A DNA stretch of 62,499 bases, counting the filler, from Nitrospinae bacterium RIFCSPLOWO2_12_FULL_45_22 (lineage in GTDB: Bacteria > 2-12-FULL-45-22): the NCBI GenBank assembly GCA_001803565.1. It is 6 parts of 6 records of this genome, joined end to end, with 100 filler letters (N's around TTAATTAATTAA, not from the genome) between each part and the next. Parts side by side here need not be neighbours in the genome. Positions count along the whole stretch, not along the records: positions 27,402 to 41,617 come from MHDQ01000074.1; 5 more parts are not named here. One strand, given 5' to 3'. Within the stretch, counting starts at the first letter, position 1, and the number at the start of each line of letters is the position of its first letter. The notes below the pieces were generated by a model. The model saw nothing but the letters and a program-made list of their open reading frames with translations, ran no database searches and was not told the DNA's origin. A program made the translations under genes and the position numbers. Shown piece by piece: positions 1 through 62,499 of the stretch.

Positions 1-110
1 CGAAGGCTTGCTCGCCTCTATCCAGGTCCTTTGCCATTCCTTAGTGACTTTGTGCCTTGGTGGCTGAACGATTACTATTTTTTTTAAGTATTGTAACTTT
101 CTTTTTGTTG

Positions 111-230
111 ACATGGACTGCCTTCGACATGCATCTCACCGGGACCCCAGTGCCGGTTCCAGCGACACTCTGGCTCTTCGGGACCGCCATGATCGGCCTT
201 GCCTGGTTCAGGAAAAGGTTTTTGATTTAA
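111..230 (+). pseudogene. Orphan VPLPA/PEP-CTERM sorting tail (gene remnant)
   Basis: Manual translation TWTAFDMHLTGTPVPVPATLWLFGTAMIGLAWFRKRFLI*; in-frame TGA at 45-47 leaves no room for a passenger domain. Confidence 0.65.
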
Positions 231-253
231 TCTTAATCTGAGAAGGGAAACAA

Positions 254-2341
254 ATGAAGAAAGTAGGAAGTTTACGGCTCATTGTTCTTCTATCGCTACT
301 GGTCGGATGCTTTGGCAGTATCGAAGACAGGAGGGACAAGTTCTTTGAGAAAGGGAAAAAGTATTATCATGAACAGAACTATGTAAAGGCGAGGCTAGAA
401 TTGAAAAATGCCGTCCAGATAGATCCTAAATTTGCTGAGGGTTATTACTGGCTCGGCCTGTGTGCCCTCCAGCTTCGAGACATCCGGCAGGCCTACAGCA
501 GTTTTTTTAAGGCCGTGGAATTAAACCCTGATCTATTAGAAGCCCAATTACAACTGGGTACACTACTACTATTGGCTAAACAACCAGATAAGGCCATGGA
601 GAGGGCGAATATTATCCTTTCACAAGAATCTCAGGATGTGAATGGTCTATCTCTTAAGGCTTCTATCCTGACTGCTCAGGGAGACCTGGCCGGGGCTATA
701 GATATACTCCAGGGGATAATAGAAAGACACCCGGAAAAGATCGATACCTATCTGATGATATCTGCTATCCTGGCCAGGCAGGGTAAACCCAAAAAGGCAG
801 AAGCGGCCTTGAAAAAAGGACTGGAGAGGGAGCCACAGAATATCTCGCTCCATCTGGCCCTCGCTACTCTTTATATGACCCAGAAGCGCTACCGGGATGC
901 GGAGAAGATATACCAAAAAATAGTGCAAACAGTACCTGAAAACCCGGATTACCGCCTCCTATTGGCCCGCTACTATAATACCACCGGTTACCCGGGAAAA
1001 GCGGAGTCCATATTGCGCTCGGTTGTCAAGGCAGATCTCAAGAGTGAGAAATATATGATTGAATTAGCGAGATTCTTGATCCGTCAGAAGCGACCTGGGG
1101 ATGCCGAGAAGGAGCTGATTAAATTTATTGAGAGTGTACCCAGTGCCTATAAGGTACGCTTCAGCCTGGGTGAATTATATGCCGCTACTAATCAGATGGA
1201 TAAGGCCGGAGAAACCTTCCGGAAGATCATCACCCTGGAGCCGGAGGGTGCCAATTCTGCCCGGGCAAAGAATGCCTTAGCAAAGGTCCATCTGGTCCAG
1301 GGCCGATATGATGAGGCCCTGAAGGAAACAGATGAGGCTATACAGAAAAATCCCAGGGACCTGGAGGCCCATCTGACCAAAGGGCAGATTTATCTTGCCA
1401 AGCGGGATGGGGTCAATGCCGTAGGGTATTTTCGGACAGTTATCAAAGAGAATCCTGACTATATCGAAGGATATGTTCTGTTGGCCAAGGCCCACCTCCT
1501 CAGTCGAGAACCGGCCCTGGCAGAGGAGCAATACAAGAAGGCCCTGTCTATAAGACCCGCATACCTGCCGGCCCTGGAAGGGTTAGGTGATCTGTACGTG
1601 CTCAAGAAAGACCTGGACAGGGCAGAAAAGACCTATCAGGAAATAAAAGAGCGCTTCCCCAAAAACCCCCTGGGTAGTTTCAAGCTAGGCGGGCTTTACC
1701 GCCTCCAAGGGCGGTATGAGCTGGCCGGACAAAATCTTGAGCAGGCTATAGAGCTATCGCCTGCCTGGCAATTGCCTTACCGAAACCTGGCTGAATTATA
1801 CATCCAGGAGGGAAAACTGGGGCCGGCAGAGGATAGCTTGCAAAAAGCCTTACAGATAAACCCTGACTCCTTTTCTATTATCCTGTTGCTCGGGAGCATT
1901 TATGAAAATAAGGGGGAAATCGAAAAGGCTATGGGTTGCTATCGGAACATCCTGGATAAGGATGCCAAATTTGCCCCGGCAGCGAATAATCTCGCCTATC
2001 TCCTTGCGGAATACTATCCTACCCAGGAGAATCTTGCTAAGGCCCTGGGCCTGGCAGAAAAGGCTGCTAGCCTCCACCCCGATAACCCTTTTATTGCCGA
2101 TACCCTGGGATGGGTGAAATACAGGCTTGGGAAAAGCGATGAGGCCATCATACATTTCACCAAGGCCCTTGAGGCGAAACCTGAGGAGCCCATCTTCCAT
2201 TATCATCTGGGGGCCGCCCTTTATGAAAAAGGCGATCAGCAGAAGGCCAGAGGGGCCTTACAAGCAGCCCTGAGAAAGGCAGAGACATCCGCTAACTGGC
2301 TGTCGGATGCCAAAAAATTAATGAATTTATTGGAACAGTAG
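254..2341 (+). CDS. TPR-repeat lipoprotein, PEP-CTERM/EPS-associated (PrsT-like)
   Basis: Lipobox LLVGC, many TPR units, NNLAYLLA and ADTLGWV segments; flanked by PEP-CTERM genes. Confidence 0.8.
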   Translation: MKKVGSLRLIVLLSLLVGCFGSIEDRRDKFFEKGKKYYHEQNYVKARLELKNAVQIDPKFAEGYYWLGLCALQLRDIRQAYSSFFKAVELNPDLLEAQLQLGTLLLLAKQPDKAMERANIILSQESQDVNGLSLKASILTAQGDLAGAIDILQGIIERHPEKIDTYLMISAILARQGKPKKAEAALKKGLEREPQNISLHLALATLYMTQKRYRDAEKIYQKIVQTVPENPDYRLLLARYYNTTGYPGKAESILRSVVKADLKSEKYMIELARFLIRQKRPGDAEKELIKFIESVPSAYKVRFSLGELYAATNQMDKAGETFRKIITLEPEGANSARAKNALAKVHLVQGRYDEALKETDEAIQKNPRDLEAHLTKGQIYLAKRDGVNAVGYFRTVIKENPDYIEGYVLLAKAHLLSREPALAEEQYKKALSIRPAYLPALEGLGDLYVLKKDLDRAEKTYQEIKERFPKNPLGSFKLGGLYRLQGRYELAGQNLEQAIELSPAWQLPYRNLAELYIQEGKLGPAEDSLQKALQINPDSFSIILLLGSIYENKGEIEKAMGCYRNILDKDAKFAPAANNLAYLLAEYYPTQENLAKALGLAEKAASLHPDNPFIADTLGWVKYRLGKSDEAIIHFTKALEAKPEEPIFHYHLGAALYEKGDQQKARGALQAALRKAETSANWLSDAKKLMNLLEQ

Positions 2342-2488
2342 AGAGAGTAAAAAAAATATCAAAAAATCGTAGCTAAAAATGGTTGATTAGTTGAAAGGAC
2401 CTATGATAAAAATAAGAAACATTGAGGGAAGTGGGATCATTTTTCATGGTCTTTTCTAAACCAACGGTTCATGGGAGGTGTTATTATT

Positions 2489-3034
2489 ATGAAAATAAGA
2501 AACATTACCACCATCACATTTTTACTGATCTCGGTGATAGTATTTTCCTCGACCGAAACCGTTGCCGATAGCCGATTCTTCATGGTGGATGGGGACGATG
2601 CGGAAAATTCGGTGACGGCTACATTCATCAATGCTACCCCATACTCCTTCGGATTTTTGGATGAGACTTTGACTTTTGAAGAAATAGCGGGAGGCGGGGA
2701 ATTCGGTAGTTATGACTTTATAGGAGGAGAAGCCCCCAATTTTGCGCTGTATTTAGGAGATAGTTACCTGACCTTACTGACTGATGATGCTACCGTCACT
2801 TATTTGGGACCCATTGATTGGGAGAATTCGGAGAACCCTTCACTATCAACTGATTATTGGAGAGGGGCCTGGATAGCATGGGCTACACCATTCCCCGACA
2901 TCACAATAGGAATAACTACCAGTCATCCAAATGACGGCTTCTCCCCGGTTCCTATCCCCACTACTCTTCTCCTGCTTAGTACGGGGTTAGTAGCCCTGGT
3001 AGGGTTGAGGAGGAAGTACATAATTCAGGATTAA
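2489..3034 (+). CDS. VPLPA/PEP-CTERM sorted surface protein
   Basis: Signal peptide; C-terminal PVPIPTTLLLLSTGLVALVGLRRK; GGAGG upstream of ATG 2489. Confidence 0.85.
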   Translation: MKIRNITTITFLLISVIVFSSTETVADSRFFMVDGDDAENSVTATFINATPYSFGFLDETLTFEEIAGGGEFGSYDFIGGEAPNFALYLGDSYLTLLTDDATVTYLGPIDWENSENPSLSTDYWRGAWIAWATPFPDITIGITTSHPNDGFSPVPIPTTLLLLSTGLVALVGLRRKYIIQD

Positions 3035-3064
3035 AAGAGTATATTCGTAAATAAGGAGGGCGAG

Positions 3065-3766
3065 ATGAAAAGGGTGGTGAGATTTATAAAGATTTTATTA
3101 CTGGCTGCATCTTTAGTGATGATTAACGTCTTGCCAGCTAAGGCATCCTTGTGGGATGCGCCTGTTGATCCAGGCGATTATACGGGATCGCGTACCTCAG
3201 CCTCAGGGGGAGGAGTTTATGCAACCCAGAGCTGGGACAATGGCGGCTTCACCATCTCATGGGATATCACGAATAACAATGATGGTACATTAACATATAA
3301 GTACACACTAACTGGTGAGAAAAAAAGTATTTCCCACTTTATATTGGAACTGAGCGGTGATATCGAAGGCGATATTTTCGACGGATCGGATCCCTACCAA
3401 GGACCAGCGTCCTGGGGTCCCGGTCACGGCAATAGCAACCCGGGATTCCCTGAAGGAGCCGCCATATATGGAATCAAATTCGAATTTGGGGGTAGTCCGG
3501 TTACTTATACATTGGTAACCAACCGATTGCCGGTATGGGGAAATTTTTACGCTAAGGACGGCAAAGAAAGTGGTGACTTTCTTTTCGCTTATAACAATGC
3601 GCTAGCGCTTACTGGTTTTAATAGCGATGTGGAAAATGACTTCATAGCCCGTCCCAACAGTATTGTCCCCCTACCCGGTTCGATGGTTCTTTTCGGCACT
3701 GCACTCGTTGGTTTGCTGGTGTACGGTAGAGGGAAATTCAAGCCACAAAGATATAGGCTTCTTTAA
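3065..3766 (+). CDS. VPLPA/PEP-CTERM sorted surface protein
   Basis: Signal peptide ending PAKA; C-terminal VPLPGSMVLFGTALVGLLVYGRGK; AAGGAGG RBS. Confidence 0.85.
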   Translation: MKRVVRFIKILLLAASLVMINVLPAKASLWDAPVDPGDYTGSRTSASGGGVYATQSWDNGGFTISWDITNNNDGTLTYKYTLTGEKKSISHFILELSGDIEGDIFDGSDPYQGPASWGPGHGNSNPGFPEGAAIYGIKFEFGGSPVTYTLVTNRLPVWGNFYAKDGKESGDFLFAYNNALALTGFNSDVENDFIARPNSIVPLPGSMVLFGTALVGLLVYGRGKFKPQRYRLL

Positions 3767-3844
3767 CCTTTATAAATCACTATTCATAGCTGTCCCATCT
3801 GGCATAACCATTCCCGGCTCTAACTTCCTTGACCTCATTTGAAC

Positions 3845-4066
3845 TTATCGCCCTTCGGGCGGGCTTTTTGTATTAGTCCAAATAAAATCACCACCGCACT
3901 TAGGACACACTAATTCTTCAGGCTCTCCTTCACGCTCGGCATCAAGAATACAGGCCACATCCATCACTTCTTCTTCATACCTACAATCCTGGCAGCGATA
4001 ATTGTAATACTCTGGCTTGCCCAGGAACTCCAGCTCCTCCGGACCCAATTCCCAACCTTTGATCAT
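3845..4066 (-). CDS. Small zinc-ribbon protein
   Basis: YRCQDC and CPKCGG pairs; start uncertain (ORF track starts at 4096). Confidence 0.55.
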   Translation of the reverse strand: MIKGWELGPEELEFLGKPEYYNYRCQDCRYEEEVMDVACILDAEREGEPEELVCPKCGGDFIWTNTKSPPEGR

Positions 4067-4125
4067 ACTTCCCCTTCTCCATTTAGTTAAACTCATCGTA
4101 TATTATTCCATACTTGGGGTGCCAT

Positions 4126-4154
4126 ACCTGCCTGTGCTGGCACGGCAGACAGGT
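4126..4154. repeat. Mini palindrome, CCTGCCTG...GCAGACAGG family
   Basis: ACCTGCCTGTGCTGGCACGGCAGACAGGT; relatives at 4381, 21177, 27546. Confidence 0.8.
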
Positions 4155-4380
4155 CGTGCAGAGGTCCATCTCACTCCTGAATGCAATGAAGGACCTTATC
4201 TGGAACAAACAAAGGGGTCTTTACCAGATACCCCTTGGTAACGATCTCTATAGCGCTTAAGGACTATTATCCGGTATGCCCCTTTAACTGCCCTCCCTAT
4301 CCGTTAGATTCGCTGTACTCACTACAGGCTTATCGCCTCTGAGACTACCTCCTTAACCCGATTAAATGTGCGGGTGGCCT

Positions 4381-4433
4381 GCCTGCCTGTGCGTAGCCTG
4401 CCTGTGCCTTGGCAGACAGGCACGCAGACAGGT
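4381..4433. repeat. Nested double copy of the CCTGCCTG...GCAGACAGG palindrome
   Basis: GCCTGCCTGTGCGTA[GCCTGCCTGTGCCTTGGCAGACAG]GCACGCAGACAGGT. Confidence 0.8.
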
Positions 4434-4900
4434 CCATTAGGGTATCTCTTCCACATCGGGGGTACCCCCTGGGTGCTACCCACTTGTCTACATACACCTT
4501 CCCACAGGATAAACAAAAACCACTCTTACAACTAAAGGCTATCTTCTTCTCATCCCATCCACAATGAAAACACATGTAGCTACTGTAACCATAAGCTACA
4601 TCTCCACACCCCGGGTACCCCCAGGGTGATCTTCTCAATAATCCCATCATAATAAGGATCGTTATAGCCTGGATAAGAGAGCTTAAATCCTTCCCAATGA
4701 TCCCTAAATATCTGCTTGAAGCTCTCCTTATCAACCCCTTGTTCTCTTCCCACTTCTCTACCCCCTCCATCAATACTCTAGATATTGGGCTATAAATCAT
4801 TAAAGTCTACCATATCTAGCAGAGAGGGTAAACTCTTTTCTACTTTGCTTCTCCCCCTACCCCCTTGGGATTCATCTCCTGAAAAACCGCATTATTAAAA

Positions 4901-4915
4901 TGAAAATTCCTATAC
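4901..4915 (+). mobile_element. Putative IS91/ISCR oriIS end
   Basis: TGAAAATTCCTATAC resembles the TTCCTATAC oriIS terminus; lies exactly where Wzc homology starts. Confidence 0.5.
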
Positions 4916-5900
4916 TATCAAGATAAACTTCCAGGCCCGTGATTCCGGGCTGGCGTCCCGGGTAGCCAATACCCTGGCAGAGCCATATATCCAGTCTGAC
5001 CTTGAGGCCAAGCTCTCCGCTTCCCGGGAAGCTACCCATTGGCTGAGGCAGAAGCTAGAACCGCTAAAAGAGAAGGTAGAGGAGTCGGAAAGGGCTTTGC
5101 AGGAGTTTATGAGCGCTGAGCGTATCATCTCCTTACCTACCCTGGAAAAGGCCGAGAGGGGCAGTGAGAACATTGTTGCCCAGGGTCTGGCAGAACTCAA
5201 TACCGAGCTGACCAAGGCCAAGGCCGATCGGATTGCGCTGGAGACCATGACCCATGAGATGGAGCGCCTCGCCCAAAAACCAGGCATGCTGGAGGCACTG
5301 CCCGCAGCCATCAACAATTTGCTGGTCCAGGAGCTCAAGGCCGATTATGCCCGGCTCCTCGGTGAATACTCCACACTCAGTGAAAAGTATGGCCCCAGGC
5401 ATCCCAGAATCGTGCAGCTCCACTCCCACATAAAAGAGATGGAGGAAAAGATAGCCTATGAAGTAAACAAGATTGCCCGCAGTATAAGGACCCAATACCA
5501 GGCGGCATGCGCCCGCGAACAGAGCCTCCTAAATACCCTGGAGGAACAAAAGCAAGAAGCCCTGTCCCTCAACAAAAAGGTCATCCGCTATGGTGTCTTG
5601 AAAAGGGAAGTCGAGACCAATAAGCAGCTCTATGAGAACTTCCTTCTGCGTCTCAAAGAGACCAGCGCCACCGCGGGCTTGAAGACTACCAACATACGGA
5701 TCGTAGACCGGGCCGAGGTACCTGCTAGGCCCATAAAGCCCAGAATCATCCTTAACCTGGTTCTGGCCCTCATCTCCGGCCTTACCCTTGGCATTGGCAT
5801 GGCCTTTTTCCTGGACTATCTGGATAATAGCATCCGTACTCCCGAGGATGTAGAGCAGTACCTGCAACTGCCCATCCTGGGCATAATACCCCATCATTAG
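4914..5900 (+). pseudogene. 5'-truncated Wzc/GumC-type polysaccharide copolymerase
   Basis: Frame open from 4914 (TIKINFQARDSGLASRVANTLAEPYI...WLRQKL), YGPRHP, IRIVDRAEVP..PIKP, one TM, DNSIRTPEDVE..LQLPILGIIP; N-terminal TM/Wzz part absent. Confidence 0.75.
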
Positions 5901-5910
5901 GAATAGCAAA

Positions 5911-6834
5911 ATGAAAAACAAAAATAACGCCCTAATGGCTACAAGAGATAAAGAGAGGCCCCCGGCCATAGATTATTACCGCAACCTCTGGGCCAATATC
6001 CGGTTTAGTCGGATGGAAGGCCCCCTCAAGACCATACTGGTTACCAGCAGCATGGATGGGGAGGGGAAATCTACCCTGCTGGCTAATCTCGGCATGGTGA
6101 TAGCCCAGGCCGGCAAGCGTGTACTCCTGCTCGATACCGACCTGCGCGCTCCCGATCTCCACAAGCTTTTCCGTGTGAAGAGAGAACCCGGGATTACCGG
6201 GACCTTAAGGGATATCTTTGAGAGAGAGATAAAAAATGGCCTGTTCGAAGAGATTAGTCCGGCTGAGTACTTAAGGATCCTCAAACTCCAGGCCAGGACC
6301 GGCTATCTTACCTTTGAAAGCAATGACGAGTCCCTCACCCTGACCCTTGACCGGGGAACAGTAGTCGATACCTCATGGCAGAACAGGCCTTTGACCAGGA
6401 GGCTCGGTAACCTCCTGCTCAGGGACGGCAAGATAACCGGGGAACAACTTCAAGAGGCCCTTAACCGGCAGGATCAAAACAATAGTTCCTTGCCCCTGGG
6501 CCATATCATGATCAAGCTCGGCTATATCGCGCCCGCTGACATAAAAGGCCCATGCCAACACCAGATAAGCGAGGCTATTACCTATCTAATGCGCTGGCGT
6601 GAAGGAAGATTCTATTTTCAAGAAGGAGAAGATGTAACTTATGAAAAGGAAGTCATAAACCTCTTAACCGATCCGGACCCTTTCTCCCCGATGATAGAAC
6701 CCATGGCAGGCGGCCCTTATATAGAGACCAGTCTTTCCAGGGTAATACAGCCGACTATTATAGACAATCTCTGGGTTATGCCCAGTGGCCCCCTCCCACC
6801 CAACCCCACTGCCATACTGGAATCAGCAGGATGA
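5911..6834 (+). CDS. CpsD/CapB-type BY-kinase, N-terminal part, with inserted DUF4388-like/MshEN-motif domain
   Basis: Walker A SSMDGEGKS, Walker A' LLDTDLRAP, SGPLPPNP; insert at about aa 107-270 contains RLGNLLLRDGKITGEQLQEALNRQ. Confidence 0.8.
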   Translation: MKNKNNALMATRDKERPPAIDYYRNLWANIRFSRMEGPLKTILVTSSMDGEGKSTLLANLGMVIAQAGKRVLLLDTDLRAPDLHKLFRVKREPGITGTLRDIFEREIKNGLFEEISPAEYLRILKLQARTGYLTFESNDESLTLTLDRGTVVDTSWQNRPLTRRLGNLLLRDGKITGEQLQEALNRQDQNNSSLPLGHIMIKLGYIAPADIKGPCQHQISEAITYLMRWREGRFYFQEGEDVTYEKEVINLLTDPDPFSPMIEPMAGGPYIETSLSRVIQPTIIDNLWVMPSGPLPPNPTAILESAG

Positions 6835-7121
6835 AGGAATTCTTACGGCTGCTGCGGGCACGGTTTGATATGGTCCTGCTCGACTCACCGCCCGTTATGG
6901 CGGTAGCCGATGCCAGTATTCTGTCTAGCCTGGTTGACGGTGTGATCCTGGTAGTACGTTCCGGTCTTTATCCCCGCAAGGTAATAAAAGATGCCAGGGA
7001 GCATCTGGAAGCAACCGGTGCCCGGCTCCTGGGCGTTGTTCTGAACGACATAAGCAGTAAAGATGGCGGGTATTATGTCCGTTATCCCTCCAGGTATTAT
7101 AAAAAAGAATCCGCCGTTTAG
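6831..7121 (+). CDS. BY-kinase C-terminal part (split or frameshifted)
   Basis: Walker B VLLDSPP, LLGVVLN, Tyr cluster GGYYVRYPSRYY; ATGA overlap with the upstream ORF. Confidence 0.8.
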   Translation: MKEFLRLLRARFDMVLLDSPPVMAVADASILSSLVDGVILVVRSGLYPRKVIKDAREHLEATGARLLGVVLNDISSKDGGYYVRYPSRYYKKESAV

Positions 7122-7401
7122 CAGAATAGGATCCCCATACCTGAAATCAAGGGAGGCCATCGCCTTCATGGGTTCTTATACCCGTCCTGAGCATAGCCGA
7201 AGGGACCGTCGCAATAACGCATGGGGGCGGCGCCCAGATGCCAGGACAGGATTATTGCTAATTATTTTTTGATAGCGTAGAATAAAACCAAAAGAGGTAA
7301 TAACCGATCTGCCTAAAAAGTTTCAAAAATGGGTTATCTCTGAAAAGCACCGTGGAACACATTAATCTTACTAGATCCCCGGAGGGTAAACTGCATAAGC
7401 G

Positions 7402-7632
7402 CTAACTTAATTTAACAGTCTGATTAAAACAAGTATTAAATATTGAATATCGAACAAGGAATTTCGAATTATGAAGTTTTTTGGGAGCAGGTGACGTACC
7501 GCAACGAATGAGTTGCCCGGCAATGTGATTTCCAACTTTTGTCTTTGGCAAAGACTCCGCTGTGCGAATAATTCTGACGGCAAAATCTATTAAACGTTCT
7601 TCAATATCAAATATTTTGTTCTCCTTCGACAT
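7402..7632 (-). pseudogene. Four-helix-bundle protein, truncated
   Basis: DIEERLIDFAVRII..LPKT..GNHIAGQLIRCGTSPAP then loses homology into heptamer-repeat-derived HNSKFLVRYSIF. Confidence 0.7.
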
Positions 7633-7635
7633 TCA

Positions 7636-8064
7636 TTGATGAATATCAATACGGCGGAAATTACCCTGCTTTTGAGGACATACCCTTTTATTGCTGCGGC
7701 TTACCTATTCGGTTCAAAGGTACATGGTTCAGGTGGCCCCTTGAGTGATCTGGATATCGCGATCTTAGTAGATGAGCAAGCACCTTCTGGCATTGACCTT
7801 CTGCGGATCGAGCTCATCCTTGCCTATGAGCTCCAAAAACGTCTCAACGTGCCGGAAGTTGACCTCATCAGCCTCAATCACCAACGACTAACCTTGCAGC
7901 AGACCGTCTTGCGGACAGGACGGTTGATTTACGATGCTAACCCAAAGTACCGCATCAGGTTCACCCAAAGAGTTATTCAAGCCTACTTGGACTTGCAACC
8001 CACCTTAGAGCTGATGGGTAAATTCCACACCCGGGGCCGGCTGAGGAGGTGCGGTATCCGGTGA
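7636..8064 (+). CDS. MNT nucleotidyltransferase antitoxin (MntA-like)
   Basis: YLFGS-x10-DLD motif, VDLISLN; coupled to the HEPN gene. Confidence 0.85.
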   Translation: MMNINTAEITLLLRTYPFIAAAYLFGSKVHGSGGPLSDLDIAILVDEQAPSGIDLLRIELILAYELQKRLNVPEVDLISLNHQRLTLQQTVLRTGRLIYDANPKYRIRFTQRVIQAYLDLQPTLELMGKFHTRGRLRRCGIR

Positions 8065-8486
8065 GGAAAGAAGATGTGCAGAGCAAGCTCGATATTATTC
8101 CGGAGAATCTGGAAAAACTCGCGATCCTCCGGGCCATGAGCTATGAAGAATTCAAATCCGATTTCCGCAACATCGACTCAGTCTTGCATCGCCTTCAGAC
8201 CTCCATCCAAGCCCTGGTAGATATTGGGGGTTACATAATTGCCTCACTTGGGTTACGGACTCCGAGCGCCAGTGGGGAAGTGATCGACATCTTGGTGGAG
8301 CATAGCCTCATTAAGATCGACCAAAGAGAGCGATTCATTTCGATGATCCAGTTTCGCAATCGTATCGCCTATTTCTATAACAACATTGATCTAAAGATCC
8401 TTTACCGGATCCTTCAAGATGAGCTGGTCGACATCCGCGAGCTTTATCAGACGCTCATTCAGATCATTGAAGAACACCCCGAATGA
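8061..8486 (+). CDS. HEPN/DUF86 toxin (HepT-like), catalytic His replaced by Tyr
   Basis: LQTSIQALVDIG..I, FRNRIAYFY in place of RxxxxHxY; GTGA overlap, GAGGAGG RBS. Confidence 0.8.
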   Translation: MRKEDVQSKLDIIPENLEKLAILRAMSYEEFKSDFRNIDSVLHRLQTSIQALVDIGGYIIASLGLRTPSASGEVIDILVEHSLIKIDQRERFISMIQFRNRIAYFYNNIDLKILYRILQDELVDIRELYQTLIQIIEEHPE

Positions 8487-8784
8487 GCAAAAGCATGTTT
8501 AATGAAGCTTATATAATAGCTAATAATAGATCCCACCACTTTTTTCCGCTTCTGCCTAAAGAACCCGGGCTTATGGCAGGGCTAATATATGAACCCTTAT
8601 TCCTCACTCTTCACTTCTCTCTTGCCTGAATCCCGAGCCAATGCTAATAGATGATTGCCAGATAAAGATTTGCTCATCACAAGATGTGATTGGGAATGAC
8701 ACCACTTGTGGTGTCATTCCACCTAGTTTTCCCAATAAAGGTTGATTCGCTCTAGATCCAGGATAACTTTACCCTGCAAGCGAA

Positions 8785-9075
8785 TCACTTCGCTTCTAAG
8801 ATCTTTTCCACTTTTTCGAGAAGCCACTTATGAACTAAAGCTTGTGGAGATAGCCCCTCTTGGTCTGCAATATGCCGGATTTGTTGGCTGAGCTTCTTCT
8901 CCACCACAATAGTCTCTTCAACCTCAGTGAGCGAATCCAGAATCTGGATAGTAAGGGGTGATGCTACCTCAAAAGCGACTTCCGTGGCCTCCAAATCGGC
9001 AGTGGAATGGCTATCTAACCACTCGGCTGCTTCCTCGTAATTCTCGAATTGGGGTAGAGTTTTATGTTTTCGCAT
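8785..9075 (-). CDS. CopG/BrnA-like antitoxin
   Basis: LPQFENYEEAAEWLDSHSTAD N-terminus and RHH-like IADQEGLSPQALVHKWLLEK. Confidence 0.7.
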   Translation of the reverse strand: MRKHKTLPQFENYEEAAEWLDSHSTADLEATEVAFEVASPLTIQILDSLTEVEETIVVEKKLSQQIRHIADQEGLSPQALVHKWLLEKVEKILEAK

Positions 9076-9081
9076 AGCGCC

Positions 9082-9277
9082 TCAGCCATTTCTCTCTAAG
9101 AAAAGACAGGCAGCGCCTATAGCTGTTCGCTTATTACCATCAAGGAAAGGATGGTTTCTAATAATAGAGTCCAGGAGAGCAGCCGCCTTAGAAAAGATAT
9201 CTGAATAAAGGTCTTTCCCTTCAAAAGTGGCTTGTGGCCGGGCAGCCGCTGCTTCTAATAGATGAAGGTCCCGCACT
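9082..9277 (-). pseudogene. Doc/Fic toxin fragment
   Basis: HPFLDGNKRT Fic motif; 5' end cut by contig edge; stops right after FLERNG, short for Doc. Confidence 0.75.
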
Positions 9278-9377
9278 NNNNNNNNNNNNNNNNNNNNNNN
9301 NNNNNNNNNNNNNNNNNNNNNTTAATTAATTAANNNNNNNNNNNNNNNNNNNNNNNNNNNNNNNNNNNNNNNNNNNN
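9278..9377. other. Artificial contig linker
   Basis: 44 N + TTAATTAATTAA + 44 N. Confidence 0.98.
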
Positions 9378-9548
9378 GATAACTTATCACCATATATCCC
9401 CAGTCCAGATAGGATACCTTTGAGGGTTTGGGTTAAGAAGTCTCTATTAGCAATGAGGGAGAGGAGAGTAATTATATCGTTTCCAGTTGTCATGCGGATA
9501 CCTTTGGTCAAAAGCCATTACCTGTTAAACCAGAAGCCCGGCTGATTC

Positions 9549-10295
9549 CTAAAGGATGCCAAGATCTATCCCTATCCAGTCAGCAAAATAGTTACTTAAA
9601 AGCTGTAAATAATCCGAGAATAATAAAATACCCATAGATATTAAGAGGAGGCCACTGATGAGATTTATGTATCGGATATATTTAGTGATCCTTTTAAAGA
9701 CATTTAGGAAGGTAGTGATAGCTAAAGCTGTAATAAGAAACGGTACTGCCAGGCCCAGAGAATAGATGATTAACAAATAAATACCTGTACCCGTGGTCTC
9801 TGAGAAGCTAGCATAGAGCAATATGGAGGCCAGGATTGGCCCTACACAAGGTGTCCAGCCAGCGGCGAAGGTTATTCCTATTAATATTGAGCTTAGATAT
9901 CCGCGGGGATTAATCTCTATATTGACACGTCTTTCTTGAGACAAAAAATTTAATTTGTATACGCCGGTCAAATATAACCCAAATGCTATTATAAACACGC
10001 TGCCTATTTTCCTGATTATATGAATATAGTCGCTCAGCAGCTTACCTATAAAAGTGGCGGAAGCCCCTAGAGTGATAAATACCAGGGAAAAGCCCAGGAT
10101 AAACAGTAATGAGTTTATAAAAGTAATCCGCCGAATCTTTCCTTTAGCTTGAGGGTTTATTAATTCATTGAAGGATATGCCAGTTATATAAGATACATAG
10201 GCAGGGACTAACGGTAGTACACAGGGGGAGAGAAAGGATAGCAATCCGGCCAAAAAAGAGATCAGGGTAGATATCACCGGGGGATTACCAGACAT
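9549..10295 (-). CDS. ccdA: Cytochrome c biogenesis protein CcdA
   Basis: SFLSPCVLPLVPAY and GWTPCVGPIL motifs, multiple TM helices. Confidence 0.92.
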   Translation of the reverse strand: MSGNPPVISTLISFLAGLLSFLSPCVLPLVPAYVSYITGISFNELINPQAKGKIRRITFINSLLFILGFSLVFITLGASATFIGKLLSDYIHIIRKIGSVFIIAFGLYLTGVYKLNFLSQERRVNIEINPRGYLSSILIGITFAAGWTPCVGPILASILLYASFSETTGTGIYLLIIYSLGLAVPFLITALAITTFLNVFKRITKYIRYINLISGLLLISMGILLFSDYLQLLSNYFADWIGIDLGIL

Positions 10296-10658
10296 TCCTC
10301 AATATCTTTCTTATTAATCCATTGCCTTTGCAGCAGCAATAGAGATTAACGGTATAGGCTTATCTGCTTATGGACAAATCTTTATCATTTGCTTTGTGTT
10401 TAGGCTTGAGCGTTTTAGGATAGGCTCAGGCAACTGGAGAGGGAGGCAGAGAATTTTTAAGGGCAAGGAATTTTTTCTCTATCCCTTATCGTCTCAGAAA
10501 GCACAGGATCTTTCTCTTAATGTTATCCCAAAAAGCTGCTCAAAATTTCCTCGGTTGTAGTGGTTTTTCTTACCTGATTTGTCTGCCAATGTCAATATTT
10601 AAATTTAAAAAATTTGTTGACACCAGCCCTTACTGTCTGTTATACGATAAGCCATTTT

Positions 10659-10797
10659 GTAACCGTTCGCAGGAGGAATACTTGCCACAGCGACACCAAG
10701 GACGGAGATGCCGTGTCCGTGACGCGTGTCGGTGTCCGGCCAAAGTGAACCCGGCTCACTGACACTGACACGAGCTCTCTGTGGCTGAACGGTTGCA
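10659..10797. repeat. Palindromic intergenic element (GTAACCGTTC...GTGGCTGAACGGTTGC)
   Basis: Inverted termini; the same GTGGCTGAACG end occurs near position 60. Confidence 0.6.
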
Positions 10798-10828
10798 AGG
10801 TTTGATAGGGTTTAAAAGGGTAAGGGAG

Positions 10829-11725
10829 ATGCCAAGAAGAAGGTTCTGGAAAAGATTGGGTAAATTAATAAATGCCAGGCTTCTGTCTGGCCTAAAAATA
10901 ATAATTGGTCACCTGCCTACTTCTATCTTCCCAGTAATAGCAAGAGGTGTAGGCAATACTCTTTATGTAATACTGAGGAAAAAGCGCTCTCTAGCCCTCC
11001 AGGCCATTCATCAAGTCTTATCTTTGCCAGACGGTGGTAAAGAGGCCCAGAGATTGGTTCGGGAGAATTTCTGCCATATGTATATGGTTATTCAAGAAAT
11101 ATTCGAGTGCTGCTATCTTAGTCCAGCCGAGATTATGAAGCGGGTAGAGGTTTTGGGTTTAGAAGATTTAGACTCAGCCCTGGCCCGGGGCAAAGGGGTA
11201 GTATGTGTGAGTGTCCATCTGGGTAATTTCCCCTTAATTGCCATAAGGCTAGCAATATCCGGGTACCCATTTAATGTATTGGTAAGGGGAGAGAAGGATG
11301 ATAAGGTAGAGGATATTTTTTCCCAGGTACGGCAAAAATTTGGCATCAAAACCCTCTACCGGGGACAATCTTATCACCCATTAGTTCGGGCCTTAAAACG
11401 TAATGAAATCCTTTGGCTTTTCCTGGACCAGTTTCCCCGTAAGAGTGAGATCCAGGCAGAGTTTTTTGGCTCTCCTTTCCCAGTATATACTGGTCCGGTA
11501 AGATTAGCCAGTGCTACTGGAGCACCGATAATTCCCATCACCATAACCCGCCTCTCGCCTAAAAACCATAGAATCCAGATATTCCCACCGTTAGAGCTTG
11601 AGGGGGATTTTAGCAAACAGAGTAGGACTCTATTAGAGATGATGGAGGAACAGATCAGGCTTACTCCTGCTCAGTGGCTTTGGTGGCATAAGGACTGGCT
11701 ACTAAAGAGGACCAGGAACAGTTAG
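10829..11725 (+). CDS. Lipid A/lysophospholipid acyltransferase (HtrB/LpxL family)
   Basis: GKGVVCVSVHLGNF, LDQ, FFG, GPVRLASATGAPI, PAQWLWWH; ATG 10829 chosen because the longer ORF begins inside a repeat. Confidence 0.8.
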   Translation: MPRRRFWKRLGKLINARLLSGLKIIIGHLPTSIFPVIARGVGNTLYVILRKKRSLALQAIHQVLSLPDGGKEAQRLVRENFCHMYMVIQEIFECCYLSPAEIMKRVEVLGLEDLDSALARGKGVVCVSVHLGNFPLIAIRLAISGYPFNVLVRGEKDDKVEDIFSQVRQKFGIKTLYRGQSYHPLVRALKRNEILWLFLDQFPRKSEIQAEFFGSPFPVYTGPVRLASATGAPIIPITITRLSPKNHRIQIFPPLELEGDFSKQSRTLLEMMEEQIRLTPAQWLWWHKDWLLKRTRNS

Positions 11726-11802
11726 CAGGGCTCAGGGATCAGTTGTCAGGAAGGCTTTTCCTGAACCCGGTTAACTGAACCCCGTGAACTGTTACCCGAT
11801 GG

Positions 11803-12660
11803 TTAGGGGAGTAATTCCTGTAAGAGCCTTTTTCTGACCAGTTCTACCGGCATATCCCGTCCGGTCCATAGTTTAAAAGATAAGGCCCCCTGATAGATCA
11901 GCATACCTAATCCGTCTAAAGTCTTACCCCCTTTAGCCTTAGCTGCCTGAAGCAATGGGGTATTCAGTGGGCGATAGACGATGTCACAAACCAACTGCTG
12001 GGGTCTGAGCCTTTCCCCAGGCAATATCACCATGTCATCCCTGCTCATACCAATAGGGGTAGTATTGATTATGATCTCTGCCTCCTCCATATGAGTTATT
12101 AATATTTCTTTTTCTAGGGGTATTGCACAAACTGAGACTCTATTAGAATGTTTTTCAAGATAAGAAGCTAGCTCCTCGGCTCTATTTAAAGTGCGGTTAG
12201 CGATTATTATCCTTTTGGCCCTTGCTAAAGCCAAATGGATAGCTATTGCCCGGGCAGCACCACCAGCCCCTAAGAGGAGGATGGTCTTTCCTTTAGGGCT
12301 CTCGCCCACATCCCTTGATAAAGAGGTAATAAATCCCTGCCCATCGGTATTATGGCCGATTAGCTTACCATCGGCCAATACAATAGTATTTATTGCTCCA
12401 ATAAGCCTGGCTTCTTCACTAAGTTCATCTACTAATGGGATAGCCGCTTCTTTATGGGGTATGGTTAAATTAACCCCCTTAATGCCCAGGGCCTTTATAC
12501 CTGCCAGGGCAGCCGGTAGATCCGGTGGTTTGACAGAGAAAGCAAGATAGATGAGGTCCAAATAATGATATTCAGCAGCAACCTGGTGCATTAAGGGTGA
12601 GAGGGTATGGCCAATGGGATAGCCAAAAATTCCTAAAACTTTCTTATCATTCACTATCAC
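11803..12660 (-). CDS. aroE: Shikimate dehydrogenase
   Basis: GHTLSPLMH, NLTIPHK, HNTDG, GAGGAARA, DIVYRP, GLGMLIYQG. Confidence 0.95.
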   Translation of the reverse strand: MIVNDKKVLGIFGYPIGHTLSPLMHQVAAEYHYLDLIYLAFSVKPPDLPAALAGIKALGIKGVNLTIPHKEAAIPLVDELSEEARLIGAINTIVLADGKLIGHNTDGQGFITSLSRDVGESPKGKTILLLGAGGAARAIAIHLALARAKRIIIANRTLNRAEELASYLEKHSNRVSVCAIPLEKEILITHMEEAEIIINTTPIGMSRDDMVILPGERLRPQQLVCDIVYRPLNTPLLQAAKAKGGKTLDGLGMLIYQGALSFKLWTGRDMPVELVRKRLLQELLP

Positions 12661-12667
12661 AAACGAC

Positions 12668-13612
12668 TTAGGGTATATCTTTTTTGGTTAGGACAAAATC
12701 GCTTAGGACATCAATTTTAGTATAAGGGAGGGGAATTTCTTTGCCGTTCAACCGGAGCTTAGTACCCGCTACATGACCTATAATCAAGACAAATTTCTCC
12801 TGCGCGCTCCATTCCTTACTCATCCCGGCTCGCAATAATATGTCTTCCTGGCTCATCCCATCAGGAGAAACCCTTAGCCAGGCATCTTCCAGGGCATCTA
12901 TAGTCAAGATTAATGGAGGTGGGGTAGTTTTTCCGGCTTCTTTAATCACGCCTTTGGCCGCTTGCCCCATAGCACCTCCTTCTTCAGGTACAAATACTTC
13001 CGGGTGCTGGATGGTGGTTTCTCCAGTTTGTTCAGAGACTTTTGGATGTTGTTGTATGGCAGGTGTCTCAGATGGGCCTGGTTTCTCTTCCAGGGTTAGT
13101 ATGGGTGCTTGAATACTTTGTAAAGGGGGTTGTGCCAGGGGCTCTTTCTCTTTTTGGAATTTATCGCTAATCTTTGTTTCCGGTAATTCAGCACCCTTTT
13201 CCGTCTGTGGAGGGTATTGTCCTTTTTGTCGCCACATATCAGTCTGATAGAGATAGGATAGCACGGCTAACACAATAAAAATAATGGACACAACTGGTAT
13301 TAGATATTTCTGTGAAGAACGACTGATATCAAAAGGGTATTCCTTTTGGAGAAGAAGGTTTTTTCTGGCCAGTTCTGCCCGAGCCCAACTCTCTTTATAG
13401 GCCGTCAGGATCTTTTCTGGTTCAAATCCCAGGTATTGGGCATAGGTGCGTAAGAAACCCTTTATATATATGGGTGCTGAGAAAGGCTTAAAATCTTCTG
13501 CTTCTAAAGCCTTGATAAATTTTGGCTGTATTTTAGTAACTTTGCTGACCTCGTCTATACTCAGGCCCCTTGCCGCGCGCTCTTTTGCTAAGATTTCTCC
13601 CAGAGACGTCAT
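12668..13612 (-). CDS. rodZ: RodZ-like HTH membrane protein
   Basis: N-terminal HTH (YIKGFLRTYAQYLG), single TM, C-terminal DUF4115-like domain; start could be upstream (13648). Confidence 0.8.
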   Translation of the reverse strand: MTSLGEILAKERAARGLSIDEVSKVTKIQPKFIKALEAEDFKPFSAPIYIKGFLRTYAQYLGFEPEKILTAYKESWARAELARKNLLLQKEYPFDISRSSQKYLIPVVSIIFIVLAVLSYLYQTDMWRQKGQYPPQTEKGAELPETKISDKFQKEKEPLAQPPLQSIQAPILTLEEKPGPSETPAIQQHPKVSEQTGETTIQHPEVFVPEEGGAMGQAAKGVIKEAGKTTPPPLILTIDALEDAWLRVSPDGMSQEDILLRAGMSKEWSAQEKFVLIIGHVAGTKLRLNGKEIPLPYTKIDVLSDFVLTKKDIP

Positions 13613-13889
13613 AGAGAATTCCCTCTTGTCAGTAGAAGTTAGGTTCAATGCTTAAAGGTTAATTTAGCAAAAAAGGTTAATTATGTCAAAAAGTTTTAAA
13701 ATGATGCAAATAATCTTACAAATCTTTTCCTCATTGTGGTATTATAAAATTTATAAAATTTTAGTCATGGATAGACACAGAAAGGGTAAAGATTAAAGCA
13801 CAAAGCGCAAAACTAAGGAATAAATTCCCTCAGGTTTAATCTTTACGTTTTACGTAGTCTTGGTGGCTATATCTTTTAGGGGAGAGGTT

Positions 13890-14831
13890 ATGAAGATATT
13901 AGTTACTGGTGGTGCCGGGTTTATTGCTTCCCATGTAGTGGACAGGTTGATCCAGGTAGGCCATGAAGTGGTTGTGGTAGATGATTTATCTATGGGCAAA
14001 GAAGAGAATATCAATAGGCAGGCCAAATTTTATCGCCTGGATATTAGAGACAGTCGCTTAAAGGAAGTGTTTGCCACCGAGACCCCAGAGATCGTCAATC
14101 ACCATGCTGCCCAGGTGAGTGTTACTAAGTCAGTAGAAGAACCCCTTTGGGATGCTCAGATAAACATCCTTGGCTCTTTAAACCTCCTGGAACTGGCCAG
14201 GGCATATAAGGTCAAAAAGTTTATCTATGCCTCGACGGGTGGTGCAGTTTATGGTGAGCCGGAATATATACCAGTGGATGAGGAGCATAAAGTCGCCCCG
14301 CTATCCCCTTATGGGATAAGTAAATTCATGGTAGAGAAGTACATTTCTGTCTATTGCCATAATTATGGCCTGGCATTCGTTATCTTGCGATATCCCAATG
14401 TTTATGGTCCCAGACAGGACCCTCATGGTGAGGCTGGCGTAGTGGCTATTTTTAGCCAGCATATGTTGGCCAATGTTCAATCTACCATCTTCGGCGATGG
14501 CTCTAAGACCAGGGATTATGTCTATGTGGGCGATATTGTTGAGGCTAACATATTAGTCCTTTCCCAGGGAGATGGTGAGATATACAACCTGGGTTGGGGG
14601 AAAGAAGTTTCAGATTATACTGTTTTTGATGAAGTAAGTAAGGCATTGAATTATCCGGGAGAGCCCCTCTATAGTTCCAAAAGGCCCGGTGAAATAGAAA
14701 ATATTGCCCTGGATGCTAAAAAAATTAAAAAGGCCCTGGGTTGGGGGCCCAAAGTATCTTTGACTGAAGGTATCAAAAAGGCTGCGGCATATTATAAGGC
14801 TAAACACTTATCTACAAAGCAACTCAAATAA
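13890..14831 (+). CDS. NAD-dependent epimerase, UDP-glucose 4-epimerase-like
   Basis: TGGAGFIA, YGISK, NVYGPRQDPHGEAGVV, TRDYVYV. Confidence 0.9.
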   Translation: MKILVTGGAGFIASHVVDRLIQVGHEVVVVDDLSMGKEENINRQAKFYRLDIRDSRLKEVFATETPEIVNHHAAQVSVTKSVEEPLWDAQINILGSLNLLELARAYKVKKFIYASTGGAVYGEPEYIPVDEEHKVAPLSPYGISKFMVEKYISVYCHNYGLAFVILRYPNVYGPRQDPHGEAGVVAIFSQHMLANVQSTIFGDGSKTRDYVYVGDIVEANILVLSQGDGEIYNLGWGKEVSDYTVFDEVSKALNYPGEPLYSSKRPGEIENIALDAKKIKKALGWGPKVSLTEGIKKAAAYYKAKHLSTKQLK

Positions 14832-14892
14832 TTACCGGTGTCAGAAGAACCCTTCATGGGCATTTAGCTCCCTACAGGGGGTAAAAATATTA

Positions 14893-15160
14893 GCCACGGA
14901 GACACGGAGTCACAGAGGATTTTAGGACTATAGTGAACGACTTAGATAAGTTGACATATGGAAGCTGTCATTCCGAGTGAAGCGAGGAATCTCGAAGATT
15001 TCTCCCTTCGGTCGAAATGACAACTTAATTTAGTCGCTCATTATTACTATAATTGTAAAATTAGCAATGCAAAATTGGCATTAATACGGAGGAATTGTTA
15101 AATGCTAATTGCTAATTTTGGATTTTGCATTGAATCTCTGTGCCTCGGTGTCTCTGTGGC
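14893..15160. repeat. Nested palindromic repeat stack
   Basis: Outer GCCACGGAGACACGGAG/CTCGGTGTCTCTGTGGC; inner TGTCATTCCGAGTGAAGCGAGGAATCT...TCGGTCGAAATGACA (14966-15022); heptamer-type arms. Confidence 0.8.
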
Positions 15161-15191
15161 AAATTAACGCAAAGAGGGGGGAGGGTAGGAA

Positions 15192-16820
15192 GTGGAGATA
15201 AAATCGGATTTCTTAATTATCGGCAGTGGCATGGCAGGTCTTACTTTTGCCTTGAAGGCCGCTGACTATGGCGATGTAGCTATCATAACGAAAAAAGATA
15301 TTGCTGAGTCCAATACTAATTGTGCCCAGGGGGGTATTGCGGCGGTAACCAGCGAGGAAGACTCTTATGAGTTCCATGTACGGGATACTTTAGAGGCCGG
15401 TGGGGGACTATGTAAAGAAGAGGCGGTTCGGATTTTGGTAGAGGGTGGTCCAGCCCGCATCCGTGAGCTTATGGATTGGGGGGTAAAGTTTAGTATCAAG
15501 GAGAACCAGGAGCTAGACCTGGGGAAAGAAGGAGGGCATTCCAAACGCCGCATCATCCATGCTGGAGATATTACTGGTCAGGAGGTAGAGAAGGTATTGC
15601 TTCAACGGGTGCGGGCCAGGGGCAATATTGCTATATATGAACATCATATTGCTATAGACCTTATTACCCGGGCAAAATTAGATAGATGCACCCCTCTAGG
15701 TGATCCCGAGGATGTCTGTTTAGGCGCTTATGCCCTGGATCGCTATAGCGGTATAGTTAAGACATTTCTGGCCGATATAACTCTATTGGCTACTGGGGGT
15801 TCAGGTAAGGTCTATCTTTATACCAGCAATCCTGATATAGCTACTGGTGATGGTGTGGCGATGGCTTATCGGGTAGGGGCCAGGATTGCTAATATGGAAT
15901 TTATTCAGTTCCATCCTACCTGTCTTTACCACCCAGCCGCTAAATCCTTCCTTATCTCTGAAGCCCTCAGGGGCGAAGGGGCAGTGTTACGCTTGCAGGA
16001 TAGTACTCCTTTCATGGAACGATATCACCCTATGGGCTGTTTAGCCCCCAGAGATGTTGTATCACAGGCTATTGATAATGAAATGAAGAAAAGGGGGGAC
16101 GATTTTGTCTATCTAGATATCACGGCCCTGGGAGAAGAACGGATCAAGGAGCGCTTTCCTAATATTTATGAAACTTGCCTCTCTTACGGGTATAATTTAG
16201 CCAAAGAACCTATACCAGTGGTCCCGGCAGCCCATTATCTTTGTGGTGGTATTGTAACCGATTCTTATGGCCGGACTAATATAAAAAGACTCTATGCCAG
16301 TGGTGAGACCGCTTGTACCGGCGTGCATGGGGCTAACCGACTGGCCAGCAACTCTCTTCTGGAAGCACTGGTATTTTCTCACCGGGCTTTCTTGCGGGCT
16401 ATAGAAGAAAGAAAAGAGCCGAGTTGGGAACTCCCCCGTTTACTGGAATGGAATATAGGTAATGCCGTAGACAGTGATGAGAATGTAGTAGTTACCCATA
16501 ATTGGGATGAGATCCGCCGCACCATGTGGAATTATGTAGGGATAGTCCGCTCTAATAAGCGATTAAATCGGGCTAAAACCCGGATAGATTTGCTCCAGAA
16601 AGAGATCAAGGAATATTACTGGAATTTTATTATTACCAGTGACCTTATTGAACTGCGTAATATCGCAACGGTAGCAGCGTTGATTATTCGGTCGGCTATT
16701 GTCCGGGAAGAAAGCCGGGGCCTTCATTATAACCTGGATTATCCACAAAGAGATGATCAGCATTGGCGTAAGAATGCGGTTATCTATCTGGATAAACTAT
16801 ATTTTGAAGCGGTTTGCTAG
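15192..16820 (+). CDS. nadB: L-aspartate oxidase
   Basis: [50 protein letters not shown]. Confidence 0.96.
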
Positions 16821-16848
16821 CAAAGAAAGTCCCGCTAGTAGTATTGGC

Positions 16849-17086
16849 TTCATTGCAAAATTAACAATGTAAAATTAGCAATTAACAATTAGAGAAACCA
16901 GGAGATTAAGAGACTAAAAAGAGATTAGATATTTAGTCTCCTAAAAAATAAAAGCCAAAATGTCAAAGCTCAAATATTTTGGCATTTGGATTTTGAGTTT
17001 TGGATTTATCCTAGTCTCTATAAATCTCTTAATCTCAGATCTTTGATTTTGAAATGCTAATTGCTAATTTTGCATTTTGCATTGAA
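16849..17086. repeat. Nested heptamer-type palindromes
   Basis: Outer arms TGCAAAATTAACAATGTAAAATTAGCA / TGCTAATTTTGCATTTTGCA enclose further inverted pairs. Confidence 0.7.
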
Positions 17087-17092
17087 ACGAAA

Positions 17093-19204
17093 ATGAACAA
17101 GGCATGGGTAAAGGAGTTAAAGGGGATAATATGGATAGTTTTAGCCCTCGCTATTTTCCTGAGCCTTTTAACTTATAGCCCCAATGATCCTTCTCTATTT
17201 CACCAATCCTCTGCACCAGCTTTGTCTATAGAGAACCTTATGGGTTATCCTGGGGCATACCTGGCGGGTACTATGCTGCGCCTTTTAGGCCTGGCCACTT
17301 ATGCCCTTCCGGCGGTAATTTTTATTTTTGGCGGGCTAATATTTTGGGATAAGCCCTGCAAGAGTTTATGGTGGGTTATGGTAGGGACTATAGGTTTTTT
17401 GGTGTCGCTCAGTGCCTTATTATATTTTTACTTTCCTGACTCGCCCTGGTCTCACAGCCTGATCGGAAGTTTTATTTATCAGGTATTGATAAGAAACCTT
17501 AATCTAGGTGGAACCTTAGCTATCCTGGTAACTATTATTTCGCTCTCATTATTCCTGATTATACCTTTGCCCCTGCGTTCGTTGCAGGAAGGGTTCTTGA
17601 GCCTTTGTCAAAAAATAGTTTCGGGGGTAGGAAAAGGGTTCGGCTATCACCATAAGAGAAGAGAAAAATCCCTGGGGTCAAAAAGGAGTCTAATATCATC
17701 AGCTATGATCGGGCATGGGCAGGAGAAAGAAGATGATAAGCAACCGATGGGAGTAATCCCCTCATCAACTAATAAATCTGGAGGGGATTATCAGCCTCCA
17801 CCCTTAAATCTTCTGGATAACCCTCCATCCATAGATAAAGGGTCTTTGAATAAAGAACTGGGAACTAGGGCGGGGTTATTAGAGCAAAGATTGAAGGATT
17901 TTGGGGTTCAGGGTCGGGTTGTCCAGATACTTAAAGGCCCAGTAATAACCATGTATGAGTTCGAACCCGGCCCCGGGGTGAAAGTCAGTAAGATCATGAA
18001 TTTGAGTGATGATCTAGCCCTGGCCATGAAGGCTTTAAGCGTTAGGATCGTCGCCCCGGTACCCGGTAAGTCTGTGGTAGGTATTGAGATCCCTAACGAT
18101 ATTCGTTGTCCGGTATCTCTCAAAGAAATCCTGGATTCTCCAACCTTCCGGCAAAATCGGTCTAAATTGCCTTTAGCCCTGGGAAAAGATATTTTGGGTA
18201 ATCCGGTGGTAACAGACCTTGCTCAGATACCCCATTTACTCATTGCAGGCGCTACCGGGTCTGGTAAGAGTGTAGGGCTTAATGGTATGATCTGTAGCCT
18301 CTTGTTTAATGCCACGCCCGAAGAAGTAAAGCTGATCCTGATTGATCCAAAGATGTTAGAGCTATCTATCTATGATGGTATACCGCACCTGATTTTACCG
18401 GTAGTTACTGAACCCAAAAAGGCTGCTGGGGCCTTAAGGGGTATAGTCGGGGAGATGGAGCGGCGGTATCATTTAATGGCCCGGTATGGTGTAAGGCATA
18501 TAGAACGATATAACCAGATGTTGGGGGAGCACCCAGACCCAGCCCAGGGAGAAGGAGGCGATAAGCTCTATTACATTGTAGTAGTTATTGATGAATTGGC
18601 AGACTTGATGCTAGTATCCTCCAGAGAGGTGGAAGATTCTATTGCCAGGCTGGCCCAGATGGCCCGGGCTGCCGGTATTCATCTAATCGTAGCCACTCAA
18701 AGGCCCTCCGTAGATGTCCTTACCGGGGTTATTAAGGCAAATTTCCCGGCCCGCATCTCTTACCAGGTATCTTCTAAGGTAGATTCCCGGACTATCCTGG
18801 ATACTATTGGCGCCGAGCGACTCCTGGGCAAGGGAGACCTTTTGTTCCTGCCCCCGGGGACTTCTAATCTACAGCGGATTCATGGGGCCTTTGTCTCGGA
18901 GACCGAGATCAAACGCCTGGTGGACTACCTCAGATACCAGCAACAGCCGGTTTATGATGAGACGATCATGAAGATAGAGGCAGGGGCCGAAGATCAATTG
19001 GAAGAGGAGCATGATGAAAAATATGAAGAGGCGATACAATTGGTGGCCCGTACTGGCCAGGCATCTATTTCTATGATCCAGCGAAAATTGAGGGTGGGTT
19101 ACAACCGTGCAGCCCGGATGATTGAATTGATGGAGAAAGAGGGTATTGTTGGTCCCGCAGATGGGTCTAAACCCCGGGAAGTCTATATCCGGCCCGACCT
19201 TTAA
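17093..19204 (+). CDS. ftsK: DNA translocase FtsK
   Basis: N-terminal TM domain, GATGSGKS, IDELADLM, ATQRPSVDV, gamma domain QRKLRVGYNRAAR. Confidence 0.96.
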   Translation: MNKAWVKELKGIIWIVLALAIFLSLLTYSPNDPSLFHQSSAPALSIENLMGYPGAYLAGTMLRLLGLATYALPAVIFIFGGLIFWDKPCKSLWWVMVGTIGFLVSLSALLYFYFPDSPWSHSLIGSFIYQVLIRNLNLGGTLAILVTIISLSLFLIIPLPLRSLQEGFLSLCQKIVSGVGKGFGYHHKRREKSLGSKRSLISSAMIGHGQEKEDDKQPMGVIPSSTNKSGGDYQPPPLNLLDNPPSIDKGSLNKELGTRAGLLEQRLKDFGVQGRVVQILKGPVITMYEFEPGPGVKVSKIMNLSDDLALAMKALSVRIVAPVPGKSVVGIEIPNDIRCPVSLKEILDSPTFRQNRSKLPLALGKDILGNPVVTDLAQIPHLLIAGATGSGKSVGLNGMICSLLFNATPEEVKLILIDPKMLELSIYDGIPHLILPVVTEPKKAAGALRGIVGEMERRYHLMARYGVRHIERYNQMLGEHPDPAQGEGGDKLYYIVVVIDELADLMLVSSREVEDSIARLAQMARAAGIHLIVATQRPSVDVLTGVIKANFPARISYQVSSKVDSRTILDTIGAERLLGKGDLLFLPPGTSNLQRIHGAFVSETEIKRLVDYLRYQQQPVYDETIMKIEAGAEDQLEEEHDEKYEEAIQLVARTGQASISMIQRKLRVGYNRAARMIELMEKEGIVGPADGSKPREVYIRPDL

Positions 19205-19245
19205 ATTATTACATTTCGTACTTGCCAAAGTCTTCCGGCTTGAGG

Positions 19246-19345
19246 NNNNNNNNNNNNNNNNNNNNNNNNNNNNNNNNNNNNNNNNNNNNTTAATTAATTA
19301 ANNNNNNNNNNNNNNNNNNNNNNNNNNNNNNNNNNNNNNNNNNNN
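19246..19345. other. Artificial contig linker
   Basis: N-TTAATTAATTAA-N, 100 bp. Confidence 0.98.
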
Positions 19346-21109
19346 TGGCCAGAAACGGTTCCGTAAATGTTCTGCTCAGCTAGAGTGACTTTTGGTTGGT
19401 AATCATGACGGGAAAATATCCCTCCCGGAGGAATACCACCAGGTGTATTTCTTCTCGCAAGCGTTCTCGTGAATAGGTTGTTTGATTCCAATGTATGTGA
19501 AAATGTTAATAGCAGCATCTCCTTCAATGTCTGGTCTGGTTCCTCATCTATGGCCTTGACTAATGTGGAGAGGCAAAGGAGCTGCCGGGGATTGAACATC
19601 TGATGCCAGTAGTTATAGTGATGTTCAAGCAAACGGTGAGTTTCTTGCCCATCAGGGATTTTTTGTTTGGGATAGGGCAGGATCCCTTTTTCTCTCTCCC
19701 ATATCTGGCAGGCATTCTGGTATCGGGCAAGGTCTGGAGGAGTAATCTTCTTGAAAAACTTTCCGTTGTTNNNNNNNNNNNNNNNNNNNNNNNNNNNNNN
19801 NNNNNAACTTTCCGTTGTTCTTCGTGAGCAGGCAGGGATGGTCAGTTATTCTCTTGAATTTTTTGCCTCTGCCATAAAGGGCTAATTGATGGAGACCAAT
19901 ATCTTCTTCTATATCCCTTGCACAAACATTGCAATAGCCTTCTATAGCATAGGGACGCATAGGAAGAAGCTGATCCTCTGGCAGTTTTCTTATAGAATTT
20001 ATTATTCGATCGGTGTGTCCACAGGCAGGGCATAGAAACCAACCATTCTTAGGGACATTGCCCTGCATGGGGTTATAGGTTTCCTCACAAACGGGGCAAC
20101 AGACCTGATCGGGAAGATTCCCCCGCCACTGCCATACCGCATAGCAATAAGGACATAGAAGGACCGTTAATGGAACCTTTTTTCGCTCCATTTTGGAGGA
20201 TTTGGATATCGGTTTTACATTTTTGTTGCACCAGGGACACTTTACTAAGTTTTGAGTTTTGAGTTTTGAGTTTTGAGTTGAAAGGGGGGCATAGCTCCAG
20301 CGCGCGGTAGTTCGGCCCATGCCGGCGGAATAGGTCGGGCTTGCTATACAGAGACTCGGTTCAGCAATGAGACTGGCAGGTTCTACTTCCCAATCAAATG
20401 TCTTTCTGCACTCAGGGCATTCGACATCACGGTTATATCTTATGGAGGGAGACTTGGGCACAATGATATAGTCCGAAAAAAGGGGGACCTCCTTACGGCA
20501 GAGCGGATTGGTGCAAATAGCCGATTTGACCCAGAAGGTATAGATAGTATCTGCCTCTTCTCTGCCGGCGCCACAGCAGGGGCACTCGGTTTTGTACTGT
20601 TCCAAAAGAGTCTCTTTGACCGATTTGCCGTTCCAGGCAACCTTACGCCCTGCCAGACGCCCAAATGATGCCTTGAGTTCGTCAATATCGACCGGTTCGA
20701 CTTCGGTCTTCACGATAAACCAGGCAACAGGATTGAGGTCTATCCCGATAACCTTACATCCAAGCCGCAATGCCTCCACTACCGTGGTACCGCCCCCCAT
20801 AAAGGGGTCAAGGATGACCTTTCCTTTGGTATCCGGGTCATTGGTATGATCTTTATAGAACTCCTCCATAATGACCTCAGCACCACTTTTGAGGGGCTTG
20901 CCATTTTCATCCAGGGGGAGGGGTTTCATACAGCCCAGAAGGATGGCCCGGAATACACAGGAGGCCCGGCGGGCAAACCATTTGTGCATTTGATAGATAG
21001 GTTTAAAGGCATTCCTCTCGGGGATGGCCAGCCGATTTATCTCCACAATGGGAAAGGAATCCTCAATGGCATATTTAGTATAATTTGGATGCGAATCACT
21101 CACCCTCAA
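19346..21109 (-). CDS. DUF1156-family adenine DNA methylase with Zn ribbons (3' partial)
   Basis: IYQMHKWFARRASCVFRAILL, ILDPFMGGGT, many CxxC; the two track ORFs join in frame once the false gap at 19771-19805 is collapsed. Confidence 0.88.
19771..19805. other. False scaffold gap
   Basis: AACTTTCCGTTGTT is present on both sides of the Ns. Confidence 0.85.
20248..20279. repeat. (AGTTTTG)4 tandem heptamer inside the methylase gene
   Basis: Four exact copies plus AGTT; encodes TQNSKLKTQN. Confidence 0.95.
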
Positions 21110-21176
21110 TTTCTCCTTGATAAATGTAGCAATCTAAATAGCAAATGGAGCAGTTTTAAACTTAAAAAGTAACATT

Positions 21177-21197
21177 CCTGTCTGCCGCCAGGCAGGT
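21177..21197. repeat. Mini palindrome, CCTGCCTG...GCAGACAGG family
   Basis: Reverse strand ACCTGCCTGGCGGCAGACAGG. Confidence 0.7.
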
Positions 21198-21311
21198 TAG
21201 ATTGCTTCATTTTTATTAATAGGTGGGTTGCGTACGTATTTATGCAACATTTTAAAACCGTTTTGAGACACTTTAAAATTCGTGAGTGTGCATATTAGAG
21301 TGTTTCATAAG

Positions 21312-22973
21312 CTAATTTATGAGCTTTGTATATTTCATGCCCTTACCGGTTCCCGTCTTTATTAATAAACCAAGATCAACCAGCCTTTGAGCGATTCTTA
21401 ATGCAGTATACCTTGGAACATGGAGAGTGGCCCGGATATCTTCATTCTTAAGATACCCTTTTTTCACCAGAATCGGTTCCAATGCCCTATATTCCTCAGA
21501 CAGGTCTTTCATCTGCTTCTCAGAGGGCATCTCTATTTTATAAACCCTGCCTCCCTTCCTCAATAATCTCGCAACCCTTTTTTTCATCATTTCTTTAATT
21601 TCTCTTGCCGCCGTGTAAATATCGACCTTGCATATTTTCTGCCAATTCCTGCTGGTGAATGAACCACCATGAGATCGAGCAAAGAGCAACATGCGTTTCT
21701 GATTAGGATTCAGCTTTAGGTAATTAAACTGCTCAAGCCATTCTATATCTTCGAGTGAATACATCGGTTGATTCTTTAAAGTAACAGAAAATAGTGAATC
21801 AGCTACAATCTCAATCTTTGGAGGGTATAATCCATTCTTTTCCATCTCCTCAAACATCCGTGGGATTCCTTCCCCGGTCTCTCGCATGTAGCCCAAATCA
21901 GTCAGTATCCGGACAATAAGAGGATTTCTACTGGCATGAACCCGTTCCCTTTCAAGAATCTTTTCCAGGGTGACTGGTTCGGGTGGCAAGCCGGGGCTAC
22001 GGATTTCTATCCGGTCATCAAACATCCATACCTCAATAGACAACCCCTGAATACTGTAATCTCTGTGGGCAACAGCATTTACAATGGCCTCCTGCCAGGC
22101 AAAAGAGGGATACTCGATTTTTTCAACAAAAAATAGGTCATGTAGATATTGCCTCTCTTTTATGTGGGCAGAAATTGCTTTATATGCCTCCTCAATCAGC
22201 CTTACCAACGGAAGCTCCAACCTCACTCGTTTGACAATATTCAATGCTCTGCCTGTTTTTCTTTCCGTCCCTTCATATTTGATAAAATCAATACCGCATC
22301 TGGGATGCCACCGAAGAGGGTCTTTCCCGAAAAGGAGAAGCGCGGCTAGATTAAATCTGGGATTCCCATTGTCATAATCTATCAAACGATACTGGCTAAG
22401 TATATCCTCATGGCTTCCATTTATAGCTACCTTTTTAGCGAAATCTGATATAAGTTCTGCCGAGAGATCATTCCATAAAGCAGTTAGTTCAATACGACTA
22501 TCAAAGATAGCCTTTCTTTTCCCCATTTTGAGCAATTCGATTTGATTTGCAGGAAAAGGTGTATTCGAATCGCCAATTCTGAGCAGATAGCGACCATCAG
22601 ATAACTGATACGCATCGGGCATCCAGTGAGTGCTAAAAATAAAAACCCATTTTCCAGGAAAAGCAGCTTTATCAATTTTAACGCCTAAGGGAGGTGCTAT
22701 CAGATTCTTAGGTGCATCCAGGATAATTCTGATTTTGTCATCAGGAAAATCGACGCCAGAGACATTCCCGTCATCGTCGACTCCTAATAAAAGTGTCCCT
22801 CCGTCAGCGTTGGCAAAGGCCGATAGCGTCTCTGCAACATCTTTGGCAACATCCTTAGCTTTTCTAAGTTTCCATTTGCCTTCTATATACCCATAACAGC
22901 TCTTTCGTTCCAGAAACTGTCCTTCGGGTTGGCGAAGCAGCCGTTCAATGTTGATTCTACTCATTGCTTTCAC
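21312..22973 (-). CDS. Schlafen/AlbA_2 + HATPase_c_4 + HTH protein
   Basis: EGQFLERKS, AFANADGGTLLLGVDDDG, EAIVNAVAHRDY, SPGLP, SRNPLI, GEGIPRM. Confidence 0.88.
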   Translation of the reverse strand: MKAMSRINIERLLRQPEGQFLERKSCYGYIEGKWKLRKAKDVAKDVAETLSAFANADGGTLLLGVDDDGNVSGVDFPDDKIRIILDAPKNLIAPPLGVKIDKAAFPGKWVFIFSTHWMPDAYQLSDGRYLLRIGDSNTPFPANQIELLKMGKRKAIFDSRIELTALWNDLSAELISDFAKKVAINGSHEDILSQYRLIDYDNGNPRFNLAALLLFGKDPLRWHPRCGIDFIKYEGTERKTGRALNIVKRVRLELPLVRLIEEAYKAISAHIKERQYLHDLFFVEKIEYPSFAWQEAIVNAVAHRDYSIQGLSIEVWMFDDRIEIRSPGLPPEPVTLEKILERERVHASRNPLIVRILTDLGYMRETGEGIPRMFEEMEKNGLYPPKIEIVADSLFSVTLKNQPMYSLEDIEWLEQFNYLKLNPNQKRMLLFARSHGGSFTSRNWQKICKVDIYTAAREIKEMMKKRVARLLRKGGRVYKIEMPSEKQMKDLSEEYRALEPILVKKGYLKNEDIRATLHVPRYTALRIAQRLVDLGLLIKTGTGKGMKYTKLIN

Positions 22974-23951
22974 CTATTCTAAAACAATCCAGGGGACCAG
23001 CATCTCCATTATGGAAAGGCCTCCATGTTTGTACAGCATACTCGCTGTTTTACCCTGGGGATGGGTCTGAATACGTCCCTTTAAAACCGCAACCTTCAGG
23101 TTACGATATACTGCCAGGTCAGGATGATCCGGTGGATTAATATTCTCATCAGTTAGGTACCGGTAACGCTCACCTCCAAGATATGCAATTAATGGTCTTA
23201 ACTCCAGATTGGATCTCGGAAACGATAGGCCCGCTCCAAGATACATGTATCCATGGTCACTGGTTAGCAAAATCTTGCGCCCGCGAGGGATCTGCTGGAC
23301 GGTGTTAAGCCATGCCGTTTCAAGGAGTTTATGCATTTGTATAAAATGCTGCGGAAAACGGGCACCACTATCACTATAGGTATTATCAGGAAAGGCTGAC
23401 CATAGGAGTAATTTTGGGGAATGTCGATCAAGAGGAAACTGTTGGCTCGGGTTGTTATAGTAATATACTGCCATGTCCTTTTCTTTAATTTGACCCCTTT
23501 TGGGGAGTTGAGATGGGGAAACCCTTCCTAATTTCAATTTGTGCGCTATAAAGTCAATGCTTTCTGTCGGTAAGGTAGAATAGGATGTGCCAATTTCTTG
23601 AACAATAAAATTTGATTTTCTCGCAAGATCCAAAAGCGGAGGAATCTCCCTGAGGGATAATCCATCAAAGATAACAAGGGCGGTTGGTTCATCCATTTCG
23701 AGGAAATGCAAAATATTTCGCCCATGGAGGGGCTCATCAAGGAATTCATCATAAAGCCTATGTGCTGCATGGGCTATAATCTCCTCGAGGGTGTTGATCT
23801 CTAATTCACCATCATTCAAGTACTGCAATGCAGAAAGGTTTTGATAACGTTCAGCCGACCAGACTTCTCCTAACAGCCACTTTTCCAGCCATGCAACTCT
23901 GGGTCCCGGTCTAATCAGACTTTCAAAATTATCTAAGACCAAATTACTCAT
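22974..23951 (-). CDS. Stand-alone PglZ-like alkaline phosphatase superfamily protein
   Basis: IFDGLSLRE, LPTES, TSDHGY, HGGLSIMEMLVP. Confidence 0.75.
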   Translation of the reverse strand: MSNLVLDNFESLIRPGPRVAWLEKWLLGEVWSAERYQNLSALQYLNDGELEINTLEEIIAHAAHRLYDEFLDEPLHGRNILHFLEMDEPTALVIFDGLSLREIPPLLDLARKSNFIVQEIGTSYSTLPTESIDFIAHKLKLGRVSPSQLPKRGQIKEKDMAVYYYNNPSQQFPLDRHSPKLLLWSAFPDNTYSDSGARFPQHFIQMHKLLETAWLNTVQQIPRGRKILLTSDHGYMYLGAGLSFPRSNLELRPLIAYLGGERYRYLTDENINPPDHPDLAVYRNLKVAVLKGRIQTHPQGKTASMLYKHGGLSIMEMLVPWIVLE

Positions 23952-26586
23952 CTTTCTCTTCCTTATCCTCGGATGATAGAATATCTAATCGGGCGGAATA
24001 ACTTGCGCCGGAAAGAGATGGGAGCGACTCGATGATCTTCTCAATTTCTCCTTTAGTGAAAGGGCCTTCCTTAGTAATTGTAATCTCTGCTGTGAGGGCC
24101 CCTTGTCCGCTAAGACTTCCCCTAAGAGAGGTAGGAAGAGCGCTGAGATCCCCCGTGCTTTTATCTAAAAATATGGTTGTGCGGATGCGGATTATCGTGG
24201 CATCAGGAAATTCCTGGAGTCGAACTGCAACGGCTTGCCGGAGTTCTCCGCTGCTTTCTTGAGGTGGAAGGCTAAGCTCCTCCTTTTTCTCCTCTATAAT
24301 AGGTGAAGGCTTAACCGGCGGAGTATCTTCTTGTTCCGTACCGGGATGGATAATCTCTTTTCTCTGGTCGGGCAATGTAATCAATGGAGGGCGGTCCGGA
24401 TGTTTTTCCAAGGGTTCTCCAATAGTTGCCTCTGATAGTTCTGTTTCTGTTAAATTTGGATTCTCGTGGGAGAAATTTCCCCGTGGATGCCGGATGCTAA
24501 TCTGCCCTTTTCGGCATAATTCTCGAAGGGCCTGACTGACCGATCTCACCGTGGTAGGGACAGGGAATCCCAGGGTAGAACTATACTGCCTATCTATCTC
24601 TTTTACGGTGAGGTTGAGAATCTCCTCTAGACGAGATGAAAGGTGCTCCTCAAATAATTGGGTAGGGAATAGTTGCTGAGAAAGGAAATTGAGAACATCT
24701 TCTTTGGTGGTTCCAGGAATAGCTTCTTCCTCGATGCGATCCTTATTTGGTGTGTCTCCATATTGTTCCCATCGGATAAAAACAAGTCCTGCTCGTTTGA
24801 TAGTGTCAATACAGTTATTTCTATCTTCCCGGGCAATTCTTTCATATTCAGCTCTACGCGCCGCATTTCTAGCCGTCCCGGCAAGCTCTTGAGCGGCAAG
24901 CTGTCTCTGGGCCCATTTGAGAAGGTCCCTATGAATATCAAGGTTAAATCTTGGCTCCTTTGGCTCCAGGAGAACAACCTGATTCCGCATTGGGATACCA
25001 TAAAATAGCTTATGCCGGTCTTCCGGACTCAACTTCCGTGGGGAAAGAATATAGCGGAGCCGATTCTTGTCAAGTCCATCCAATAGATTCTTGGTCTCCT
25101 CTTCGCCCTGGTAGATAATACAGTTCGGCTCCTTAAAAATATCGTCTTGCCAAAGGGTACGGAGGAAAGTGCGGGCCTTGCTCCCATCTGGGTCAATGGT
25201 TAAAGAACGGAATTCCACCTTGGCATCGGGATTTTCTTCCAGATCGAAGAAATATCTCCCTTCTTCTACCCAAAAATGTGAGGCATATTTTTGAAAGCTA
25301 AGGAGGGTCTTCTCGAAGTCATTTATATCAACCCTGGGAGTGAGGACGTGTCTTATTAGCTCTTCTCGGGTAGCACCACGGCCGCGGCCGGAGCTGGTGA
25401 GGGTATATAGCATCACCGTTGCACTGATATCGGATGCTAATGGTTGATCTTTTAATTCATCAAGGTTCCCCCGGGCCCTTGAAATTAAGTCTCCACTTGG
25501 ATCAAGATCGGAAAGTCTGGTAGCTACCTCCCTGTCATGTAGATTAGCATGGGCCGCGGTTATGAAATCTGCTTTGTCATGGGTCAACCTGACCATATTT
25601 GCCAAAAATCCTAATGCCCCGCGAACGCTTTGAAACCCACCTCGGGCAGGTACTCTTTCCAAAATCAGCTCAAGCACCTCGGGCAAAAAAGGATATGTTA
25701 GAAGCATCTTTGACCGGTACTCTTCGGATGAAGAGATTTGTTGCCGGCGCCAGGTATTCAGGTAGCTATCAATAATGGAAGCGCATGCATTATGGTTGAA
25801 ATCTATGTAATTTTCAAAGAGTCTATGAAGGACCACCTTTGCCCTATCGGCAGAATGAGCAAATTGGATACGGCAACTAGGAACCCTTTTGAGCGTACTT
25901 CCTGGCTCTTCCTGGTCACTATAGATGCTCGCAAACACAGTGACCTTATCGGAGCGGTTTGCCCATTCCGAGAGCATCTGAAGGAATGCTACGTTCTGTG
26001 CTTTTATAGATGGCTCGCTTATTACCCGGATACCTTGTTCCAGCTCATCCAATATAAGAATCAATCTTTTATCTCCAAAAACTTTCTCCACTTCTGGCAA
26101 GCTTGGCTGGATGATGCTTTGCTTGGAGCGCCGTTTTGACAATTTCTCAAATAGGAAATCCCAGATTGAATATAGGGGCAAGTCTGTGAATTTATTTACG
26201 ACTACTACGGTATCATGAGGAAGTTCACAGTTCAGCTTATGAATATCAAGCCAGTCCTTGGCTACTCCATAATTCTTAAATAGATGATAAATCATGAGGA
26301 GTAAGTGAGATTTTCCACTCCCTTTGAGCCCCTCAAAAAGAAACAATCCGGGAGTGTCTTTATGCCCTGAAAACCTATCAGATAGTTTCTGAATAACCCG
26401 GCGAATATCTGCGGTAGGATAAGTTAGGGAGAAAAACCTTCGAGGGTCCCTCTCAAGTTTTTGACCCGTGGGTTCTTCAAGATTTGCAAGGTCTATGATT
26501 CCATCGATTCCCTCATCAGAAAGGGCCTCTGACCTTGGTCGAAGTATTTTAGAGAAGGCCATAATAAAAATCCTCCCAATAGTCAC
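23944..26586 (-). CDS. DUF499/BrxC-like AAA+ ATPase
   Basis: FFSLTYPT, Walker A GLKGSGKSH, Walker B LILDE, YPFLPE, FQSVRGAL; start may be ATG 8 codons downstream. Confidence 0.8.
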   Translation of the reverse strand: MTIGRIFIMAFSKILRPRSEALSDEGIDGIIDLANLEEPTGQKLERDPRRFFSLTYPTADIRRVIQKLSDRFSGHKDTPGLFLFEGLKGSGKSHLLLMIYHLFKNYGVAKDWLDIHKLNCELPHDTVVVVNKFTDLPLYSIWDFLFEKLSKRRSKQSIIQPSLPEVEKVFGDKRLILILDELEQGIRVISEPSIKAQNVAFLQMLSEWANRSDKVTVFASIYSDQEEPGSTLKRVPSCRIQFAHSADRAKVVLHRLFENYIDFNHNACASIIDSYLNTWRRQQISSSEEYRSKMLLTYPFLPEVLELILERVPARGGFQSVRGALGFLANMVRLTHDKADFITAAHANLHDREVATRLSDLDPSGDLISRARGNLDELKDQPLASDISATVMLYTLTSSGRGRGATREELIRHVLTPRVDINDFEKTLLSFQKYASHFWVEEGRYFFDLEENPDAKVEFRSLTIDPDGSKARTFLRTLWQDDIFKEPNCIIYQGEEETKNLLDGLDKNRLRYILSPRKLSPEDRHKLFYGIPMRNQVVLLEPKEPRFNLDIHRDLLKWAQRQLAAQELAGTARNAARRAEYERIAREDRNNCIDTIKRAGLVFIRWEQYGDTPNKDRIEEEAIPGTTKEDVLNFLSQQLFPTQLFEEHLSSRLEEILNLTVKEIDRQYSSTLGFPVPTTVRSVSQALRELCRKGQISIRHPRGNFSHENPNLTETELSEATIGEPLEKHPDRPPLITLPDQRKEIIHPGTEQEDTPPVKPSPIIEEKKEELSLPPQESSGELRQAVAVRLQEFPDATIIRIRTTIFLDKSTGDLSALPTSLRGSLSGQGALTAEITITKEGPFTKGEIEKIIESLPSLSGASYSARLDILSSEDKEEKDE

Positions 26587-26804
26587 TTTCTATTCTGTAT
26601 CTTTTGCCGCTTTTTTGTCTTAATCTTGTGATTCATTTTCTTGTTATCTTCAATCCAGTTATTAATATCCTCACGCTTAAACCTCCAGGCCCCCCCCACT
26701 TTAAAGCCTGGCAACTGTCCCCGCTCCAGAAGATTGTAAATAGTCCTTTCTGTTACATTGAGATACTTAGCTAGTTCTTTAATCGTCAGAGTCGATTCTG
26801 TCAT
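26583..26804 (-). CDS. Excisionase-like HTH regulator
   Basis: LTIKELAKYLNVTERTIYNL..GQLPGFKVGGAWRF. Confidence 0.9.
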   Translation of the reverse strand: MTESTLTIKELAKYLNVTERTIYNLLERGQLPGFKVGGAWRFKREDINNWIEDNKKMNHKIKTKKRQKIQNRK

Positions 26805-26937
26805 TGTGCCCTTCCCATGCGATCAAGCTTCTCACTACTGGTAATGAATTATATAGTTTTATATTATATTCATAAATATTCAAATATAAAGGCTAAAAAA
26901 GATTTCTATGGAATTGGGGCTTTTCAACGGTACCTAA

Positions 26938-27300
26938 TTAGATATGAAATTCTATGATATCTCCCTCTTGAAGGATATAATCTCTATGGACCAGTTGACC
27001 GGCATATTTATCTTTACCCCAGATCCTGGCAAATTTTAATCTTTCAGCAAAATCTTTATGGATAGATTGGCCCACATCAACTACATTGCTCCCTTTCTTC
27101 ATAGCCAACGGTTCATTATAGTTTACCTCTTTACCCGGGGCCCTGGTATATACCCGGACAATATCCAGTGCGTTATATATTTGATTTTTTAGCTCCTCCA
27201 GGTTAATGCCTTTCTCAGCAGAGACAGGAACGATAGAATATCTTTCCCCATATAATTCCTGCAGGACGGTTAAGTTTTCCTGGCTCTCTGGTAGATCAGC
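26938..27300 (-). CDS. DRG-family GTPase with TGS domain (5' partial, absent from ORF track)
   Basis: Manual translation ...PVSAEKGINLEELKNQIYNALDIVRVYTRAPG...IHKDFAERLKFARIWG...GQLVHRDYILQEGDIIEFHI*. Confidence 0.8.
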   Translation of the reverse strand, partial: ADLPESQENLTVLQELYGERYSIVPVSAEKGINLEELKNQIYNALDIVRVYTRAPGKEVNYNEPLAMKKGSNVVDVGQSIHKDFAERLKFARIWGKDKYAGQLVHRDYILQEGDIIEFHI

Positions 27301-27301
27301 C

Positions 27302-27401
27302 NNNNNNNNNNNNNNNNNNNNNNNNNNNNNNNNNNNNNNNNNNNNTTAATTAATTAANNNNNNNNNNNNNNNNNNNNNNNNNNNNNNNNNNNNNNNNNNN
27401 N
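27302..27401. other. Artificial contig linker
   Basis: N-TTAATTAATTAA-N, 100 bp. Confidence 0.98.
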
Positions 27402-27900
27402 ACCCTCTCGCCATTTCTTTGACGGAATACGTCTGGGTTGATAATCAGATACATCTATTATCTCCACCTCATCCTCAGGTCTTGCTTGAGGCGCTTCATC
27501 AGGTCTCTGGATACCCTGTTTCTTGCGTATCCCCCGGGATTTATTTGTCTGCGTGCGACGCACAGGCAGGTTTGAATACCAGCCGTAGTAGCGTACCATC
27601 GGGAATGATTTCTCCGGGATATGTTGGGTAATGGCTGCTGTGAACTCTTCAGCCTGGTACATCTGGAAATTCTTTTTATTCTTCCCCCGGCTCATCCTGG
27701 AATGGTAGATAACTGTGCCCGTCTCCTCGATATAGCTCGTCTTCTCAAGGGAAAAGGTATTGCGGATAATATGCGGATAATATACTGTGATCGGGCCTCT
27801 CTTCCCTCTTCATCATCCCTTACCACCTTTACCCCGTTGTGCACACTAAAGCCGGAATGTCTCCAACTCATAAGATTGAGCAATTACCTTTTTTGGTCAA
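27402..27900 (-). mobile_element. IS91-family transposase pseudogene fragment
   Basis: SWRHSGFSVHN, QYIIR, QHIPEK...VRYYGWYSN across shifted frames. Confidence 0.82.
27546..27571. repeat. Mini palindrome inserted in frame in the transposase
   Basis: Reverse strand ACCTGCCTGTGCGTCGCACGCAGACA. Confidence 0.8.
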
Positions 27901-27930
27901 AATAAGCGAGAAACAAGTAATTTCATCTTA

Positions 27931-28557
27931 TCATCTATTTTTTTCTTCTGTCTTTGATCCTTCTTCTAGTCTCTTTAATAATTCTTCGGCCCTTTTCCGG
28001 TTCTCTTCTGAGCCTTTGCCAAATACCTCCATAATAGACTTTTTTTGCTCTGGGCTCAACGCCCTACGACCCTCACCCTTTTTCTTTGCGGACTGCAATG
28101 CCTCGATAAAAGGGTTAGGTGGGGTAGGTGTGGGTGAAGGGGGAGTAGCTATGGTGGAACCCTTAGGCCCAGGCCCGGATGAACGGGGAATAATATTGAC
28201 CTCTTTAACTGCATAAGGAGAGCCGGTTTGATCTGGGGAGAACACCATATAATAATCTGTCCCTTCCAGTAATTTTTTTAGCCCTTTTTCTAGGGGAAGG
28301 TTCTTGAACTCCATAGTAACCTTCCGTTCCACCGGCTTTTCCATAACGATCTTTATCCCACCCTGTCTGGATATTTCTTCCAGGACACCTTTTAACTGCC
28401 TATCTTGCAACGATACTGATAATAAGCCCTTTTCCAGCGTTACACCCGATGGAGGAGAAATCCCTTCCGGCCCCCCACCTGAAGCGCTTCCTGAAAGGAA
28501 GCAAATGGCATTTATCCAAATAAATAGTGTTAACCCACCAAGCCTTAACCTTTGCAT
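27931..28557 (-). CDS. Exported protein with secretin-N/STN-like domain and Pro-rich linker
   Basis: Signal-like N-terminus; LSVSLQDRQLKGVLEEISRQGGI...VTMEFKNLPLEKGLKKLL. Confidence 0.6.
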   Translation of the reverse strand: MQRLRLGGLTLFIWINAICFLSGSASGGGPEGISPPSGVTLEKGLLSVSLQDRQLKGVLEEISRQGGIKIVMEKPVERKVTMEFKNLPLEKGLKKLLEGTDYYMVFSPDQTGSPYAVKEVNIIPRSSGPGPKGSTIATPPSPTPTPPNPFIEALQSAKKKGEGRRALSPEQKKSIMEVFGKGSEENRKRAEELLKRLEEGSKTEEKNR

Positions 28558-28587
28558 GACCACTAACCTCCCTCTCTTTTGGTTATT

Positions 28588-28600
28588 NNNNNNNNNNNNN
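28588..28600. other. False scaffold gap
   Basis: CTCCCTCTCTTTTGGTTATT duplicated on both sides. Confidence 0.8.
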
Positions 28601-28779
28601 CTCCCTCTCTTTTGGTTATTGGTTATTGGGTCATTGGTCATTTACTAATGACCAGTAACTGATGACGATATGTTCATCTGCGTCCAAAATTTCTATAGTG
28701 TCATTGCAACTTGGTATTAGCCACAAAAATACACGAATGAGCATTAATGAAAGAAGCTGGAATTCGTGTCTATTTGTGG

Positions 28780-29847
28780 CTAATCAGTTATCATTTCTAT
28801 ATAGACTTTTAATTGGGGAAGGAGCTTCTCTTTGTCGAAATCTTTTAGTCTGGCCGATTGGTTTTCTATTATCCTTTCCCTTAAGCCTTGATCCTTTAAG
28901 ATTGTATCTACCAACTCAGCTAATTCTTCATACCGCTTTTCTTTAACCAATACCCCTGACCTGCCCAGGGTATAAGGTACCGCACTGGACTTAAAGGCTA
29001 CAATAGGTAGCTGGAAGAACATGGCTTCTAAAAAGGGTACCCCAAAACCTTCATGCTCACTCATAGACAAAAATATGTGGCTTGAGCGATAATAGGCAAT
29101 AAGCTCTTCCAGGGCTACCTGGCCGGTAAAGATAACCTGATCAAGATTTAGCTTTTTAATGAGATCTTGCAGGGCAATAAAGTATTGCTCCATGCCTTGA
29201 TAAGAACCGACCAATATGAGTCGGGACCTGGGATTAATATATTTATGGTAGAAATAGAAGGTCTTAATAAGGTCTTCATATTTTTTATTAGGTACAATCC
29301 TACCTACATAAATGATATTGATATTCCCATCATTATATTTGCTCATTATCTCCGGAGCAGGTTGTCGGGAAAATTTAGAAAAATCCTGAATAATAGGCAG
29401 AATTTCTACCCGCTTATAGCCTAATGCCTTGAGCTCTTGTAGGTTATACTCCGAGTCTGCCAGGCAGAGGAGTGGCATAGCGGAGAAGTTTTTCAATTCA
29501 GCCCGGCCAGCTTCTAAGAGGTGAGTCAACTGGTGGTTAAACCCTTCGAAAAACCAATGAGGGGTTATATTATGATAGATCATTACCTTCTTATCCGGAA
29601 TCTTTTTGACATAATCCTGTATATCAGTACCTATGGAGTAATGATAGATGGTTATATTTTGGGGCGAACTGACCTCCTTATGCTCCTGGTAATAGAAACA
29701 TTCTTTACTCATACGGGGATGGATATACTGCACATAAATATTTGACTGATATCCCCATTGCCGCAAGAAATTGCGGATTTCCAGGGCATGGTTGCTGATA
29801 GCATCACCATAGTCTAGATTGGGTAACAGTTGGTGAATCTGGATCAA
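28780..29847 (-). CDS. Glycosyltransferase family 4
   Basis: YGDAISN, YHNITP, VGRIVPNK, SEHEGFGVPFLEAM. Confidence 0.92.
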   Translation of the reverse strand: MIQIHQLLPNLDYGDAISNHALEIRNFLRQWGYQSNIYVQYIHPRMSKECFYYQEHKEVSSPQNITIYHYSIGTDIQDYVKKIPDKKVMIYHNITPHWFFEGFNHQLTHLLEAGRAELKNFSAMPLLCLADSEYNLQELKALGYKRVEILPIIQDFSKFSRQPAPEIMSKYNDGNINIIYVGRIVPNKKYEDLIKTFYFYHKYINPRSRLILVGSYQGMEQYFIALQDLIKKLNLDQVIFTGQVALEELIAYYRSSHIFLSMSEHEGFGVPFLEAMFFQLPIVAFKSSAVPYTLGRSGVLVKEKRYEELAELVDTILKDQGLRERIIENQSARLKDFDKEKLLPQLKVYIEMITD

Positions 29848-29848
29848 A

Positions 29849-31579
29849 TTATCCCCTCTTAGCTATAATGGCGTAGTCCTGGTAGCCATAAAGCACTTCA
29901 TTTATCTGATCTATGTTTCGGTTCATAAGTTCTAAGAGCCCCTGGTATTCTTTTCCCAGGCTGTTTTCTGGTATCAGCTTCTGGAGAATAAGCTCCGGGG
30001 AAAAGGGACTCAGGAAAAGGGTCTGGACTTCTTTAAAGCCTAAATATTCCAGGAGGAACCGTAAGGCTTCGGGATGCAAGGGCTTGATGTGAGAAAGATC
30101 AAGGTAGAAATTTCTGATAGCCGAAATAATACTCAACGGATTAATGGTCTCAGCAATAAAGATACCACCGGGCTGCATCTTCTGATAGCAGAGTTTAATA
30201 AATTCCTGCAGAGAAGGGCTAGGTAAGTGTTCCAGGAGTTGAGCAGCGAAGACCCCCCCAAGGGAGGAGTCTGATAATGATGTTAGATAGTCCAGGGCCT
30301 CTTTCTGCTCTACTACTAATCCCCTTTGCTGGCAATAATAAACCATGTCTTCGGAAATATCTATGCCTCTTGCGGGTATGCCTTGCTCTCTCATCAATTC
30401 TAAAAATTCTCCTCGGCCACAGCCCACATCCAATATATCAGACATACCTGAAAAATAGGGGAGATATACCTTGAACCGTTCTCTTATCTCGTCAGGTAAG
30501 CCCCGGTAAGTATGTTCGAAGAGGAAATAAGCGTGGTCCATAAGCCGCTCCTGGTGAATAACCAAACTGCGGGCTAGTTCAGGTTTTAAATGGGTTTTCT
30601 TACGTAGATCGGATAGAATGATATCTAGCCTTCGTTTTAACAGGATATTTTCTTGTTGTAGGGCAGTATATTTCTGGTAAAGGGTTAGGTGCCGATCCTT
30701 CAACTGGGCAAGCTCTTTTTGCAACCCCTCATTCCATTGATCAACCTTATCAAACAGGGCCTGGTGGTGTTGTGCCAACTGTGCATGGTCTTGCCTTACC
30801 TCAGCATTCCACAAATCAACCTTATCAAACAGGGCCTGGTGGTGCTGTACCAGCTCAGCATGGTTTCGATTCAATTCAGCCTGTTGTTGTCTGGTTTCAG
30901 CATTCCAGCGATCCACTTTATTGAAGAGCTGGTCATGTTCCAGCCTCAACTGGGCATGGTCTTGTCTGGTCTCAGCATTCCAGCGATCCACTTTATTGAA
31001 GAGCTGGTCATGTTCCAGTTTCAACTGGGCATGGTCTTGTCTGGTCTCAGCATTCCAGCGATCCACTTTATCGAAGAGCTGGTCATGTTCCAGTTTCAAC
31101 TGGGCATGGTCTTGCCTGGTCTCAGCATTCCACAAATCTACTTTATCAAATAACTCCTCATGCCTTTTGGTAAGGTTATTATTTTGCCCTTCTAATCCAC
31201 CAAGTTTTGCGGTTAACTGATTTATCACCCTGGTAGCGTTAGCATTAAATACCACCTGCTCACCTAATATTAGATTTATGTAAGGCTTGGTTAATCTTCG
31301 TAAGGCTTTTTTAGAGAAGATAATTACCGGCCCCAGGATTCTGCGATGGGACAGGATAGGGACTTTGTTTTTTAACTCCCAGTCAAGATTCATTTGCCGT
31401 AATTGTTCCTGAAAGCCATGATCAGCCGGGCCATGCGCAGAATCTACTTTACCATCCATCTTCTTTACCCATTCTATCTCCTCATCGGAATATACTCCTA
31501 GAGCTTTCTTTCGTCCTATGTTTTCCTTGATCTGTTCCATTATCTTTTCTACTTCTTGATCCTTAATCTCTATATCCAT
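29849..31579 (-). CDS. Coiled-coil class I SAM methyltransferase (glycan-capping type)
   Basis: Amphipathic SHRRILGPVI..KKALRRL, long repeat coil, ILDVGCGRGEF, LLEHL, ETINP, FYLDLSH, YQDYAII. Confidence 0.85.
   Translation of the reverse strand: MDIEIKDQEVEKIMEQIKENIGRKKALGVYSDEEIEWVKKMDGKVDSAHGPADHGFQEQLRQMNLDWELKNKVPILSHRRILGPVIIFSKKALRRLTKPYINLILGEQVVFNANATRVINQLTAKLGGLEGQNNNLTKRHEELFDKVDLWNAETRQDHAQLKLEHDQLFDKVDRWNAETRQDHAQLKLEHDQLFNKVDRWNAETRQDHAQLRLEHDQLFNKVDRWNAETRQQQAELNRNHAELVQHHQALFDKVDLWNAEVRQDHAQLAQHHQALFDKVDQWNEGLQKELAQLKDRHLTLYQKYTALQQENILLKRRLDIILSDLRKKTHLKPELARSLVIHQERLMDHAYFLFEHTYRGLPDEIRERFKVYLPYFSGMSDILDVGCGRGEFLELMREQGIPARGIDISEDMVYYCQQRGLVVEQKEALDYLTSLSDSSLGGVFAAQLLEHLPSPSLQEFIKLCYQKMQPGGIFIAETINPLSIISAIRNFYLDLSHIKPLHPEALRFLLEYLGFKEVQTLFLSPFSPELILQKLIPENSLGKEYQGLLELMNRNIDQINEVLYGYQDYAIIAKRG
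30692..31162 (-). repeat. Six in-frame 75-bp (25-aa) tandem repeats, unit 4 with one extra heptad
   Basis: HDQLFNKVDRWNAETRQDHAQLKLE-type units at aa 140-296; middle units nearly identical at DNA level. Confidence 0.95.
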
Positions 31580-31876
31580 GACAAAGAACCCTCCTTAATT
31601 GCTTAGAAGGCCCCCCTGGCCCCTACGTGCCACAATAAACAACATTAAACAAAAATAATATGTAAAATGAAGTAACAGTTACAATTATTCAATAACCCAA
31701 GCCTAAGCCTAATCTTATCATTATAGGGAGGGGTAAAGCAAGCGGCTTTCTGTCTCTTCAGTGATAAGAATACTTGAATTCAAGGGGAAAAAAGTATAAA
31801 CTTGTGGATTATTAAGAATTTTGTTTGAGCAAAATTTAGAGACAAAAGTTTTTCCCTAAAACTTTTCAGACATTTA

Positions 31877-31997
31877 GCCACAGAGTCACGGAGGACACAG
31901 AGTAACAGCAGGGCCTTGCCCTGCCATAAAGGTAAAGGTTTAAGCAGAGCAAGGCTCTGCAACTACCCTTCCTCTGAGTTATCTGGGCCTCTGTGGC
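31877..31997. repeat. GCCACAGAG-type palindromic element with inner inverted pair
   Basis: AGCCACAGAGTCACGGAG ... CCTCTGTGGC; related copies near 14893 and 32161. Confidence 0.6.
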
Positions 31998-32291
31998 AAT
32001 ATTAAAAAAGCTACTATCTCTCTAAACTGGGGAAAATTTAATGTCTCTTTGCAGACTTAAAAAGGCTATAAACAAAATTCCTGTCAAGAAAGACTGGAGG
32101 AGGTGATGAGCTGACAAAGGGTTTTGCTCTAGCAATAAGAAATTCCCTTCTGTAATTACTTGCCACAGAGACAGAGGGTGGAGAGAGAAAACTTTTTATA
32201 CTCCGTGTTCTCGGTATTTAAGTTTTTTGTTCCCTGCAAACTGTGGTGAGAAAGGCTTACTATTAATTTTCTAAAAAGGAGGTTAAAAGGC

Positions 32292-32846
32292 ATGATAATA
32301 TATCGCTTAAAGAAATATCAACTTTTTCTCTTATCCTTTATTATTTTATCCCTTTTCGGAACAGCTAGTTGTGCAAAAAAAGGCAAGGTAAAACCCGGAA
32401 CAACGGCTGGTATTGAGGGTCCATCAGCCTTAGAAGAAGAGGAGCTTGGGGAGCTGGAGGCAAAGGGGCCAGGGGGATTAGAAGAAGCCGAAGGAGCCGT
32501 TATGCCGGCGGAGGGGTTGGGAGATGTATATTTCGATTATGACAAAGCTATTATTGGATCCGAGCATAGGGCTACCCTAGAAAAAAATGCTCAATGGTTA
32601 AAAGCTAACGCACAAACCAAGATTTTGATTGAAGGACATTGTGATGAACGGGGTACTATAGAATATAATCTGGCACTAGGTGATAGGAGGGCCAATGCGG
32701 CCAGGGATTATCTGATATCTCTCGGTATTGATCCATCAAGGATAGCTACTATCAGCTATGGGGAGGAAAAACCTTTTGACCCTGGGCATAATGAAGAGGT
32801 ATGGTCACAAAATAGACGGGCCCATTTTGTGTTAACTAATAAATAG
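32292..32846 (+). CDS. pal: Peptidoglycan-associated lipoprotein
   Basis: Lipobox TASC, VYFDYD, IEGHCDERGTIEYNLALGDRRA, SYGEEKP, NRRA. Confidence 0.95.
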   Translation: MIIYRLKKYQLFLLSFIILSLFGTASCAKKGKVKPGTTAGIEGPSALEEEELGELEAKGPGGLEEAEGAVMPAEGLGDVYFDYDKAIIGSEHRATLEKNAQWLKANAQTKILIEGHCDERGTIEYNLALGDRRANAARDYLISLGIDPSRIATISYGEEKPFDPGHNEEVWSQNRRAHFVLTNK

Positions 32847-32962
32847 GCGTCTCCATTACATTTCGATATCTACCAATAGGAGAGCCCTTATTGGTCTCAC
32901 CACCGAGCGGCCCAAATTACCCCTTTACAATAGAGCTATGGGTGCGATAGAGAAAAATTTTA

Positions 32963-32991
32963 TTGACAGCCCATAGATAATGGTTTAGCAT
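32963..32991 (+). promoter_or_regulatory. Putative sigma70 promoter
   Basis: TTGACA-17 nt-TAGCAT upstream of the Cys-rich gene and lipoprotein array. Confidence 0.6.
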
Positions 32992-33088
32992 AAAAAAAAC
33001 TCAGAGGGAACGCTTCCCAGCTTAATTAATAGAAGGGAGGGAAACAATCCCTCATTATTTTTTAGTGCTGACTGGAAGGAGAGGACAG

Positions 33089-33346
33089 ATGACATCCCAT
33101 AAAGGGAAAAATCTTTACGTATGTAGGACTTGTGGTATAGCTACAGTAGGGACAGGTCATCTGTGTGACCCAGCGCCATTGCCTAAAGAAGAGGCCTTTA
33201 ATTGTGACTATTGTGGGAAGATTGTTACCAATCCCCGGCATATTTGCAAACCTATGGCCTTAAAAGCCGAATATAACTGTAAGATTTGTGGTCGGGTTTC
33301 AGACCGACAGGATAAACTGTGTGACCCGCATAAGATGGAAGGGTAG
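33089..33346 (+). CDS. Small triple-repeat Cys-rich protein
   Basis: Three CxxCG-x7-(H/K)xCxP units; AAGGAGAGG RBS. Confidence 0.75.
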   Translation: MTSHKGKNLYVCRTCGIATVGTGHLCDPAPLPKEEAFNCDYCGKIVTNPRHICKPMALKAEYNCKICGRVSDRQDKLCDPHKMEG

Positions 33347-33434
33347 GGAGATTTATTTTTTGTAAGTAGCGTACCAAAAAAGTATAGGTTTTTTTAATAA
33401 GATTAATTTTTGACAGGGAAGGAGGTGATAGAGG

Positions 33435-33755
33435 GTGCTCAGAAGAGATAATATTAGATTATTTATGGTGTGCGGACTGGTGTTGGTTTTTATGTGTACT
33501 TTGACAACAGGCTGTACCTGGCGCAGTCACGGCATTAAGGCAAAAGATGAGGCATTAGCGGCTGCCCAGAAGGCAGATGCGGCTGCCCAGAAGGCGATGG
33601 AGGCTGCACAAAAGATTGAAGCCTCTGCCGGCACTATAAAAGAATCAGCCGATAAAACTGAAGCGGCTGCTTCGAAGGCGGAGGATGCGGCAAACCGGGC
33701 AGAAACAGCCGCCGAAAAGACCGAGGCTATCTTTGACAAATTGGGCAGGAAGTAA
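33435..33755 (+). CDS. Alanine-zipper lipoprotein, Lpp/OprI-like, type A
   Basis: Lipobox TTGC, Ala heptads (AANRAE), ends LGRK. Confidence 0.82.
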   Translation: MLRRDNIRLFMVCGLVLVFMCTLTTGCTWRSHGIKAKDEALAAAQKADAAAQKAMEAAQKIEASAGTIKESADKTEAAASKAEDAANRAETAAEKTEAIFDKLGRK

Positions 33756-33829
33756 ATCTGCTAAGGGCTGGGTTCAACCGATCCAGCCCCTACCTCTGTC
33801 TCCGAGAGGCAGCAGAAAGGAGGGGATTT

Positions 33830-34147
33830 TTGGTGCAGTTAAGAAAATTAACAGCCATTATTGTGCTTCTAGGATTTCTATTGGCTAATTTAACAGCTTG
33901 TTGCCCAAAATGGCGTAAAGAGACCCTAAAGGCGAGGGATGATGCTATTGCAGCAGCGGCTAAGACCGAAGAAGTCTCAAATAAAGCATTAGGGGCTGCT
34001 TTAGACTTAGAATCCTCGATTCAAGGGGTTAATGATGCTGCCCAGCGGGCAGAAAATGCTGCCACACGGGCAGTAACCGCGGCTGACAAGGCTGAAGCGA
34101 TAGTAGGAAAGATGGAAAAAGCCTTTGAAAAAAGAGGGAGAAAATAA
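33830..34147 (+). CDS. Alanine-zipper lipoprotein, type B
   Basis: Lipobox LTAC, AAQRAENAA, ends RGRK. Confidence 0.82.
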   Translation: MVQLRKLTAIIVLLGFLLANLTACCPKWRKETLKARDDAIAAAAKTEEVSNKALGAALDLESSIQGVNDAAQRAENAATRAVTAADKAEAIVGKMEKAFEKRGRK

Positions 34148-34238
34148 TTTAATCGTATAGGAATTTTCATTTTAATAATGCGGTTTTGTGGTAGTCGCAG
34201 GTTTTAGCCTGCGTTAATTTAAAGAAAGGAGGTGAGAT

Positions 34239-34571
34239 TTGGTGATTAGATTACATAATATTAAAGGATTAATGGTTTGTATATTGCTGGTGGCTTTTAT
34301 GGTAGCTTTGAACACGGGCTGCTCCTGGCGGGGTCATGTCAACGATGCCATGAAGGCCAAGGATGATGCCGTAGCAGCGGCTGATAAAGCTGAAGCGGCT
34401 GCGCAGAAGGCGGCGGATGCTGCTCAAAAGATTGAGACTTCTGCAGCAACCTTAAAAGAAACGGCTGATAAAGCTGAAGCGGCTGCTTCCGGGGCAGAAG
34501 ATGCGGCAAACCGGGCAGAAACCGCGGCAGAAAAAGCGGAAGCTATCTTTAGTAAATTAGGTAGAAAATAA
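34239..34571 (+). CDS. Alanine-zipper lipoprotein, type A'
   Basis: Lipobox NTGC; paralogue of 33435-33755; ends LGRK. Confidence 0.82.
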   Translation: MVIRLHNIKGLMVCILLVAFMVALNTGCSWRGHVNDAMKAKDDAVAAADKAEAAAQKAADAAQKIETSAATLKETADKAEAAASGAEDAANRAETAAEKAEAIFSKLGRK

Positions 34572-34637
34572 ACCTAGGCAAGGGCTGGATTCAACCCTTG
34601 CCTACCGCTACGATGAGAAAAAGGGAGGTGTGCCGAA

Positions 34638-34949
34638 TTGCGGATAAAAAGATTACTTATTATTCCTCTAGGGTTGATATTTCTGGTTAATTTAGTGGCC
34701 TGTTCCCCGGCCTGGCGTAAGGAAGCCTTAAAGGCAACGGATGCTGCTGTAGCAGCGGCTGATAAGGCTGATACCGCCTCAAGTAAGGCTTTAGCTGCTG
34801 CTCAAGAGTTGGAAGCATCTATCCAAAAAGCCAATGATGCGGGCCAGCGGGCAGAAAATGCTGCCTCCCGGGCAGAAAGCGCGGCTGGCAAGGCTGAAGC
34901 CGTAGTGCAAAAGTTGGAAGAGACCTTTGCTAAAAGGGGGAAGAAATAG
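34638..34949 (+). CDS. Alanine-zipper lipoprotein, type B'
   Basis: Lipobox LVAC; paralogue of 33830-34147; ends RGKK. Confidence 0.82.
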   Translation: MRIKRLLIIPLGLIFLVNLVACSPAWRKEALKATDAAVAAADKADTASSKALAAAQELEASIQKANDAGQRAENAASRAESAAGKAEAVVQKLEETFAKRGKK

Positions 34950-34972
34950 GTACCAGCGATAAGAAGTTCTTC

Positions 34973-35013
34973 AAAAAGCCGGGACTTTAAATAAAGAAGG
35001 CCCGGCTTTTTTT
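34973..35013 (+). terminator. Intrinsic terminator after the lipoprotein array
   Basis: AAAAAGCCGGG-loop-CCCGGCTTTTTTT. Confidence 0.75.
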
Positions 35014-35198
35014 ATCCAAAATTATTCATCACCAGACGCAAAAGGCGCAAAAAGCCGTAAGGCGATAACTCTTCATCCCCTTACGCCTAACCCCTCACTC
35101 CTTACGAGGGACATATCTTTGTGTCTGGTGCATAATTTAGGATTGTGGTGATCAACCACCACAGGGGTTTATAAATCCTATTATAGGGGAGTGAGGTA

Positions 35199-35654
35199 TT
35201 GCAAAAAAGGATTGGCGTTATAGGATCCGCCGAATGCCCTGCGACTACCTCTACCCTGGCAGAAGAAGTTGGCTCCCTGATAGCAGAAAGGGGAGGGGTT
35301 CTTATTACCGGCGGGTTGAGTGGCGTGATGGAAGCTGCTTGTAGAGGGGCCAAAGCCGCTGGTGGCTTGACGGTAGGTATTTTGCCAGGATTTGATGCCT
35401 ATGAAGCCAATCCCTTTGTGGATATACCTATTGTAACAGGGCTCAGTCATGCCCGAAATGTAATAGTAGTAAGGAGTGCCGAAGGAATCATTGCTATTGA
35501 GGGAGGTTATGGCACCTTATCAGAGATTGCCTTTGCCTTAAAGATCGGGAGGCCTATTGTAGGGATAAATACCTGGCAGGTAGTGCCCCAAATTATTCAG
35601 GCCAGAGACGCCAAAGAGGCGGTAAGAAAGATTTTTGAGGCCATTGGCCCCTAA
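35199..35654 (+). CDS. TIGR00725-like LOG/SLOG Rossmann-fold protein
   Basis: TGGLSGVMEAACRGA, VGILPG, ARNVIVV, GGYGTLSEIAFA. Confidence 0.88.
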   Translation: MQKRIGVIGSAECPATTSTLAEEVGSLIAERGGVLITGGLSGVMEAACRGAKAAGGLTVGILPGFDAYEANPFVDIPIVTGLSHARNVIVVRSAEGIIAIEGGYGTLSEIAFALKIGRPIVGINTWQVVPQIIQARDAKEAVRKIFEAIGP

Positions 35655-35751
35655 GAGAAAGCCGTGAAGAGTGGGGAAGTAAGCAGCAACAGGAGTTAAC
35701 ACCTCTCGGCTCACTCGTTACTCCTCACTGCTGACGGTCTAATAGTTCAAG

Positions 35752-36444
35752 ATGGCTTCTTACCGGGCGATAAGTAGATATTTTTTGGTACTTTTTGTAA
35801 TGAGTTTAATAGTGGGTTGTGCTTCTCCCCGCCCCTATAAGGTCTCAACTCCATCAGACCGGGTACGTTATGTACCTAAAAAAGGTACTTATCATACGGT
35901 GAAGAGGGGCGAAACCCTCTGGCAGATAGCAAACACTTATGATGTTTCCATAGAAAGCCTGATAAGGGCAAATAAGCTATCCGATCCCAACAAGATTATA
36001 GTGGGCCATAAGCTGTGGATTCCAGGGGTTGAGGAGGTTTCCCGTACTACCGGGTGGAGTAAGAATCCAGATTTTATCTGGCCCGTGAAGGGGGAAATAA
36101 TTAATTATTTTACTAAATCAGACCGGGAGATACGTCCGGGGATTGATATTGCAGCCCCCCTGGGGAGTGATATAATAGCCGCTTTGCCTGGCAAGGTAAT
36201 TTTTAGTGGGGATGGTCCTGGTACCTTAGGGAAGATGATAATCATTGCCCATCCTGATGCGTTTACTACTATCTATGCTCATAATTTAGAGAACCTTGTC
36301 TCGGTTGATCAACAGGTAAGAAAAGGGGAAAGGATTGCCCGGATAGGTACTCCCCTAAGATCTCCTTCCCCTTCATTACATTTTGAGATCAGGAAAGCCG
36401 CTATACCTTATAACCCTTTGTTTTATCTCCCTAGTAGGTATTGA
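35752..36444 (+). CDS. nlpD: LysM + degenerate M23 lipoprotein (NlpD-like)
   Basis: Lipobox IVGC, LysM HTVKRGETLWQIA, WPVKG, RPGID and SLHFEIR lacking two M23 His residues. Confidence 0.72.
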   Translation: MASYRAISRYFLVLFVMSLIVGCASPRPYKVSTPSDRVRYVPKKGTYHTVKRGETLWQIANTYDVSIESLIRANKLSDPNKIIVGHKLWIPGVEEVSRTTGWSKNPDFIWPVKGEIINYFTKSDREIRPGIDIAAPLGSDIIAALPGKVIFSGDGPGTLGKMIIIAHPDAFTTIYAHNLENLVSVDQQVRKGERIARIGTPLRSPSPSLHFEIRKAAIPYNPLFYLPSRY

Positions 36445-36494
36445 AAGCTAAAAGCGCAAAACGCAAAGGGTAAAACTAAGGAGGGTATTAATTT

Positions 36495-37013
36495 ATGGTA
36501 GAAGAGTTAAAGCAAAAGATTCGGGACATACCAGATTTTCCTAAGAAAGGTATTTTGTTCAAAGACATTACTACTCTGTTAAGTGATGCCGAGGCATTTT
36601 CCCGGGCAGTTGACCTTATAGCTGAGCGGTACAGGGACAAAAAGATAGATAGTATTGTATGCATTGAAGCGCGTGGATTTATATTCGGTGGTGCTTTATC
36701 ATACAGATTAGGTACGGGGCTTATTCCAGTAAGAAAAGCTGGTAAGCTGCCCTATAAGACTTATAAGGCTACTTATGAGCTGGAATACGGGACGGATACC
36801 CTGGAGATCCATCAGGATGCTATCCAACCCGGCCAGCGGGTATTGATTATTGATGACCTTCTGGCTACGGGTGGTACTACCAACGCGGTAGCTAACCTGG
36901 TCAGGCAGTTAGAAGGTGAGGTAGTAGAGCTGGCTTTTTTAATTGAATTGACTTTCCTGGAAGGCAGGAAAAAACTAATAGATTATGAAGTCTTTTCCCT
37001 AATTAAATTCTAA
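36495..37013 (+). CDS. apt: Adenine phosphoribosyltransferase
   Basis: [34 protein letters not shown]. Confidence 0.97.
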
Positions 37014-37014
37014 G

Positions 37015-37127
37015 ATAAGCTATCAGCTAAAAACAATCGTGAGGCATAAGGGGTAAATGGAATTTTACCTCACGCCTTACCCCTTACGACTTACGGAAAA
37101 GCTGATAGCTGACGGCTGAACGCTTAC
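37015..37127. repeat. Nested heptamer palindromes between convergent genes
   Basis: AGCTATCAGCT/AGCTGATAGCT enclosing CGTGAGG...CCTCACG. Confidence 0.65.
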
Positions 37128-37130
37128 ATT

Positions 37131-38453
37131 CTAAGGGAGCTTCAGGATAGCATTTAAGAGTTCTTCTAGTAAGGTTAATACTCCCTGGTAGCCGAGGAAA
37201 GGCCGCTCTGTCAATATAACCTTATCCCATACTGGATAGCCTATATTGATAAAAGGGGTATGGGGTCGAAGCCCTTTTTCTAAGCTGCTACCCAGGATAA
37301 GCTCGGGTTCAGTCTCGGTCAGGGCTTGTTGCACACCATAAAGGTCGTAGTTGGTTAAGATAAGGGGATTTAAGCCGGTGGTTTGCAAAAAGTCTTTAAC
37401 CAGCTTTTCTACCCCGGGGCTATAGGTCTTTAGCCCTAAAAGGGCCGGCTCCAACCCCAAATAATCATAGAAGAATGAGGCCAGGGATAAGGCTGCTGAG
37501 CCTTCAGCAAAGATAGCTACCGAGAGCCCCCTTATCCGCCGGGCCATAGAGATGCGGGAGAGGCGCGGGCGGACTTTTTCTCTTAAGCGACGGGCCTCGT
37601 CTTCTATAAAGCCATCGGCTGATACACCCAGGACAGAAGCAATAGCCCGGAGCCATTCCTGGGTGTTTTGTATACCGTAGGGGGGAAGACGTCCAGCCAG
37701 GTAAGGGAGCCCAAAAACCTCTTCCATCTCCCGGGCTATCAGCCCACCATATTCATCATAAAAGACTACATTAAGGTTTGCTTCTGGTGCCCGTACTATA
37801 TCGGCCAGGGATGTTCCAGCCGTCAGGACAGTATTTATCGCTATCCCTACCCGCTCGAACATCCTTTTTAACTCCTGTAGATCATTATACCAGTTATATT
37901 GCCCTATACTGAGACCGACAATATTTATACTCCTGGGATTCTTTTTTATTGGGGGCTCCATCAATCTATGAACCATAATCTTCACCGCCTGTTGAAACCC
38001 TTCTGCCATGCCTCCGGTAAAGCCACTACTTTCTATGAGGATAGTGGAGGTTCCATCCTGGGGCAGTTCCTTTATTGCTGCCGCAATATTATCTCCTATG
38101 AGGCCCAGGGTACAGCTATTGACGATACCGATAAGGCCGGGGGACTCTTCCTCTTTGATCTTCCTCATGGTGTCTAACAGACGGGTTTCGCTGCCAAAGA
38201 TTACATCTTCTTCCATCAGGTAAGTGCAGGGGACACGGGGTTGGAAAAAATTTTTTAAACTGGCATGCCTCTTAGGGTCAAAAGATAACCCTTCTGGGTC
38301 TTGCAGGTCTATAAAGGATGAGGCAAAGAGCTTACAGCCTATGGGTCCATTGATTAAAGCCACTGCCTCTCGGATACCTTCAATAGCACAGATAGCGCCC
38401 GATAAAGAGCAGGGTAATAAAACATTATTAGGAACAGATTTCGGGCAGCTCAA
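37131..38453 (-). CDS. Nitrogenase component-1-like oxidoreductase, second subunit
   Basis: Cys15, Cys40 (NGPIGC), Cys114 (SCTLGLIGDN), VIFGSE, PYGIQNT, PFLGYQG. Confidence 0.85.
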   Translation of the reverse strand: MSCPKSVPNNVLLPCSLSGAICAIEGIREAVALINGPIGCKLFASSFIDLQDPEGLSFDPKRHASLKNFFQPRVPCTYLMEEDVIFGSETRLLDTMRKIKEEESPGLIGIVNSCTLGLIGDNIAAAIKELPQDGTSTILIESSGFTGGMAEGFQQAVKIMVHRLMEPPIKKNPRSINIVGLSIGQYNWYNDLQELKRMFERVGIAINTVLTAGTSLADIVRAPEANLNVVFYDEYGGLIAREMEEVFGLPYLAGRLPPYGIQNTQEWLRAIASVLGVSADGFIEDEARRLREKVRPRLSRISMARRIRGLSVAIFAEGSAALSLASFFYDYLGLEPALLGLKTYSPGVEKLVKDFLQTTGLNPLILTNYDLYGVQQALTETEPELILGSSLEKGLRPHTPFINIGYPVWDKVILTERPFLGYQGVLTLLEELLNAILKLP

Positions 38454-39763
38454 TCGCCTGTCCTCCAGCGTTCTTTATAATAGGGATTACGTAATAACCT
38501 GGCCCATTCCTTAGCTATCCCTAATGTCCCAGCAGTACCTGTCCGGGGCACCATAGGTATGGTAGAAAAGACCGTGCCAGGAAGGTCCAATTCCAACGGG
38601 TAGAAGGAGAGGCAGAGTTGGGGCTTTGCTTCTTTGACTTCCTCTTCTATCTCAGCCAGAGAAGTCCTCTTTTTTATAGCCAGGCCAGGCCGTGAAATTC
38701 CTAGATTATTTATCCTTTCTGCCGAAGTATCTTCGGGCATAAGGGAGAAAATATTAATGGCCTGGAACTCCATCCCAGCCTGATCAATCAGCTCTACTAA
38801 CCACTCTATATTTTTATCCAGGGTATTAATTATCACCCTTTTGCCAGCCAGAAACATCCTGAGAGGTTGGATAGTTTGGTAAAATCTGCTTTTTTCTTGC
38901 CCGATAAGTTCTGCGGCCTTTTCTTCTTGCCGAAAATACTTTCCTAATTCCTCCAGCCAGGCTTCTGTCTCAGCCAGTCCGGTAGGAAAATCTCGCGCTA
39001 AATATTCCTGACCAAATTTTTCTTTTAATATCTGAGCCACCAAAAGGCCGGTTTCGTATGAGCTAATAAGATTTAGTCGAGATTCAGCCATAGTTTTTAT
39101 TTCTGTCAAAGTAGTTTCTTTAGCAAAGCGGGTATGGACACTAATACCCAGGCAGTCCAACCACCTCTTTATCTCTTTATAGTTCCAGTCTACCTCGGAG
39201 GACATGCTCTTCTCACCCAGGATATTCACCCGGTCAGAGAACCTATCTCTGGGAGGGGCTACCAGGTTTTCAATCAGGTCCCGACAGGCATTCCTCACAC
39301 CCTTCTCGTACCCACCACCCATAAATCCCCCTGACTCAATAACTAATATAGGGATGCCTAACTCCCGCTCCAACTCTTTAGCAATGGCTCTAATGTTGTC
39401 CCCAATGACTTCTACCGCACAGGCAGAGACAATGCTGATCAGATTAGGTCTGTGCCGTTGATAGACTTCTAAAACAACCTCTTTTAATCGGCCTTCTCCA
39501 CCAAATACCATATCCGCTTCCTGTAGACAAGTGCTGACCATACGTGGCGGAGAGAGGGGTACGGCTAATTGGTCATTTATGATCTGTCTGCGCAAGGCCA
39601 TGGATACTTGCATAGCAATATTTTGGTGGATGCAACCTACCGGCCCATGGATTATGACCATACTATCTTTTATCTGCTCAGCTATTACTGCTGCGCCGGC
39701 CATGGTACAGCCATATTGAAGACCTCTGAACCGTGGACTGCTATCTTTACCACATAGCTCCAT
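38450..39763 (-). CDS. Nitrogenase component-1-like oxidoreductase, first subunit
   Basis: Cys19, Cys44 (HGPVGC), Cys115 (ACAVEVIGDN), MVFGGE. Confidence 0.85.
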   Translation of the reverse strand: MELCGKDSSPRFRGLQYGCTMAGAAVIAEQIKDSMVIIHGPVGCIHQNIAMQVSMALRRQIINDQLAVPLSPPRMVSTCLQEADMVFGGEGRLKEVVLEVYQRHRPNLISIVSACAVEVIGDNIRAIAKELERELGIPILVIESGGFMGGGYEKGVRNACRDLIENLVAPPRDRFSDRVNILGEKSMSSEVDWNYKEIKRWLDCLGISVHTRFAKETTLTEIKTMAESRLNLISSYETGLLVAQILKEKFGQEYLARDFPTGLAETEAWLEELGKYFRQEEKAAELIGQEKSRFYQTIQPLRMFLAGKRVIINTLDKNIEWLVELIDQAGMEFQAINIFSLMPEDTSAERINNLGISRPGLAIKKRTSLAEIEEEVKEAKPQLCLSFYPLELDLPGTVFSTIPMVPRTGTAGTLGIAKEWARLLRNPYYKERWRTGD

Positions 39764-39964
39764 AATACAATATCATTTGCCTCCCATACAGGCTGTACGC
39801 ATCCCAGAAGTTTTTTGCAGAATAGTCCTTTACATCTGTTCTTGTTCTATTCATAATAATACCCATAAAAAGATTGGTATCTAGCGGAATTACTAGACGG
39901 ACTTAGTATATCACTATATGTTTTTTCTATCCATTATCTGTTCGACAATAAACAGGTACTAACG

Positions 39965-41449
39965 ATGACAGATAATTTATCCTGCCCGATATGTAAATTG
40001 GAGTCACCAGAATTTCAGATAACTGACGGTACTGGTGATTACGGTGAGGAAATAATATGCAATTGTGCACGCTGTGGCAAGTTTTTGATATCCAAAACAA
40101 CCGCTGCTGAAATCAATAAGAAGGGCATCGATGTTCGTACCAAGGTTTCATCATGGCTTAGAATGCAGAATGAGTTTCAGAAGCCCATGCCAAAAATAAA
40201 GATTAATGATGGTACTTTGGCTGAAATATTAAAGAATTTACCTAGCTATACCCCGTTCCAGAAACAATCTATACTATTAAATGCATTGGCAAACAAATCA
40301 GAATATCCCGGGAAGCCTATTTTATTCATTCCCAGATTTGATTACCCTCTTGCATGGGCAATCAACGAGGATGAATTAGTTTTTCATACAAAATCTCTGT
40401 TGGAAAGGAATTTGATTGATAGTACCGAAAATAATGAACTTAATAAGTATACCCTAACGACAGATATAATTGTGACTGTACACGGCTGGGATTACTTTCA
40501 AAAACATTTATCAAAACAAGTTTCTTCTGGAAATATCCCATGGGAACCTAATTTTCAACATGGGTCATTGGATGCCGAAACACAGGAATCGCATTGGGAT
40601 GTTTTTATTTCGCATGCAAGCGAGGACAAAAAAGATGTAGTTGAGCCCCTAGCAAAAGAATTGAGAAGTCGAAATTTGAAAGTATGGTATGACAAATGGG
40701 TCTTAAAAATTGGGGATCGTTTATTAGAAAAAATCGACCATGGGTTGTTACAGTCGCGCTACGGTATAGTTGTATTAAGCCCCAACTTTTTAAGGAAAGA
40801 CTGGCCCAAAAATGAACTTGATGGTTTAATACAAAAAGAAGTTGGGGGGAGAAAAGTAATCCTTCCTATTTGGCATAATTTGCGTAGAAGTGAAATCATA
40901 TCTTATTCTCCAATTTTGGCAGGCAGGTTAGCAGGCTCAACCGAGACAGGCATTAAGGCATTGGCCGAAGAACTTATTGAGGCTATGGAAGATTTGCCAA
41001 TACAAACAGAAGAAGTAGTTATATCCAAATCATTCGATATAAATGCTTCTTTTAAGAATGTGCGCATTACTGGTGATCTCCATAGATATTCTTTCATTTT
41101 TGGTATAACTCTCAATACCCCACCAGCTAAAAAGAATTTTCTGGTAAGATTATATTGGCCCGCTTTTATAAGAGTAACTATGAATAGAGATTTTACGAAT
41201 AGTCGTACAGTGATTAGGGATGGTAACGACTTTACAGAGTATTCCTATCAAAGTGAACAACGGCTTTATCCTGGAGACACATTCGAGGTCGTGTCTCCAA
41301 AAGGAAGAACTGAACTCGAATATGAGTTTGATCATAACATATGGTCTAAAGTGGAGCATGGTAAACATGAAATTTTATGGGAGATTTATTTTGAAGATCA
41401 ATTGCCAGTAAAAGGATCAATAAACTTTAAACAATTGAACATTTTCTAA
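39965..41449 (+). CDS. TIR-domain protein with N-terminal Zn-ribbon/wHTH-like region
   Basis: CPIC..CARCG; WDVFISHASEDK, VWYD, VLSPNF, WPKNEL; lower GC than neighbours. Confidence 0.9.
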   Translation: MTDNLSCPICKLESPEFQITDGTGDYGEEIICNCARCGKFLISKTTAAEINKKGIDVRTKVSSWLRMQNEFQKPMPKIKINDGTLAEILKNLPSYTPFQKQSILLNALANKSEYPGKPILFIPRFDYPLAWAINEDELVFHTKSLLERNLIDSTENNELNKYTLTTDIIVTVHGWDYFQKHLSKQVSSGNIPWEPNFQHGSLDAETQESHWDVFISHASEDKKDVVEPLAKELRSRNLKVWYDKWVLKIGDRLLEKIDHGLLQSRYGIVVLSPNFLRKDWPKNELDGLIQKEVGGRKVILPIWHNLRRSEIISYSPILAGRLAGSTETGIKALAEELIEAMEDLPIQTEEVVISKSFDINASFKNVRITGDLHRYSFIFGITLNTPPAKKNFLVRLYWPAFIRVTMNRDFTNSRTVIRDGNDFTEYSYQSEQRLYPGDTFEVVSPKGRTELEYEFDHNIWSKVEHGKHEILWEIYFEDQLPVKGSINFKQLNIF

Positions 41450-41467
41450 TAAGGACAGAAATAAAAT

Positions 41468-41524
41468 AGCGAACAAATCAATCCAGCCGACTCGTTATAC
41501 TCGCGGCTGATTTTCACGTTCAAA
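41468..41524 (+). mobile_element. Integron attC-like site
   Basis: R'' AGCGAAC, 5 nt, L'' AATCCAGC ... L' GCTGATT, 5 nt, R' GTTCAAA; one extrahelical base in L''. Confidence 0.75.
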
Positions 41525-41543
41525 CGTTATGCACACAAATTAA

Positions 41544-41572
41544 TTGACAAAAACACAGGTATGATATAAAGT
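41544..41572 (+). promoter_or_regulatory. Putative sigma70 promoter
   Basis: TTGACA-17 nt-TAAAGT before ATG 41589. Confidence 0.55.
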
Positions 41573-41588
41573 AATACTAGAGGTACCT

Positions 41589-41617
41589 ATGGGCAAAAGA
41601 AAAATTGCAATAACTTT
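41589..41617 (+). CDS. Start of a probable RHH/CopG antitoxin (partial)
   Basis: GAGG RBS then MGKRKIAIT, cut by contig end. Confidence 0.4.
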
Positions 41618-41717
41618 NNNNNNNNNNNNNNNNNNNNNNNNNNNNNNNNNNNNNNNNNNNNTTAATTAATTAANNNNNNNNNNNNNNNNNNNNNNNNNNN
41701 NNNNNNNNNNNNNNNNN
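41618..41717. other. Artificial contig linker
   Basis: N-TTAATTAATTAA-N, 100 bp. Confidence 0.98.
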
Positions 41718-41736
41718 CTCCTCAATACTAATGATT

Positions 41737-41952
41737 TTATATCAAATTTTTACGTGAGTAAAGCAGATAGGCAGTTTTTATTATTATCCTTGGACGGGTA
41801 AGAACTTCGGCAAGTTCCTGAAGCATGGGCTCAGAGATGACAACATGGAAATCGCCTTGTTCAAAGGATTTTCGTAACCTTGCAGGAAAGCCGAAAGGAT
41901 TGAGTAAAGAAGAGACCCAGATGTTGGTGTCAATAACAGCCTTAACGGCCAC
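41737..41952 (-). pseudogene. PIN-domain toxin, truncated
   Basis: [14 protein letters not shown]...SEPMLQELAEVLTRPRI, then homology lost; only 71 aa. Confidence 0.75.
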
Positions 41953-42181
41953 GTTTTTCTTCTCTGACCTCTTTTATGGCATGGGAAATATCGGATTCTA
42001 TCTCTTCAGAGGTGTATTGTGTAGCTTTTTTGTGTATCTTCTCTATAATGCGGTTAAATCGACTCTGCCATTCATCAAGATAGATTATCTTTATAGTAAC
42101 TTTTTCATGTTCTTTTGCCTCCACCTCTTGAAGAGGTTTAAAAACACCGTTTTCAAAAACAGCATCTATTATTTTAGACAT
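41942..42181 (-). CDS. AF2212/DUF104-like antitoxin
   Basis: [13 protein letters not shown]; overlaps the PIN gene. Confidence 0.8.
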
Positions 42182-42199
42182 GAGTGTGATACCTCCTTA

Positions 42200-42478
42200 T
42201 CATATTCTTAGTATAACATCAATGTTCGTGGTCCCGAAGGCCTTTTTCACAGCGTCTTCAATCTTCGCTGAATCAAGGCTCAAATCTTTTATACAACCTT
42301 TTTTTTCAAGCCGTCCTTCGAGATAAAGAGATATAGAACTCTTGATGTCATCTATGGGTGTCATTAATACCTCAAATTCTTTGCCCGCGGTATCTCTTGC
42401 TATTTCAGCCGGAATAGACAGATGCCCATCTGGAAGGACTTTACCTATAAACTTGTATGCCTTATTTAAGGTTTGCAT
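42200..42478 (-). CDS. Hypothetical antitoxin-like protein, possibly truncated
   Basis: YKFIGKVLPDGHLSIP N-terminus; TA neighbourhood. Confidence 0.45.
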   Translation of the reverse strand: MQTLNKAYKFIGKVLPDGHLSIPAEIARDTAGKEFEVLMTPIDDIKSSISLYLEGRLEKKGCIKDLSLDSAKIEDAVKKAFGTTNIDVILRI

Positions 42479-42596
42479 GTTACTATTTTTAATTTGCCCA
42501 TCCCTTTTTGTCAAGGGATATCTAAACAAAACCGATTCGTTTTGCGTTTTGTATTTACCATATAAATAAGCCACTGTCAAAAAACGGAGAGATAGG

Positions 42597-42734
42597 GCAG
42601 CAATTCTCGGTCAAAATTCTCCTGAGATTGCTTCGTCGCTGAAGCTCCTCGCAATGACATTATGAAAAATTTTTCGGACGTTGCGAGCGGAGCGAAGCAA
42701 TCCCAAAGCTCTTTAGATTGACCGAGAATTACTG
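42597..42734. repeat. Nested palindromic element
   Basis: Outer AATTCTCGGTCAA/TTGACCGAGAATT; inner GAGATTGCTTCGTCGCT..CTCGCAATGAC and TTGCGAGCGGAGCGAAGCAATC. Confidence 0.8.
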
Positions 42735-42878
42735 GGTATTCATTAATATGGAACCCACCAATGGTAGGTACGAGCCGCTTCTCGGCTATATTATTTTAGA
42801 GCAATCGCGCGCAGCTATTGATATGGTTGGTCATCGTCTGGTCCAGGTAAAATATATGGATCTGAAGAAGGGAGTTAT

Positions 42879-43856
42879 CTATTCATAAATATCGGGATTG
42901 AGGAGGTTGGGGGGGCGTTTCCCTTCAAAAACTGCTTTGATGTTTTCTCCACACATAGTACCCATCCGGGTGCGGGTCTCCAGGGTGGCGCTGCCGATAT
43001 GGGGAGTAATCACCACATTAGGGAGCGCTATTAGCCCAGGAGCTAATTCTGGCTCCTTCTCGAATACATCTAATCCAGCCCCAGCCAGCAGGCCGTCTCT
43101 TAGCGCCTGGACCAGCGCCTTTTCATCTACACACTCCCCGCGGGCGGTATTGATGAGGAAGGCAGTCTTTTTCATCTGTCTCATCTCGTTTTCTCCGATA
43201 ATTCCCCTGGTCTCGGGTGTCAGAGGGCAGTGGAGTGATACAAAGTCCGATTCCCTTAAAAGCTCGTCCAGGGAGGTGTAAGTGGCGTTAAGGCTTTGCT
43301 CAATCTGACATGGCAGCCGGGTGCGGTTGAGATAAAGGATCCGCATTTTGAATCCTGAGCCCCGCCGGGCTACGGCTTGGCCGATCCTCCCCATACCGAT
43401 AATTCCGAAGGTCTTGCCGAAGATATCTGCCCCGAGGAACAATGTGGGGCTAAAGCCGCTCCATTTACCTTGTCGGCTGAAGGCATCAGCAGCAGGAATT
43501 TGGCGCGCCACGGCCATCAGTACCGAAAAAGCCAGATCAGCCGTGGTCTCTGTCAAAACCCCTGGGGTATTGGTGGCGGGTATTCTCTGGGCGCTACAGG
43601 CCCTCAGGTCAATATTGTTAAACCCGACCGCGTAATTAGCCACTATCCTGAGCTGTGGCCCCGCGGCGTCAAGGATTTCTCCGTCTACCCGATGGGAAAG
43701 TTGTGGCAACAAGGCATCAGCCCCTTTTACCTCCCGTAGAAACTCCTCCCGGCTAATAGGCCGCTCCTCAGCAAAGATGCGTAAGTGGACAAAGCTACCG
43801 AGATAGTCCAGGGCTGGCTGGCAAATACGGCGGGGGAGGTAAATGATTGGCTTCAT
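42879..43856 (-). CDS. D-2-hydroxyacid dehydrogenase (glyoxylate reductase/D-glycerate dehydrogenase)
   Basis: AVGFNNID, NTPGVLTETTAD, GMGRIG, INTARG, DVFEKEP, PHIGSAT. Confidence 0.92.
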   Translation of the reverse strand: MKPIIYLPRRICQPALDYLGSFVHLRIFAEERPISREEFLREVKGADALLPQLSHRVDGEILDAAGPQLRIVANYAVGFNNIDLRACSAQRIPATNTPGVLTETTADLAFSVLMAVARQIPAADAFSRQGKWSGFSPTLFLGADIFGKTFGIIGMGRIGQAVARRGSGFKMRILYLNRTRLPCQIEQSLNATYTSLDELLRESDFVSLHCPLTPETRGIIGENEMRQMKKTAFLINTARGECVDEKALVQALRDGLLAGAGLDVFEKEPELAPGLIALPNVVITPHIGSATLETRTRMGTMCGENIKAVFEGKRPPNLLNPDIYE

Positions 43857-44440
43857 CTTGTCTTCCTCGGGCGGATGCTAGCAGGTTTGAAGAGAAAAGG
43901 ACTGGCTGTACCTACAATAGTAACTACAGTAGCCAACAAGACTACTACCCTACCGAGCAACCGATACCAATATCCAATCCTCTCTTTGTCTATTGCCCCC
44001 TTTTTAAAAATACCAACGATCTTTTCCACATCATCTATACCTGATTGGAAGGTTATAAGATGTTCCCCTTCCTGAGTGAATATATTCCTGGCTTCATAAT
44101 AGCCTGCTACACCCTTTTGTTCAGAGGCGATCAAGGTCTTTTCTTTTCTGTCTGGGTACTTAATATTGACCTTGGCTTCTAAACCGCTCACATAAAAGCC
44201 GGTTTCGGCCAACTGTACTTCAAAGACCAGCCTAATGGATTCTTTTATAAAAAGGGTTTGGGGATAGGACAAGAATTTTATCCGATAACCGTCACTCCGG
44301 ACTTCCTGTTCCCATTGGACATCTTCTTGATATTCCCCTGCTTCTTCAGCCTCTACCACCAGACCACCATGATGGGCAAAAGATACCGAAGGTACCGATA
44401 TAAGCACGATGAATAATAAGGACAGAACAGTTTTTATCAA
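43853..44440 (-). CDS. Exported YtkA/FixH-like protein with C-terminal TM
   Basis: Signal SFA|HHGG, Ig-like GYYEA...GEHLITF, C-terminal hydrophobic helix. Confidence 0.55.
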   Translation of the reverse strand: MIKTVLSLLFIVLISVPSVSFAHHGGLVVEAEEAGEYQEDVQWEQEVRSDGYRIKFLSYPQTLFIKESIRLVFEVQLAETGFYVSGLEAKVNIKYPDRKEKTLIASEQKGVAGYYEARNIFTQEGEHLITFQSGIDDVEKIVGIFKKGAIDKERIGYWYRLLGRVVVLLATVVTIVGTASPFLFKPASIRPRKTR

Positions 44441-44611
44441 GAGCCTAATTGTGCAATGTTATATTTTGGCAAGCATTATTCATAACCAGACGCAAGGACG
44501 TGTCCGGGAGGCGTGCCATCGTGTCTGTATACCGGAGACGGTTCACGGACACCGAGACGGCTTCAAGGCGTCCCTTTGTGCTCTTTGCGGCTTTGCGGTG
44601 CATAATTTGAA

Positions 44612-45097
44612 TTAAATATTGGATAGGCTCAAGGTCTCTCCCAGGGCAACTATCACCATAACCAGCAGGAGATTTATCTTTGCCAGGGTCTTAAACTTTA
44701 TCCAGGCCCTGTGTGAATCATGAGGGGTAGCCTTACTCCTATCCCCTATAATAAGCGGTATACAGTCCTTCTGGATGAATATTCCGTTAATAACGATAAT
44801 TATATACAGTATAATTTTAGCTAGCATAATCCAGCCATAGGGTTGAGGTAAAAATATAATGCCGGGATCAGACCAGAGTATCAGCCGGGAAAGGCCACTT
44901 ATGAATAGCAATAGGATGCCTATCTCCATAAGGTGGGATATGGCGGGCAAGTTCCCGGAAATAAGTGGTGGTAATGGGTTTCCAGGATTATTTTTCGCTT
45001 TTGTGGTTAAGACAGCGAACCATATATGGCCCCCACCGAAGATCATCAGGCCAATTATATGTAAGAGCATAAATATGAATTCCAGATAGGGAATCAT
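44612..45097 (-). CDS. Four-TM membrane protein, CopD/DUF4149-like
   Basis: LLHIIGLMIFGGGH, LLFISG, YGWIMLAKIIL. Confidence 0.55.
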   Translation of the reverse strand: MIPYLEFIFMLLHIIGLMIFGGGHIWFAVLTTKAKNNPGNPLPPLISGNLPAISHLMEIGILLLFISGLSRLILWSDPGIIFLPQPYGWIMLAKIILYIIIVINGIFIQKDCIPLIIGDRSKATPHDSHRAWIKFKTLAKINLLLVMVIVALGETLSLSNI

Positions 45098-45099
45098 AA

Positions 45100-45681
45100 T
45101 TATTCGTATTCTCTGCGGGAAGTCTGGAGAATAGCAATAACCATAACTATTATCAATGATACAGTGACACCAATAGCGACAAAGCTAGCTATGGTAGCTA
45201 CTTTTGCCTTACTCAGGGCCTCTTTTGCTGAGGCAGATTCCTTGCTATCCCCACCCTCTTTTACCAGGGTCTGAAAATTCCAGTTGCTCCTTTCACCGTC
45301 TTCATAGTCCTGATAGGCCGTCCACAGAAAGGAGCCGGTTTTTGCGGGCGTTTTCGCTATAAACTTAAACTCTTCAAAGGTCAAAGGCGGGATATTACCC
45401 CCGGACCATTTGATCTTCCGGACAAAGCCTGCAGTATCTCTTTCCGTAGAAAAGGACCATTTCTCTTTGCTTCCTATCGCCTCTACCTCATAGCCAGCCG
45501 GGATGACCACCTCGACTTTGGTAGTAGGTGATTCTACCTCAGTAGGGACATTTATACTGTACACACCCCATTTGTTGGGCTCTCCTTTTTGGGGAGAGAT
45601 GTCTATATGGGCTTTAGCATATTCCGGGGTTATAAATATAATGATAAAGGCAATGCTGAGTAGCAGACAAACCCTGGTCAT
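45100..45681 (-). CDS. YcnI/DUF1775 copper-binding membrane protein
   Basis: AKA|HIDISP, NVPTE, IKWSGG, F.F.AKTP, AYQDYEDG..W, C-terminal TM. Confidence 0.82.
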   Translation of the reverse strand: MTRVCLLLSIAFIIIFITPEYAKAHIDISPQKGEPNKWGVYSINVPTEVESPTTKVEVVIPAGYEVEAIGSKEKWSFSTERDTAGFVRKIKWSGGNIPPLTFEEFKFIAKTPAKTGSFLWTAYQDYEDGERSNWNFQTLVKEGGDSKESASAKEALSKAKVATIASFVAIGVTVSLIIVMVIAILQTSRREYE

Positions 45682-45697
45682 ATCCCTAATTCCTCCT

Positions 45698-47239
45698 TCA
45701 CATGGCGGTCCGCATCTCCATCGGCTGTCTCATCAGCCATAGACTAACGAAGGCGCACAAGAATAAAAAAATTAGCAGCAATATATGGCTCCTAAATGCC
45801 CGTCTCTGGTCAGCAAAGCTCTGCTGGGACATTATTCCAGCGATATAGGCAGCATAGCCATATCCTATGACCAGTAACAATGACTGAATATACCATATGA
45901 CAGATAAAGAGATCAGTGGTTTTGGGCTCCAGGCCGCAGTGCCCAATAGGTCCCATTGCCAGCCAAAAGGGTCTGATATGAGCGGTATCAATTTTTGCCC
46001 TTCCTGTAATAGGTGTTGGCTATTGTGGGCCAGATGGTAGAATAGAGCCAGGGGCAAAATGGGATAAGTAAAATTGATAAAGACCTTTTTTAACGGAATA
46101 TCTTCTTGTCGTAAAGACCCCTTTATAATCCAGGAAAAGAGGAAGTAAATTAGCCCTGGAATTATAATTATTGCCGCCATAGCCAGGGTGAAGGAAGGGA
46201 GGTATCCCAGGTTTAACTGGCTCCCTAACTTTGTTGAAATAGTCCGCCAGTAAGGGGTCATAGTCAAGCCATGGAACAGGGTCAGGCTGAGCATAACTAA
46301 AGATAGGATGGCTTCATCGGTCTTGGGCTGGACAGCTTTAACCAGATCAGTAGCGAAGGGTCTTAGGTTGAAAGAGACATTATCTCTCGGGCAGGTCTTT
46401 ATACATTCGGTACATAATATACAATAGGTATTCGTCACCATATTACCCAGATATTCGAAGGTCGGACAACCATAACCGCTGTCATTACCCTTCAGGCAAT
46501 CTTTAGTCTTGCAGGCCGCACAGATATTCTTATCTCTGGCCCTTAATTCGCTGGAGGCAAACATCGCATAGAGTCCACTTATCCTCCCAACCAGGCAGGC
46601 ATAGCGGCAAAAGGATTTCCTCTCAAATATTATAGCCGGTAATATAGTTATAGAAAGCATTACTATACCCAGATAAGCCGTGGCCTTGGGGCTGAAAGTT
46701 ACCCCATACCCTAATTCTAGCCAGGTAAGCAGGATAAAAAGGCCGATAGCCAGATAAATATTCCTGAGTCTCTTGGGCCAAGGCAAATTTAAACTAAAGA
46801 TATCTTTTTTTACTTTCCAAAGGCCCAGCCTTTGCAACCAGCTAGCTATAGCATCCCAGGGACACATAAGACACCACAACTTCCCCATAAATACAATAGC
46901 AATGATAATCCCTGTCCACCAGATAGTCCAGGTTAGAATCGGGGCTATATTCCTGGCTGGGTAGCTGGTGCCATATAAGCCCGCATAGATTATCAGGAGA
47001 AATAAGAATACCCCGGGGAGCTGAATCATGGTCTGGAAAGGTCTCTTATTTGCCAGGGACTTAATGAGGGTAATATTCAATAGGTCATACTTCGGGTAAT
47101 TCTCTGTTGTTGTCCGCCCTTTGATAAAGATAATAAGTATAATACCAGACAGTAACCCTATAGCCGCCAAAGAGCATAGGAAGAGGTAATCAGGCATGCC
47201 CTGCATCGCTTCTTCTTCCATTTGCATCAGGTGATGCAT
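45698..47239 (-). CDS. Membrane polyferredoxin (4Fe-4S binding)
   Basis: GKLWCLMCPW, FCRYAC, CAAC..DC..GCP, CILCTECIKTCP; YHLAHN; His/Met-rich termini. Confidence 0.82.
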   Translation of the reverse strand: MHHLMQMEEEAMQGMPDYLFLCSLAAIGLLSGIILIIFIKGRTTTENYPKYDLLNITLIKSLANKRPFQTMIQLPGVFLFLLIIYAGLYGTSYPARNIAPILTWTIWWTGIIIAIVFMGKLWCLMCPWDAIASWLQRLGLWKVKKDIFSLNLPWPKRLRNIYLAIGLFILLTWLELGYGVTFSPKATAYLGIVMLSITILPAIIFERKSFCRYACLVGRISGLYAMFASSELRARDKNICAACKTKDCLKGNDSGYGCPTFEYLGNMVTNTYCILCTECIKTCPRDNVSFNLRPFATDLVKAVQPKTDEAILSLVMLSLTLFHGLTMTPYWRTISTKLGSQLNLGYLPSFTLAMAAIIIIPGLIYFLFSWIIKGSLRQEDIPLKKVFINFTYPILPLALFYHLAHNSQHLLQEGQKLIPLISDPFGWQWDLLGTAAWSPKPLISLSVIWYIQSLLLVIGYGYAAYIAGIMSQQSFADQRRAFRSHILLLIFLFLCAFVSLWLMRQPMEMRTAM

Positions 47240-47249
47240 ATGCGCCTGG

Positions 47250-47774
47250 TTAATTGCTCGTCTCCTTATTACAAATTGCTAATCTCCCCTTCCGGAGAAA
47301 GGCCACTAAGGCTATAGCTACTACCAGAAAAACGCCTATCAGGCCCAGAAAGATCATGCTGGGGCCTTTTCCATTACCAATCTGAACAGCAGTATGAACT
47401 TTTTGCTCACTATCCCCAACCTGGAACTGGACCCCTATTTCGTACTTACCTCTTTTTGGCCAGATATGTTGCACTTCATAGAACCCCTTGCCAAATCGGT
47501 TTGCCGTGTATTGCCTTGTCTGATCCTTTTCCCCTGAAGGGTAGACCGAAATTACGACCCTGCTTTTGACTGGCTCCTTCGTTTTATAATCTTCTATATA
47601 TACTATAATCTCCCCTATCTCGCCCGGCTGTGGTACTTCGGGGAATGGTGCCAGCTTTACCAAAAAAACTCCGGCATAGATTTCCTTAAAGACCAGATTT
47701 TCTGTGGGCAAATGGGCCAGAGAATTTATAGGCAGGATAATTAAGATCAATATCAAGGCAAAACCACTGGCCAT
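47250..47774 (-). CDS. Exported YtkA/FixH-like protein with C-terminal TM
   Basis: Signal SLA|HLPT, PEVPQPG, GFYEV..WPKRGKYEI; start uncertain. Confidence 0.6.
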   Translation of the reverse strand: MASGFALILILIILPINSLAHLPTENLVFKEIYAGVFLVKLAPFPEVPQPGEIGEIIVYIEDYKTKEPVKSRVVISVYPSGEKDQTRQYTANRFGKGFYEVQHIWPKRGKYEIGVQFQVGDSEQKVHTAVQIGNGKGPSMIFLGLIGVFLVVAIALVAFLRKGRLAICNKETSN

Positions 47775-47811
47775 AGGGGATATGGAAGGGGGAAGGCCAT
47801 TAGGAGGAGAT

Positions 47812-49320
47812 TTAAAATTCATACGATATATTGAACTTAAAGACATCCCATTTGTCCCAACGGCCTACAAAATCATTAGAGTGTCCCCAGAAGGCATAAT
47901 ATTCTGCATTAAGTGATACGTAGTCACCCAGGACAAATTTTATACCGAGCCGGTTCTTTCCCTGGCCCTGGTTAAAATAATTATAATAGGTATTGTAAAG
48001 GGTGAGCCGGTCATCAAAATACTCAAAGGGATGGCTTATGTTCAGGACGACAAAGGTCTCATCTCGCTCCAGCGGCATCATGTCCGGTTGATCATATTTA
48101 AAGGCATGGATATTGGCAAAGATAGTCATCACAGTCCAGTCCTTATGGATATAGGTATTGAGGTAGAAGGCGAGGAAGTTGGTATTGATCCGGGTCACAC
48201 CATCCCTCCCGGGCAATAGATATCCACGGCGTAAAGGGTCTAGCTCTCCCCTGGTTGGGACATACAGGTTCTGGGTAAATAGGTTTTCCAGGCGAAAGTC
48301 CCAGCCCCTATCCAGCCACCAGAAAGACCTGACCAGGCCAACCATATGCTGGTGCAGGCGGGTGAATTCTGCTTCCGGGGCCTGATTAATCCGAGGGGCC
48401 CGCTGAAATATAGTAGGAGTGTCATTCCAGTTATAGAAATAGCCATAAGAAAGCTCCCAGGAGCCCAGAGCCTTCCATTCTATCGGGGTAAGCCAATCCA
48501 GCAGAAAGGCTATCTCAGAATTAGCCGGGTTCTGAGGGGGTTTATCTAAGCGATAAGGCCGGTAGTCCTTGCTGGGATTATAAGGGAAAGGAGATTCTCC
48601 CATCCCCGGGACCAACCCCTGGCTCTCCTCAAAGTCTGGTATCCAGATGGTGCGAAAATTAAAGGTCCCTTTGGTCCATAAGGCATTGACCATCCAGGTA
48701 GGGATGCGTAAGAATTTATAGTTATCCACGACCTCGGCCGGCCCTTGCCACTGGATGGTAGGGTTGATGATATCCACAACCCTGAAGTCCATCTTACCCA
48801 AGACTACCTGCTGTTTACCGACCCGGAAGTACCAATTACCGGCAAAGATATCTGCATAGAGCTCCCGCAGTATCTGCTTGGTAGTGTAATAATATTCCTT
48901 CTCCAGGTCTCTTATCTGCCCACCACCCTTGGCCAGGCCACTCTTTGGTTCCCAATCATAGACGGCATCATAGCGATAATTAGTTACCCCACCCAGGCTA
49001 ATCCTATTAGTAAGCCGATACCGGAACTCTAGCTCCCCTAGCCACTCTATCTGGTCAAAGTCATTCTTACGCTGTCTATGGGTGGCGGTCGCGCCGGTCT
49101 TACCTTCGGCATACACCCAGGTCTGGTTCCTAAGTAAGCCCCTCAGCCTTAATTTTGGTATAGCCTGATGTATCGGGTCCAGGACATTTGCCATAGGGTT
49201 AAACATCCCTACCCTACGCAAGACGTCCAGTGCTTCGGCCCTAACCGCGGCCGGCTTTCCATATATTCCTAATAAGTACACAACGAGAACTATCAAGTAC
49301 AGAGATATTTTCCTGGACAT
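47812..49320 (-). CDS. Outer-membrane beta-barrel, DUF1302-like
   Basis: Signal peptide, LRELYAD, RVGKQQVV.GK.D, VVDIINP, RIPTWM, terminal ISYEF. Confidence 0.75.
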   Translation of the reverse strand: MSRKISLYLIVLVVYLLGIYGKPAAVRAEALDVLRRVGMFNPMANVLDPIHQAIPKLRLRGLLRNQTWVYAEGKTGATATHRQRKNDFDQIEWLGELEFRYRLTNRISLGGVTNYRYDAVYDWEPKSGLAKGGGQIRDLEKEYYYTTKQILRELYADIFAGNWYFRVGKQQVVLGKMDFRVVDIINPTIQWQGPAEVVDNYKFLRIPTWMVNALWTKGTFNFRTIWIPDFEESQGLVPGMGESPFPYNPSKDYRPYRLDKPPQNPANSEIAFLLDWLTPIEWKALGSWELSYGYFYNWNDTPTIFQRAPRINQAPEAEFTRLHQHMVGLVRSFWWLDRGWDFRLENLFTQNLYVPTRGELDPLRRGYLLPGRDGVTRINTNFLAFYLNTYIHKDWTVMTIFANIHAFKYDQPDMMPLERDETFVVLNISHPFEYFDDRLTLYNTYYNYFNQGQGKNRLGIKFVLGDYVSLNAEYYAFWGHSNDFVGRWDKWDVFKFNISYEF

Positions 49321-49325
49321 TTAGT

Positions 49326-50255
49326 CTACTCCTTTACCTTTATGGTTATTCCCATTTTTTTCCAAAACTCACTTCTGACCGCTGGTTCTGAGGCAATATC
49401 GGAATAATCCTTTACTGGATGGAACTTTATCTCTTCCTTGAGAATCGGCGGAGTAGCTAAGGCCCCTAAACTAAATTCTTTTTCCGTATGGCGGTTGAAT
49501 TTCCAAACAACTCGATGGATAGTGCGCCTCTTCTGGGGGAGCTTGATGACATTGGTCAATCTGGGAGCCCAAAAACCTCCCGGCTCTACCTGGTACCAGT
49601 CTTTATCAAAAAGCTTGAAAATCTCCCCTTTTCGATCAAACTGCTCTTCATGTATCTCGAGAAAATTATTCCGCTCCACCCAGTTAACCCGCTTGCTCAG
49701 GTAATATTTGGGGTCTTTATGGATGCTCTCTATCACCAGGCAATCATACCCCTTTAACTTATCTTCCCCTATAATACTATGATTCTCCTCCCAGGGGTCC
49801 CTGCTATCGTCATCATCGCGGGTAGTTATCATAGTGCCGTAATTATCCTGGCGATGATTAGGATTAAGCCGGCTTACCTTTCTCAAGCCCACGCTATAAC
49901 TCCACTGGGCCTTCTCTTTGTAGTGACCATCGCCGTTTAGATAAAAGAGACCTAAGGATGTGTTACCTCTCGCCTCCGGTGGTGACAGGGTTATATAGAC
50001 CTCTTTATACTCTATATCGCCTGGTCTGATACCATTATAGGCTATTCGATCCAGGTAATTCTTGAGATAGAATTTCCTTTTCCCCCACACATCACCTACT
50101 CTTATGCCTCCCCAGCGGCTGGCATTGATACAGCTATGGATCTCGTCGCAATTAGCCCAGAGTTGATATTTGACCATATCTACATAGGTCATTACCTCCA
50201 GTCCGGTATAGCCATATCTCTTTATCTCCTCCTTTTCAATATTAGTCAGTTCCTT
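49326..50255 (-). CDS. LolA-like/DUF1329 outer-membrane lipoprotein-sorting protein (5' partial)
   Basis: SPPEARG, WSYSVGLRKVSR, T.DD, YYLSKRVNWV, EQFDRKG; frame open to contig edge. Confidence 0.72.
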   Translation of the reverse strand, partial: KELTNIEKEEIKRYGYTGLEVMTYVDMVKYQLWANCDEIHSCINASRWGGIRVGDVWGKRKFYLKNYLDRIAYNGIRPGDIEYKEVYITLSPPEARGNTSLGLFYLNGDGHYKEKAQWSYSVGLRKVSRLNPNHRQDNYGTMITTRDDDDSRDPWEENHSIIGEDKLKGYDCLVIESIHKDPKYYLSKRVNWVERNNFLEIHEEQFDRKGEIFKLFDKDWYQVEPGGFWAPRLTNVIKLPQKRRTIHRVVWKFNRHTEKEFSLGALATPPILKEEIKFHPVKDYSDIASEPAVRSEFWKKMGITIKVKE

Positions 50256-50355
50256 NNNNNNNNNNNNNNNNNNNNNNNNNNNNNNNNNNNNNNNNNNNNT
50301 TAATTAATTAANNNNNNNNNNNNNNNNNNNNNNNNNNNNNNNNNNNNNNNNNNNN
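50256..50355. other. Artificial contig linker
   Basis: N-TTAATTAATTAA-N, 100 bp. Confidence 0.98.
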
Positions 50356-50800
50356 CTAATTCAAAATAGGCCAATTTTTGGAATACCCCTTTAAGCACGG
50401 GGTCAGCTACTAATTTAATCGCATTTTCATAGAAATTCCTGGCCCTCTCTTCCCAATGGATAGCGGTAGCCATGATCTCCTGCGAGGTAGTATGTTCAGT
50501 AATTTCCTTTTCTAGAACAAATTTATCTAGCTCCATATCAGGTATATCTATCCCCGTTAAGTCTTTCTGTATAAGCTCTTGCGCTGATAAAGGCTCTTGG
50601 AGCCACTCTATATGGCTCTTTTCTTCTTCTGCCAGGATATTAAACATAGCCTTTACCCCCGGCCCTTTTACTAACTGCGAGGCCCGGCAAAAGAAGTTAT
50701 AAGCGGTCTTCTCTTTTTCCAGGGCAAATTCTATGATCTCTTTGAAGGTAGTCTTCTCGGAAAATTTTGTACATTGAGCGTCTCTTCTAGGTATTCCCAT
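50356..50800 (-). CDS. Rubrerythrin/ferritin-like protein (3' partial)
   Basis: ALEKE, LAEEEKSH, AIHWEERARNFY, FQKLAYFE; GGAGGAGG RBS. Confidence 0.8.
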
Positions 50801-51947
50801 AATTACCTCCTCCGGCAAAAAGGTATTGGTTTAGTGTTAATAACCCGTTTATTGCGTGCAGGTCTTTCTCTAGACAGGGTACCTGGTAGATCATTATCTG
50901 GTTAGAGGGTAGGGTTTGCTTAAAGGACTGGATCCGCTTTTTGTCTGCCCGGGCCAGGAGCTGAAATTGAAGAAAGTTATCCACAAGCCTTTCTCCCAGC
51001 CCTTTTTCTAGTCCCCACCGCTCTTTCACCAGGGCTTTAATTTCTCTGAGCCCGTTATCATTAACAATGCCCTCGGGGACCACATTGACCTTATTTATTA
51101 TCACAGCCGCTAATGGTATATTAAGCTCTTTTACCCGTCTAAGGAAGTAGTTAGCTTCAGCCAGGACCGATGCCTCGGGGCTGGTTATGAGGAAAAAAGC
51201 AGTTTGTTTATTACGGAGGACCTCTGAAGTCTTTCGCATCCTCTCAATAGTACCATCAATCATGCTACTCAAATTAAGGAAAAATTCTGAGATATCTTTC
51301 AATACATAAATCCCAGTCGCATCTTCCAGCCTCCGGAAGATAAAAAGCCCGGTCTTGCCCAAAAGTTTAAGGCCTAGCCGGCCCGCGGAAAAGTAAGGCA
51401 GCATGAACCATTTGATGATCTTTCGATCCAGGAAATCAGTCATCCTTTGCGGCACTTCCAGAAAATCGAGGGTATGCTTAGTAGGCGGAGTATCTACTAT
51501 AATCAGATCATATTTTCTATTTATATAAAGGTCATAAAGCTTCTCCATAGCCAGATATTCCTGGGAGCCAGCAAAGGTATGAGAAAGGCTCTTATAGAAT
51601 TGGTTATTCAGGATATTTTTGCCGATTTCTTCATTCGGGGCATATTTGACTACTAACTCATCCCAGCTAGCCCGGCGGTCCAGAAGCATAGCATGAAGGG
51701 AGCCCGAATCTTGCCCTGGTATCAGGCCAAGGTTCTTTAGGGGTATAGGGGTCTCTTCATTCCCTTTAGGCTTCAAGCCCAGGGAATCAGCCAGGCGTTT
51801 CGCGGGGTCTATGGTCAAGGCCATCGTCTTCTTCCCCATCATAGCCCCTTTAATAGCCAATGCCGCAGCGATACTGGTCTTGCCTACACCACCACTACCG
51901 CAACAGATAATGACCTTTTTTTCTTCTAAAAGATCTGTCAGACCCAT
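50787..51947 (-). CDS. ArsA/Get3-like ATPase, GSGG-type subunit
   Basis: CGSGGVGKT, TIDPAKRLADSLG, GSQEYLAMEKL, VDTPP. Confidence 0.88.
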   Translation of the reverse strand: MGLTDLLEEKKVIICCGSGGVGKTSIAAALAIKGAMMGKKTMALTIDPAKRLADSLGLKPKGNEETPIPLKNLGLIPGQDSGSLHAMLLDRRASWDELVVKYAPNEEIGKNILNNQFYKSLSHTFAGSQEYLAMEKLYDLYINRKYDLIIVDTPPTKHTLDFLEVPQRMTDFLDRKIIKWFMLPYFSAGRLGLKLLGKTGLFIFRRLEDATGIYVLKDISEFFLNLSSMIDGTIERMRKTSEVLRNKQTAFFLITSPEASVLAEANYFLRRVKELNIPLAAVIINKVNVVPEGIVNDNGLREIKALVKERWGLEKGLGERLVDNFLQFQLLARADKKRIQSFKQTLPSNQIMIYQVPCLEKDLHAINGLLTLNQYLFAGGGNYGNT

Positions 51948-52002
51948 TTTTTTACCTGGTCATTAGTCATTGGGTCATTGGTAAAAAACAAATGACAAGT
52001 GA

Positions 52003-52932
52003 CTAATGACTGATGACTAATTGTTTTAGCTGCGATTCTATTTCTCTGGTAATTATTAAGAGCTCCTTCATAGTAATCTCTGCAGAAAATATATAGGGTA
52101 TCTTGATCAAAGGAGCGGGCAGTTTGGATTCCAATCTGTCAATCTGTATCTTATTTCGCACCCAGCGCTCCATCACCACCTCTGCCCAATGGCAGATAGA
52201 GCGTAGCAGACCATTTTCCGGAGAATTATACGGATTAGGTAAAGAAGGCATCTCTCCTGACCAAAGGGGGGTGAATATTTTATTTATAAAGATATAACCT
52301 AAGGGGAGATTTGCCTTTTTGCGGATCTTATCTACCACGTCCAAAGTCTCATTAACAGGCATCTCTTCCGCGGTAGTAACTATATTAAGCAATGTTTTCT
52401 CCGGATCAGCAATAAGGTCTAAGACCCTTTTAGCTTCCCGGTGTACCACGCCGGTAGCAAAGGAATCATAAGCAGCCTTGGGCATTCTTATATATTGCAA
52501 GGCATGACCTGTAGCCGGGGTATCAACAATAATTAGGTCCCATAAGGGACTTCCGGTTCTTTCATCCTGGAGCTGCTCTTCATACCAGAGTTTTCCTACA
52601 GCCATTAATTCTTTTAGCCCAGGAGCCGCACTGACGAAATAGTTATATGTCTTACTCCTGAAAATAAGCTCCTTTAACCGCTGGGACTTAAGGATGATGC
52701 CTAAATATTCCTCTAAAGCAGCTTTCCCATCCACGTGCAGACCATAGATACCCGGATAGAGCTCTTTCTTATTAGCTTTTTCTATACTGGGTGAGCCAAA
52801 GAGAAAGCTAATGCTCTCCTCGGTATCTAACTCTGCCAGCAAGGTCTTCTTACCCCTCTGAGCAGCCAGTAGGGCTAAGGCGGCAGCAATAGTGCTCTTG
52901 CCTACACCTCCCTTGCCTATTATAAAAAGCAA
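52003..52932 (-). CDS. ArsA/Get3-like ATPase, GKGG-type subunit
   Basis: GKGGVGKST, APGLKEL...GK, DTPATGH, EEMPVNE; true start may be a few codons upstream. Confidence 0.88.
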   Translation of the reverse strand: MLFIIGKGGVGKSTIAAALALLAAQRGKKTLLAELDTEESISFLFGSPSIEKANKKELYPGIYGLHVDGKAALEEYLGIILKSQRLKELIFRSKTYNYFVSAAPGLKELMAVGKLWYEEQLQDERTGSPLWDLIIVDTPATGHALQYIRMPKAAYDSFATGVVHREAKRVLDLIADPEKTLLNIVTTAEEMPVNETLDVVDKIRKKANLPLGYIFINKIFTPLWSGEMPSLPNPYNSPENGLLRSICHWAEVVMERWVRNKIQIDRLESKLPAPLIKIPYIFSAEITMKELLIITREIESQLKQLVISH

Positions 52933-53194
52933 CCGCTTACTAAATAAATGCTCTAAAATATTTATCCCTTACAAAACCCTATGTTCTCAGAAAAACATCA
53001 TGGAACATGAGAGCGCTATTTTTTTGAGCAAATAAATGGATTTTAAACATCTGGATACGCTATTATGAATAAAAAGTATAGCAGAAGGAGTGGGAGAGGA
53101 CAACTCTCCTGGTAGGAAAGGTTCAAGCCTTCTTTTGGCAAGACAGATAAATTTATCGCCCTCACAGAAGGGCGTATTTCTTGCTCGGATTATT

Positions 53195-53253
53195 ATTGTA
53201 GGCACGGATTTATCCGTGCGCTGAATGGCACGAATAGAATTCGTGCCTACAAT
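53195..53253. repeat. GTAG-type REP doublet (REPIN-like)
   Basis: GTAGGCACGGATTTATCCGTGC and inverted GCACGAATAGAATTCGTGCCTAC. Confidence 0.8.
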
Positions 53254-53283
53254 TTTTCTGGCGAATTTAGGTTTGTCAAACTG

Positions 53284-54585
53284 TTAATCATCCAGCGGAT
53301 CCAGGCCCAGGGTCTCCATAAAACTCTCTAACCGGTCAACCACTTGCGCCTCCGTAAGCTCCCTCGGGTCCCCATGGCTAGCCTCGTAAACCATTGAAGG
53401 TATACCTCTTTCTTTAAAGGCCAGTCTGGCCTCGGGCATCCCCGCAGGTAATGCCTGACAGCCACGGTCGCAGTGGAAAACCACACCATCCACCTGCCAA
53501 TCCTCAACTCTCTTAATCTGTTCTTCTGTCTTTCCAATTACAAGCAGGGAGCGCATAAAGGCACTGGTCACAAAATAATGGGCCAGGGCATATAGGGCAT
53601 CCTCCCGGGTCTTCATCGCCATACCTAGTTCTTTAGGGGTCTTAGCGATACGCCACGAACCATTTTCCTGACGCTCAAAGGCACCGCATGCCCCAAAATC
53701 CAGGGATGAACCGATGAATACCGCACCGTATTTTTCTGGAATCCGGAAAAACCGGAGGAAATAAAAAGGTGGCACCCCTTCATGGAGCAAACGGCATCTC
53801 TCAGCGCCTAAGGCCGCAATTTGATTCTTTACCCGATCCTGAACCTCATCATAGAGGATACGCGTATAATTTACCGTTTCATCACTATTTCTCTTCAGAA
53901 ATAATGGGGCAGATAAGCTGCTCAGCATCCTTATATCCAGGGGTGCTGGTATATTCTTATTCAATTCGCAGATCTTTGCCCATAATACCGCTACTTCCCA
54001 TTCATTGCGTACTCCATGGACAAATGCCTCATCATCAAACTTCTTGCCCGTAACCTTTTCCATCCACTCAATGGCTTCTTGCATCTGGGCTACAAGGTTT
54101 TTCTTAAAGTGTTCTTGAGGCCTACCTGGAGGGATGAGCGGAGCATCTATGCAAAAACTGGGTATGTTAAAGTATTCGCTCATCACCTGAGTAGCTTTTC
54201 CCTGGGTTTCACAAAAATGTAACTGAATGCAGAAATCAGGCCGCAGGAATGGGCCGAACGGCCCTTGATCCAAAAACATAGAACCCCAGATCAATTGGGC
54301 AGCATGACAGATATCAGCCGGGTAGCCTCGTGCGGATACTGTCTCAGCACACTGGATAGCCTGTTCAGGATTGTTGGCTACGATAGTAAAATAAGTTCCC
54401 ATCTCGGCAAACACTGCATCCGGGAAAGAGGTGGGGAGAGAATTGGAGAAAAGCCCCAGGCCTATACCTATGGTCTTTCCCCCGTCTTTTGCTGTCCAAA
54501 TCTCTTGAAAGAATTTGGCCCTTAATTCTTTGGACAATTGCCAGCAGTCCAGGGGTTTGGTCTGATATCTCTGATAAGTTGTCAT
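53284..54585 (-). CDS. BzdO-like benzoyl-CoA reductase/2-hydroxyacyl-CoA dehydratase subunit
   Basis: YQTKPLDCWQLSKELR, RGYPADIC, VDGVVFHCDRGC, YEASHGDPR. Confidence 0.78.
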   Translation of the reverse strand: MTTYQRYQTKPLDCWQLSKELRAKFFQEIWTAKDGGKTIGIGLGLFSNSLPTSFPDAVFAEMGTYFTIVANNPEQAIQCAETVSARGYPADICHAAQLIWGSMFLDQGPFGPFLRPDFCIQLHFCETQGKATQVMSEYFNIPSFCIDAPLIPPGRPQEHFKKNLVAQMQEAIEWMEKVTGKKFDDEAFVHGVRNEWEVAVLWAKICELNKNIPAPLDIRMLSSLSAPLFLKRNSDETVNYTRILYDEVQDRVKNQIAALGAERCRLLHEGVPPFYFLRFFRIPEKYGAVFIGSSLDFGACGAFERQENGSWRIAKTPKELGMAMKTREDALYALAHYFVTSAFMRSLLVIGKTEEQIKRVEDWQVDGVVFHCDRGCQALPAGMPEARLAFKERGIPSMVYEASHGDPRELTEAQVVDRLESFMETLGLDPLDD

Positions 54586-54664
54586 ACTACTTGCCTCCCT
54601 GCTAAAGTTATCCACTTATTGGTTACTGGTGAATCGTTTCGCAAATTTCATCACAATAGGAAAC

Positions 54665-55792
54665 TCAGGCCACTTTGGGTTGAAGCATCTCCAGAAATGC
54701 CTCAATCCGGGTACGGAACTGCCCCGCTGGAATAGTCAAATCAAATTCGAGAAACAAAACAGGAATGTCATTCTTTTCCAGTAATGCCCTGATGGGGGGG
54801 ATATCAAACTCATGCGGGTCACAGAACTTTTGCTGGATAACAATTGCCCCCTGGACATCATAGTCTCTGGCTAAGTCAAGCACATAAGAGAACCGCTCCC
54901 GCTCTACTAAATCCTTCTGTGGGCAGGGTGGTTTTTTGATAAGGTTGGCAGCGATAGCTGCCAGCCGATTCTCTTCGGGAACAACCTCATGCCAAAAGTA
55001 TCTACTGCCCGTGCAGTGGTCTTCGATTACCACATCGGCCCCCAGCGATTCCGTCATTCTCGCAAATTCTACGTCATCATTTGCACTTCCGATAAGCATC
55101 AACCTTATCTGGGATTCTCTACTATTTTTTCGTTTGGGGAGTTCAGTTAGGGCCTGTTGGAGCAAACGGCTATGTTCTTCTTTATCCATAAACATACTGG
55201 TGAGTACCATCTCCATAGCCTCGGCGCCAGAAATAGCCGGTGGGTCGCTCTTCCTCAGTTCATAAGCCTGTTTTAGGAGACGCCGGTTAGTATTGTAAGC
55301 ATCTATTGCCTTATCCAGGGCTCTATCGGATATGGTATTTCCGATCCATCCCTCCAGGGACTGCTTAAAGCATACCAGTTCTTCTAACAAAAGTTCCTGG
55401 GCATATTTACTCTGGACATGGGCAGGCATATACATGTAATAACTATAGGATACCGGCAGATGCTTTGTCCAGCTATCAAAGACCTGGCGCATATGCATAC
55501 AGGTATGGGCGGTAACTATACCATCGAGATAATTATATCTCCCCTGTAAGCCCTGCGCTAAGCAATCCCGGCAGAATGGACAGTACATATTGAAGATATG
55601 GGGTTCAGTAATATCCTGGGGTTCATGACTGCCCAGGATCCTCACCGGTAAAATACCAGCCGCATAAAGCATTTCTTCAGGAACGTAGTTGCAAAGATAA
55701 CCAACTACCTTATCGCCTTTCTTCTCTTTCCATTCACTGGTATATTGGTGGCGGTTATTCAACAGGTCATGAAATTTTTCGCTTATTCCCAT
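54665..55792 (-). CDS. BzdN-like benzoyl-CoA reductase/2-hydroxyacyl-CoA dehydratase subunit
   Basis: YVPEE, MYCPFCRDCLAQGLQGRY, DHCTGSRYFW, QQKFCDPHE, GQFRTRIEAF. Confidence 0.82.
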   Translation of the reverse strand: MGISEKFHDLLNNRHQYTSEWKEKKGDKVVGYLCNYVPEEMLYAAGILPVRILGSHEPQDITEPHIFNMYCPFCRDCLAQGLQGRYNYLDGIVTAHTCMHMRQVFDSWTKHLPVSYSYYMYMPAHVQSKYAQELLLEELVCFKQSLEGWIGNTISDRALDKAIDAYNTNRRLLKQAYELRKSDPPAISGAEAMEMVLTSMFMDKEEHSRLLQQALTELPKRKNSRESQIRLMLIGSANDDVEFARMTESLGADVVIEDHCTGSRYFWHEVVPEENRLAAIAANLIKKPPCPQKDLVERERFSYVLDLARDYDVQGAIVIQQKFCDPHEFDIPPIRALLEKNDIPVLFLEFDLTIPAGQFRTRIEAFLEMLQPKVA

Positions 55793-55859
55793 TTCCTTTC
55801 TCCTCATCAATCATATTCTCATTTACACCATTAACCGCAACTAAAAACCACTTATAGAG

Positions 55860-55888
55860 CTTATAGCAGAAGAATCGAGGAGTGTCAA
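55860..55888 (-). promoter_or_regulatory. Putative sigma70 promoter of the bzdN-like gene
   Basis: Minus strand TTGACA-17 nt-TATAAG with extended TG. Confidence 0.6.
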
Positions 55889-55906
55889 ACAGAAAAGTAT
55901 ACGCTT

Positions 55907-56431
55907 TTATATTATTTTTAACCCCAGACTATTAGCTCTGGCACAAAGTTCCTCAAGCTCGATCTCATTATAGTATAGCCCGATATTTGATAGCGTGTGG
56001 GCATCACTGTTTGATAAGGGTAGAAGACCGTTCCTATCTGCTAAACTCCTCACTGCTCCCTGGTTTATCTGATAGTTGCCATTATTGATCTCTATCCCAT
56101 GAATATCGGATATATTATTAGTCCAGTAGCTGGTGGGATAGCCGGGGTGAGCAATAAAGCGAAAGACCAGGCTGTCTGGTAGATACAGCTCAATGACGTG
56201 TTGATAGACCCGATCTAGCTCCTGACCAGGAATAATTATAATCTCGTTATCAAAGGATTGCTCTACGATCTCCATGATCTGGTAAGCATAACCCTTATTA
56301 CCATGATCCGTGATAGCGATGCCATCCAGCCCTTTCTCTTTTACTGCAGCTATTATTTGTTCTACTATCCGAATATCAGGTCGGGTAAACCGCGTGGCCT
56401 CATGACAGTGAGTATGAAGGTCTAGCTTCAA
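55907..56431 (-). CDS. PHP-domain metallohydrolase
   Basis: DLHTH, AITDH, GQE, AHP, NSDAH. Confidence 0.88.
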   Translation of the reverse strand: MKLDLHTHCHEATRFTRPDIRIVEQIIAAVKEKGLDGIAITDHGNKGYAYQIMEIVEQSFDNEIIIIPGQELDRVYQHVIELYLPDSLVFRFIAHPGYPTSYWTNNISDIHGIEINNGNYQINQGAVRSLADRNGLLPLSNSDAHTLSNIGLYYNEIELEELCARANSLGLKII

Positions 56432-56483
56432 GGGCTTTTCCTCTGTGCTTCAGTGCTTCCGTGGTCTCATTGCTCAGTGGTAA

Positions 56484-57107
56484 CTATTTAAGGAAGTTTT
56501 TGAAGAAGTCGGTAAACTCCCGGGGCTCTTCCTTGCCTCCCTCCATTATCCTAATGATCTTCCCCTTTTTATCTCGTAAAGAAACCCGCTGGGTCAGCAT
56601 CTTGAACCCAAAGGCCGTAATGAGTTCTTTGATGAATTCCCGATCTTCTGGTTCTACTAAATTAGTTATAACAATCTCATTATCGCGGGCTAAAGCCTGG
56701 AGCAATTGAGCCGTAATAACGGGTTCTCCGATCAGCAGATTATTATCAATTCCGTTTCGCGCTCCAAACAAATCACCCCAATCTATTCCTGCACTGAGCT
56801 TCAGGGGAAAATTTAACCTCTCTAGGGCTACCATTATCTCCAGAGCAGTTTTTATGGCATTATTGATATCCTGTCTTAAATCAGGAGCCAGATTAAAAAG
56901 GGCTAAAAAACCCCACCCGGAAAAACTTATCAGCTCCCCTTGCCCCCCTCTTATCAAAGGGGTTAATAGGTCGAGGAGGGAAGTGATGTGGGAGTTTATC
57001 AGACCAGGTTCCCTCTGCTCGATCAATGGTTGGATCAGTTCATTGAGGTTAAAAATATCGGCGGACAGAACCACCCCTTCTTCCACCATAGAGCTATTGG
57101 TTTTCAT
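56484..57107 (-). CDS. Degenerate class III nucleotide cyclase-like protein
   Basis: VLSADI, FSGWGFLALF, SAGIDWG, LIGEPVITAQLLQ. Confidence 0.6.
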   Translation of the reverse strand: MKTNSSMVEEGVVLSADIFNLNELIQPLIEQREPGLINSHITSLLDLLTPLIRGGQGELISFSGWGFLALFNLAPDLRQDINNAIKTALEIMVALERLNFPLKLSAGIDWGDLFGARNGIDNNLLIGEPVITAQLLQALARDNEIVITNLVEPEDREFIKELITAFGFKMLTQRVSLRDKKGKIIRIMEGGKEEPREFTDFFKNFLK

Positions 57108-57342
57108 CTTACAGCATTAAATTATGTTTAGGACGCAGATTCACGCAGATAATATAAGATTAGTCATTGATCATTGACTAATGACCAGTGATCAATGACG
57201 ATAAATAATATCCTGATAATCTGCGTCCAAAATGGAAATTCCTCTGCAATCCTGTTAAATCTGTTACCACACAAAGGAGTGGGCAGTAAGTAGTCACTCC
57301 TAACAGCTTACTGTTTACTGCTCACTGCTCTACGGGGAATAG

Positions 57343-58275
57343 TTACAGTATGATTTGGGTGCCGATCCCTTCTTCGGTAAAGATTTCCAGGAGGAGGGCA
57401 TGGTTGGTCCGGCCATCAATAATATGGGCTTTGGCTACCTGGGTTTCTAATGCCCTGAGGCAAGCCTTTACCTTGGGGATCATACCCCCACTAATAACTC
57501 CTCTCTCTATCAATCTTTGCAATTCGTCTGCCTTCAAGGTAGATAATAGCGCCCCATCCGGGGTTAAAACGCCAGGGGTATCGGTCAGCAAGACAACCTT
57601 TTCTGCCTTCAAGGCGGCAGCAATCTCCCCCGCAGCATCATCGGCATTAATATTATAGGTCTCACCCCTCTCTCCTTCACCGATAGGCGCTATGATGGGG
57701 ATGAAACCCTTCTCTTCCAGCGTAGACAATATCTCGGGATTTATATGTACGATCCGTCCTACCATCCCTAGATCAATATCGAGCGGAATCTCTAGGGCCT
57801 GGGCATTATTCCCCTCTTCAAGTCGAACATGCTCACCCACTGCCCCTGAGCTATTGAGGTGATTAAGATTGAGTTTATCAGCTTTGATCAACTGACCATC
57901 TTTACCACTCAAGCCCACAGCCCTACCACCAAAATGATTGATCAGACCCACAATCTCTTTATTTATTTGACCCACTAAAACCATCTCCACTATATCCATG
58001 GTCTCGGCATCAGTAATCCGTAAACCCTGGAAGAATCGGCTCTCTTTACCTAATCTCTTCAGCATATCACCTATCTGCGGGCCTCCACCATGGACAATAA
58101 CCGGATTTATGCCCACCAGTTTTAGTAAGATAATATCCTGGGCAAAGGCATTCTTCAGTTCCTGCTTGATCATGGTGCTCCCACCATATTTTATTACCAC
58201 GGTCTTATGCCGAAATTTTTGGATATAAGGTAGGGCCTCTATCAGCACCTCAGCCTTTTCCGCTAAACTCTTCAT
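57343..58275 (-). CDS. argB: Acetylglutamate kinase
   Basis: [33 protein letters not shown]. Confidence 0.96.
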
Positions 58276-58369
58276 GTCCTCTCTTTCTCCTTTACTCTGC
58301 AGCCTAACAGGGATCAGATGTCAGCTTTATGGTCTCTATGCCCTGATCCCCGATCCCTGGCCCCTGCTT

Positions 58370-59728
58370 TTAGAGAATATAGCGACTCAAGTCCTCATCC
58401 TTCACTACATCAGCTAGTTGATCCCTCACATACCCGGCATCTATTGTCTTCTTCTTATCGGTACCATCTGAGGCCTCAAAAGATATCTCTTCTAACAACT
58501 TTTCCATGATAGTATGTAGCCGGCGGGCCCCGATATTTTCTGTCCGCTGATTGATCTGTTCGCCCATAGAGGCAATTTCTGCAATGGCATCATCGGTGAA
58601 CTGGAGTTCTAACCCCTCGGTTTGCAATAGGGCCGTATATTGCCTGATTAAGGCATTCTCTGGCTCGGTAAGGATGCGGATAAAGTCCTCCCGGGACAGG
58701 GACTCAAGTTCGACTCTTATAGGGAAGCGGCCCTGCATCTCTGGTATTAAATCTGATGGTTTAGTACTATGAAAGGCCCCGGCAGCAATAAAAAGGATAT
58801 GATCGGTCTTTACCGGGCCATATTTGGTGGTAACGGTAGAGCCTTCTACAATAGGCAAAAGATCCCTCTGAACCCCTTCTCTTGAGACATCAGGTCCATG
58901 GCTCATACCCCGGCCCGCGATCTTATCTATCTCATCCAGGAAAATAATGCCAGACTCTTCTACTCTCCTTAGCGCTTCCTGGATGACTTTATCCATATCA
59001 ATCAGCTTCTTGGCCTCTTCTTCCTTGAGAATGATCAGGGCTTCAGGTATTTTTATCTTCCGTCGCTTTTTTCGTTGGGGTAATAGATTCCCTAACATAT
59101 CCTTCAAATTTATATCCATATCTTCTATGCCAGTAGCAGAAACTACTTCAATCATAGGAAAGAACTGCTCGGGTTGTTCTATCTCTACTATGCGCTCTTT
59201 TAGCTTCCCTTCCTTTAGGTAGTTCCGTAGCTTCTCCCGGCTCTTTTTATATTGTTGCTCTTCCTGGCTTTCCAACCCTTCTATGCCCTCTATCTCTTTT
59301 TTAGAAAATGGTTTTGGTGGTAATAATAGATCCAGGAGCCGCTCCTCGGCATTGACCTCTGTTTGTTTACTGACTTCCTGCATCTTTTCTTCTTTAACCA
59401 TATTCTTACCCAGCTCTACCAACTCCCTTACCATAGACTCTACGTCCCGGCCTACATAACCTACTTCAGTAAATTTGGTTGCCTCTACCTTGATAAAGGG
59501 AGAATTGGTCAATTTTGCCAGACGTCGGGCAATCTCGGTCTTGCCTACACCAGTAGGGCCGATCATAATAATATTTTTAGGGGCTATCTCTTCTCTCAAC
59601 CCTTCAGGCAATTGCTGTCGGCGCCATCTATTCCTCAATGCAATAGCCACCGACCGCTTGGCATTTTTCTGGCCAATGATATATTTGTCTAGTTCCGCCA
59701 CGATCTGCTTGGGGGTAAATGTTTCCAT
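58370..59728 (-). CDS. hslU: ATP-dependent protease ATPase subunit
   Basis: [41 protein letters not shown]. Confidence 0.98.
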
Positions 59729-59766
59729 AAGATAAAATCTCCTCAGCCATTATCTTAATCTTTCAA

Positions 59767-60303
59767 TTAATCTAGCGCTAGCTCTTCGATAGTGATGTGT
59801 TCATTAGTATAGATACATATAGCAGCAGCGATTTTCATGGCTTCCTGGACAAGCTGCCGCGCAGCTAGATTAGAGTGTGCCAGCAAAGCCCGGGCGGCTG
59901 CTAAGGCATACGCACCACCTGAGCCTATGCCGATGATGCCATCTTCCGGCTCAATAATCTCGCCCGTGCCAGAAATTATGAAGGAGTTTTTCTTGTCCAC
60001 AACGGCTAATAGGGCCTCCAGGGGGCGTAGTATCTTATCTGTACGCCAGTCCTTAGCTAATTCTACGGCAGCCCGGGGTAAGTTACCGCGGAATTCTTCT
60101 AGCTTCGCCTCAAAGCGGGAAAAAAGGGCAAAGGCATCGGCTGCCGCTCCAGCAAAACCAGTTAAGACCTGACCATTATACATACGCCTTACCTTAGAAG
60201 CATTATGTTTCATGATGGTATTGCCTAAGCTTACCTGGCCATCACCAGCCAGCACTACTTTACCTTTATGCCTGACAGATAAGATAGTTGTGCCATGGAA
60301 CAA
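59767..60303 (-). CDS. hslV: ATP-dependent protease peptidase subunit
   Basis: TTI, GDGQV, GFAG, KDWRTD, GSGG, CIYTN. Confidence 0.98.
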
Positions 60304-60320
60304 ATTACTCCCTCCTCCCT

Positions 60321-61211
60321 CTATTGTTTGGCCCGGGGATGGGCCTTGTCATATACCTCCATGAGCTTATCAACACTAACATGGGTATAACGCTGAGTAG
60401 TGGATAAGCTGGCATGGCCCAGGAGTTCCTGGATCATCCTCAAATCTGCGCCCGCATCCAACAGGTGAGTAGCAAAGGTATGCCGCAAGGCATGGGGGCT
60501 GATATGTCTATTCAGGGCACATTTATGGACATATTTATTGACAATATTGCGGACAGACCGATCAGTTAAAGGGCCGCCAAAACGGTTCAAAAATACTGCC
60601 CCAGAGACCTCATCCCCCATTAGTTCTGATCTTCTAAGGAGATATTCCCGCAAGGCCATGGCTGCCTTGGAACCTAAAAACGCTATCCGCTCTTTTTTCC
60701 CTTTCCCTTTAACTTTTATTACCCTTAACTCCAGGTTAAGATCCTCTACCGCAAGAGAAACGAGTTCACTGACCCTGATCCCGGTAGCATACAACACCTC
60801 CAGGATAGCCTTGTCCCGCAATCCCAGAACCGATCTGGTATCCGGAGTATCAAGTAACTGAAAGACTTCGTCTATAGGCAAAAAAGTGGGCAGTTTCTGG
60901 TCTTTTTTAGGTGAAGCCACTAAGGCCGTAGGATTCTTTACCAGGTGGCCTTCCCGCTGTAGGAACCTAAAAAAGCTCCTTATACATGCCAATTTTCGGC
61001 CAACAGAGCTCCGCTTATTGCCCTGGCTGAGCAAATGGCCCAGGAAGGCCCTGAGGGTTAACTTGTTTACCTTAGAGATATCTACCTGTTCCCTCTCCTG
61101 CAGGAATTGATAGAATTGGCCTAAATCACTCAGGTAATTCCTTACCGTATGAGGCGAGTAGCCTTTTTCGATCTCCAGATAGGCATTAAATGCCTGGATA
61201 TATTCCTCCAA
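60321..61211 (-). CDS. xerC: Tyrosine recombinase XerC
   Basis: [38 protein letters not shown]; trmFO-xerC-hslVU context. Confidence 0.92.
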
Positions 61212-61410
61212 ATTCTTTTAACCCCTTTCTGTTTTGTCATGGGTCATTGGTCAGTTATTATAATAACATAACTCCATTCACAAGTGTTACTCCTGGGATC
61301 AATAACGATGCCTGGCCGAGGTCTATAGGCGATGTGGATGAAAATTCTTATGGGTGTGGCTATTCTTTGTCAGAAATCCATTAACAATGGTAGTGGCAGA
61401 GCTTGCTCTG

Positions 61411-62499
61411 CTAGTAATGACTAATGACCAGTTTAATCTCATGCTGCCATTCTTCTATAGCCTTTAGGGCCCGCAAGGCTAAGAGGTTCTTTTTCTCTCT
61501 TTTATTTTTTATTCTAACCTCTAATGGAGGTAATAAGCCATAGTTAAAATTCATGGGCTGGAAAGAGCTGGGGTTGGCCTGGGTAAGGTAGGCTACCAGG
61601 GCCCCCAGGGCGGTAATATCTTTTGGCACAGTAAGTTCTTTGCCCTGTATAAGTCTGGCGGCATTAATCCCGGCCAATAGGCCAGTAGCTACTGACTCCA
61701 AATAACCCTCTACACCGGTAATTTGCCCGGCAAAAAACCAATTTAATCTAATACGTAATTGCAAGGTCTTGAGCAGGAGCTTGGGGGCATTGATAAACGT
61801 GTTGCGGTGCAAGCTGCCAAAGCGGAAAAACTCCCCGCGCTCTAACCCCGGTATCAAGCGAAATACCCTCTTTTGTTCCGGGTAAGTGAGCTTGGTCTGG
61901 AACCCTACCAGGTTATAATGGCTAGCCTGCAGATTCTCTTTCCTCAATTGCACCACAGCATAGGGTGTCTTATTGCTGCCGGGATATTTTAAGCCCACTG
62001 GCTTAAGGGGTCCGTATGCCAGGGCTTCTCGGCCCCTTGATGCCAATTCTTCTATAGGCAGACAGGCTTCAAAAAAGGCCCTTTGCTCAAAATCCCGGGG
62101 CAGGACCTTTCCGGCATGGATTAATTCTTGCACCAGACGATCATATTCCTCTTTATTCAGGGGACAGTTCAGATAATCCTTTCCACCCTTATCATAGCGG
62201 GAGGCGAAAAAGGTTTTATTGTAGTCAATAGATTCTCCATCTATTATAGGAGATATGGCATCATAAAAATGGAGGTTTTTTTCCCCGGTCAGTTGCGAGA
62301 GATATTGGGCCAGGGGATCAGAAGTCAGGGGGCCAGAGGCAATGATCACTACTTGCTCTGGTGGCAATACAGTTACTTCTTCTCGGTGTATTGCGATATT
62401 TGGGTGGGTTTCCAATGCAGCGGTCACCTGTTCGGCAAAGGTTTTCCGGTCAACGGCCAGGGCACTGCCGGCCGGTACCCGGCTCTGCTCGGCTATCTG
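61411..62499 (-). CDS. trmFO: tRNA m5U54 methyltransferase TrmFO (5' partial)
   Basis: PAGSALAVDR, FYDAISP, VGFQT, HRNTF, AGQITGVEGY, FQPMN. Confidence 0.96.
   Translation of the reverse strand, partial: QIAEQSRVPAGSALAVDRKTFAEQVTAALETHPNIAIHREEVTVLPPEQVVIIASGPLTSDPLAQYLSQLTGEKNLHFYDAISPIIDGESIDYNKTFFASRYDKGGKDYLNCPLNKEEYDRLVQELIHAGKVLPRDFEQRAFFEACLPIEELASRGREALAYGPLKPVGLKYPGSNKTPYAVVQLRKENLQASHYNLVGFQTKLTYPEQKRVFRLIPGLERGEFFRFGSLHRNTFINAPKLLLKTLQLRIRLNWFFAGQITGVEGYLESVATGLLAGINAARLIQGKELTVPKDITALGALVAYLTQANPSSFQPMNFNYGLLPPLEVRIKNKREKKNLLALRALKAIEEWQHEIKLVISHY

Follow-up and report, generated by a model that had tools for sequence, protein, structure and literature searches.

The overlapping nflD-like and nflK-like genes of Nitrospinae bacterium RIFCSPLOWO2_12_FULL_45_22 (Table 1) encode two nitrogenase-like subunits, here D and K, which we read, with a likelihood somewhat better than even, as the catalytic component of a split three-part reductase that has the separately encoded NifH-like protein C86-H as its Fe protein and carries no L- or M-type cofactor. 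This reading of the system as split is drawn from the phylogenetic placement of C86-H, which falls into the clade of the H proteins encoded in the H-D-K operons of relatives of the pair.

Table 1. Features of the nflDK-like locus and of the candidate Fe protein gene (positions are those of the window unless a contig is named)
Feature	Position	Strand	Remarks
nflD-like gene, alpha-type subunit of nitrogenase-like component 1	38450..39763	(-)	437 aa, ATG start
nflK-like gene, beta-type subunit	37131..38453	(-)	440 aa, TTG start
Overlap of D stop codon and K start codon	38450..38453	(-)	4 nt (TTGA)
Phosphoribosyltransferase gene (apt-like), flanking the pair	36495-37013
TIR-domain gene, on the other flank	39965-41449
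Intergenic region separating the divergent D and TIR-domain genes	39764..39964		201 nt; presumed D-K promoter region
C86-H, NifH-like protein	G000:C86:2840-3670		276 aa

The window, i.e., the whole stretch of 62,499 nucleotides that was analysed, consists of joined contigs, and the pair's own contig covers only positions 27402-41617 (14.2 kb). The open reading frames of the two genes were recovered exactly as given in the preliminary description, as were their apt-like and TIR-domain neighbours, and both products belong to the PF00148 family (252.5 bits and E 8.4e-75 for D; 269.2 bits and E 7.4e-80 for K), with scores that are far above chance level. Neither frame is interrupted or truncated, so the genes are intact and not decayed; their overlap is arranged as in translationally coupled operon genes, and the start position of K is matched by that of the cluster representative on record (P0082). 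By homology, the two proteins almost certainly bind each other. A profile search of the assembled genome, which is 85% complete, found two PF00148 genes, both of them belonging to this pair. Upstream of D, a GGGAGG motif is located about 16 nt ahead of the ATG codon, and sigma-70-like sites are found on the minus strand at 39933-39905 and 39883-39856; the promoter scan yielded 7 such sites in the whole scanned stretch versus 5.0 +/- 2.5 in shuffled sequences, which is not above chance.

Neither protein reaches the cut-off of any curated NCBIfam family, in agreement with the earlier proposal of an uncharacterised reductase. D scores 132.4 bits with the nifD model (cut-off 653.55), 160.5 bits with nifE (505.1), and 65.4 bits with BchN (419.95), whereas K scores 71.6 bits with nifK (427.3), 71.8 bits with nifN (326.8), and 155.8 bits with BchB (490.35), its best NCBIfam match. 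The scores of the pair are also below the cut-offs for BchZ (86.2 bits versus 529), BchY (16.5 versus 425), and CfbD (TIGR03282; 44 and 39.2 versus 268.4). In single-sequence comparisons with solved structures, the best relative of D is MarD (E 5.5e-30, 21% identity), and ChlB is the second-best relative of K. The AF2 model of D (pLDDT 90.2) has MarD, NifE, and NifD as its top structural matches (TM about 0.7), with MarD ranking first (TM 0.71) and NifEN chains at TM 0.71-0.74.

The Cys residues listed in the preliminary description proved to occupy the cluster-ligand columns in both subunits: Cys19, Cys44, and Cys115 in D and Cys15, Cys40, and Cys114 in K, which has an additional Cys76 within the conserved RVPCT motif. 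Each subunit thus carries three P-cluster Cys residues, as in nitrogenase. Those of D are invariant in all 6 rows of the clade alignment and in 50 of the 50 rows of a wider alignment, and the columns of K vary among relatives, being Asp/Cys/Cys in the sister operons and Asp/Cys/Pro in the K proteins that accompany NifH-D fusions. The two FeMo-co ligands, Cys275 and His442, have no counterparts in D, as had been noted before, for Cys275 from the LNLISSYET segment (residues 230-238). Profile alignment to solved structures, including Clostridium NifD, places Ser235 in the column of NifD Cys275 and MarD Cys270; the His442 column, traced via the NifE alignment, holds Ser400, and the only His residues of D are those at positions 39, 46, 104, and 210. 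Judging from these alignments, the canonical cofactor ligands are missing from D. Members of the same clade have Gln, Thr, Arg, or Lys in the His442 column, and the 6-row clade alignment contains no invariant Cys or His in the C-terminal two-thirds of D. Cys384 of D (in PQLCLS) is common to P0001, P0019, and the P0020 lineage and is absent from P0021 and P0023; P0019 derives from a Tectomicrobia MAG.

Phylogenetic trees place the pair in a small clade without a name, in which its best relative is 43% identical. This clade groups (support 91) with a family of NifH-D fusions (43 rows, support 100) and is separate from MAR-like, NifE/NifD-like, DPOR, and CfbD proteins. In a quick tree of 47 rows, the MarD-labelled branch (6 rows, support 100), marked by the D protein of locus L073 (433 bits to 9fmg_A), did not include P0001. 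In the word-index homology search, matches outside the query protein's own cluster reached at most 29% identity, and an exhaustive HMMER search was then used; the contig scan of genomes with P0001 alone gave one distant locus (31% identity), which did not help with context. A clade profile run against 400 other genomes gave a best score of 188 bits, close to the 182.6 bits of its best solved match, the NifEN fusion 9i0g_A, so that no member of the clade was recognised among them. The other genome of the phylum, which is represented by two genomes in the collection, encodes a partial K orthologue (31% identity, E 1e-45).

An H-D-K operon is present at each of the closest relatives with a genomic context, loci L028 and L029 (35% identity), and H lies directly upstream of D or is fused to it in 69 of the 80 fetched D-like loci. 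Of the other 11, 5 have upstream DNA shorter than 500 nt, and 2 come from the window's own population. Detachment of H from an H-D-K arrangement that is normal in relatives is the part of the proposed refuting case, a decayed piece of a known operon, that stood; the decay did not. In agreement with the preliminary description, which assigned no substrate, neither the pair nor its relatives have a conserved neighbour that would reveal one, and L028 and L029 share no neighbour outside H-D-K. In L031, the sole relative with a CobN link and one on a long branch, the gene after D-K scores above the CobN cobaltochelatase cut-off (963 bits versus 822). NifB-like genes were found at 2 of the 80 loci (L073 and L090), both of which belong to the MAR-like branch in the tree of D proteins.

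The description of the pair as an orphan, with neither an Fe protein gene nor nifB nearby, is valid for the 14.2-kb contig only, because the window was joined from separate contigs; elsewhere, the genome encodes three domains that strongly resemble NifH, together with a nifB fragment. The search for NifH-like genes that had been proposed as a check yielded C86-H and, on contig C80, a NifH-NifH tandem (H-H) fusion, consistent with the suggested remote electron donor. As read from its sequence, C86-H retains the P-loop, the two switch motifs, and the two cluster-binding Cys residues. Its gene shares an operon with genes for unrelated reductases (OYE-type, nitroreductase-like, FadH-like, and BCR/HAD-like). 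A careful tree (47 rows) places C86-H in a 7-row clade (support 98/93) with the H proteins of L028, L029, and a Chloroflexi MAG. Percent identity does not discriminate in this case, because H proteins of quite different nitrogenase-like (NFL) loci share about 54-56% identity with C86-H as well. The best non-self match of C86-H is P0197 (61%), whose source, a Chloroflexi MAG, is apparently the one that encodes the clade's D-like protein P0021.

The truncated nifB gene on C80 lies two genes after the H-H fusion; it scores 192.5 bits over model positions 6-156 and contains the CxxxCxxC radical-SAM and HPCY motifs. Next to this cluster is an integrase gene, and the cluster may have been acquired separately as an island. 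Each half of the H-H protein is most closely related to the other, and both lie outside the operon-encoded H clade that holds C86-H. No tandem form was detected in the 400 other genomes, where the single match covers one domain only; an 87%-identical H-H protein, P0311, is encoded on a 52-kb contig. H-H-D triple fusions exist (P0151, P0391, P0393, and P0398), so tandem H domains do function together with D-like members of this superfamily. The H-H fusion was an early candidate for the cognate reductase and was downgraded because the H trees grouped the operon-encoded H proteins with C86-H rather than with H-H. Searches of the 85%-complete genome found neither NifX (PF02579) nor CobN (PF02514) and no bch genes; HemB is encoded.

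Natural variation points to purifying selection. Counted on contigs of sequencing runs, the variants from 4 runs occupy 16 sites, of which 8 are synonymous (23% expected; one-sided binomial p = 0.018), and include neither indels nor stop codons. Nine full-length protein variants differ by 1-4 residues, never at a ligand Cys, and a near-identical pair recurs in runs of 16 studies.

In the proposed mechanism, D and K would form a D2K2-type component 1, and C86-H would most likely be its ATP-hydrolysing Fe protein, the counterpart of the H whose gene immediately precedes D in the closest relatives. On the model of DPOR, COR, and CfbCD, an ATP-binding H dimer would donate single electrons from its own [4Fe-4S] cluster to an Fe-S cluster held by the six Cys residues at the D/K interface, either a P-cluster-like [8Fe-7S] cluster or a [4Fe-4S] pair. 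From there, electrons would pass directly to an organic substrate in the D/K cavity, with no NifB-derived L- or M-type cofactor in D. We infer the physical partnership, the type of cluster, the lack of a complex cofactor, and the class of substrate; the partnership of C86-H with D/K, for which the evidence is phylogenetic, is the most likely one. The best guess for the substrate is a tetrapyrrole-like or other conjugated molecule, with hints in the tetrapyrrole direction coming from BchB as the best family match, the ChlB relative, the CobN-like gene at L031, and the HemB gene of the genome. Certain observations weigh against this reading: C86-H may instead serve the reductases of its own operon, and the six-Cys set, in alignments of relatives, is not constant within the family. 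In addition, the presence of nifB in a genome whose only PF00148 genes are this pair argues for a complex cofactor by the logic of a 2026 review according to which organisms that have only simple-cluster NFLs lack NifB (PMC13474568).

That logic also speaks for the main rival reading, which we regard as unlikely, namely, that the pair is a NifB-dependent enzyme, similar to MAR or other group IV proteins, in which an L-cluster-like cofactor made by the C80 NifB is bound through non-canonical ligands, the H-H fusion acts as reductase and/or maturase, and the reaction is, e.g., a C-S or small-molecule reduction. The fragment is indeed highly NifB-like and close to H-H, tandem H proteins fused to D exist, D/K are the only PF00148 genes found in the genome, the review links the presence of NifB to complex clusters (PMC13474568), and Cys384 could be an alternative ligand. 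However, both known ligand columns hold Ser, the C-terminal half of D has no His, and the clade shares no further invariant Cys or His; both H-H halves fall outside the operon-encoded H clade, no NifX-like gene was found in the genome, NifB-like genes accompany just 2 of the 80 fetched loci (in the MAR-like branch), and the cluster beside the integrase may be a separate island. Another D/K partner may be unassembled, because the genome is 85% complete. Were the single-chain H-H protein and NifB to feed D/K, a nitrogenase-type enzyme would be assembled and driven in a novel manner. A broader formulation, in which the pair is a distinct unnamed lineage, sister to the NifH-D fusion family, with a true P-cluster and a site that is either cofactor-free or occupied by a non-canonically ligated NifB-derived cluster, served in trans by the flavoenzyme-operon NifH and/or by single-chain H-H, appears rather improbable.

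It is very unlikely that D/K are an evolutionary relic, left non-functional by the loss of the adjacent H, perhaps through insertion of the TIR-domain gene. H is missing from its usual place, and the stretch upstream of D has a GC content of 35% and carries this defence-type gene; yet the frames are open and full length with intact ligand Cys residues, the variants are enriched for synonymous changes and free of indels, near-identical pairs recur across 16 studies, and the other genome of the phylum has retained a K-like orthologue. A report on Rhodopseudomonas palustris (10.64898/2026.08.20.746119) records expressed unlinked NflDK pairs. The least probable of the readings considered is a scaffold or maturase similar to NifEN that holds or processes an Fe-S cofactor precursor for another protein. 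Such a role would agree with the match of the clade profile to the NifEN fusion, with the NifEN chains among the top structural matches, and with the presence of nifB. It is opposed by the lack of a recipient nitrogenase-like enzyme in the assembled genome, by the score of the NifE model far below its cut-off, by the self-contained H-D-K operons of relatives, and by the ligand columns. D has Ser in the Cys275 column, which we take to be that of the L-cluster Cys of NifE, and K has all three Cys residues, unlike NifN, which has a single Cys among the ligand positions. The split reductase with C86-H as Fe protein is the reading we prefer to each of these.

Nitrogenase-like enzymes keep showing unexpected chemistry (F430 synthesis, C-S bond cleavage, and isethionate reduction), and their metal-cluster needs are an open question in the field (PMC13474568). 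With six P-cluster-type Cys residues, no recognisable cofactor ligands, a nifB gene, and two candidate Fe proteins, the pair offers a compact testable case. The NifH-D and NifH-NifH tandem fusions are large families left out of current classifications, and the NifH-D fusion family is not known to have been analysed before.

Lineages with all P-cluster Cys residues and neither FeMo-co ligand were described by Dos Santos et al. in 2012, as were H-E fusions (PMC3464626); since both had been noted by then, the novelty of the present pair is moderate. Like the pair, the "yellow" NifE/N-like lineages of that text have adjacent alpha- and beta-like PF00148 genes with 3+3 Cys residues and neither Cys275 nor His442, a match by description, not by sequences, to a category that is itself descriptive and not a clade. 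They come from Proteobacteria, Archaea, Firmicutes, and Fibrobacteres (PMC3464626), whereas the pair comes from a phylum with two genomes in the collection and has an unlinked H. Unlinked pairs are also known in NflDK3 of R. palustris and in Rhodospirillum rubrum, where they likewise lack an H of their own in a genome with H genes elsewhere; these proteins are 52-56% identical to the MarDK1 of the same organism and are encoded among sulfur-metabolism genes (10.64898/2026.08.20.746119), whereas identity to MarD is about 20% for the window's pair, and its surroundings contain no sulfur-metabolism genes.

Compared by description only, the pair fits neither Nfa (group IV-A), which has the Cys/His pair, nor Isr (group IV-F), which departs at the P-cluster Cys (PMC13474568). 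Group VI NFLs of the Elusimicrobia type, with four or fewer of the six P-cluster Cys residues and genomes without NifB (PMC13474568), are likewise set apart by description from a pair with 6 of 6 and a nifB fragment in the genome. CfbD (group IV-B) is a single-subunit homodimer, whereas D and K are different subunits. MarDK (group IV-C; PDB 9fmg and 9d9u) resembles the pair in having P-cluster-type Cys residues in both subunits and in being driven by a NifH-like ATPase, as proposed here for C86-H. In MarD, Cys270 and His428 are the ligands of an L-like cluster (PMC13474568); D has Ser235 at the former position and no His available for a His428-type ligand, and neither marB nor nifB is located at the pair's locus. 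DPOR (BchNB/ChlNB), assigned like COR to group V, works on the principle proposed for the pair, with no complex cofactor and an interface cluster that passes electrons to an organic substrate; in DPOR, an Asp from BchB is a ligand (PMC13474568), whereas K has Cys in all three columns. The same columns separate K from its counterpart in the NifH-D fusion family (Asp/Cys/Pro), in which H is fused, whereas in the window's pair it is neither fused nor adjacent. The D portions of these fusions nevertheless share with the window's D the C-terminal P..EGWR motif and the three D-type Cys residues, and a K-like gene follows them, as it does here.

The two overlapping nitrogenase-like genes of the window, encoding the NifD-like (alpha-type) protein P0001 and the NifK-like (beta-type) protein P0002, referred to here as D and K, are a real, intact, rare, and uncharacterised pair whose reading frames share a 4-nt overlap. 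Both proteins give unambiguous Pfam matches to PF00148 (nitrogenase component 1; E = 8.4e-75 for D and 7.4e-80 for K), and no curated NCBIfam family comes anywhere near its cut-off with either of them. The top scores of D are to nitrogenase alpha (162.6 bits versus a cut-off of 486) and NifE (160.5 versus 505), and those of K are to BchB (155.8 versus 490) and NifE (149.2 versus 505), with CfbD, BchN, BchY/Z, NifK, and NifN far below. AF2 predicts the structure of D with confidence (pLDDT, 90.2; pTM, 0.88), and the fold is about equally close to MarD of the methylthio-alkane reductase (MAR), NifE, and NifD (TM of about 0.7; 18 to 23% identity).

The Cys residues of the translated proteins (19, 44, and 115 in D; 15, 40, and 114 in K) are exactly where the preliminary description placed them, and none of those of D varies across the 6 clade rows or the 50 rows of the wider alignment. 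When the D-clade profile (alignment A1) is aligned to solved structures, Ser235, the second Ser of 'LISSYET', is the residue with which both MarD Cys270 (9fmg numbering; ...VGFCYTL...) and the Cys that binds the cofactor in Clostridium NifD (...LVQCHRS...) align. The column taken as that of NifD His442, reached through a full-length NifE alignment and a NifD/NifE correspondence that we assume rather than compute, holds Ser400 ('VFSTIP') in D and Q, T, R, or K in the D clade. Independently of any alignment, D contains just four His residues (39, 46, 104, and 210), so that neither a His442-type nor a MarD-His428-type ligand is possible in its C-terminal half. These ligand columns, the His count, and the Cys invariance thus bear out the original observation of P-cluster-type Cys residues, a replaced Cys275 equivalent, and no His442-type ligand.

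In an alignment of 9 K-type proteins, ligand columns 1/2/3 are Cys/Cys/Cys in K, the K-type protein P0114, and the K of metagenomic locus L031, Asp/Cys/Cys in the K proteins of loci L028 and L029, and Asp/Cys/Pro in those accompanying three fusions of D to the NifH-like Fe protein (H), an ATP-driven electron donor. Seven of the 8 rows that span Cys76 ('RVPCT') share this additional Cys. Judging from the K columns and the D Cys residues, the six-Cys set is compatible with a P-cluster; since the K columns vary among relatives, the lineage might instead use a simpler cluster.

When 1.84 billion representatives are searched exhaustively with HMMER, 65 match D at E ≤ 1e-30, the top relatives beyond its own cluster being P0019, P0020, and P0021 (43%, 36%, and 33% identity). 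Many subsequent matches are of about 720 to 770 aa, and every one checked (20 proteins scanned) is a NifH-D fusion; P0151 (1081 aa) is a NifH-NifH-D fusion. NCBIfam, at E ≤ 1e-75, assigns no family to 104 of the 107 unfused matches scanned, the remainder being two NifEN fusions and one nitrogenase alpha. In a FastTree phylogeny of 119 rows, P0001, P0019, P0020, and P0021 form a clade (support, 99). The fusions form another, of 43 rows (support, 100), and the two group together in a set of 48 rows (support, 91) apart from the NifE/NifD-like rows. A second tree (47 rows, with D proteins from fetched loci) unites P0001 with P0019 and the long-branched L031/P0023 pair (support, 96). A separate six-row branch holds the D protein of locus L073 and is read as MAR-like because that protein matches MarD over its full length (433 bits); a branch of 17 rows, drawn from gut and other metagenomes and itself uncharacterised, has a top solved match of 112 bits. 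Clade members are named merely 'nitrogenase component 1' in their sources, and the MAGs are labelled Tectomicrobia, Chloroflexota, or 'bacterium'; the P0024 fusion cluster comes from Desulfococcaceae MAGs. The clade profile detects no member in 400 other genomes across the domain, where its top score (188 bits) is about that of NifEN. The collection includes two species genomes of the phylum; in the second (68% complete), a contig begins with part of a K-like orthologue (31% identity), and no strong NifH-like match occurs at that completeness.

Because the window consists of separate contigs, joined by paired runs of 44 N (9278-9377, 19246-19345, 27302-27401, 41618-41717, and 50256-50355), gene neighbourhood across the joins is meaningless. 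On the contig of the pair, C74 (window 27402-41617), the flanks originally reported, an apt-like gene on one side and a TIR gene on the other, are right. The TIR protein has a Cys-rich N-terminal stretch, and among defence models it scores highest with PDC-S66 (196.8 bits), followed by ThsB (113.6 bits); the low GC content of this region (35% versus about 45% around it) suggests an acquired defence gene at the place where relatives carry H. The same contig encodes four tandem small paralogues of two alternating subtypes, in which a lipoprotein-like N-terminus precedes a helical body rich in Ala, Glu, and Lys (the one scanned has no Pfam match), and a methyltransferase whose N-terminal half contains a repeat of roughly 25 residues, DKVDRWNAETRQDHAQLKLEHDQLF, in about six tandem copies.

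The designation of the pair as an orphan without nifH holds for C74 and not for the genome (G000; 3.67 Mb, 321 contigs, 85% complete), in which a search for NifH-like genes gives three strong domains, one on contig C86 (C86-H) and two on C80, where a nifB fragment is also found. The D and K genes are the only PF00148 genes in this 85%-complete assembly. Both halves of the C80 tandem fusion (H-H) retain the P-loop and both cluster Cys residues; immediately before the fusion gene come a phage-type integrase gene and an HTH gene. The nifB fragment scores 192.5 bits to TIGR01290 (model positions 6 to 156), with no further piece found in G000 at 85% completeness. Of the 120 clusters listed, roughly 80 consist of tandem H-H proteins (about 556 to 636 aa), which are named NifH, ArsA-related, AAA ATPase, or hypothetical in their sources. 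The C86-H gene shares 14 nt with a nitroreductase-like gene; its operon is an odd setting for an Fe protein, and C86-H may serve a second partner.

Features of the window and of the contigs encoding NifH-like proteins
Feature	Position	Strand	Size	Remarks
D (P0001)	window 38450-39763	(-)	437 aa	ORF
K (P0002)	window 37131-38453	(-)	440 aa	ORF; TTG start
apt-like phosphoribosyltransferase	C74			flanks the pair; convergent with K
TIR-domain protein	window 39965-41449	(+)	494 aa	divergent; upstream of D
Four small paralogues	window 33435-34949	(+)	106, 105, 110, 103 aa	tandem
Methyltransferase	window 29849-31579	(-)	576 aa	
C86-H, NifH-like	C86		276 aa	operon with OYE-type, nitroreductase-like, FadH-like, hydrolase, BCR/HAD-like genes
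Gene run around C86-H	G000:C86 1459-8441 (L012)	same strand		OYE-type, FadH/OYE-type, alpha/beta-hydrolase, benzoyl-CoA-reductase/2-hydroxyacyl-CoA-dehydratase-like
NifH-NifH tandem fusion (H-H)	G000:C80 (L011) 4415-6169		584 aa	halves are the other two NifH-like domains
SnoaL-like gene	C80 6260-6652			between H-H and nifB
nifB, 5' part	C80 6665-7165		first 167 codons	ended by contig end

A metagenome scan with the clade alignment confirmed 566 loci, of which 80 were kept; in 69 of these 80 fetched loci, D is fused to a NifH-like stretch or has one immediately before it in the same orientation. Among the other 11, five have <500 nt of upstream DNA, two are the window's own population, and the last four are L067, L078, L084, and L090. 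A detached H is therefore unusual for the superfamily, yet not unprecedented. Among relatives with gene context, L028 and L029 (35% identity) are nearest; each is an H-D-K operon flanked by unrelated genes. A K-like gene comes next after the fusions at L030, L035, and L041. At the last of these (L041:758-7066), a LarC-type nickel-insertion protein (PF01969, 445 bits) is encoded two genes on.

Percent identity cannot pick the partner of D and K, since C86-H is as close to the H of distant nitrogenase-like (NFL) loci (about 54 to 56%) as to those of L028 and L029 (54 to 55%). A careful 47-row tree unites C86-H, P0198, L028-H, L029-H, P0197, P0201, and P0210 in one clade (98/93), outside which the H-H halves are mutual nearest relatives (99/97), a grouping flagged as a join of long branches. 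The Chloroflexi-MAG H protein P0197 is the top non-self match of C86-H (61%) among 5.8 billion proteins, and the same figure for the longest contig, 8643, accompanies it and P0021, the D-like clade member from a Chloroflexi MAG, which suggests that both are encoded on one contig. Because the H phylogeny puts C86-H, not H-H, with the operon H proteins, C86-H can with moderate confidence be considered the probable cognate Fe protein of D and K. The remote electron donor envisaged earlier would thus be a protein from another contig, in the same clade as the H of the relatives' H-D-K operons.

Together, H and D/K would form a split reductase acting like DPOR (BchNB/ChlNB), COR, and CfbCD. An H dimer would deliver electrons, driven by ATP, to the D/K interface cluster, from which they would pass straight to an organic substrate, and D is predicted to carry neither an L- nor an M-type cofactor. 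In the main rival reading, the enzyme would depend on NifB and be served by H-H; in its favour are nifB itself, in a genome with D/K as its sole PF00148 genes, and the fact that H-H-D fusions exist. A role as a NifEN-like scaffold is less likely, since the 85%-complete assembly encodes no second nitrogenase-like enzyme to receive a cofactor, D scores far below the NifE cut-off, and relatives have self-contained H-D-K operons. A relic is likewise less likely: both frames are whole, and nine full-length protein variants from other samples differ by 1 to 4 residues, none at the ligand Cys residues. Near-identical DNA occurs in 20 runs from 16 studies, labelled groundwater, soil, or sediment, and contigs of four runs carry 16 single-base differences, free of indels and stop codons. 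Of these, 8 are synonymous versus 23% expected by chance (one-sided binomial p = 0.018), evidence for purifying selection on D/K that is modest because the counts are small.

For the split reductase, there are weak hints of a tetrapyrrole-like substrate, as BchB is the top curated relative of K and ChlB its second-best solved one, L031 has a CobN-type gene, and G000 encodes HemB, so that the genome makes tetrapyrrole precursors. Against this count the failure to find CobN in G000 (85% complete) and the lack of a CobN-type neighbour at L028 and L029. At L031 (64-6459), D and K are followed by a same-strand 1284-aa gene scoring above the CobN cobaltochelatase cut-off, a possible tetrapyrrole link for that branch.

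The 2026 review PMC13474568 lists NFL groups IV-A to F, V, and VI, and does not contain the words 'fused' or 'fusion'. No description of the window D clade or of NifH-NifH tandem fusions was found in the literature searched, where supplementary tables may list relatives of either; nor does that literature describe how the clade is related to the H-D fusions or that its H is detached. Such a ligand pattern was already on record in 2012: Dos Santos et al. (PMC3464626) describe NifE/N-like pairs with 3+3 P-cluster Cys residues and both FeMo-co ligands missing, the same pattern as in D/K. NflDK pairs that are unlinked, as are D and K of the window, are described in R. palustris and R. rubrum (10.64898/2026.08.20.746119).

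Follow-up and report, generated by a model that had tools for sequence, protein, structure and literature searches.

A TIR-domain gene in a very probable integron cassette of an uncultured Nitrospinae bacterium, with a candidate defence function

We describe a TIR-domain gene that is very likely a real integron cassette, found in the metagenome-assembled genome of Nitrospinae bacterium RIFCSPLOWO2_12_FULL_45_22 within a stretch of 62,499 nucleotides (the window) joined from six parts of that genome. The gene lies on contig C74 (MHDQ01000074.1) and is followed by an attC site. The left boundary of the unit is a true recombination junction, and genomes in nature differ in whether they carry the cassette. 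The encoded protein joins a Zn-ribbon/winged-helix region, a TIR domain and a C-terminal beta-sandwich, a three-part layout previously undescribed for the AbTir TIR family. Taken whole, a mobile cassette that delivers a triggered NADase defence is the explanation that we consider probable. Coordinates below count along the window, and all features lie on the + strand.

Results

An attC site of the genome's own type

The source genome (85% complete, 321 contigs) has an integron machinery of its own. Two IntI genes are intact, scoring 467 and 439 bits where the TIGR02249 cut-off is 265, and many fragments accompany them; these two genes, like several cassette arrays, are found on contigs other than C74. 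The cassette contents are typical for integrons, with 9 of 16 open reading frames lacking a Pfam match and the others including two PIN proteins and a MazF, and the gap between reading frame and attC is at most 25 nt at 27 of the 37 attCs of the genome. As a reference we used a covariance model (R1) built from 15 attC sites on other contigs of the same genome, with the query site left out; its alignment (A2) takes 15 of 16 sites, the one on C243 being dropped, 85.4% of its cells pair, and its covariation score was reached by 0/500 shuffles. Genome-wide, R1 gives 45 attC matches at E<=1.

The attC site of the TIR gene (41468..41524, 57 nt) starts 18 nt after the stop of the reading frame, in the same orientation. 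It reads AGCGAAC-AAATC-AATCCAGC-(18 nt)-GCTGATT-TTCAC-GTTCAAA, with R'' at 41468-41474, L'' at 41480-41487 (carrying an extra C), L' at 41506-41512 and R' at 41518-41524, so that the 7-5-8...7-5-7 geometry proposed in an earlier note on this DNA holds. With filters off and the whole window searched, R1 scores the site at 38.2 bits (E 4.8e-7); just three matches in the window reach E<=10, and this is the sole one on its contig. The R''-L'' arm is identical at 20/20 nt to an attC on contig C140. The core boxes are inverse, R'' (AGCGAAC) ending in AAC and R' (GTTCAAA) beginning with GTT, and AAC/GTT is invariant in the 15 reference sites. L'' and L' (AATC-C-AGC vs GCTGATT) form 7/7 pairs around a bulged C, and a second extrahelical base, the A of CGAC, stays unpaired as it does in the GGAC of the model.

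A second core-like box, GTTATGC, lies just beyond R' (41526..41532). The contig ends 93 nt past attC, within what appears in the sequence and a consensus scan to be the start of a next unit (41544..41617): a promoter-like TTGACA-17-TAAAGT, a GAGG and a reading frame beginning MGKRKIAIT that the contig end cuts off. In two public runs (X1 and X2) this segment occurs in contigs of higher depth, the matched part lying about 3 kb inside them, and contig depths in such runs do not equal shares of cells. There the match to the downstream segment starts at 41529 or 41532, with other sequence before it, so that the right-hand breakpoints fall at these positions and miss the G|TT in R'. None of the 20 public runs listed is an RNA data set.

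A left boundary that is polymorphic in nature

The earlier note had placed GTTCGAC at 39940 just ahead of the start codon, and the box lies there (39940..39946, recombination point G|TT at 39940|39941), with 18 nt between it and the ATG at 39965. It agrees at 5/7 positions with GTTCGCT, the reverse complement of R'', in keeping with the complementarity claimed between GTTCG and the CGAAC of R''. By chance GTTCG would occur 0.019 times in 60 nt, and the core is therefore weak evidence alone. The stronger evidence comes from public runs of three studies (X1, X2 and X4), each with a second contig that matches the left flank to 39942, that is, to the GTT of GTTCGAC, and then continues into other sequence. 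The junction with the TIR gene is itself bridged by other contigs in X1, X3 and X4 and in an independent metagenome assembly (L031). Because contigs of three studies diverge at 39942, the boundary is a real recombination junction of a cassette that varies in nature; because the alternative sequences join exactly at the GTT, exchange at this junction appears to be active now or to have been so recently. The 30-nt alternative sequence beyond 39942 is absent from assembly G000 with up to 3 mismatches allowed.

Upstream of the cassette, C74 carries two Oxidored_nitro genes, a nitrogenase-like oxidoreductase pair. The TIR gene is AT-rich, as had been noted, with a GC content of 0.34-0.39 across its length vs 0.45 for the genome. 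Outside the cassette, a promoter-like TTTACA-17-CATAAT (39829..39857, 10/12 matches in a consensus scan) could read into it; the region holds 12 such sites vs 6.8 +/- 2.9 in shuffles, a count that gives no evidence of function. A comparison with relatives aimed at the empty site yielded no usable synteny: just one of the 30 genomes sampled belongs to the same order, and matches to the nitrogenase-like gene are no more than 27-32% identical.

What kind of integron locus is this? The TIGR02249 profile finds no intI on C74, R1 with filters off finds no attC upstream of the TIR gene, and a blastn-short search with the left flank, made for attI, found nothing; nor does local alignment reveal similarity between the left flank and the intI-proximal DNA of contigs C304 and C243 (23/200 and 117/200 shuffles score equally). 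C74 thus holds no complete integron with intI and attI directly upstream, and since intI, attI and attC are all lacking on that side and the contig ends so soon after the attC, the unit is either an orphan cassette or the first of an integrase-less array. A CALIN comprises at least two attC sites without a nearby intI; C74 shows one before it ends, and so falls short of that definition on present data.

The same features raise the possibility, which we hold to be real yet doubtful, that the unit is stranded, a former cassette with an eroding attC and no partner site on its left that is now an immobile chromosomal gene. Such a reading concerns mobility alone and overlaps with the one we prefer. 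It would account for the absence of attC, attI and intI upstream and for the poor quality of the attC, in which the outer three of the seven R pairs are mismatched, R' is GTTCAAA and not GTTRRRY, and mismatches interrupt the central stem. The bottom strand takes the canonical shape weakly, at -7.6 kcal/mol vs -12.4 and -16.1 for two strong attCs of the genome (z -1.33; 20/200 shuffles fold equally well), and the score of the site ranks 30 of the 45 in the genome. Against stranding, the parts that integrases read (fully paired L boxes, both extrahelical bases and the AAC/GTT cores) are intact, and the alternatives in the population join exactly at GTT.

Relatives of the gene bear on the cassette reading as well. 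In a Ca. Scalindua genome from another phylum (L036, 65% identical over TIR and C-terminal domain), an attC begins 5 nt past the stop (36 bits, E 1.8e-6), another R1 match lies upstream (22 bits), and a GTTAGGC stands 5 nt ahead of the ATG. Another stretch of L036 (2864-2996), considered as a long attC, was rejected because it does not fold like one (z +0.55). A second relative (L032, 62% identical) has an attC-like site ahead of the gene (26 bits) and a GCCTAAC...GTTAGGC hairpin whose end lies 27 nt ahead of the ATG. At E<=0.01, attC-like matches occur at 2 of the 13 other homologue loci searched, a lower bound because R1 is tuned to the attC type of this genome. The neighbours of homologues include a Type ISP restriction enzyme (L033), a HEPN cassette (L032) and RadC with a primase (L034), and the TIR genes of L033 and L036 travel as single genes. 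The cassette reading of the earlier note is thus borne out by the same-genome attC model, the two intact IntI genes, the breakpoints at 39942 and the Scalindua relative with its attC.

A three-domain TIR protein

The reading frame (39965..41449, stop TAA at 41447-41449) encodes 494 residues, and full-length homologues are 85%, 67% and 56% identical. The N-terminal domain (residues 1-190, 39965..40534; AF2 pLDDT 81) models as a CxxC...CxxC Zn ribbon, with C7, C10, C34 and C37 nearly invariant, followed by a winged-helix fold at residues ~94-191, in agreement with the Zn-ribbon/wHTH-like N-terminus suggested before. Its best VIA match is the MarR structure 2qww_A (Z 9.7, rmsd 2.7 over 80 residues, model residues 96-186); it has no Pfam match and no Foldseek match at E<=1e-3, and the N-terminal coiled coil of the CC-TIR architecture is absent.

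The TIR domain (residues ~205-340, 40577..40984; Pfam TIR_2 E 4.2e-21) belongs to the AbTir/Tcp clade and aligns with the AbTIR structure 8g83_A at E 3.1e-43. The PADLOC profile PDC-S66 matches at E 1.2e-58 over its TIR part only (positions 122-280 of 282) and not over its whole length. The glutamate of WPKNEL, which the earlier note had picked out as retained, lies in a WxxxE motif (W280-P-K-N-E284, 40802..40816) that aligns with WTNYEL of AbTIR; W280 and the putative catalytic E284 are invariant in 12/12 aligned homologues. WxxxE is reported to be essential for NADase activity (bioRxiv 10.64898/2026.10.06.757174), and AbTir E208A is reported inactive (PMC10641520). Judged from its sequence, the 494-aa protein is likely an active NADase.

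The C-terminal domain, which had been called beta-rich and unrecognised, is a confidently modelled beta-sandwich of an undescribed family (residues ~355-494, 41027..41446; AF2 pLDDT 90.3, pTM 0.82) with no significant match in Pfam, NCBIfam or PADLOC. The Foldseek check that the note had called for returns generic beta-sandwiches (best E 4e-4, TM <=0.48), as does VIA, where the best match has Z 9.1 and nothing stands out; complement C3 and C5 and integrins are also matched by VIA at Z 7.2-8.6, and ESM Atlas feature matches (<=0.82) serve as leads only. At E<=1e-3, homologues of the domain comprise 78 cluster representatives among 1.84 billion proteins, and in nearly all of them the matched domain is the extreme C-terminal end. 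Across 79 proteins with the domain the partners are TIR_2 (40), Schlafen (4), SEFIR (3), HNH (3), kinase (1) and HEPN (1); P0181 and P0190 are Schlafen fusions of the family. The conserved core of the family of the TIR protein is TIR plus beta-sandwich, with the Zn-ribbon/winged-helix region as an add-on. The range of partners besides TIR, from Schlafen, SEFIR and HNH to kinase and HEPN, suggests a swappable sensor. Of the new sensor domain proposed earlier, the novelty of the family stands, now accompanied by the alternative effector fusions, and the domain may act in sensing. Searches for a link to the Schlafen protein pSlfn5 (see Discussion) gave no enterobacterial name among the 120 P0181 homologues listed of 626 and no enterobacterial plasmid among 24 records, and the A5 profile matched 0/401 genomes of the order of G031 in a search that had no positive control and so carries no weight.

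On the function of the protein we lean towards anti-phage defence. The AbTir family is reported to be defence-associated, and the C-terminal domain is shared with Schlafen, HNH, HEPN, SEFIR and kinase partners in a pattern typical of defence sensor-effector fusions. The unit could instead be a real cassette whose TIR protein has another task, as an enzyme acting on NAD or NAD-RNA, an array-stabilising toxin or a Tcp-like effector on other cells. AbTir itself is reported to give no phage protection in E. coli (both reports on AbTir: bioRxiv 10.64898/2026.10.06.757174), TIR proteins of the AbTir/Tcp clade are reported to strip the NAD cap from RNA (PMC10937652), and toxin genes are common in the cassettes of this genome, as the PIN and MazF genes attest. 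We find such a task unlikely, given the fusion pattern, the restriction enzyme and the HEPN cassette that adjoin homologues, and a cassette in which no secretion signal or antitoxin gene was found.

A Thoeris-like role, in which the protein would make a cADPR isomer to switch on an effector whose gene lies elsewhere and the cassette alone would be incomplete, strikes us as improbable. The TIR domain does match ThsB models (PADLOC ThsB1, E 2.9e-33), the two accessory domains falling outside the profile matches, and NCBIfam's Thoeris type III ThcB4 is matched at E 9.5e-6, far below its cut-off. However, no ThsA-like partner lies beside the cassette on C74, where the flanks are the Oxidored_nitro genes and the small cut reading frame, and relatives travel as single genes. 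Finally, one might take the hairpin behind the gene for an ordinary terminator or for an inverted repeat arisen by chance, with no cassette at all; this reading is close to refuted. The folding energy is no better than that of shuffles and a T-run follows L', but a terminator scan lists nothing at the hairpin, the site matches R1 at E 4.8e-7 and shares 20/20 nt with another attC of the genome, and the 5' breakpoint falls exactly at GTT.

Discussion

How might such a cassette work? In the explanation that we prefer, the segment 39941-41518 (~1.58 kb) would be one reading frame plus attC, joined to the chromosome at the G|TT core and drawn from a pool served by the genome's own integron integrases, either as the leading member of a cluster that lacks an integrase (CALIN) or as an insert at a secondary GTT site; it would be present in some genomes of a natural population, with other DNA in its place in others. 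The accessory domains would keep the TIR domain inactive until a phage cue arrives, which could be a phage protein bound by the beta-sandwich, a nucleic acid bound by the winged helix, or both. TIR domains would then self-associate and cleave NAD+, and phage growth would stop through depletion of NAD+, a cyclic ADPR isomer or both. The anatomy of the cassette, the population breakpoint, the domain identities, the conserved motif and the modular use of the C-terminal domain are observed; what we infer is that the protein is an NADase, what triggers it, that defence is the result and that the cassette can still be excised today.

Cassettes that carry defence genes are already known. Like them, the TIR cassette is a single-gene unit in which a reading frame of defence type is paired with an attC, and the genome around it encodes IntI of its own. 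Cassettes encoding phage defence were reported by Kieffer et al. 2025 (bioRxiv 10.1101/2024.07.02.601719), and further ones by Darracq et al. 2025 and Getz et al., as cited in bioRxiv 10.64898/2026.03.17.712381. Those described there come from class 1 mobile integrons and Vibrio arrays and have tested phage resistance, whereas the TIR cassette has an uncultured, barely sampled host, no adjacent integrase or attI, and a defence function that is a candidate from sequence; the accessible text of the Kieffer preprint does not contain the word TIR. In its position the TIR cassette is like the CALIN and secondary-site cassettes of Cury et al. 2016 (PMC4889954), attC cassettes away from intI in genomes with IntI elsewhere, for which rearrangement and secondary-site integration are named as origins. 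That work discards single attC sites as possible false positives, whereas here the single site is accompanied by same-genome homology and a population breakpoint.

Among proteins, the closest likeness is to AbTir and the bacterial Tcp TIR NADases (PDB 8g83, 7uwg, 3h16, 4lqc), with a TIR alignment at E 3e-43 and a conserved WxxxE. AbTir is a CC-TIR, whereas in the cassette protein a Zn-ribbon/winged-helix region takes the place of the coiled coil and a beta-sandwich is added at the C-terminus. The clades named in bioRxiv 10.64898/2026.10.06.757174 are CC-TIR, retron and DUF1883-TIR, and the accessible text of that preprint uses neither 'sandwich' nor 'integron'. A second likeness is to pSlfn5, a Schlafen nuclease with a C-terminal Ig-like phage sensor (PMC13056530), which likewise places an effector ahead of a beta-sandwich resembling the Ig-like domains of integrins and complement. 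The pSlfn5 effector is a tRNase and that of the cassette protein a TIR domain, and the likeness of the C-terminal domains is by fold matches only. A comparison by eye with the supplement of the same article showed a few short motifs that looked similar at different spacing, and we do not count it.

We offer, as a speculation that we consider rather less likely than not, that the beta-sandwich is a portable sensor of phage proteins like the Ig-like sensor of pSlfn5, perhaps homologous to it, plugged onto TIR, Schlafen, HNH, HEPN, SEFIR and kinase effectors. Integron cassettes would ship such fusions between phyla, here between a barely sampled lineage and Scalindua, and the left junction, though it has neither attI nor integrase, would serve as a hot spot of insertion where the wild population swaps alternative first cassettes.

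Only in 2025 were integron cassettes shown to be stores of phage defence, chiefly those of Vibrio and of clinical class 1 integrons, and the TIR cassette extends this idea to an uncultured, barely sampled lineage. In public metagenomes the cassette is present or replaced from one genome to another, and the switch falls precisely on the recombination core. To the AbTir TIR family the protein contributes an architecture not described before, and a small domain family, 78 representatives in 1.84 billion proteins, proves common to six kinds of effector. If the C-terminal domain is the trigger sensor, moving it from one effector to another would test directly how defence systems made of a single protein gain their specificity.

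The TIR gene very probably lies in an integron cassette

The window strings contigs together by N44-TTAATTAATTAA-N44 linkers (9278-9377, 19246-19345, 27302-27401, 41618-41717 and 50256-50355), so genes flanking a linker are not neighbours. The TIR gene lies on contig C74 (27402-41617) of a metagenome-assembled genome that is 85% complete in 321 contigs; this contig therefore ends 93 nt past the proposed attC, and later window DNA is not its neighbour. The features that the earlier note had read from the sequence were all found in place: the left-end core GTTCGAC at 39940-39946, an ORF of 494 aa at 39965-41449, attC-like boxes at 41468-41524, 18 nt past the stop (AGCGAAC-AAATC-AATCCAGC-(18 nt)-GCTGATT-TTCAC-GTTCAAA), and an AT-rich gene, whose GC content of 0.34-0.39 is below the genome's 0.45 and the 0.43-0.53 of the DNA immediately before it. 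We conclude that this segment is, very probably, a genuine integron cassette.

The left boundary was settled by natural variation. GTTCG is expected 0.019 times per 60 nt, which taken alone is weak evidence. We examined the junction in Logan contigs of four public sequencing runs, one of which (X1) is possibly the very sample behind the window. In X1, X2 and X4, which represent three studies, one contig each matches the left flank as far as the final T of GTT (39942) and then passes into an alternative sequence that opens with a GTTAGCC core, while other contigs in X1, X3 and X4, together with an independent metagenome assembly, bridge the junction into the TIR gene. This divergence at 39942 is the decisive result on the left boundary, and the cassette is polymorphic in nature. 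Contigs of the TIR form had mean depths of 6.1, 6.5 and 3.3, those of the alternative form 12.5, 12.8 and 5.1, and those upstream 16, 14.6 and 6.5, figures that are not shares of cells; a depth spike at 41464-41551 is due to other attCs of the same family.

An attC, an attI-like sequence and an intI were all sought upstream of the cassette and none was found; its upstream neighbours are two nitrogenase-type oxidoreductase genes. The cassette is thus placed either as an orphan or as the edge unit of an array. The adjoining oxidoreductase genes (37131-39763, minus strand; nitrogenase component 1-type, Pfam E 1e-75 to 1e-80) have best matches just 27-32% identical among 30 sampled genomes, only one of which belongs to the same taxonomic order.

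The attC belongs to a genomic family

The tail of the cassette shares 20 of 20 bases with contig C140 of the same genome (blastn), and a regular-expression search found about 20 genome sites with the same boxes. We aligned 15 of the genome's sites, removing one misaligned row and leaving the window's site out. The canonical attC structure, when imposed, gives 85.4% paired cells where shuffles give 71.9%, and the covariation score was reached by none of 500 shuffles. The resulting covariance model matches the window's site, with its 7-5-8...7-5-7 geometry, at 38.2 bits (E 4.8e-7, filters off). Only three matches with E<=10 occur in the whole window, this being the sole one on C74; genome-wide it ranks 30th among 45 matches at E<=1, the 15 training rows included. 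Its L boxes form 7 of 7 pairs with the extra C, there is a bulged A in CGAC, and each spacer measures 5 nt. Three features make the site weak: mismatches in part of the central stem and at three outer R pairs, an R' box reading GTTCAAA, and a DNA fold of only -7.6 kcal/mol (z -1.33), where two strong sites reach -12.4 and -16.1. A weak attC-like match also lies on another window contig (13314-13364, minus strand; 21.5 bits, E 0.009).

On the right-hand side, DNA starting at 41529 or 41532 recurs in other, deeper contigs after different sequence, with breakpoints near a second GTTATGC box and not at the R' core. At 41544-41617 a promoter-like TTGACA-17-TAAAGT is followed by GAGG and by the beginning of an ORF (MGKRKIAIT...) that the contig end truncates; in X1 and X2 this stretch occurs in other contigs at higher depth after different preceding sequence, and could represent a cassette that is multi-copy or shuffled. 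The next contig in the window carries a truncated 71-aa PIN_3 ORF that overlaps a small AF2212-like one (41737-42181, minus strand), probably a decayed toxin-antitoxin pair, and a 126-aa ORF at 42200-42580 that matched no Pfam family.

Elsewhere in the genome, two integrase genes exceed the curated integron-integrase cut-off, and one contig (C304) holds intI and four attCs in the expected orientation. Numerous integrase fragments (on contigs C115, C136, C7, C317, C17, C287, C248, C95 and C106) beside the two intact genes suggest that this one genome contains several integrons that have decayed or been split. For 27 of the 37 best attCs, the site lies <=25 nt past the end of the longest ORF upstream, as in the TIR cassette, whose ORF is the longest of those preceding these sites. 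Among 16 cassette ORFs of at least 100 aa on the loci examined, nine have no Pfam family; the others include two PIN proteins, MazF, an HTH protein, a cupin, DUF6680 and a TPR protein. Such gene content is usual for chromosomal integron arrays.

Relatives and their surroundings

Full-length homologues are 85%, 67% and 56% identical, and many shorter proteins (about 290 aa) have the TIR and C-domain alone. We ran the attC model on 13 other loci, three from a metagenome scan and 10 of 80 from a genome scan, the latter picked for matches reaching past the TIR domain; attC-like matches at E<=0.01 occurred in two. In a Ca. Scalindua MAG (L036, 65% identical), one attC (36 bits, E 1.8e-6) begins 5 nt past the stop and a second lies upstream. 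A 315-aa ORF of no known family (1898-2845) sits between the same two attCs as the TIR gene; the interval is either a two-gene cassette or one where an attC between both genes was lost. The second locus (L032, 62% identical) is preceded by a UvrD fragment, an attC-like site, a HEPN cassette and a GCCTAAC...GTTAGGC hairpin. This 41-nt perfect hairpin (1133-1173; -17 kcal/mol, z -6.1) has canonical GCCTAAC/GTTAGGC cores without L boxes or bulges, is shorter than the attCs of the Nitrospinae genome, and could represent either a miniature attC or some other element. A 56% identical relative (L033) adjoins a Type ISP restriction enzyme, with no attC at that locus, and a further one (L034) is flanked by RadC and primase.

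Domains and likely function

The TIR domain matches TIR_2 (E 4e-21), and its closest solved structures are AbTIR (E 3e-43), PdTIR and TcpB. The Glu of WPKNEL is kept, as had been proposed: W280-x-x-x-E284 is invariant and aligns with the AbTir WxxxE motif, described as essential in a bioRxiv preprint (10.64898/2026.10.06.757174); AbTir E208A is reported as inactive (PMC10641520). The suggested Zn-ribbon/wHTH-like N-terminus is likewise borne out by four nearly invariant Cys and by a winged-helix model of residues ~94-191 (pLDDT 81) that matches MarR (Z 9.7, rmsd 2.7 over 80 residues); each of the 50 fold matches listed for the N-domain model either is a winged-helix protein or includes a winged-helix domain. 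The same N-domain also precedes TIR-only proteins and heads proteins in which one part weakly resembles nucleoside deoxyribosyltransferase or TIR.

The C-terminal domain, called beta-rich and unrecognised by the earlier note, is modelled as a beta-sandwich (pLDDT 90.3) with generic fold matches only. A search of 1.84 billion representatives returned 78 proteins, almost all of which have the matched domain at their extreme C-terminus; its partners among 79 proteins scanned were TIR_2 (40), Schlafen (4), SEFIR (3), HNH (3), kinase (1) and HEPN (1). A 2026 paper describes a Schlafen nuclease with an Ig-like C-terminal domain that senses a phage tail chaperone (PMC13056530).

The cassette protein combines an AbTir-clade TIR domain and two accessory domains in an arrangement that has not been described, and by inference its likeliest function is NADase-based defence.

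Follow-up and report, generated by a model that had tools for sequence, protein, structure and literature searches.

The core of the contig described here, from a Nitrospinae bacterium, is probably a copper-trafficking set comparable to ycnI/ycnJ of Bacillus subtilis, split over separate genes and devoid of CopC, in which a membrane polyferredoxin would be coupled to a periplasmic metal site, while the outer-membrane barrel and the LolA-like protein encoded upstream would form a separate unit. The window, i.e., the whole stretch of 62,499 nucleotides that was analysed, strings together several MAG contigs by means of N44-TTAATTAATTAA-N44 linkers, and the cluster fills one of these contigs (MHDQ01000075.1, or C75; window positions 41718-50255). 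ORF translation recovered all eight co-oriented genes reported in the earlier note, and these are given below in their order of reading, together with the one long spacer.

49326..50255, minus strand: LolA-like / DUF1329-like periplasmic protein, 5'-incomplete (PF17131, 70.2 bits vs 30; DUF1329, 25 vs 23.1)
47812..49320, minus strand: divergent DUF1302-family outer-membrane barrel, 502 aa, with signal peptide and C-terminal YEF (from paralogues and homologues)
47250..47774, minus strand: YtkA-like 1, with signal peptide, predicted mature start HLP, beta-rich domain and C-terminal TM anchor (PF13115, 18.7 bits, under 25.9)
45698..47239, minus strand: membrane polyferredoxin, 513 aa, about 10 TM helices (Fer4_5, 21.1 bits vs 22; NapH, 21.4 bits vs 213)
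45100..45681, minus strand: YcnI (DUF1775), putative Cu(II) chaperone with C-terminal TM anchor (DUF1775, 55.7 bits vs a cut-off of 25)
44612..45097, minus strand: minimal 4-TM CopD-like membrane protein, 161 aa (PF05425, 25.5 bits, under the cut-off of 32.1)
44441..44611, no strand: spacer of 171 nt with a short dispersed repeat (repeat matches in the same genome)
43853..44440, minus strand: YtkA-like 2 (HHGG protein), with signal peptide, predicted mature start HHGG, eight-strand beta-sandwich and C-terminal TM anchor (AlphaFold2 and homologues)
42879..43856, minus strand: glyoxylate/hydroxypyruvate-reductase-like 2-hydroxyacid dehydrogenase (glyoxylate reductase model, 380 bits vs a cut-off of 455)

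The genes are tightly packed. The LolA-like gene, which is cut by the end of the contig and has lost about 44 codons of its 5' end (no contig of the genome carrying them was found), is separated by 5 nt from that of the barrel, and the latter by 37 nt from that of YtkA-like 1, with which it overlaps if one of the alternative starts of YtkA-like 1 (47822 or 47846) is used. From there to the polyferredoxin, YcnI and CopD-like genes the gaps are 10, 16 and 2 nt. The CopD-like and YtkA-like 2 genes are 171 nt apart, and the spacer between them has no match in Rfam, its repeat being found elsewhere in the genome on C314 (88% identity over 58 nt) and on C207, C287 and C312 (96% over 26-29 nt). No terminator-like sites occur in the minus-strand intergenic gaps of the cluster; overall there were 7, against 8.7 expected from shuffles. 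YtkA-like 2 overlaps by 4 nt with the dehydrogenase gene, with which it is probably co-transcribed, and no regulator or copper enzyme gene is present on the contig.

The copper reading of the core starts from its N-terminal histidines. YcnI aligns with its B. subtilis counterpart (PDB 7me6, E 1.2e-13) in such a way that His25, Glu48 and Trp134 coincide with His27, Glu50 and Trp137, the residues that act there as copper ligands in a mono-histidine brace (PMC8424229), and the protein would begin with this histidine once its signal peptide is removed. The motifs SLA/H, AKA/H and SFA/HH (the slash marks the putative cleavage site), which the earlier note had proposed as the ends of three exported proteins with a histidine as the first mature residue, were all found in the translations, and by eye these sites obey the -3/-1 small-residue rule. 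The set of N-terminal histidines holds up across relatives as well, since the HHGG tip of YtkA-like 2 is kept in 15 of the 16 relatives that include the N-terminus and the LA/HLP tip of YtkA-like 1 in 6/6 sequences, these coming from just two lineages. The two Ig-like proteins are 25% identical to each other (E 0.001). YtkA-like 2 has no Pfam match of its own and belongs to a small family (24 representatives among 1.84 billion), of which 5 out of 18 members weakly match PF13115 YtkA (best E 7.9e-4). Its AlphaFold2 model (pLDDT 87) consists of eight strands and a TM helix, and the top Foldseek matches of this model are the periplasmic copper proteins CrdA, FetP, P19, CopC and PmoD, with E values of about 1e-4. 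As for YtkA-like 1, its closest clusters in the ESM-Atlas bear the name 'YtkA-like' (score 0.96), which serves as a lead only. Both Ig-like proteins are putative metal binders. Counting against the copper reading, the CopD-like protein and both YtkA-like proteins score below the Pfam cut-offs.

YcnI, the CopD-like protein and the HHGG protein are encoded in the same order at locus L040 of the only same-order relative (G001), with identities of 42%, 51% and 45%, respectively. The dehydrogenase gene does not follow the triad there and thus falls outside the conserved set. The CopD-like and HHGG proteins are also found fused in a single protein, P0024, encoded on a 1076-bp contig; the HHGG stretch is internal in it, so that not all members of the family would offer a free amine at the N-terminus. 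In the genome-wide profile search the CopD-like protein reached 26.4 bits against PF05425, also under 32.1, and its His13, located in TM1, is invariant in the three sequences compared (3/3). YcnJ needs a conserved TM histidine, H295, for its function, and His13 is a candidate equivalent of it.

The polyferredoxin bears CxxCP and CxxxC motifs, two 4-Cys cluster motifs (one canonical and one atypical) and four invariant TM histidines, the cluster residues C240/243/248/258 and C273/276/279/283 being invariant in 28 sequences. Judging from the positive-inside rule and the order of helices in the AlphaFold2 model, both of its termini would be periplasmic and its Fe-S domain cytoplasmic. The MHHLMQM start and the PMEMRTAM end, also pointed out in the earlier note, were present in the translation and turned out to be family features: among the 28 short-form proteins, 18 have an N-tail with at least three Met residues and 25 a PMxMR end. 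Among the best 120 homologues, 58 carry instead one of three unrelated copper-type domains, always at the N-terminus (50 YHS, 6 NosL and 2 HMBD). On these grounds the polyferredoxin may handle copper.

The neighbourhoods of its homologues point elsewhere in part. Its nearest relatives in the sampled genomes gave 11 contexts that could be read: four of these correspond to NapA/NapG/NapH-like operons, in three the neighbours are of cupredoxin/COX2-like or Cus/YHS type, and the remaining four are of other kinds. In none of the 11 did BLASTP find YcnI, the CopD-like protein or the HHGG protein nearby. In the same-order relative that bears the triad, no polyferredoxin close to this one was found (best match, 24 bits). 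An 81% identical polyferredoxin homologue and a 68% identical YtkA-like 1 homologue are each encoded on a single 5621-bp contig, probably the same one. It could be, then, that the polyferredoxin, together with the Ig-like partner encoded upstream, is a NapH-type electron-transfer module serving a periplasmic oxidoreductase and lies beside ycnIJ-like genes by chance, with no role in copper handling, as the Nap-like operons and the weak NapH and Fer4_5 matches would agree with. We regard this as rather unlikely, considering that across the family the N-terminus is made of one of three unrelated copper-type domains or of Met tracts, that the gene lies 10 and 16 nt from its neighbours, and that molybdoenzyme and NapG genes are absent from the contig. 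Unlike in the NapH/NapG quinol-dehydrogenase modules, there are no Nap genes here, and the polyferredoxin gene has those of bona fide copper chaperones beside it. As leads only, ESM-Atlas rows show the same fold in Caa3_CtaG-bearing proteins, and COX2 occurs in 13% of the members of one cluster with that fold. The putative membrane-reductase role of the polyferredoxin is weakened by the usual Nap-like neighbourhood of its family.

The closest analogy for that role is the cupric reductase CcoG/FixG (and YccM). Like the polyferredoxin, it crosses the membrane several times and combines a Fer4_5-type motif with 4Fe-4S sites on the cytoplasmic side (predicted in the case of the polyferredoxin), and it shares with it the copper-type binding elements, the association with an Ig-like periplasmic domain and the link to oxidase biogenesis (PMC7558416), which is putative for the polyferredoxin. 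However, the polyferredoxin has no match at E ≤ 0.01 to the CcoG models TIGR02745, Fer4_18 and FixG_C, its Ig-like partner is encoded by a gene of its own upstream instead of forming a C-terminal domain, and it has an extra C-terminal domain of five TM helices, with four invariant histidines. No solved structural relative was found for it.

As regards the core as a whole, the known design that it resembles is that of the ycnKJI genes of B. subtilis. According to PMC13344008, YcnJ is a CopC-CopD-YtkA protein encoded beside YcnI, and its YtkA domain overlaps functionally with CtaK in CuA assembly. In both cases a YtkA-type Ig-like domain comes after a CopD-type membrane protein, beside a YcnI with the mono-histidine brace residues, all parts are tethered to the membrane on its outer face, and a caa3 oxidase and Sco are encoded in the genome as likely clients. 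The genome studied here, which is 85% complete, encodes Sco and a caa3 oxidase (COX1, COX3, COX4 and a COX2 that combines the CuA motif with a cytochrome c domain), and neither CopC (PF04234), nor PCuAC, nor a multicopper-oxidase domain was found in it. The absence of CopC, on the contig as in the rest of that genome, is thus one of the differences from the Bacillus system; besides, the CopD-like protein has just four TM helices and does not reach the Pfam cut-off, and the YtkA-type part is encoded separately, as a protein that has a signal peptide and carries HHGG at its N-terminus. A YcnK regulator is lacking, the set contains in addition the polyferredoxin and another Ig-like protein with a His tip, and the host is a diderm bacterium. 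Since YcnI, CopD and YtkA make up the ycnIJ design (PMC13344008), the core does not represent a new copper route. A Gram-negative parallel is provided by pcuABCDE of Bradyrhizobium, a copper-starvation operon with a YcnI-like PcuD (PMC8424229) whose deletion lowers the aa3 oxidase activity (PMC6669012), although the key chaperone there is PCuAC (PcuC).

This resemblance also bears on the direction in which copper would be handled. The same set might serve copper tolerance and not acquisition, by sequestering copper on the surface of the membrane and controlling its entry or efflux: CopD was originally named as a resistance protein, over-production of CcoG raises copper tolerance (PMC7558416), and for YcnI, which exchanges Cu(II) with the CopC domain, a role in sequestering Cu(II) and restricting its entry has been proposed (PMC12362106). 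A tolerance function nonetheless seems unlikely to us, because an efflux ATPase, CusCBA, a multicopper oxidase and a copper sensor are all absent from the contig and because the homologous Bacillus genes support growth under copper limitation (PMC13344008 and PMC12362106).

The barrel and the LolA-like protein probably have a different role. The barrel itself has no Pfam match at E ≤ 0.01, PF06980 included, and its family was recognised through its relatives: it is 26-34% identical to paralogues from the same genome, two of which, on C191 and C65, match PF06980 DUF1302 (48.8 and 29.3 bits), as do 11 of 20 database homologues. The LolA-like protein has sequence matches in the PDB to 9tp6, 3bk5 and 4z48. 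At least five paralogous pairs occur in the genome, adjoining catabolic genes (HGD-D-type, radical SAM and FGE-sulfatase), and the pair on this contig is no richer in His or Met than they are. In the same-order relative, neither a barrel nor a LolA-like gene lies within up to 10 kb per side of the triad (9.0 kb on one side, where the contig ends), and the best pair (barrel, 34-37%; LolA-like, 36%) is found on a different contig, among HGD-D-type genes. The barrel homologue P0002, 84% identical, is encoded on a 46431-bp contig, and among the matches returned no polyferredoxin or YtkA-like 1 homologue came from a contig of that size. Distant homologues of the pair adjoin BNR and MMPL/RND genes, and in two of them (L038 and L039) the full four-gene unit of the AmeABCD type is present (DUF1302 barrel, DUF1329/LolA-like, BNR/Ycf48-like and RND/MMPL). 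The pair on this contig belongs to the same families and differs in that copper genes come after it, while BNR/RND partners are not visible, as the LolA-like gene itself runs off the end of the contig.

The claim of the earlier note that this pair is a TonB-independent entry, across the outer membrane and periplasm, for copper or a copper chelate that would feed a histidine relay, a reductase and a permease finds some favour in the common strand, the gaps of 5 nt and at most 37 nt with no terminator-like site between the genes, and the barrel being the most divergent copy of the genome, without a Pfam match of its own, but it is quite improbable in view of the catabolic neighbours of the paralogous pairs, the separation of pair and triad in the one readable relative, the indirect sign given by the contig of P0002, the BNR and MMPL/RND neighbours of distant homologues, as in AmeABCD (PMC6394551), and a His/Met content equal to that of the paralogues. 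Most likely, the pair is one of the many units of this lineage for the uptake or efflux of organic substrates. It is probably co-transcribed with the copper genes on this contig, and the tight packing without an intervening terminator may reflect a local functional link between them.

Returning to the copper-trafficking set of the ycnI/ycnJ kind, the three inner-membrane-tethered proteins, YcnI and the two Ig-like ones of YtkA type, would each begin with a histidine after cleavage of the signal peptide, bind copper on the periplasmic side of the inner membrane and relay it among themselves. From these proteins copper would reach the CopD-like permease, minimal with its four TM helices, and/or Sco, by which the caa3 cytochrome oxidase would be loaded. 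The polyferredoxin, a representative of a large undescribed family whose predicted periplasmic N-terminus carries a binding module of the Cu(I) type, would most likely, in analogy to CcoG, couple cytoplasmic Fe-S electron transfer to that periplasmic metal site, for example by reducing Cu(II) to Cu(I).

The whole of the putative copper locus lies inside one contig, C75, which belongs to an assembly of 321 contigs and 3.67 Mb with 85% completeness (the organism's own genome, G000). The window itself is a chain of the MAG contigs C71, C72, C73, C74, C75 and C77, joined by N44-TTAATTAATTAA-N44 linkers at window positions 9278-9377, 19246-19345, 27302-27401, 41618-41717 and 50256-50355, and, since the contigs are artificially joined there, adjacency of genes across a linker does not reflect the genome; the genes beyond 50355 are part of a different contig. 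The eight genes that the earlier note had named are all present, all on the minus strand of C75, with the following spacing.

Contig C75 and its gene junctions (all genes on the minus strand)
Contig C75: window 41718-50255, 8538 bp, the whole finding inside
LolA-like / barrel: gap of 5 nt
Barrel / Ig-like protein 1: gap of 37 nt or overlap
Ig-like protein 1 / polyferredoxin: gap of 10 nt
Polyferredoxin / YcnI: gap of 16 nt
YcnI / CopD-like: gap of 2 nt
CopD-like / HHGG protein (Ig-like protein 2): gap of 171 nt
HHGG protein / dehydrogenase: 4-nt overlap

The first gene, encoding the LolA-like protein, is open into the contig end and misses about 44 codons, and no convincing contig carrying its 5' end was found; the last encodes, by profile match, a glyoxylate/hydroxypyruvate-reductase-like dehydrogenase. 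A consensus scan placed no terminator-like site in any C75 intergenic gap on the minus strand (7 such sites overall vs 8.7 in shuffles, i.e., no excess) and, given this and the small gaps, the genes are likely co-transcribed. Within the 171-nt spacer (window 44441-44611) there is a short dispersed repeat, which recurs on contig C314 (88% identity over 58 nt) and, with about 96% identity over 26-29 nt, on C207, C287 and C312. The CopD-like and HHGG genes that the spacer keeps apart overlap in L040, a locus of G001, the one same-order relative among the genomes covered, and are fused in P0024, a homologue encoded on a 1076-bp contig. An Rfam search of C75 gave no match at E<=0.1. Two small ORFs (128 and 126 aa, window 41825-42580) overlap on opposite strands at the far end of C75, and the 126-aa one has no Pfam match at E<=0.01.

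Bacterial copper acquisition and the routing of the metal to respiratory oxidases are poorly understood, especially in diderms, and the Bacillus ycnIJ model is recent. Within C75, the copper reading holds for YcnI, the CopD-like protein and the HHGG protein (the triad), on account of brace residues, a conserved HHGG tip and a gene order shared with L040. YcnI has a secure DUF1775 match (55.7 bits), and, in an alignment to the crystal-structure sequence of B. subtilis YcnI (7me6), its His25, Glu48 and Trp134 coincide with the three positions that PMC8424229 describes as the mono-histidine brace of that protein. The CopD-like protein is short (161 aa, four hydrophobic segments), scores 25.5 bits against Pfam, under the cut-off of 32.1, and has no match to PDB sequences at E<=10. 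When a four-sequence alignment of the HHGG family was run as a pattern against the genomes of 185,579 species, a single locus came back, L040, where YcnI (42% identity), the CopD-like protein (51%) and the HHGG protein (45%) are encoded in the same order as in C75; a phylum-level search centred on the genome of L040 returned no genome besides that one. G000 also encodes a second CopD-family ORF (G000:C216:4055-5023; 44.3 bits, over the cut-off), whose exported N-terminal part carries a CEGCH haem c motif and which adjoins an HGD-D-like gene and toxin-antitoxin-like small ORFs.

YcnI and the two Ig-like proteins each have a signal-like segment, a small-x-small site immediately before a His and a C-terminal membrane anchor, so signal-peptide cleavage is predicted to occur right before the His in all three. 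The earlier note would have been contradicted by a lack of conservation of these histidines, an objection that fails since they are conserved in the three proteins. The N-terminal His is near-universal in DUF1775, as PMC8424229 states, and LA|HLP is kept in 6/6 sequences of Ig-like protein 1, which is known from two lineages only and reaches 18.7 bits against YtkA, under the cut-off. Ig-like protein 2, with no profile match of its own and 25% identity to protein 1 (E 0.001), belongs to a family of only 24 proteins among 1.84 billion representatives in an exhaustive HMMER search. Its alignment comprised the query and 17 of the 24, the self-hit and six fragments (matching from query residue 42 on) being excluded. 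HHGG[L/I] directly follows the signal peptide in 15 of the 16 relatives that include the N-terminal region, the remaining one having AHLGV, and 5/18 family members match YtkA weakly. The AlphaFold2 model built on the alignment is a confident eight-strand beta-sandwich with a TM helix (pLDDT 87); in Foldseek it matches best, at E about 1e-4, CrdA, FetP, P19, CopC, FtrA and PmoD, all of them periplasmic copper proteins, interspersed with generic Ig-like folds. Ig-like protein 1 was also considered as a member of the HHGG family and rejected, its hhalign match being a 26-column motif only (probability 46%).

The closest known arrangement is that of B. subtilis, in which YcnJ is a CopC-CopD-YtkA protein encoded beside YcnI and the YtkA domain has a role common to the lipoprotein CtaK, in the building of the CuA site with Sco (both as presented in PMC13344008), and in which, according to PMC12362106, Cu(II) is exchanged between YcnI and the CopC domain. 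C75 resembles it in having YcnI next to a CopD part and a YtkA-type part. Unlike YcnJ, however, the C75 set has no CopC, which was not found anywhere in the 85%-complete genome, its CopD part is very short, and the part of YtkA type is encoded on its own, as a protein tipped with HHGG. Judged from these sequences, the triad is a split, CopC-less variant of the known ycnIJ system. As to its client, contig C278 encodes Sco (with CxxxC), COX1 (511 bits), COX3, COX4 and a COX2 with the full CuA motif and a cytochrome c domain, making this oxidase a plausible recipient of the copper handled by the C75 set; neither PCuAC nor multicopper-oxidase domains were found in G000.

The polyferredoxin (window 45698-47239) belongs to a family of at least 1248 proteins at E<=1e-20. 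A CxxCP motif, a CxxxC motif, two four-cysteine groups (C240/243/248/258 and C273/276/279/283) and four histidines of the C-terminal TM helices (H323, H402, H405 and H409) are invariant in 28 aligned members. Of the ends to which the earlier note had drawn attention, the PMxMR terminus is kept in 25/28 members. The start MHHLMQM is not conserved letter for letter, although 18/28 members have an N-tail with at least three Met, the richest one having 8 among 20 residues. The N-terminus varies among homologues (P0048-P0166), being a Met tract, YHS, NosL or HMBD; among the best 120 homologues of the at least 1248, YHS occurs in 50, NosL in 6 and HMBD in 2, and in 6/6 homologues checked the domain lies N-terminally, ahead of the Fer4_5 motif. 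Charge distribution and the helix order of the AlphaFold2 model (pLDDT 85) fit a topology in which both termini would be periplasmic and the Fe-S part cytoplasmic. According to ESM-Atlas structure rows, which serve as leads only, proteins bearing Caa3_CtaG include the same fold, as does a cluster with COX2 in 13% of its members. Together, the Met tails, the N-terminal domains, the predicted topology and these leads speak for an outward-facing site of copper type, probably supplied by iron-sulfur clusters in the cytoplasm.

The closest precedent for such a protein is CcoG, a cupric reductase that combines copper sites and two 4Fe-4S clusters with a periplasmic domain of the Ig-like kind (PMC7558416). 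The polyferredoxin does not match the CcoG family profile, nor that of NapH. It has no match among PDB sequences; its model found none in Foldseek at E<=0.001 (best TM-score about 0.15) and only generic helical bundles in VIA-align (Z up to 7.4). A literature search on polyferredoxins with YHS, NosL and copper returned no description of the family. The possibility that the G034 and G007 homologues carry YtkA-like domains in their N-terminal extensions found no support (BLASTP E 0.22 and 0.5; hhalign probability 4%).

A homologue at E<=1e-50 is present in 16/401 sampled genomes. Eleven neighbourhoods were counted, leaving out the GC-rich loci L056, L060 and L062, whose ORFs are not reliably readable: four are NapA/NapG/NapH-like operons (G051:C9, G216, G244 and G355), three have cupredoxin/COX2-like or CusBA/YHS neighbours (G051:C45, G040 and G034) and four are other contexts. 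By BLASTP, none of the 11 contains YcnI, the CopD-like protein or the HHGG protein. No close polyferredoxin was found in G001, and neither it nor Ig-like protein 1, the barrel or the LolA-like protein lies near the L040 triad (10 kb on one side; 9.0 kb on the other, up to the contig end). These neighbourhoods and the absence from G001 weigh against a copper role of the polyferredoxin. One point speaks for a real pairing with Ig-like protein 1: an 81% homologue of the polyferredoxin and a 68% homologue of Ig-like protein 1 are each on a single contig of 5621 bp, and that contig is therefore probably common to both. That the two act as a redox partner of the triad is plausible but unproven. In G034:C8, a 102-aa exported protein with a predicted mature His start (AGLA|HTGEKHEK) is encoded directly downstream of the polyferredoxin homologue (L031 9937-10242), followed by cytochrome b and a PCYCGC protein, with CusBA-type and YHS genes upstream.

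A bold reading of the locus, which we consider unlikely, is a diderm route of reductive copper uptake. The two His-tipped Ig-like families, one with the invariant N-terminal HHGG, would replace CopC as Cu(II) receivers; the polyferredoxin would be a periplasm-facing cupric reductase, passing electrons from its cytoplasmic 4Fe-4S clusters through the histidine-lined TM domain to its Met-rich periplasmic tails; and the minimal four-TM CopD-like protein would import Cu(I) for the caa3 oxidase. If this were true, periplasmic copper reductases would form a widespread class, namely the unnamed polyferredoxin family, which is now seen mainly among Nap-like operons.

The earlier note had further assigned the barrel/LolA-like pair to the entry of copper through the outer membrane, a claim that the data do not support, given paralogues by catabolic-type genes, separation from the triad in G001 and no excess of His or Met. 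The LolA-like protein is securely identified (LolA_like 70.2 bits, DUF1329 over the cut-off, PDB sequence matches). The barrel has no Pfam match of its own, but shares 26-34% identity with own-genome paralogues, two of which match DUF1302 over the cut-off, and PF06980 is found in 11/20 of its database homologues. G000 has at least five further such pairs or fragments, adjoining HGD-D-type dehydratase, radical SAM, FGE-sulfatase and other genes, and the best pair of G001 (barrel 34-37%, LolA-like 36%) is flanked by HGD-D-type genes on contig C36, a different contig from that of the triad (C55). His and Met make up 1.6% and 2.0% of the barrel and 2.9% and 1.3% of the LolA-like protein, with similar contents in the paralogues. 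The barrel alone as the query of a genome_contigs scan found no relative; a metagenome scan with a barrel alignment gave, besides C75 itself, five loci at 30-36% identity that lack copper genes, the contig of an 84% homologue not being among the matches. That contig is 46431 bp long, and among the matches returned no polyferredoxin or Ig-like-1 homologue is on a contig of this length, which is indirect evidence. Distant metagenomic homologues of the pair form barrel / BNR / LolA-like / MMPL units, the same design as AmeABCD, which is tied to hydrophobic substrates (PMC6394551; P. putida fitness data). In favour of a copper route there are still only the tight spacing and the shared strand, so that caution is needed with an "outer-membrane copper channel" that rests on adjacency in a single short contig; import by the pair of copper on a hydrophobic chelator, to be released by the reductase, is more improbable still than reductive uptake itself. 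As a separate observation, DUF1302/LolA-like pairs are repeatedly encoded beside 2-hydroxyacyl-CoA-dehydratase/benzoyl-CoA-reductase-type (HGD-D) genes, on contigs C148, C181, C191 and C65 of G000 and at L068 (G001:C36).

For the polyferredoxins, finding a member of this large unnamed family beside bona fide copper chaperone genes gives a contextual clue to function that the Nap-like neighbourhoods do not contain. The rare HHGG-tipped Ig-like family, in turn, which occurs with YcnI and a minimal CopD, makes a clear candidate for a hitherto unrecognised copper receiver of the histidine-brace kind.
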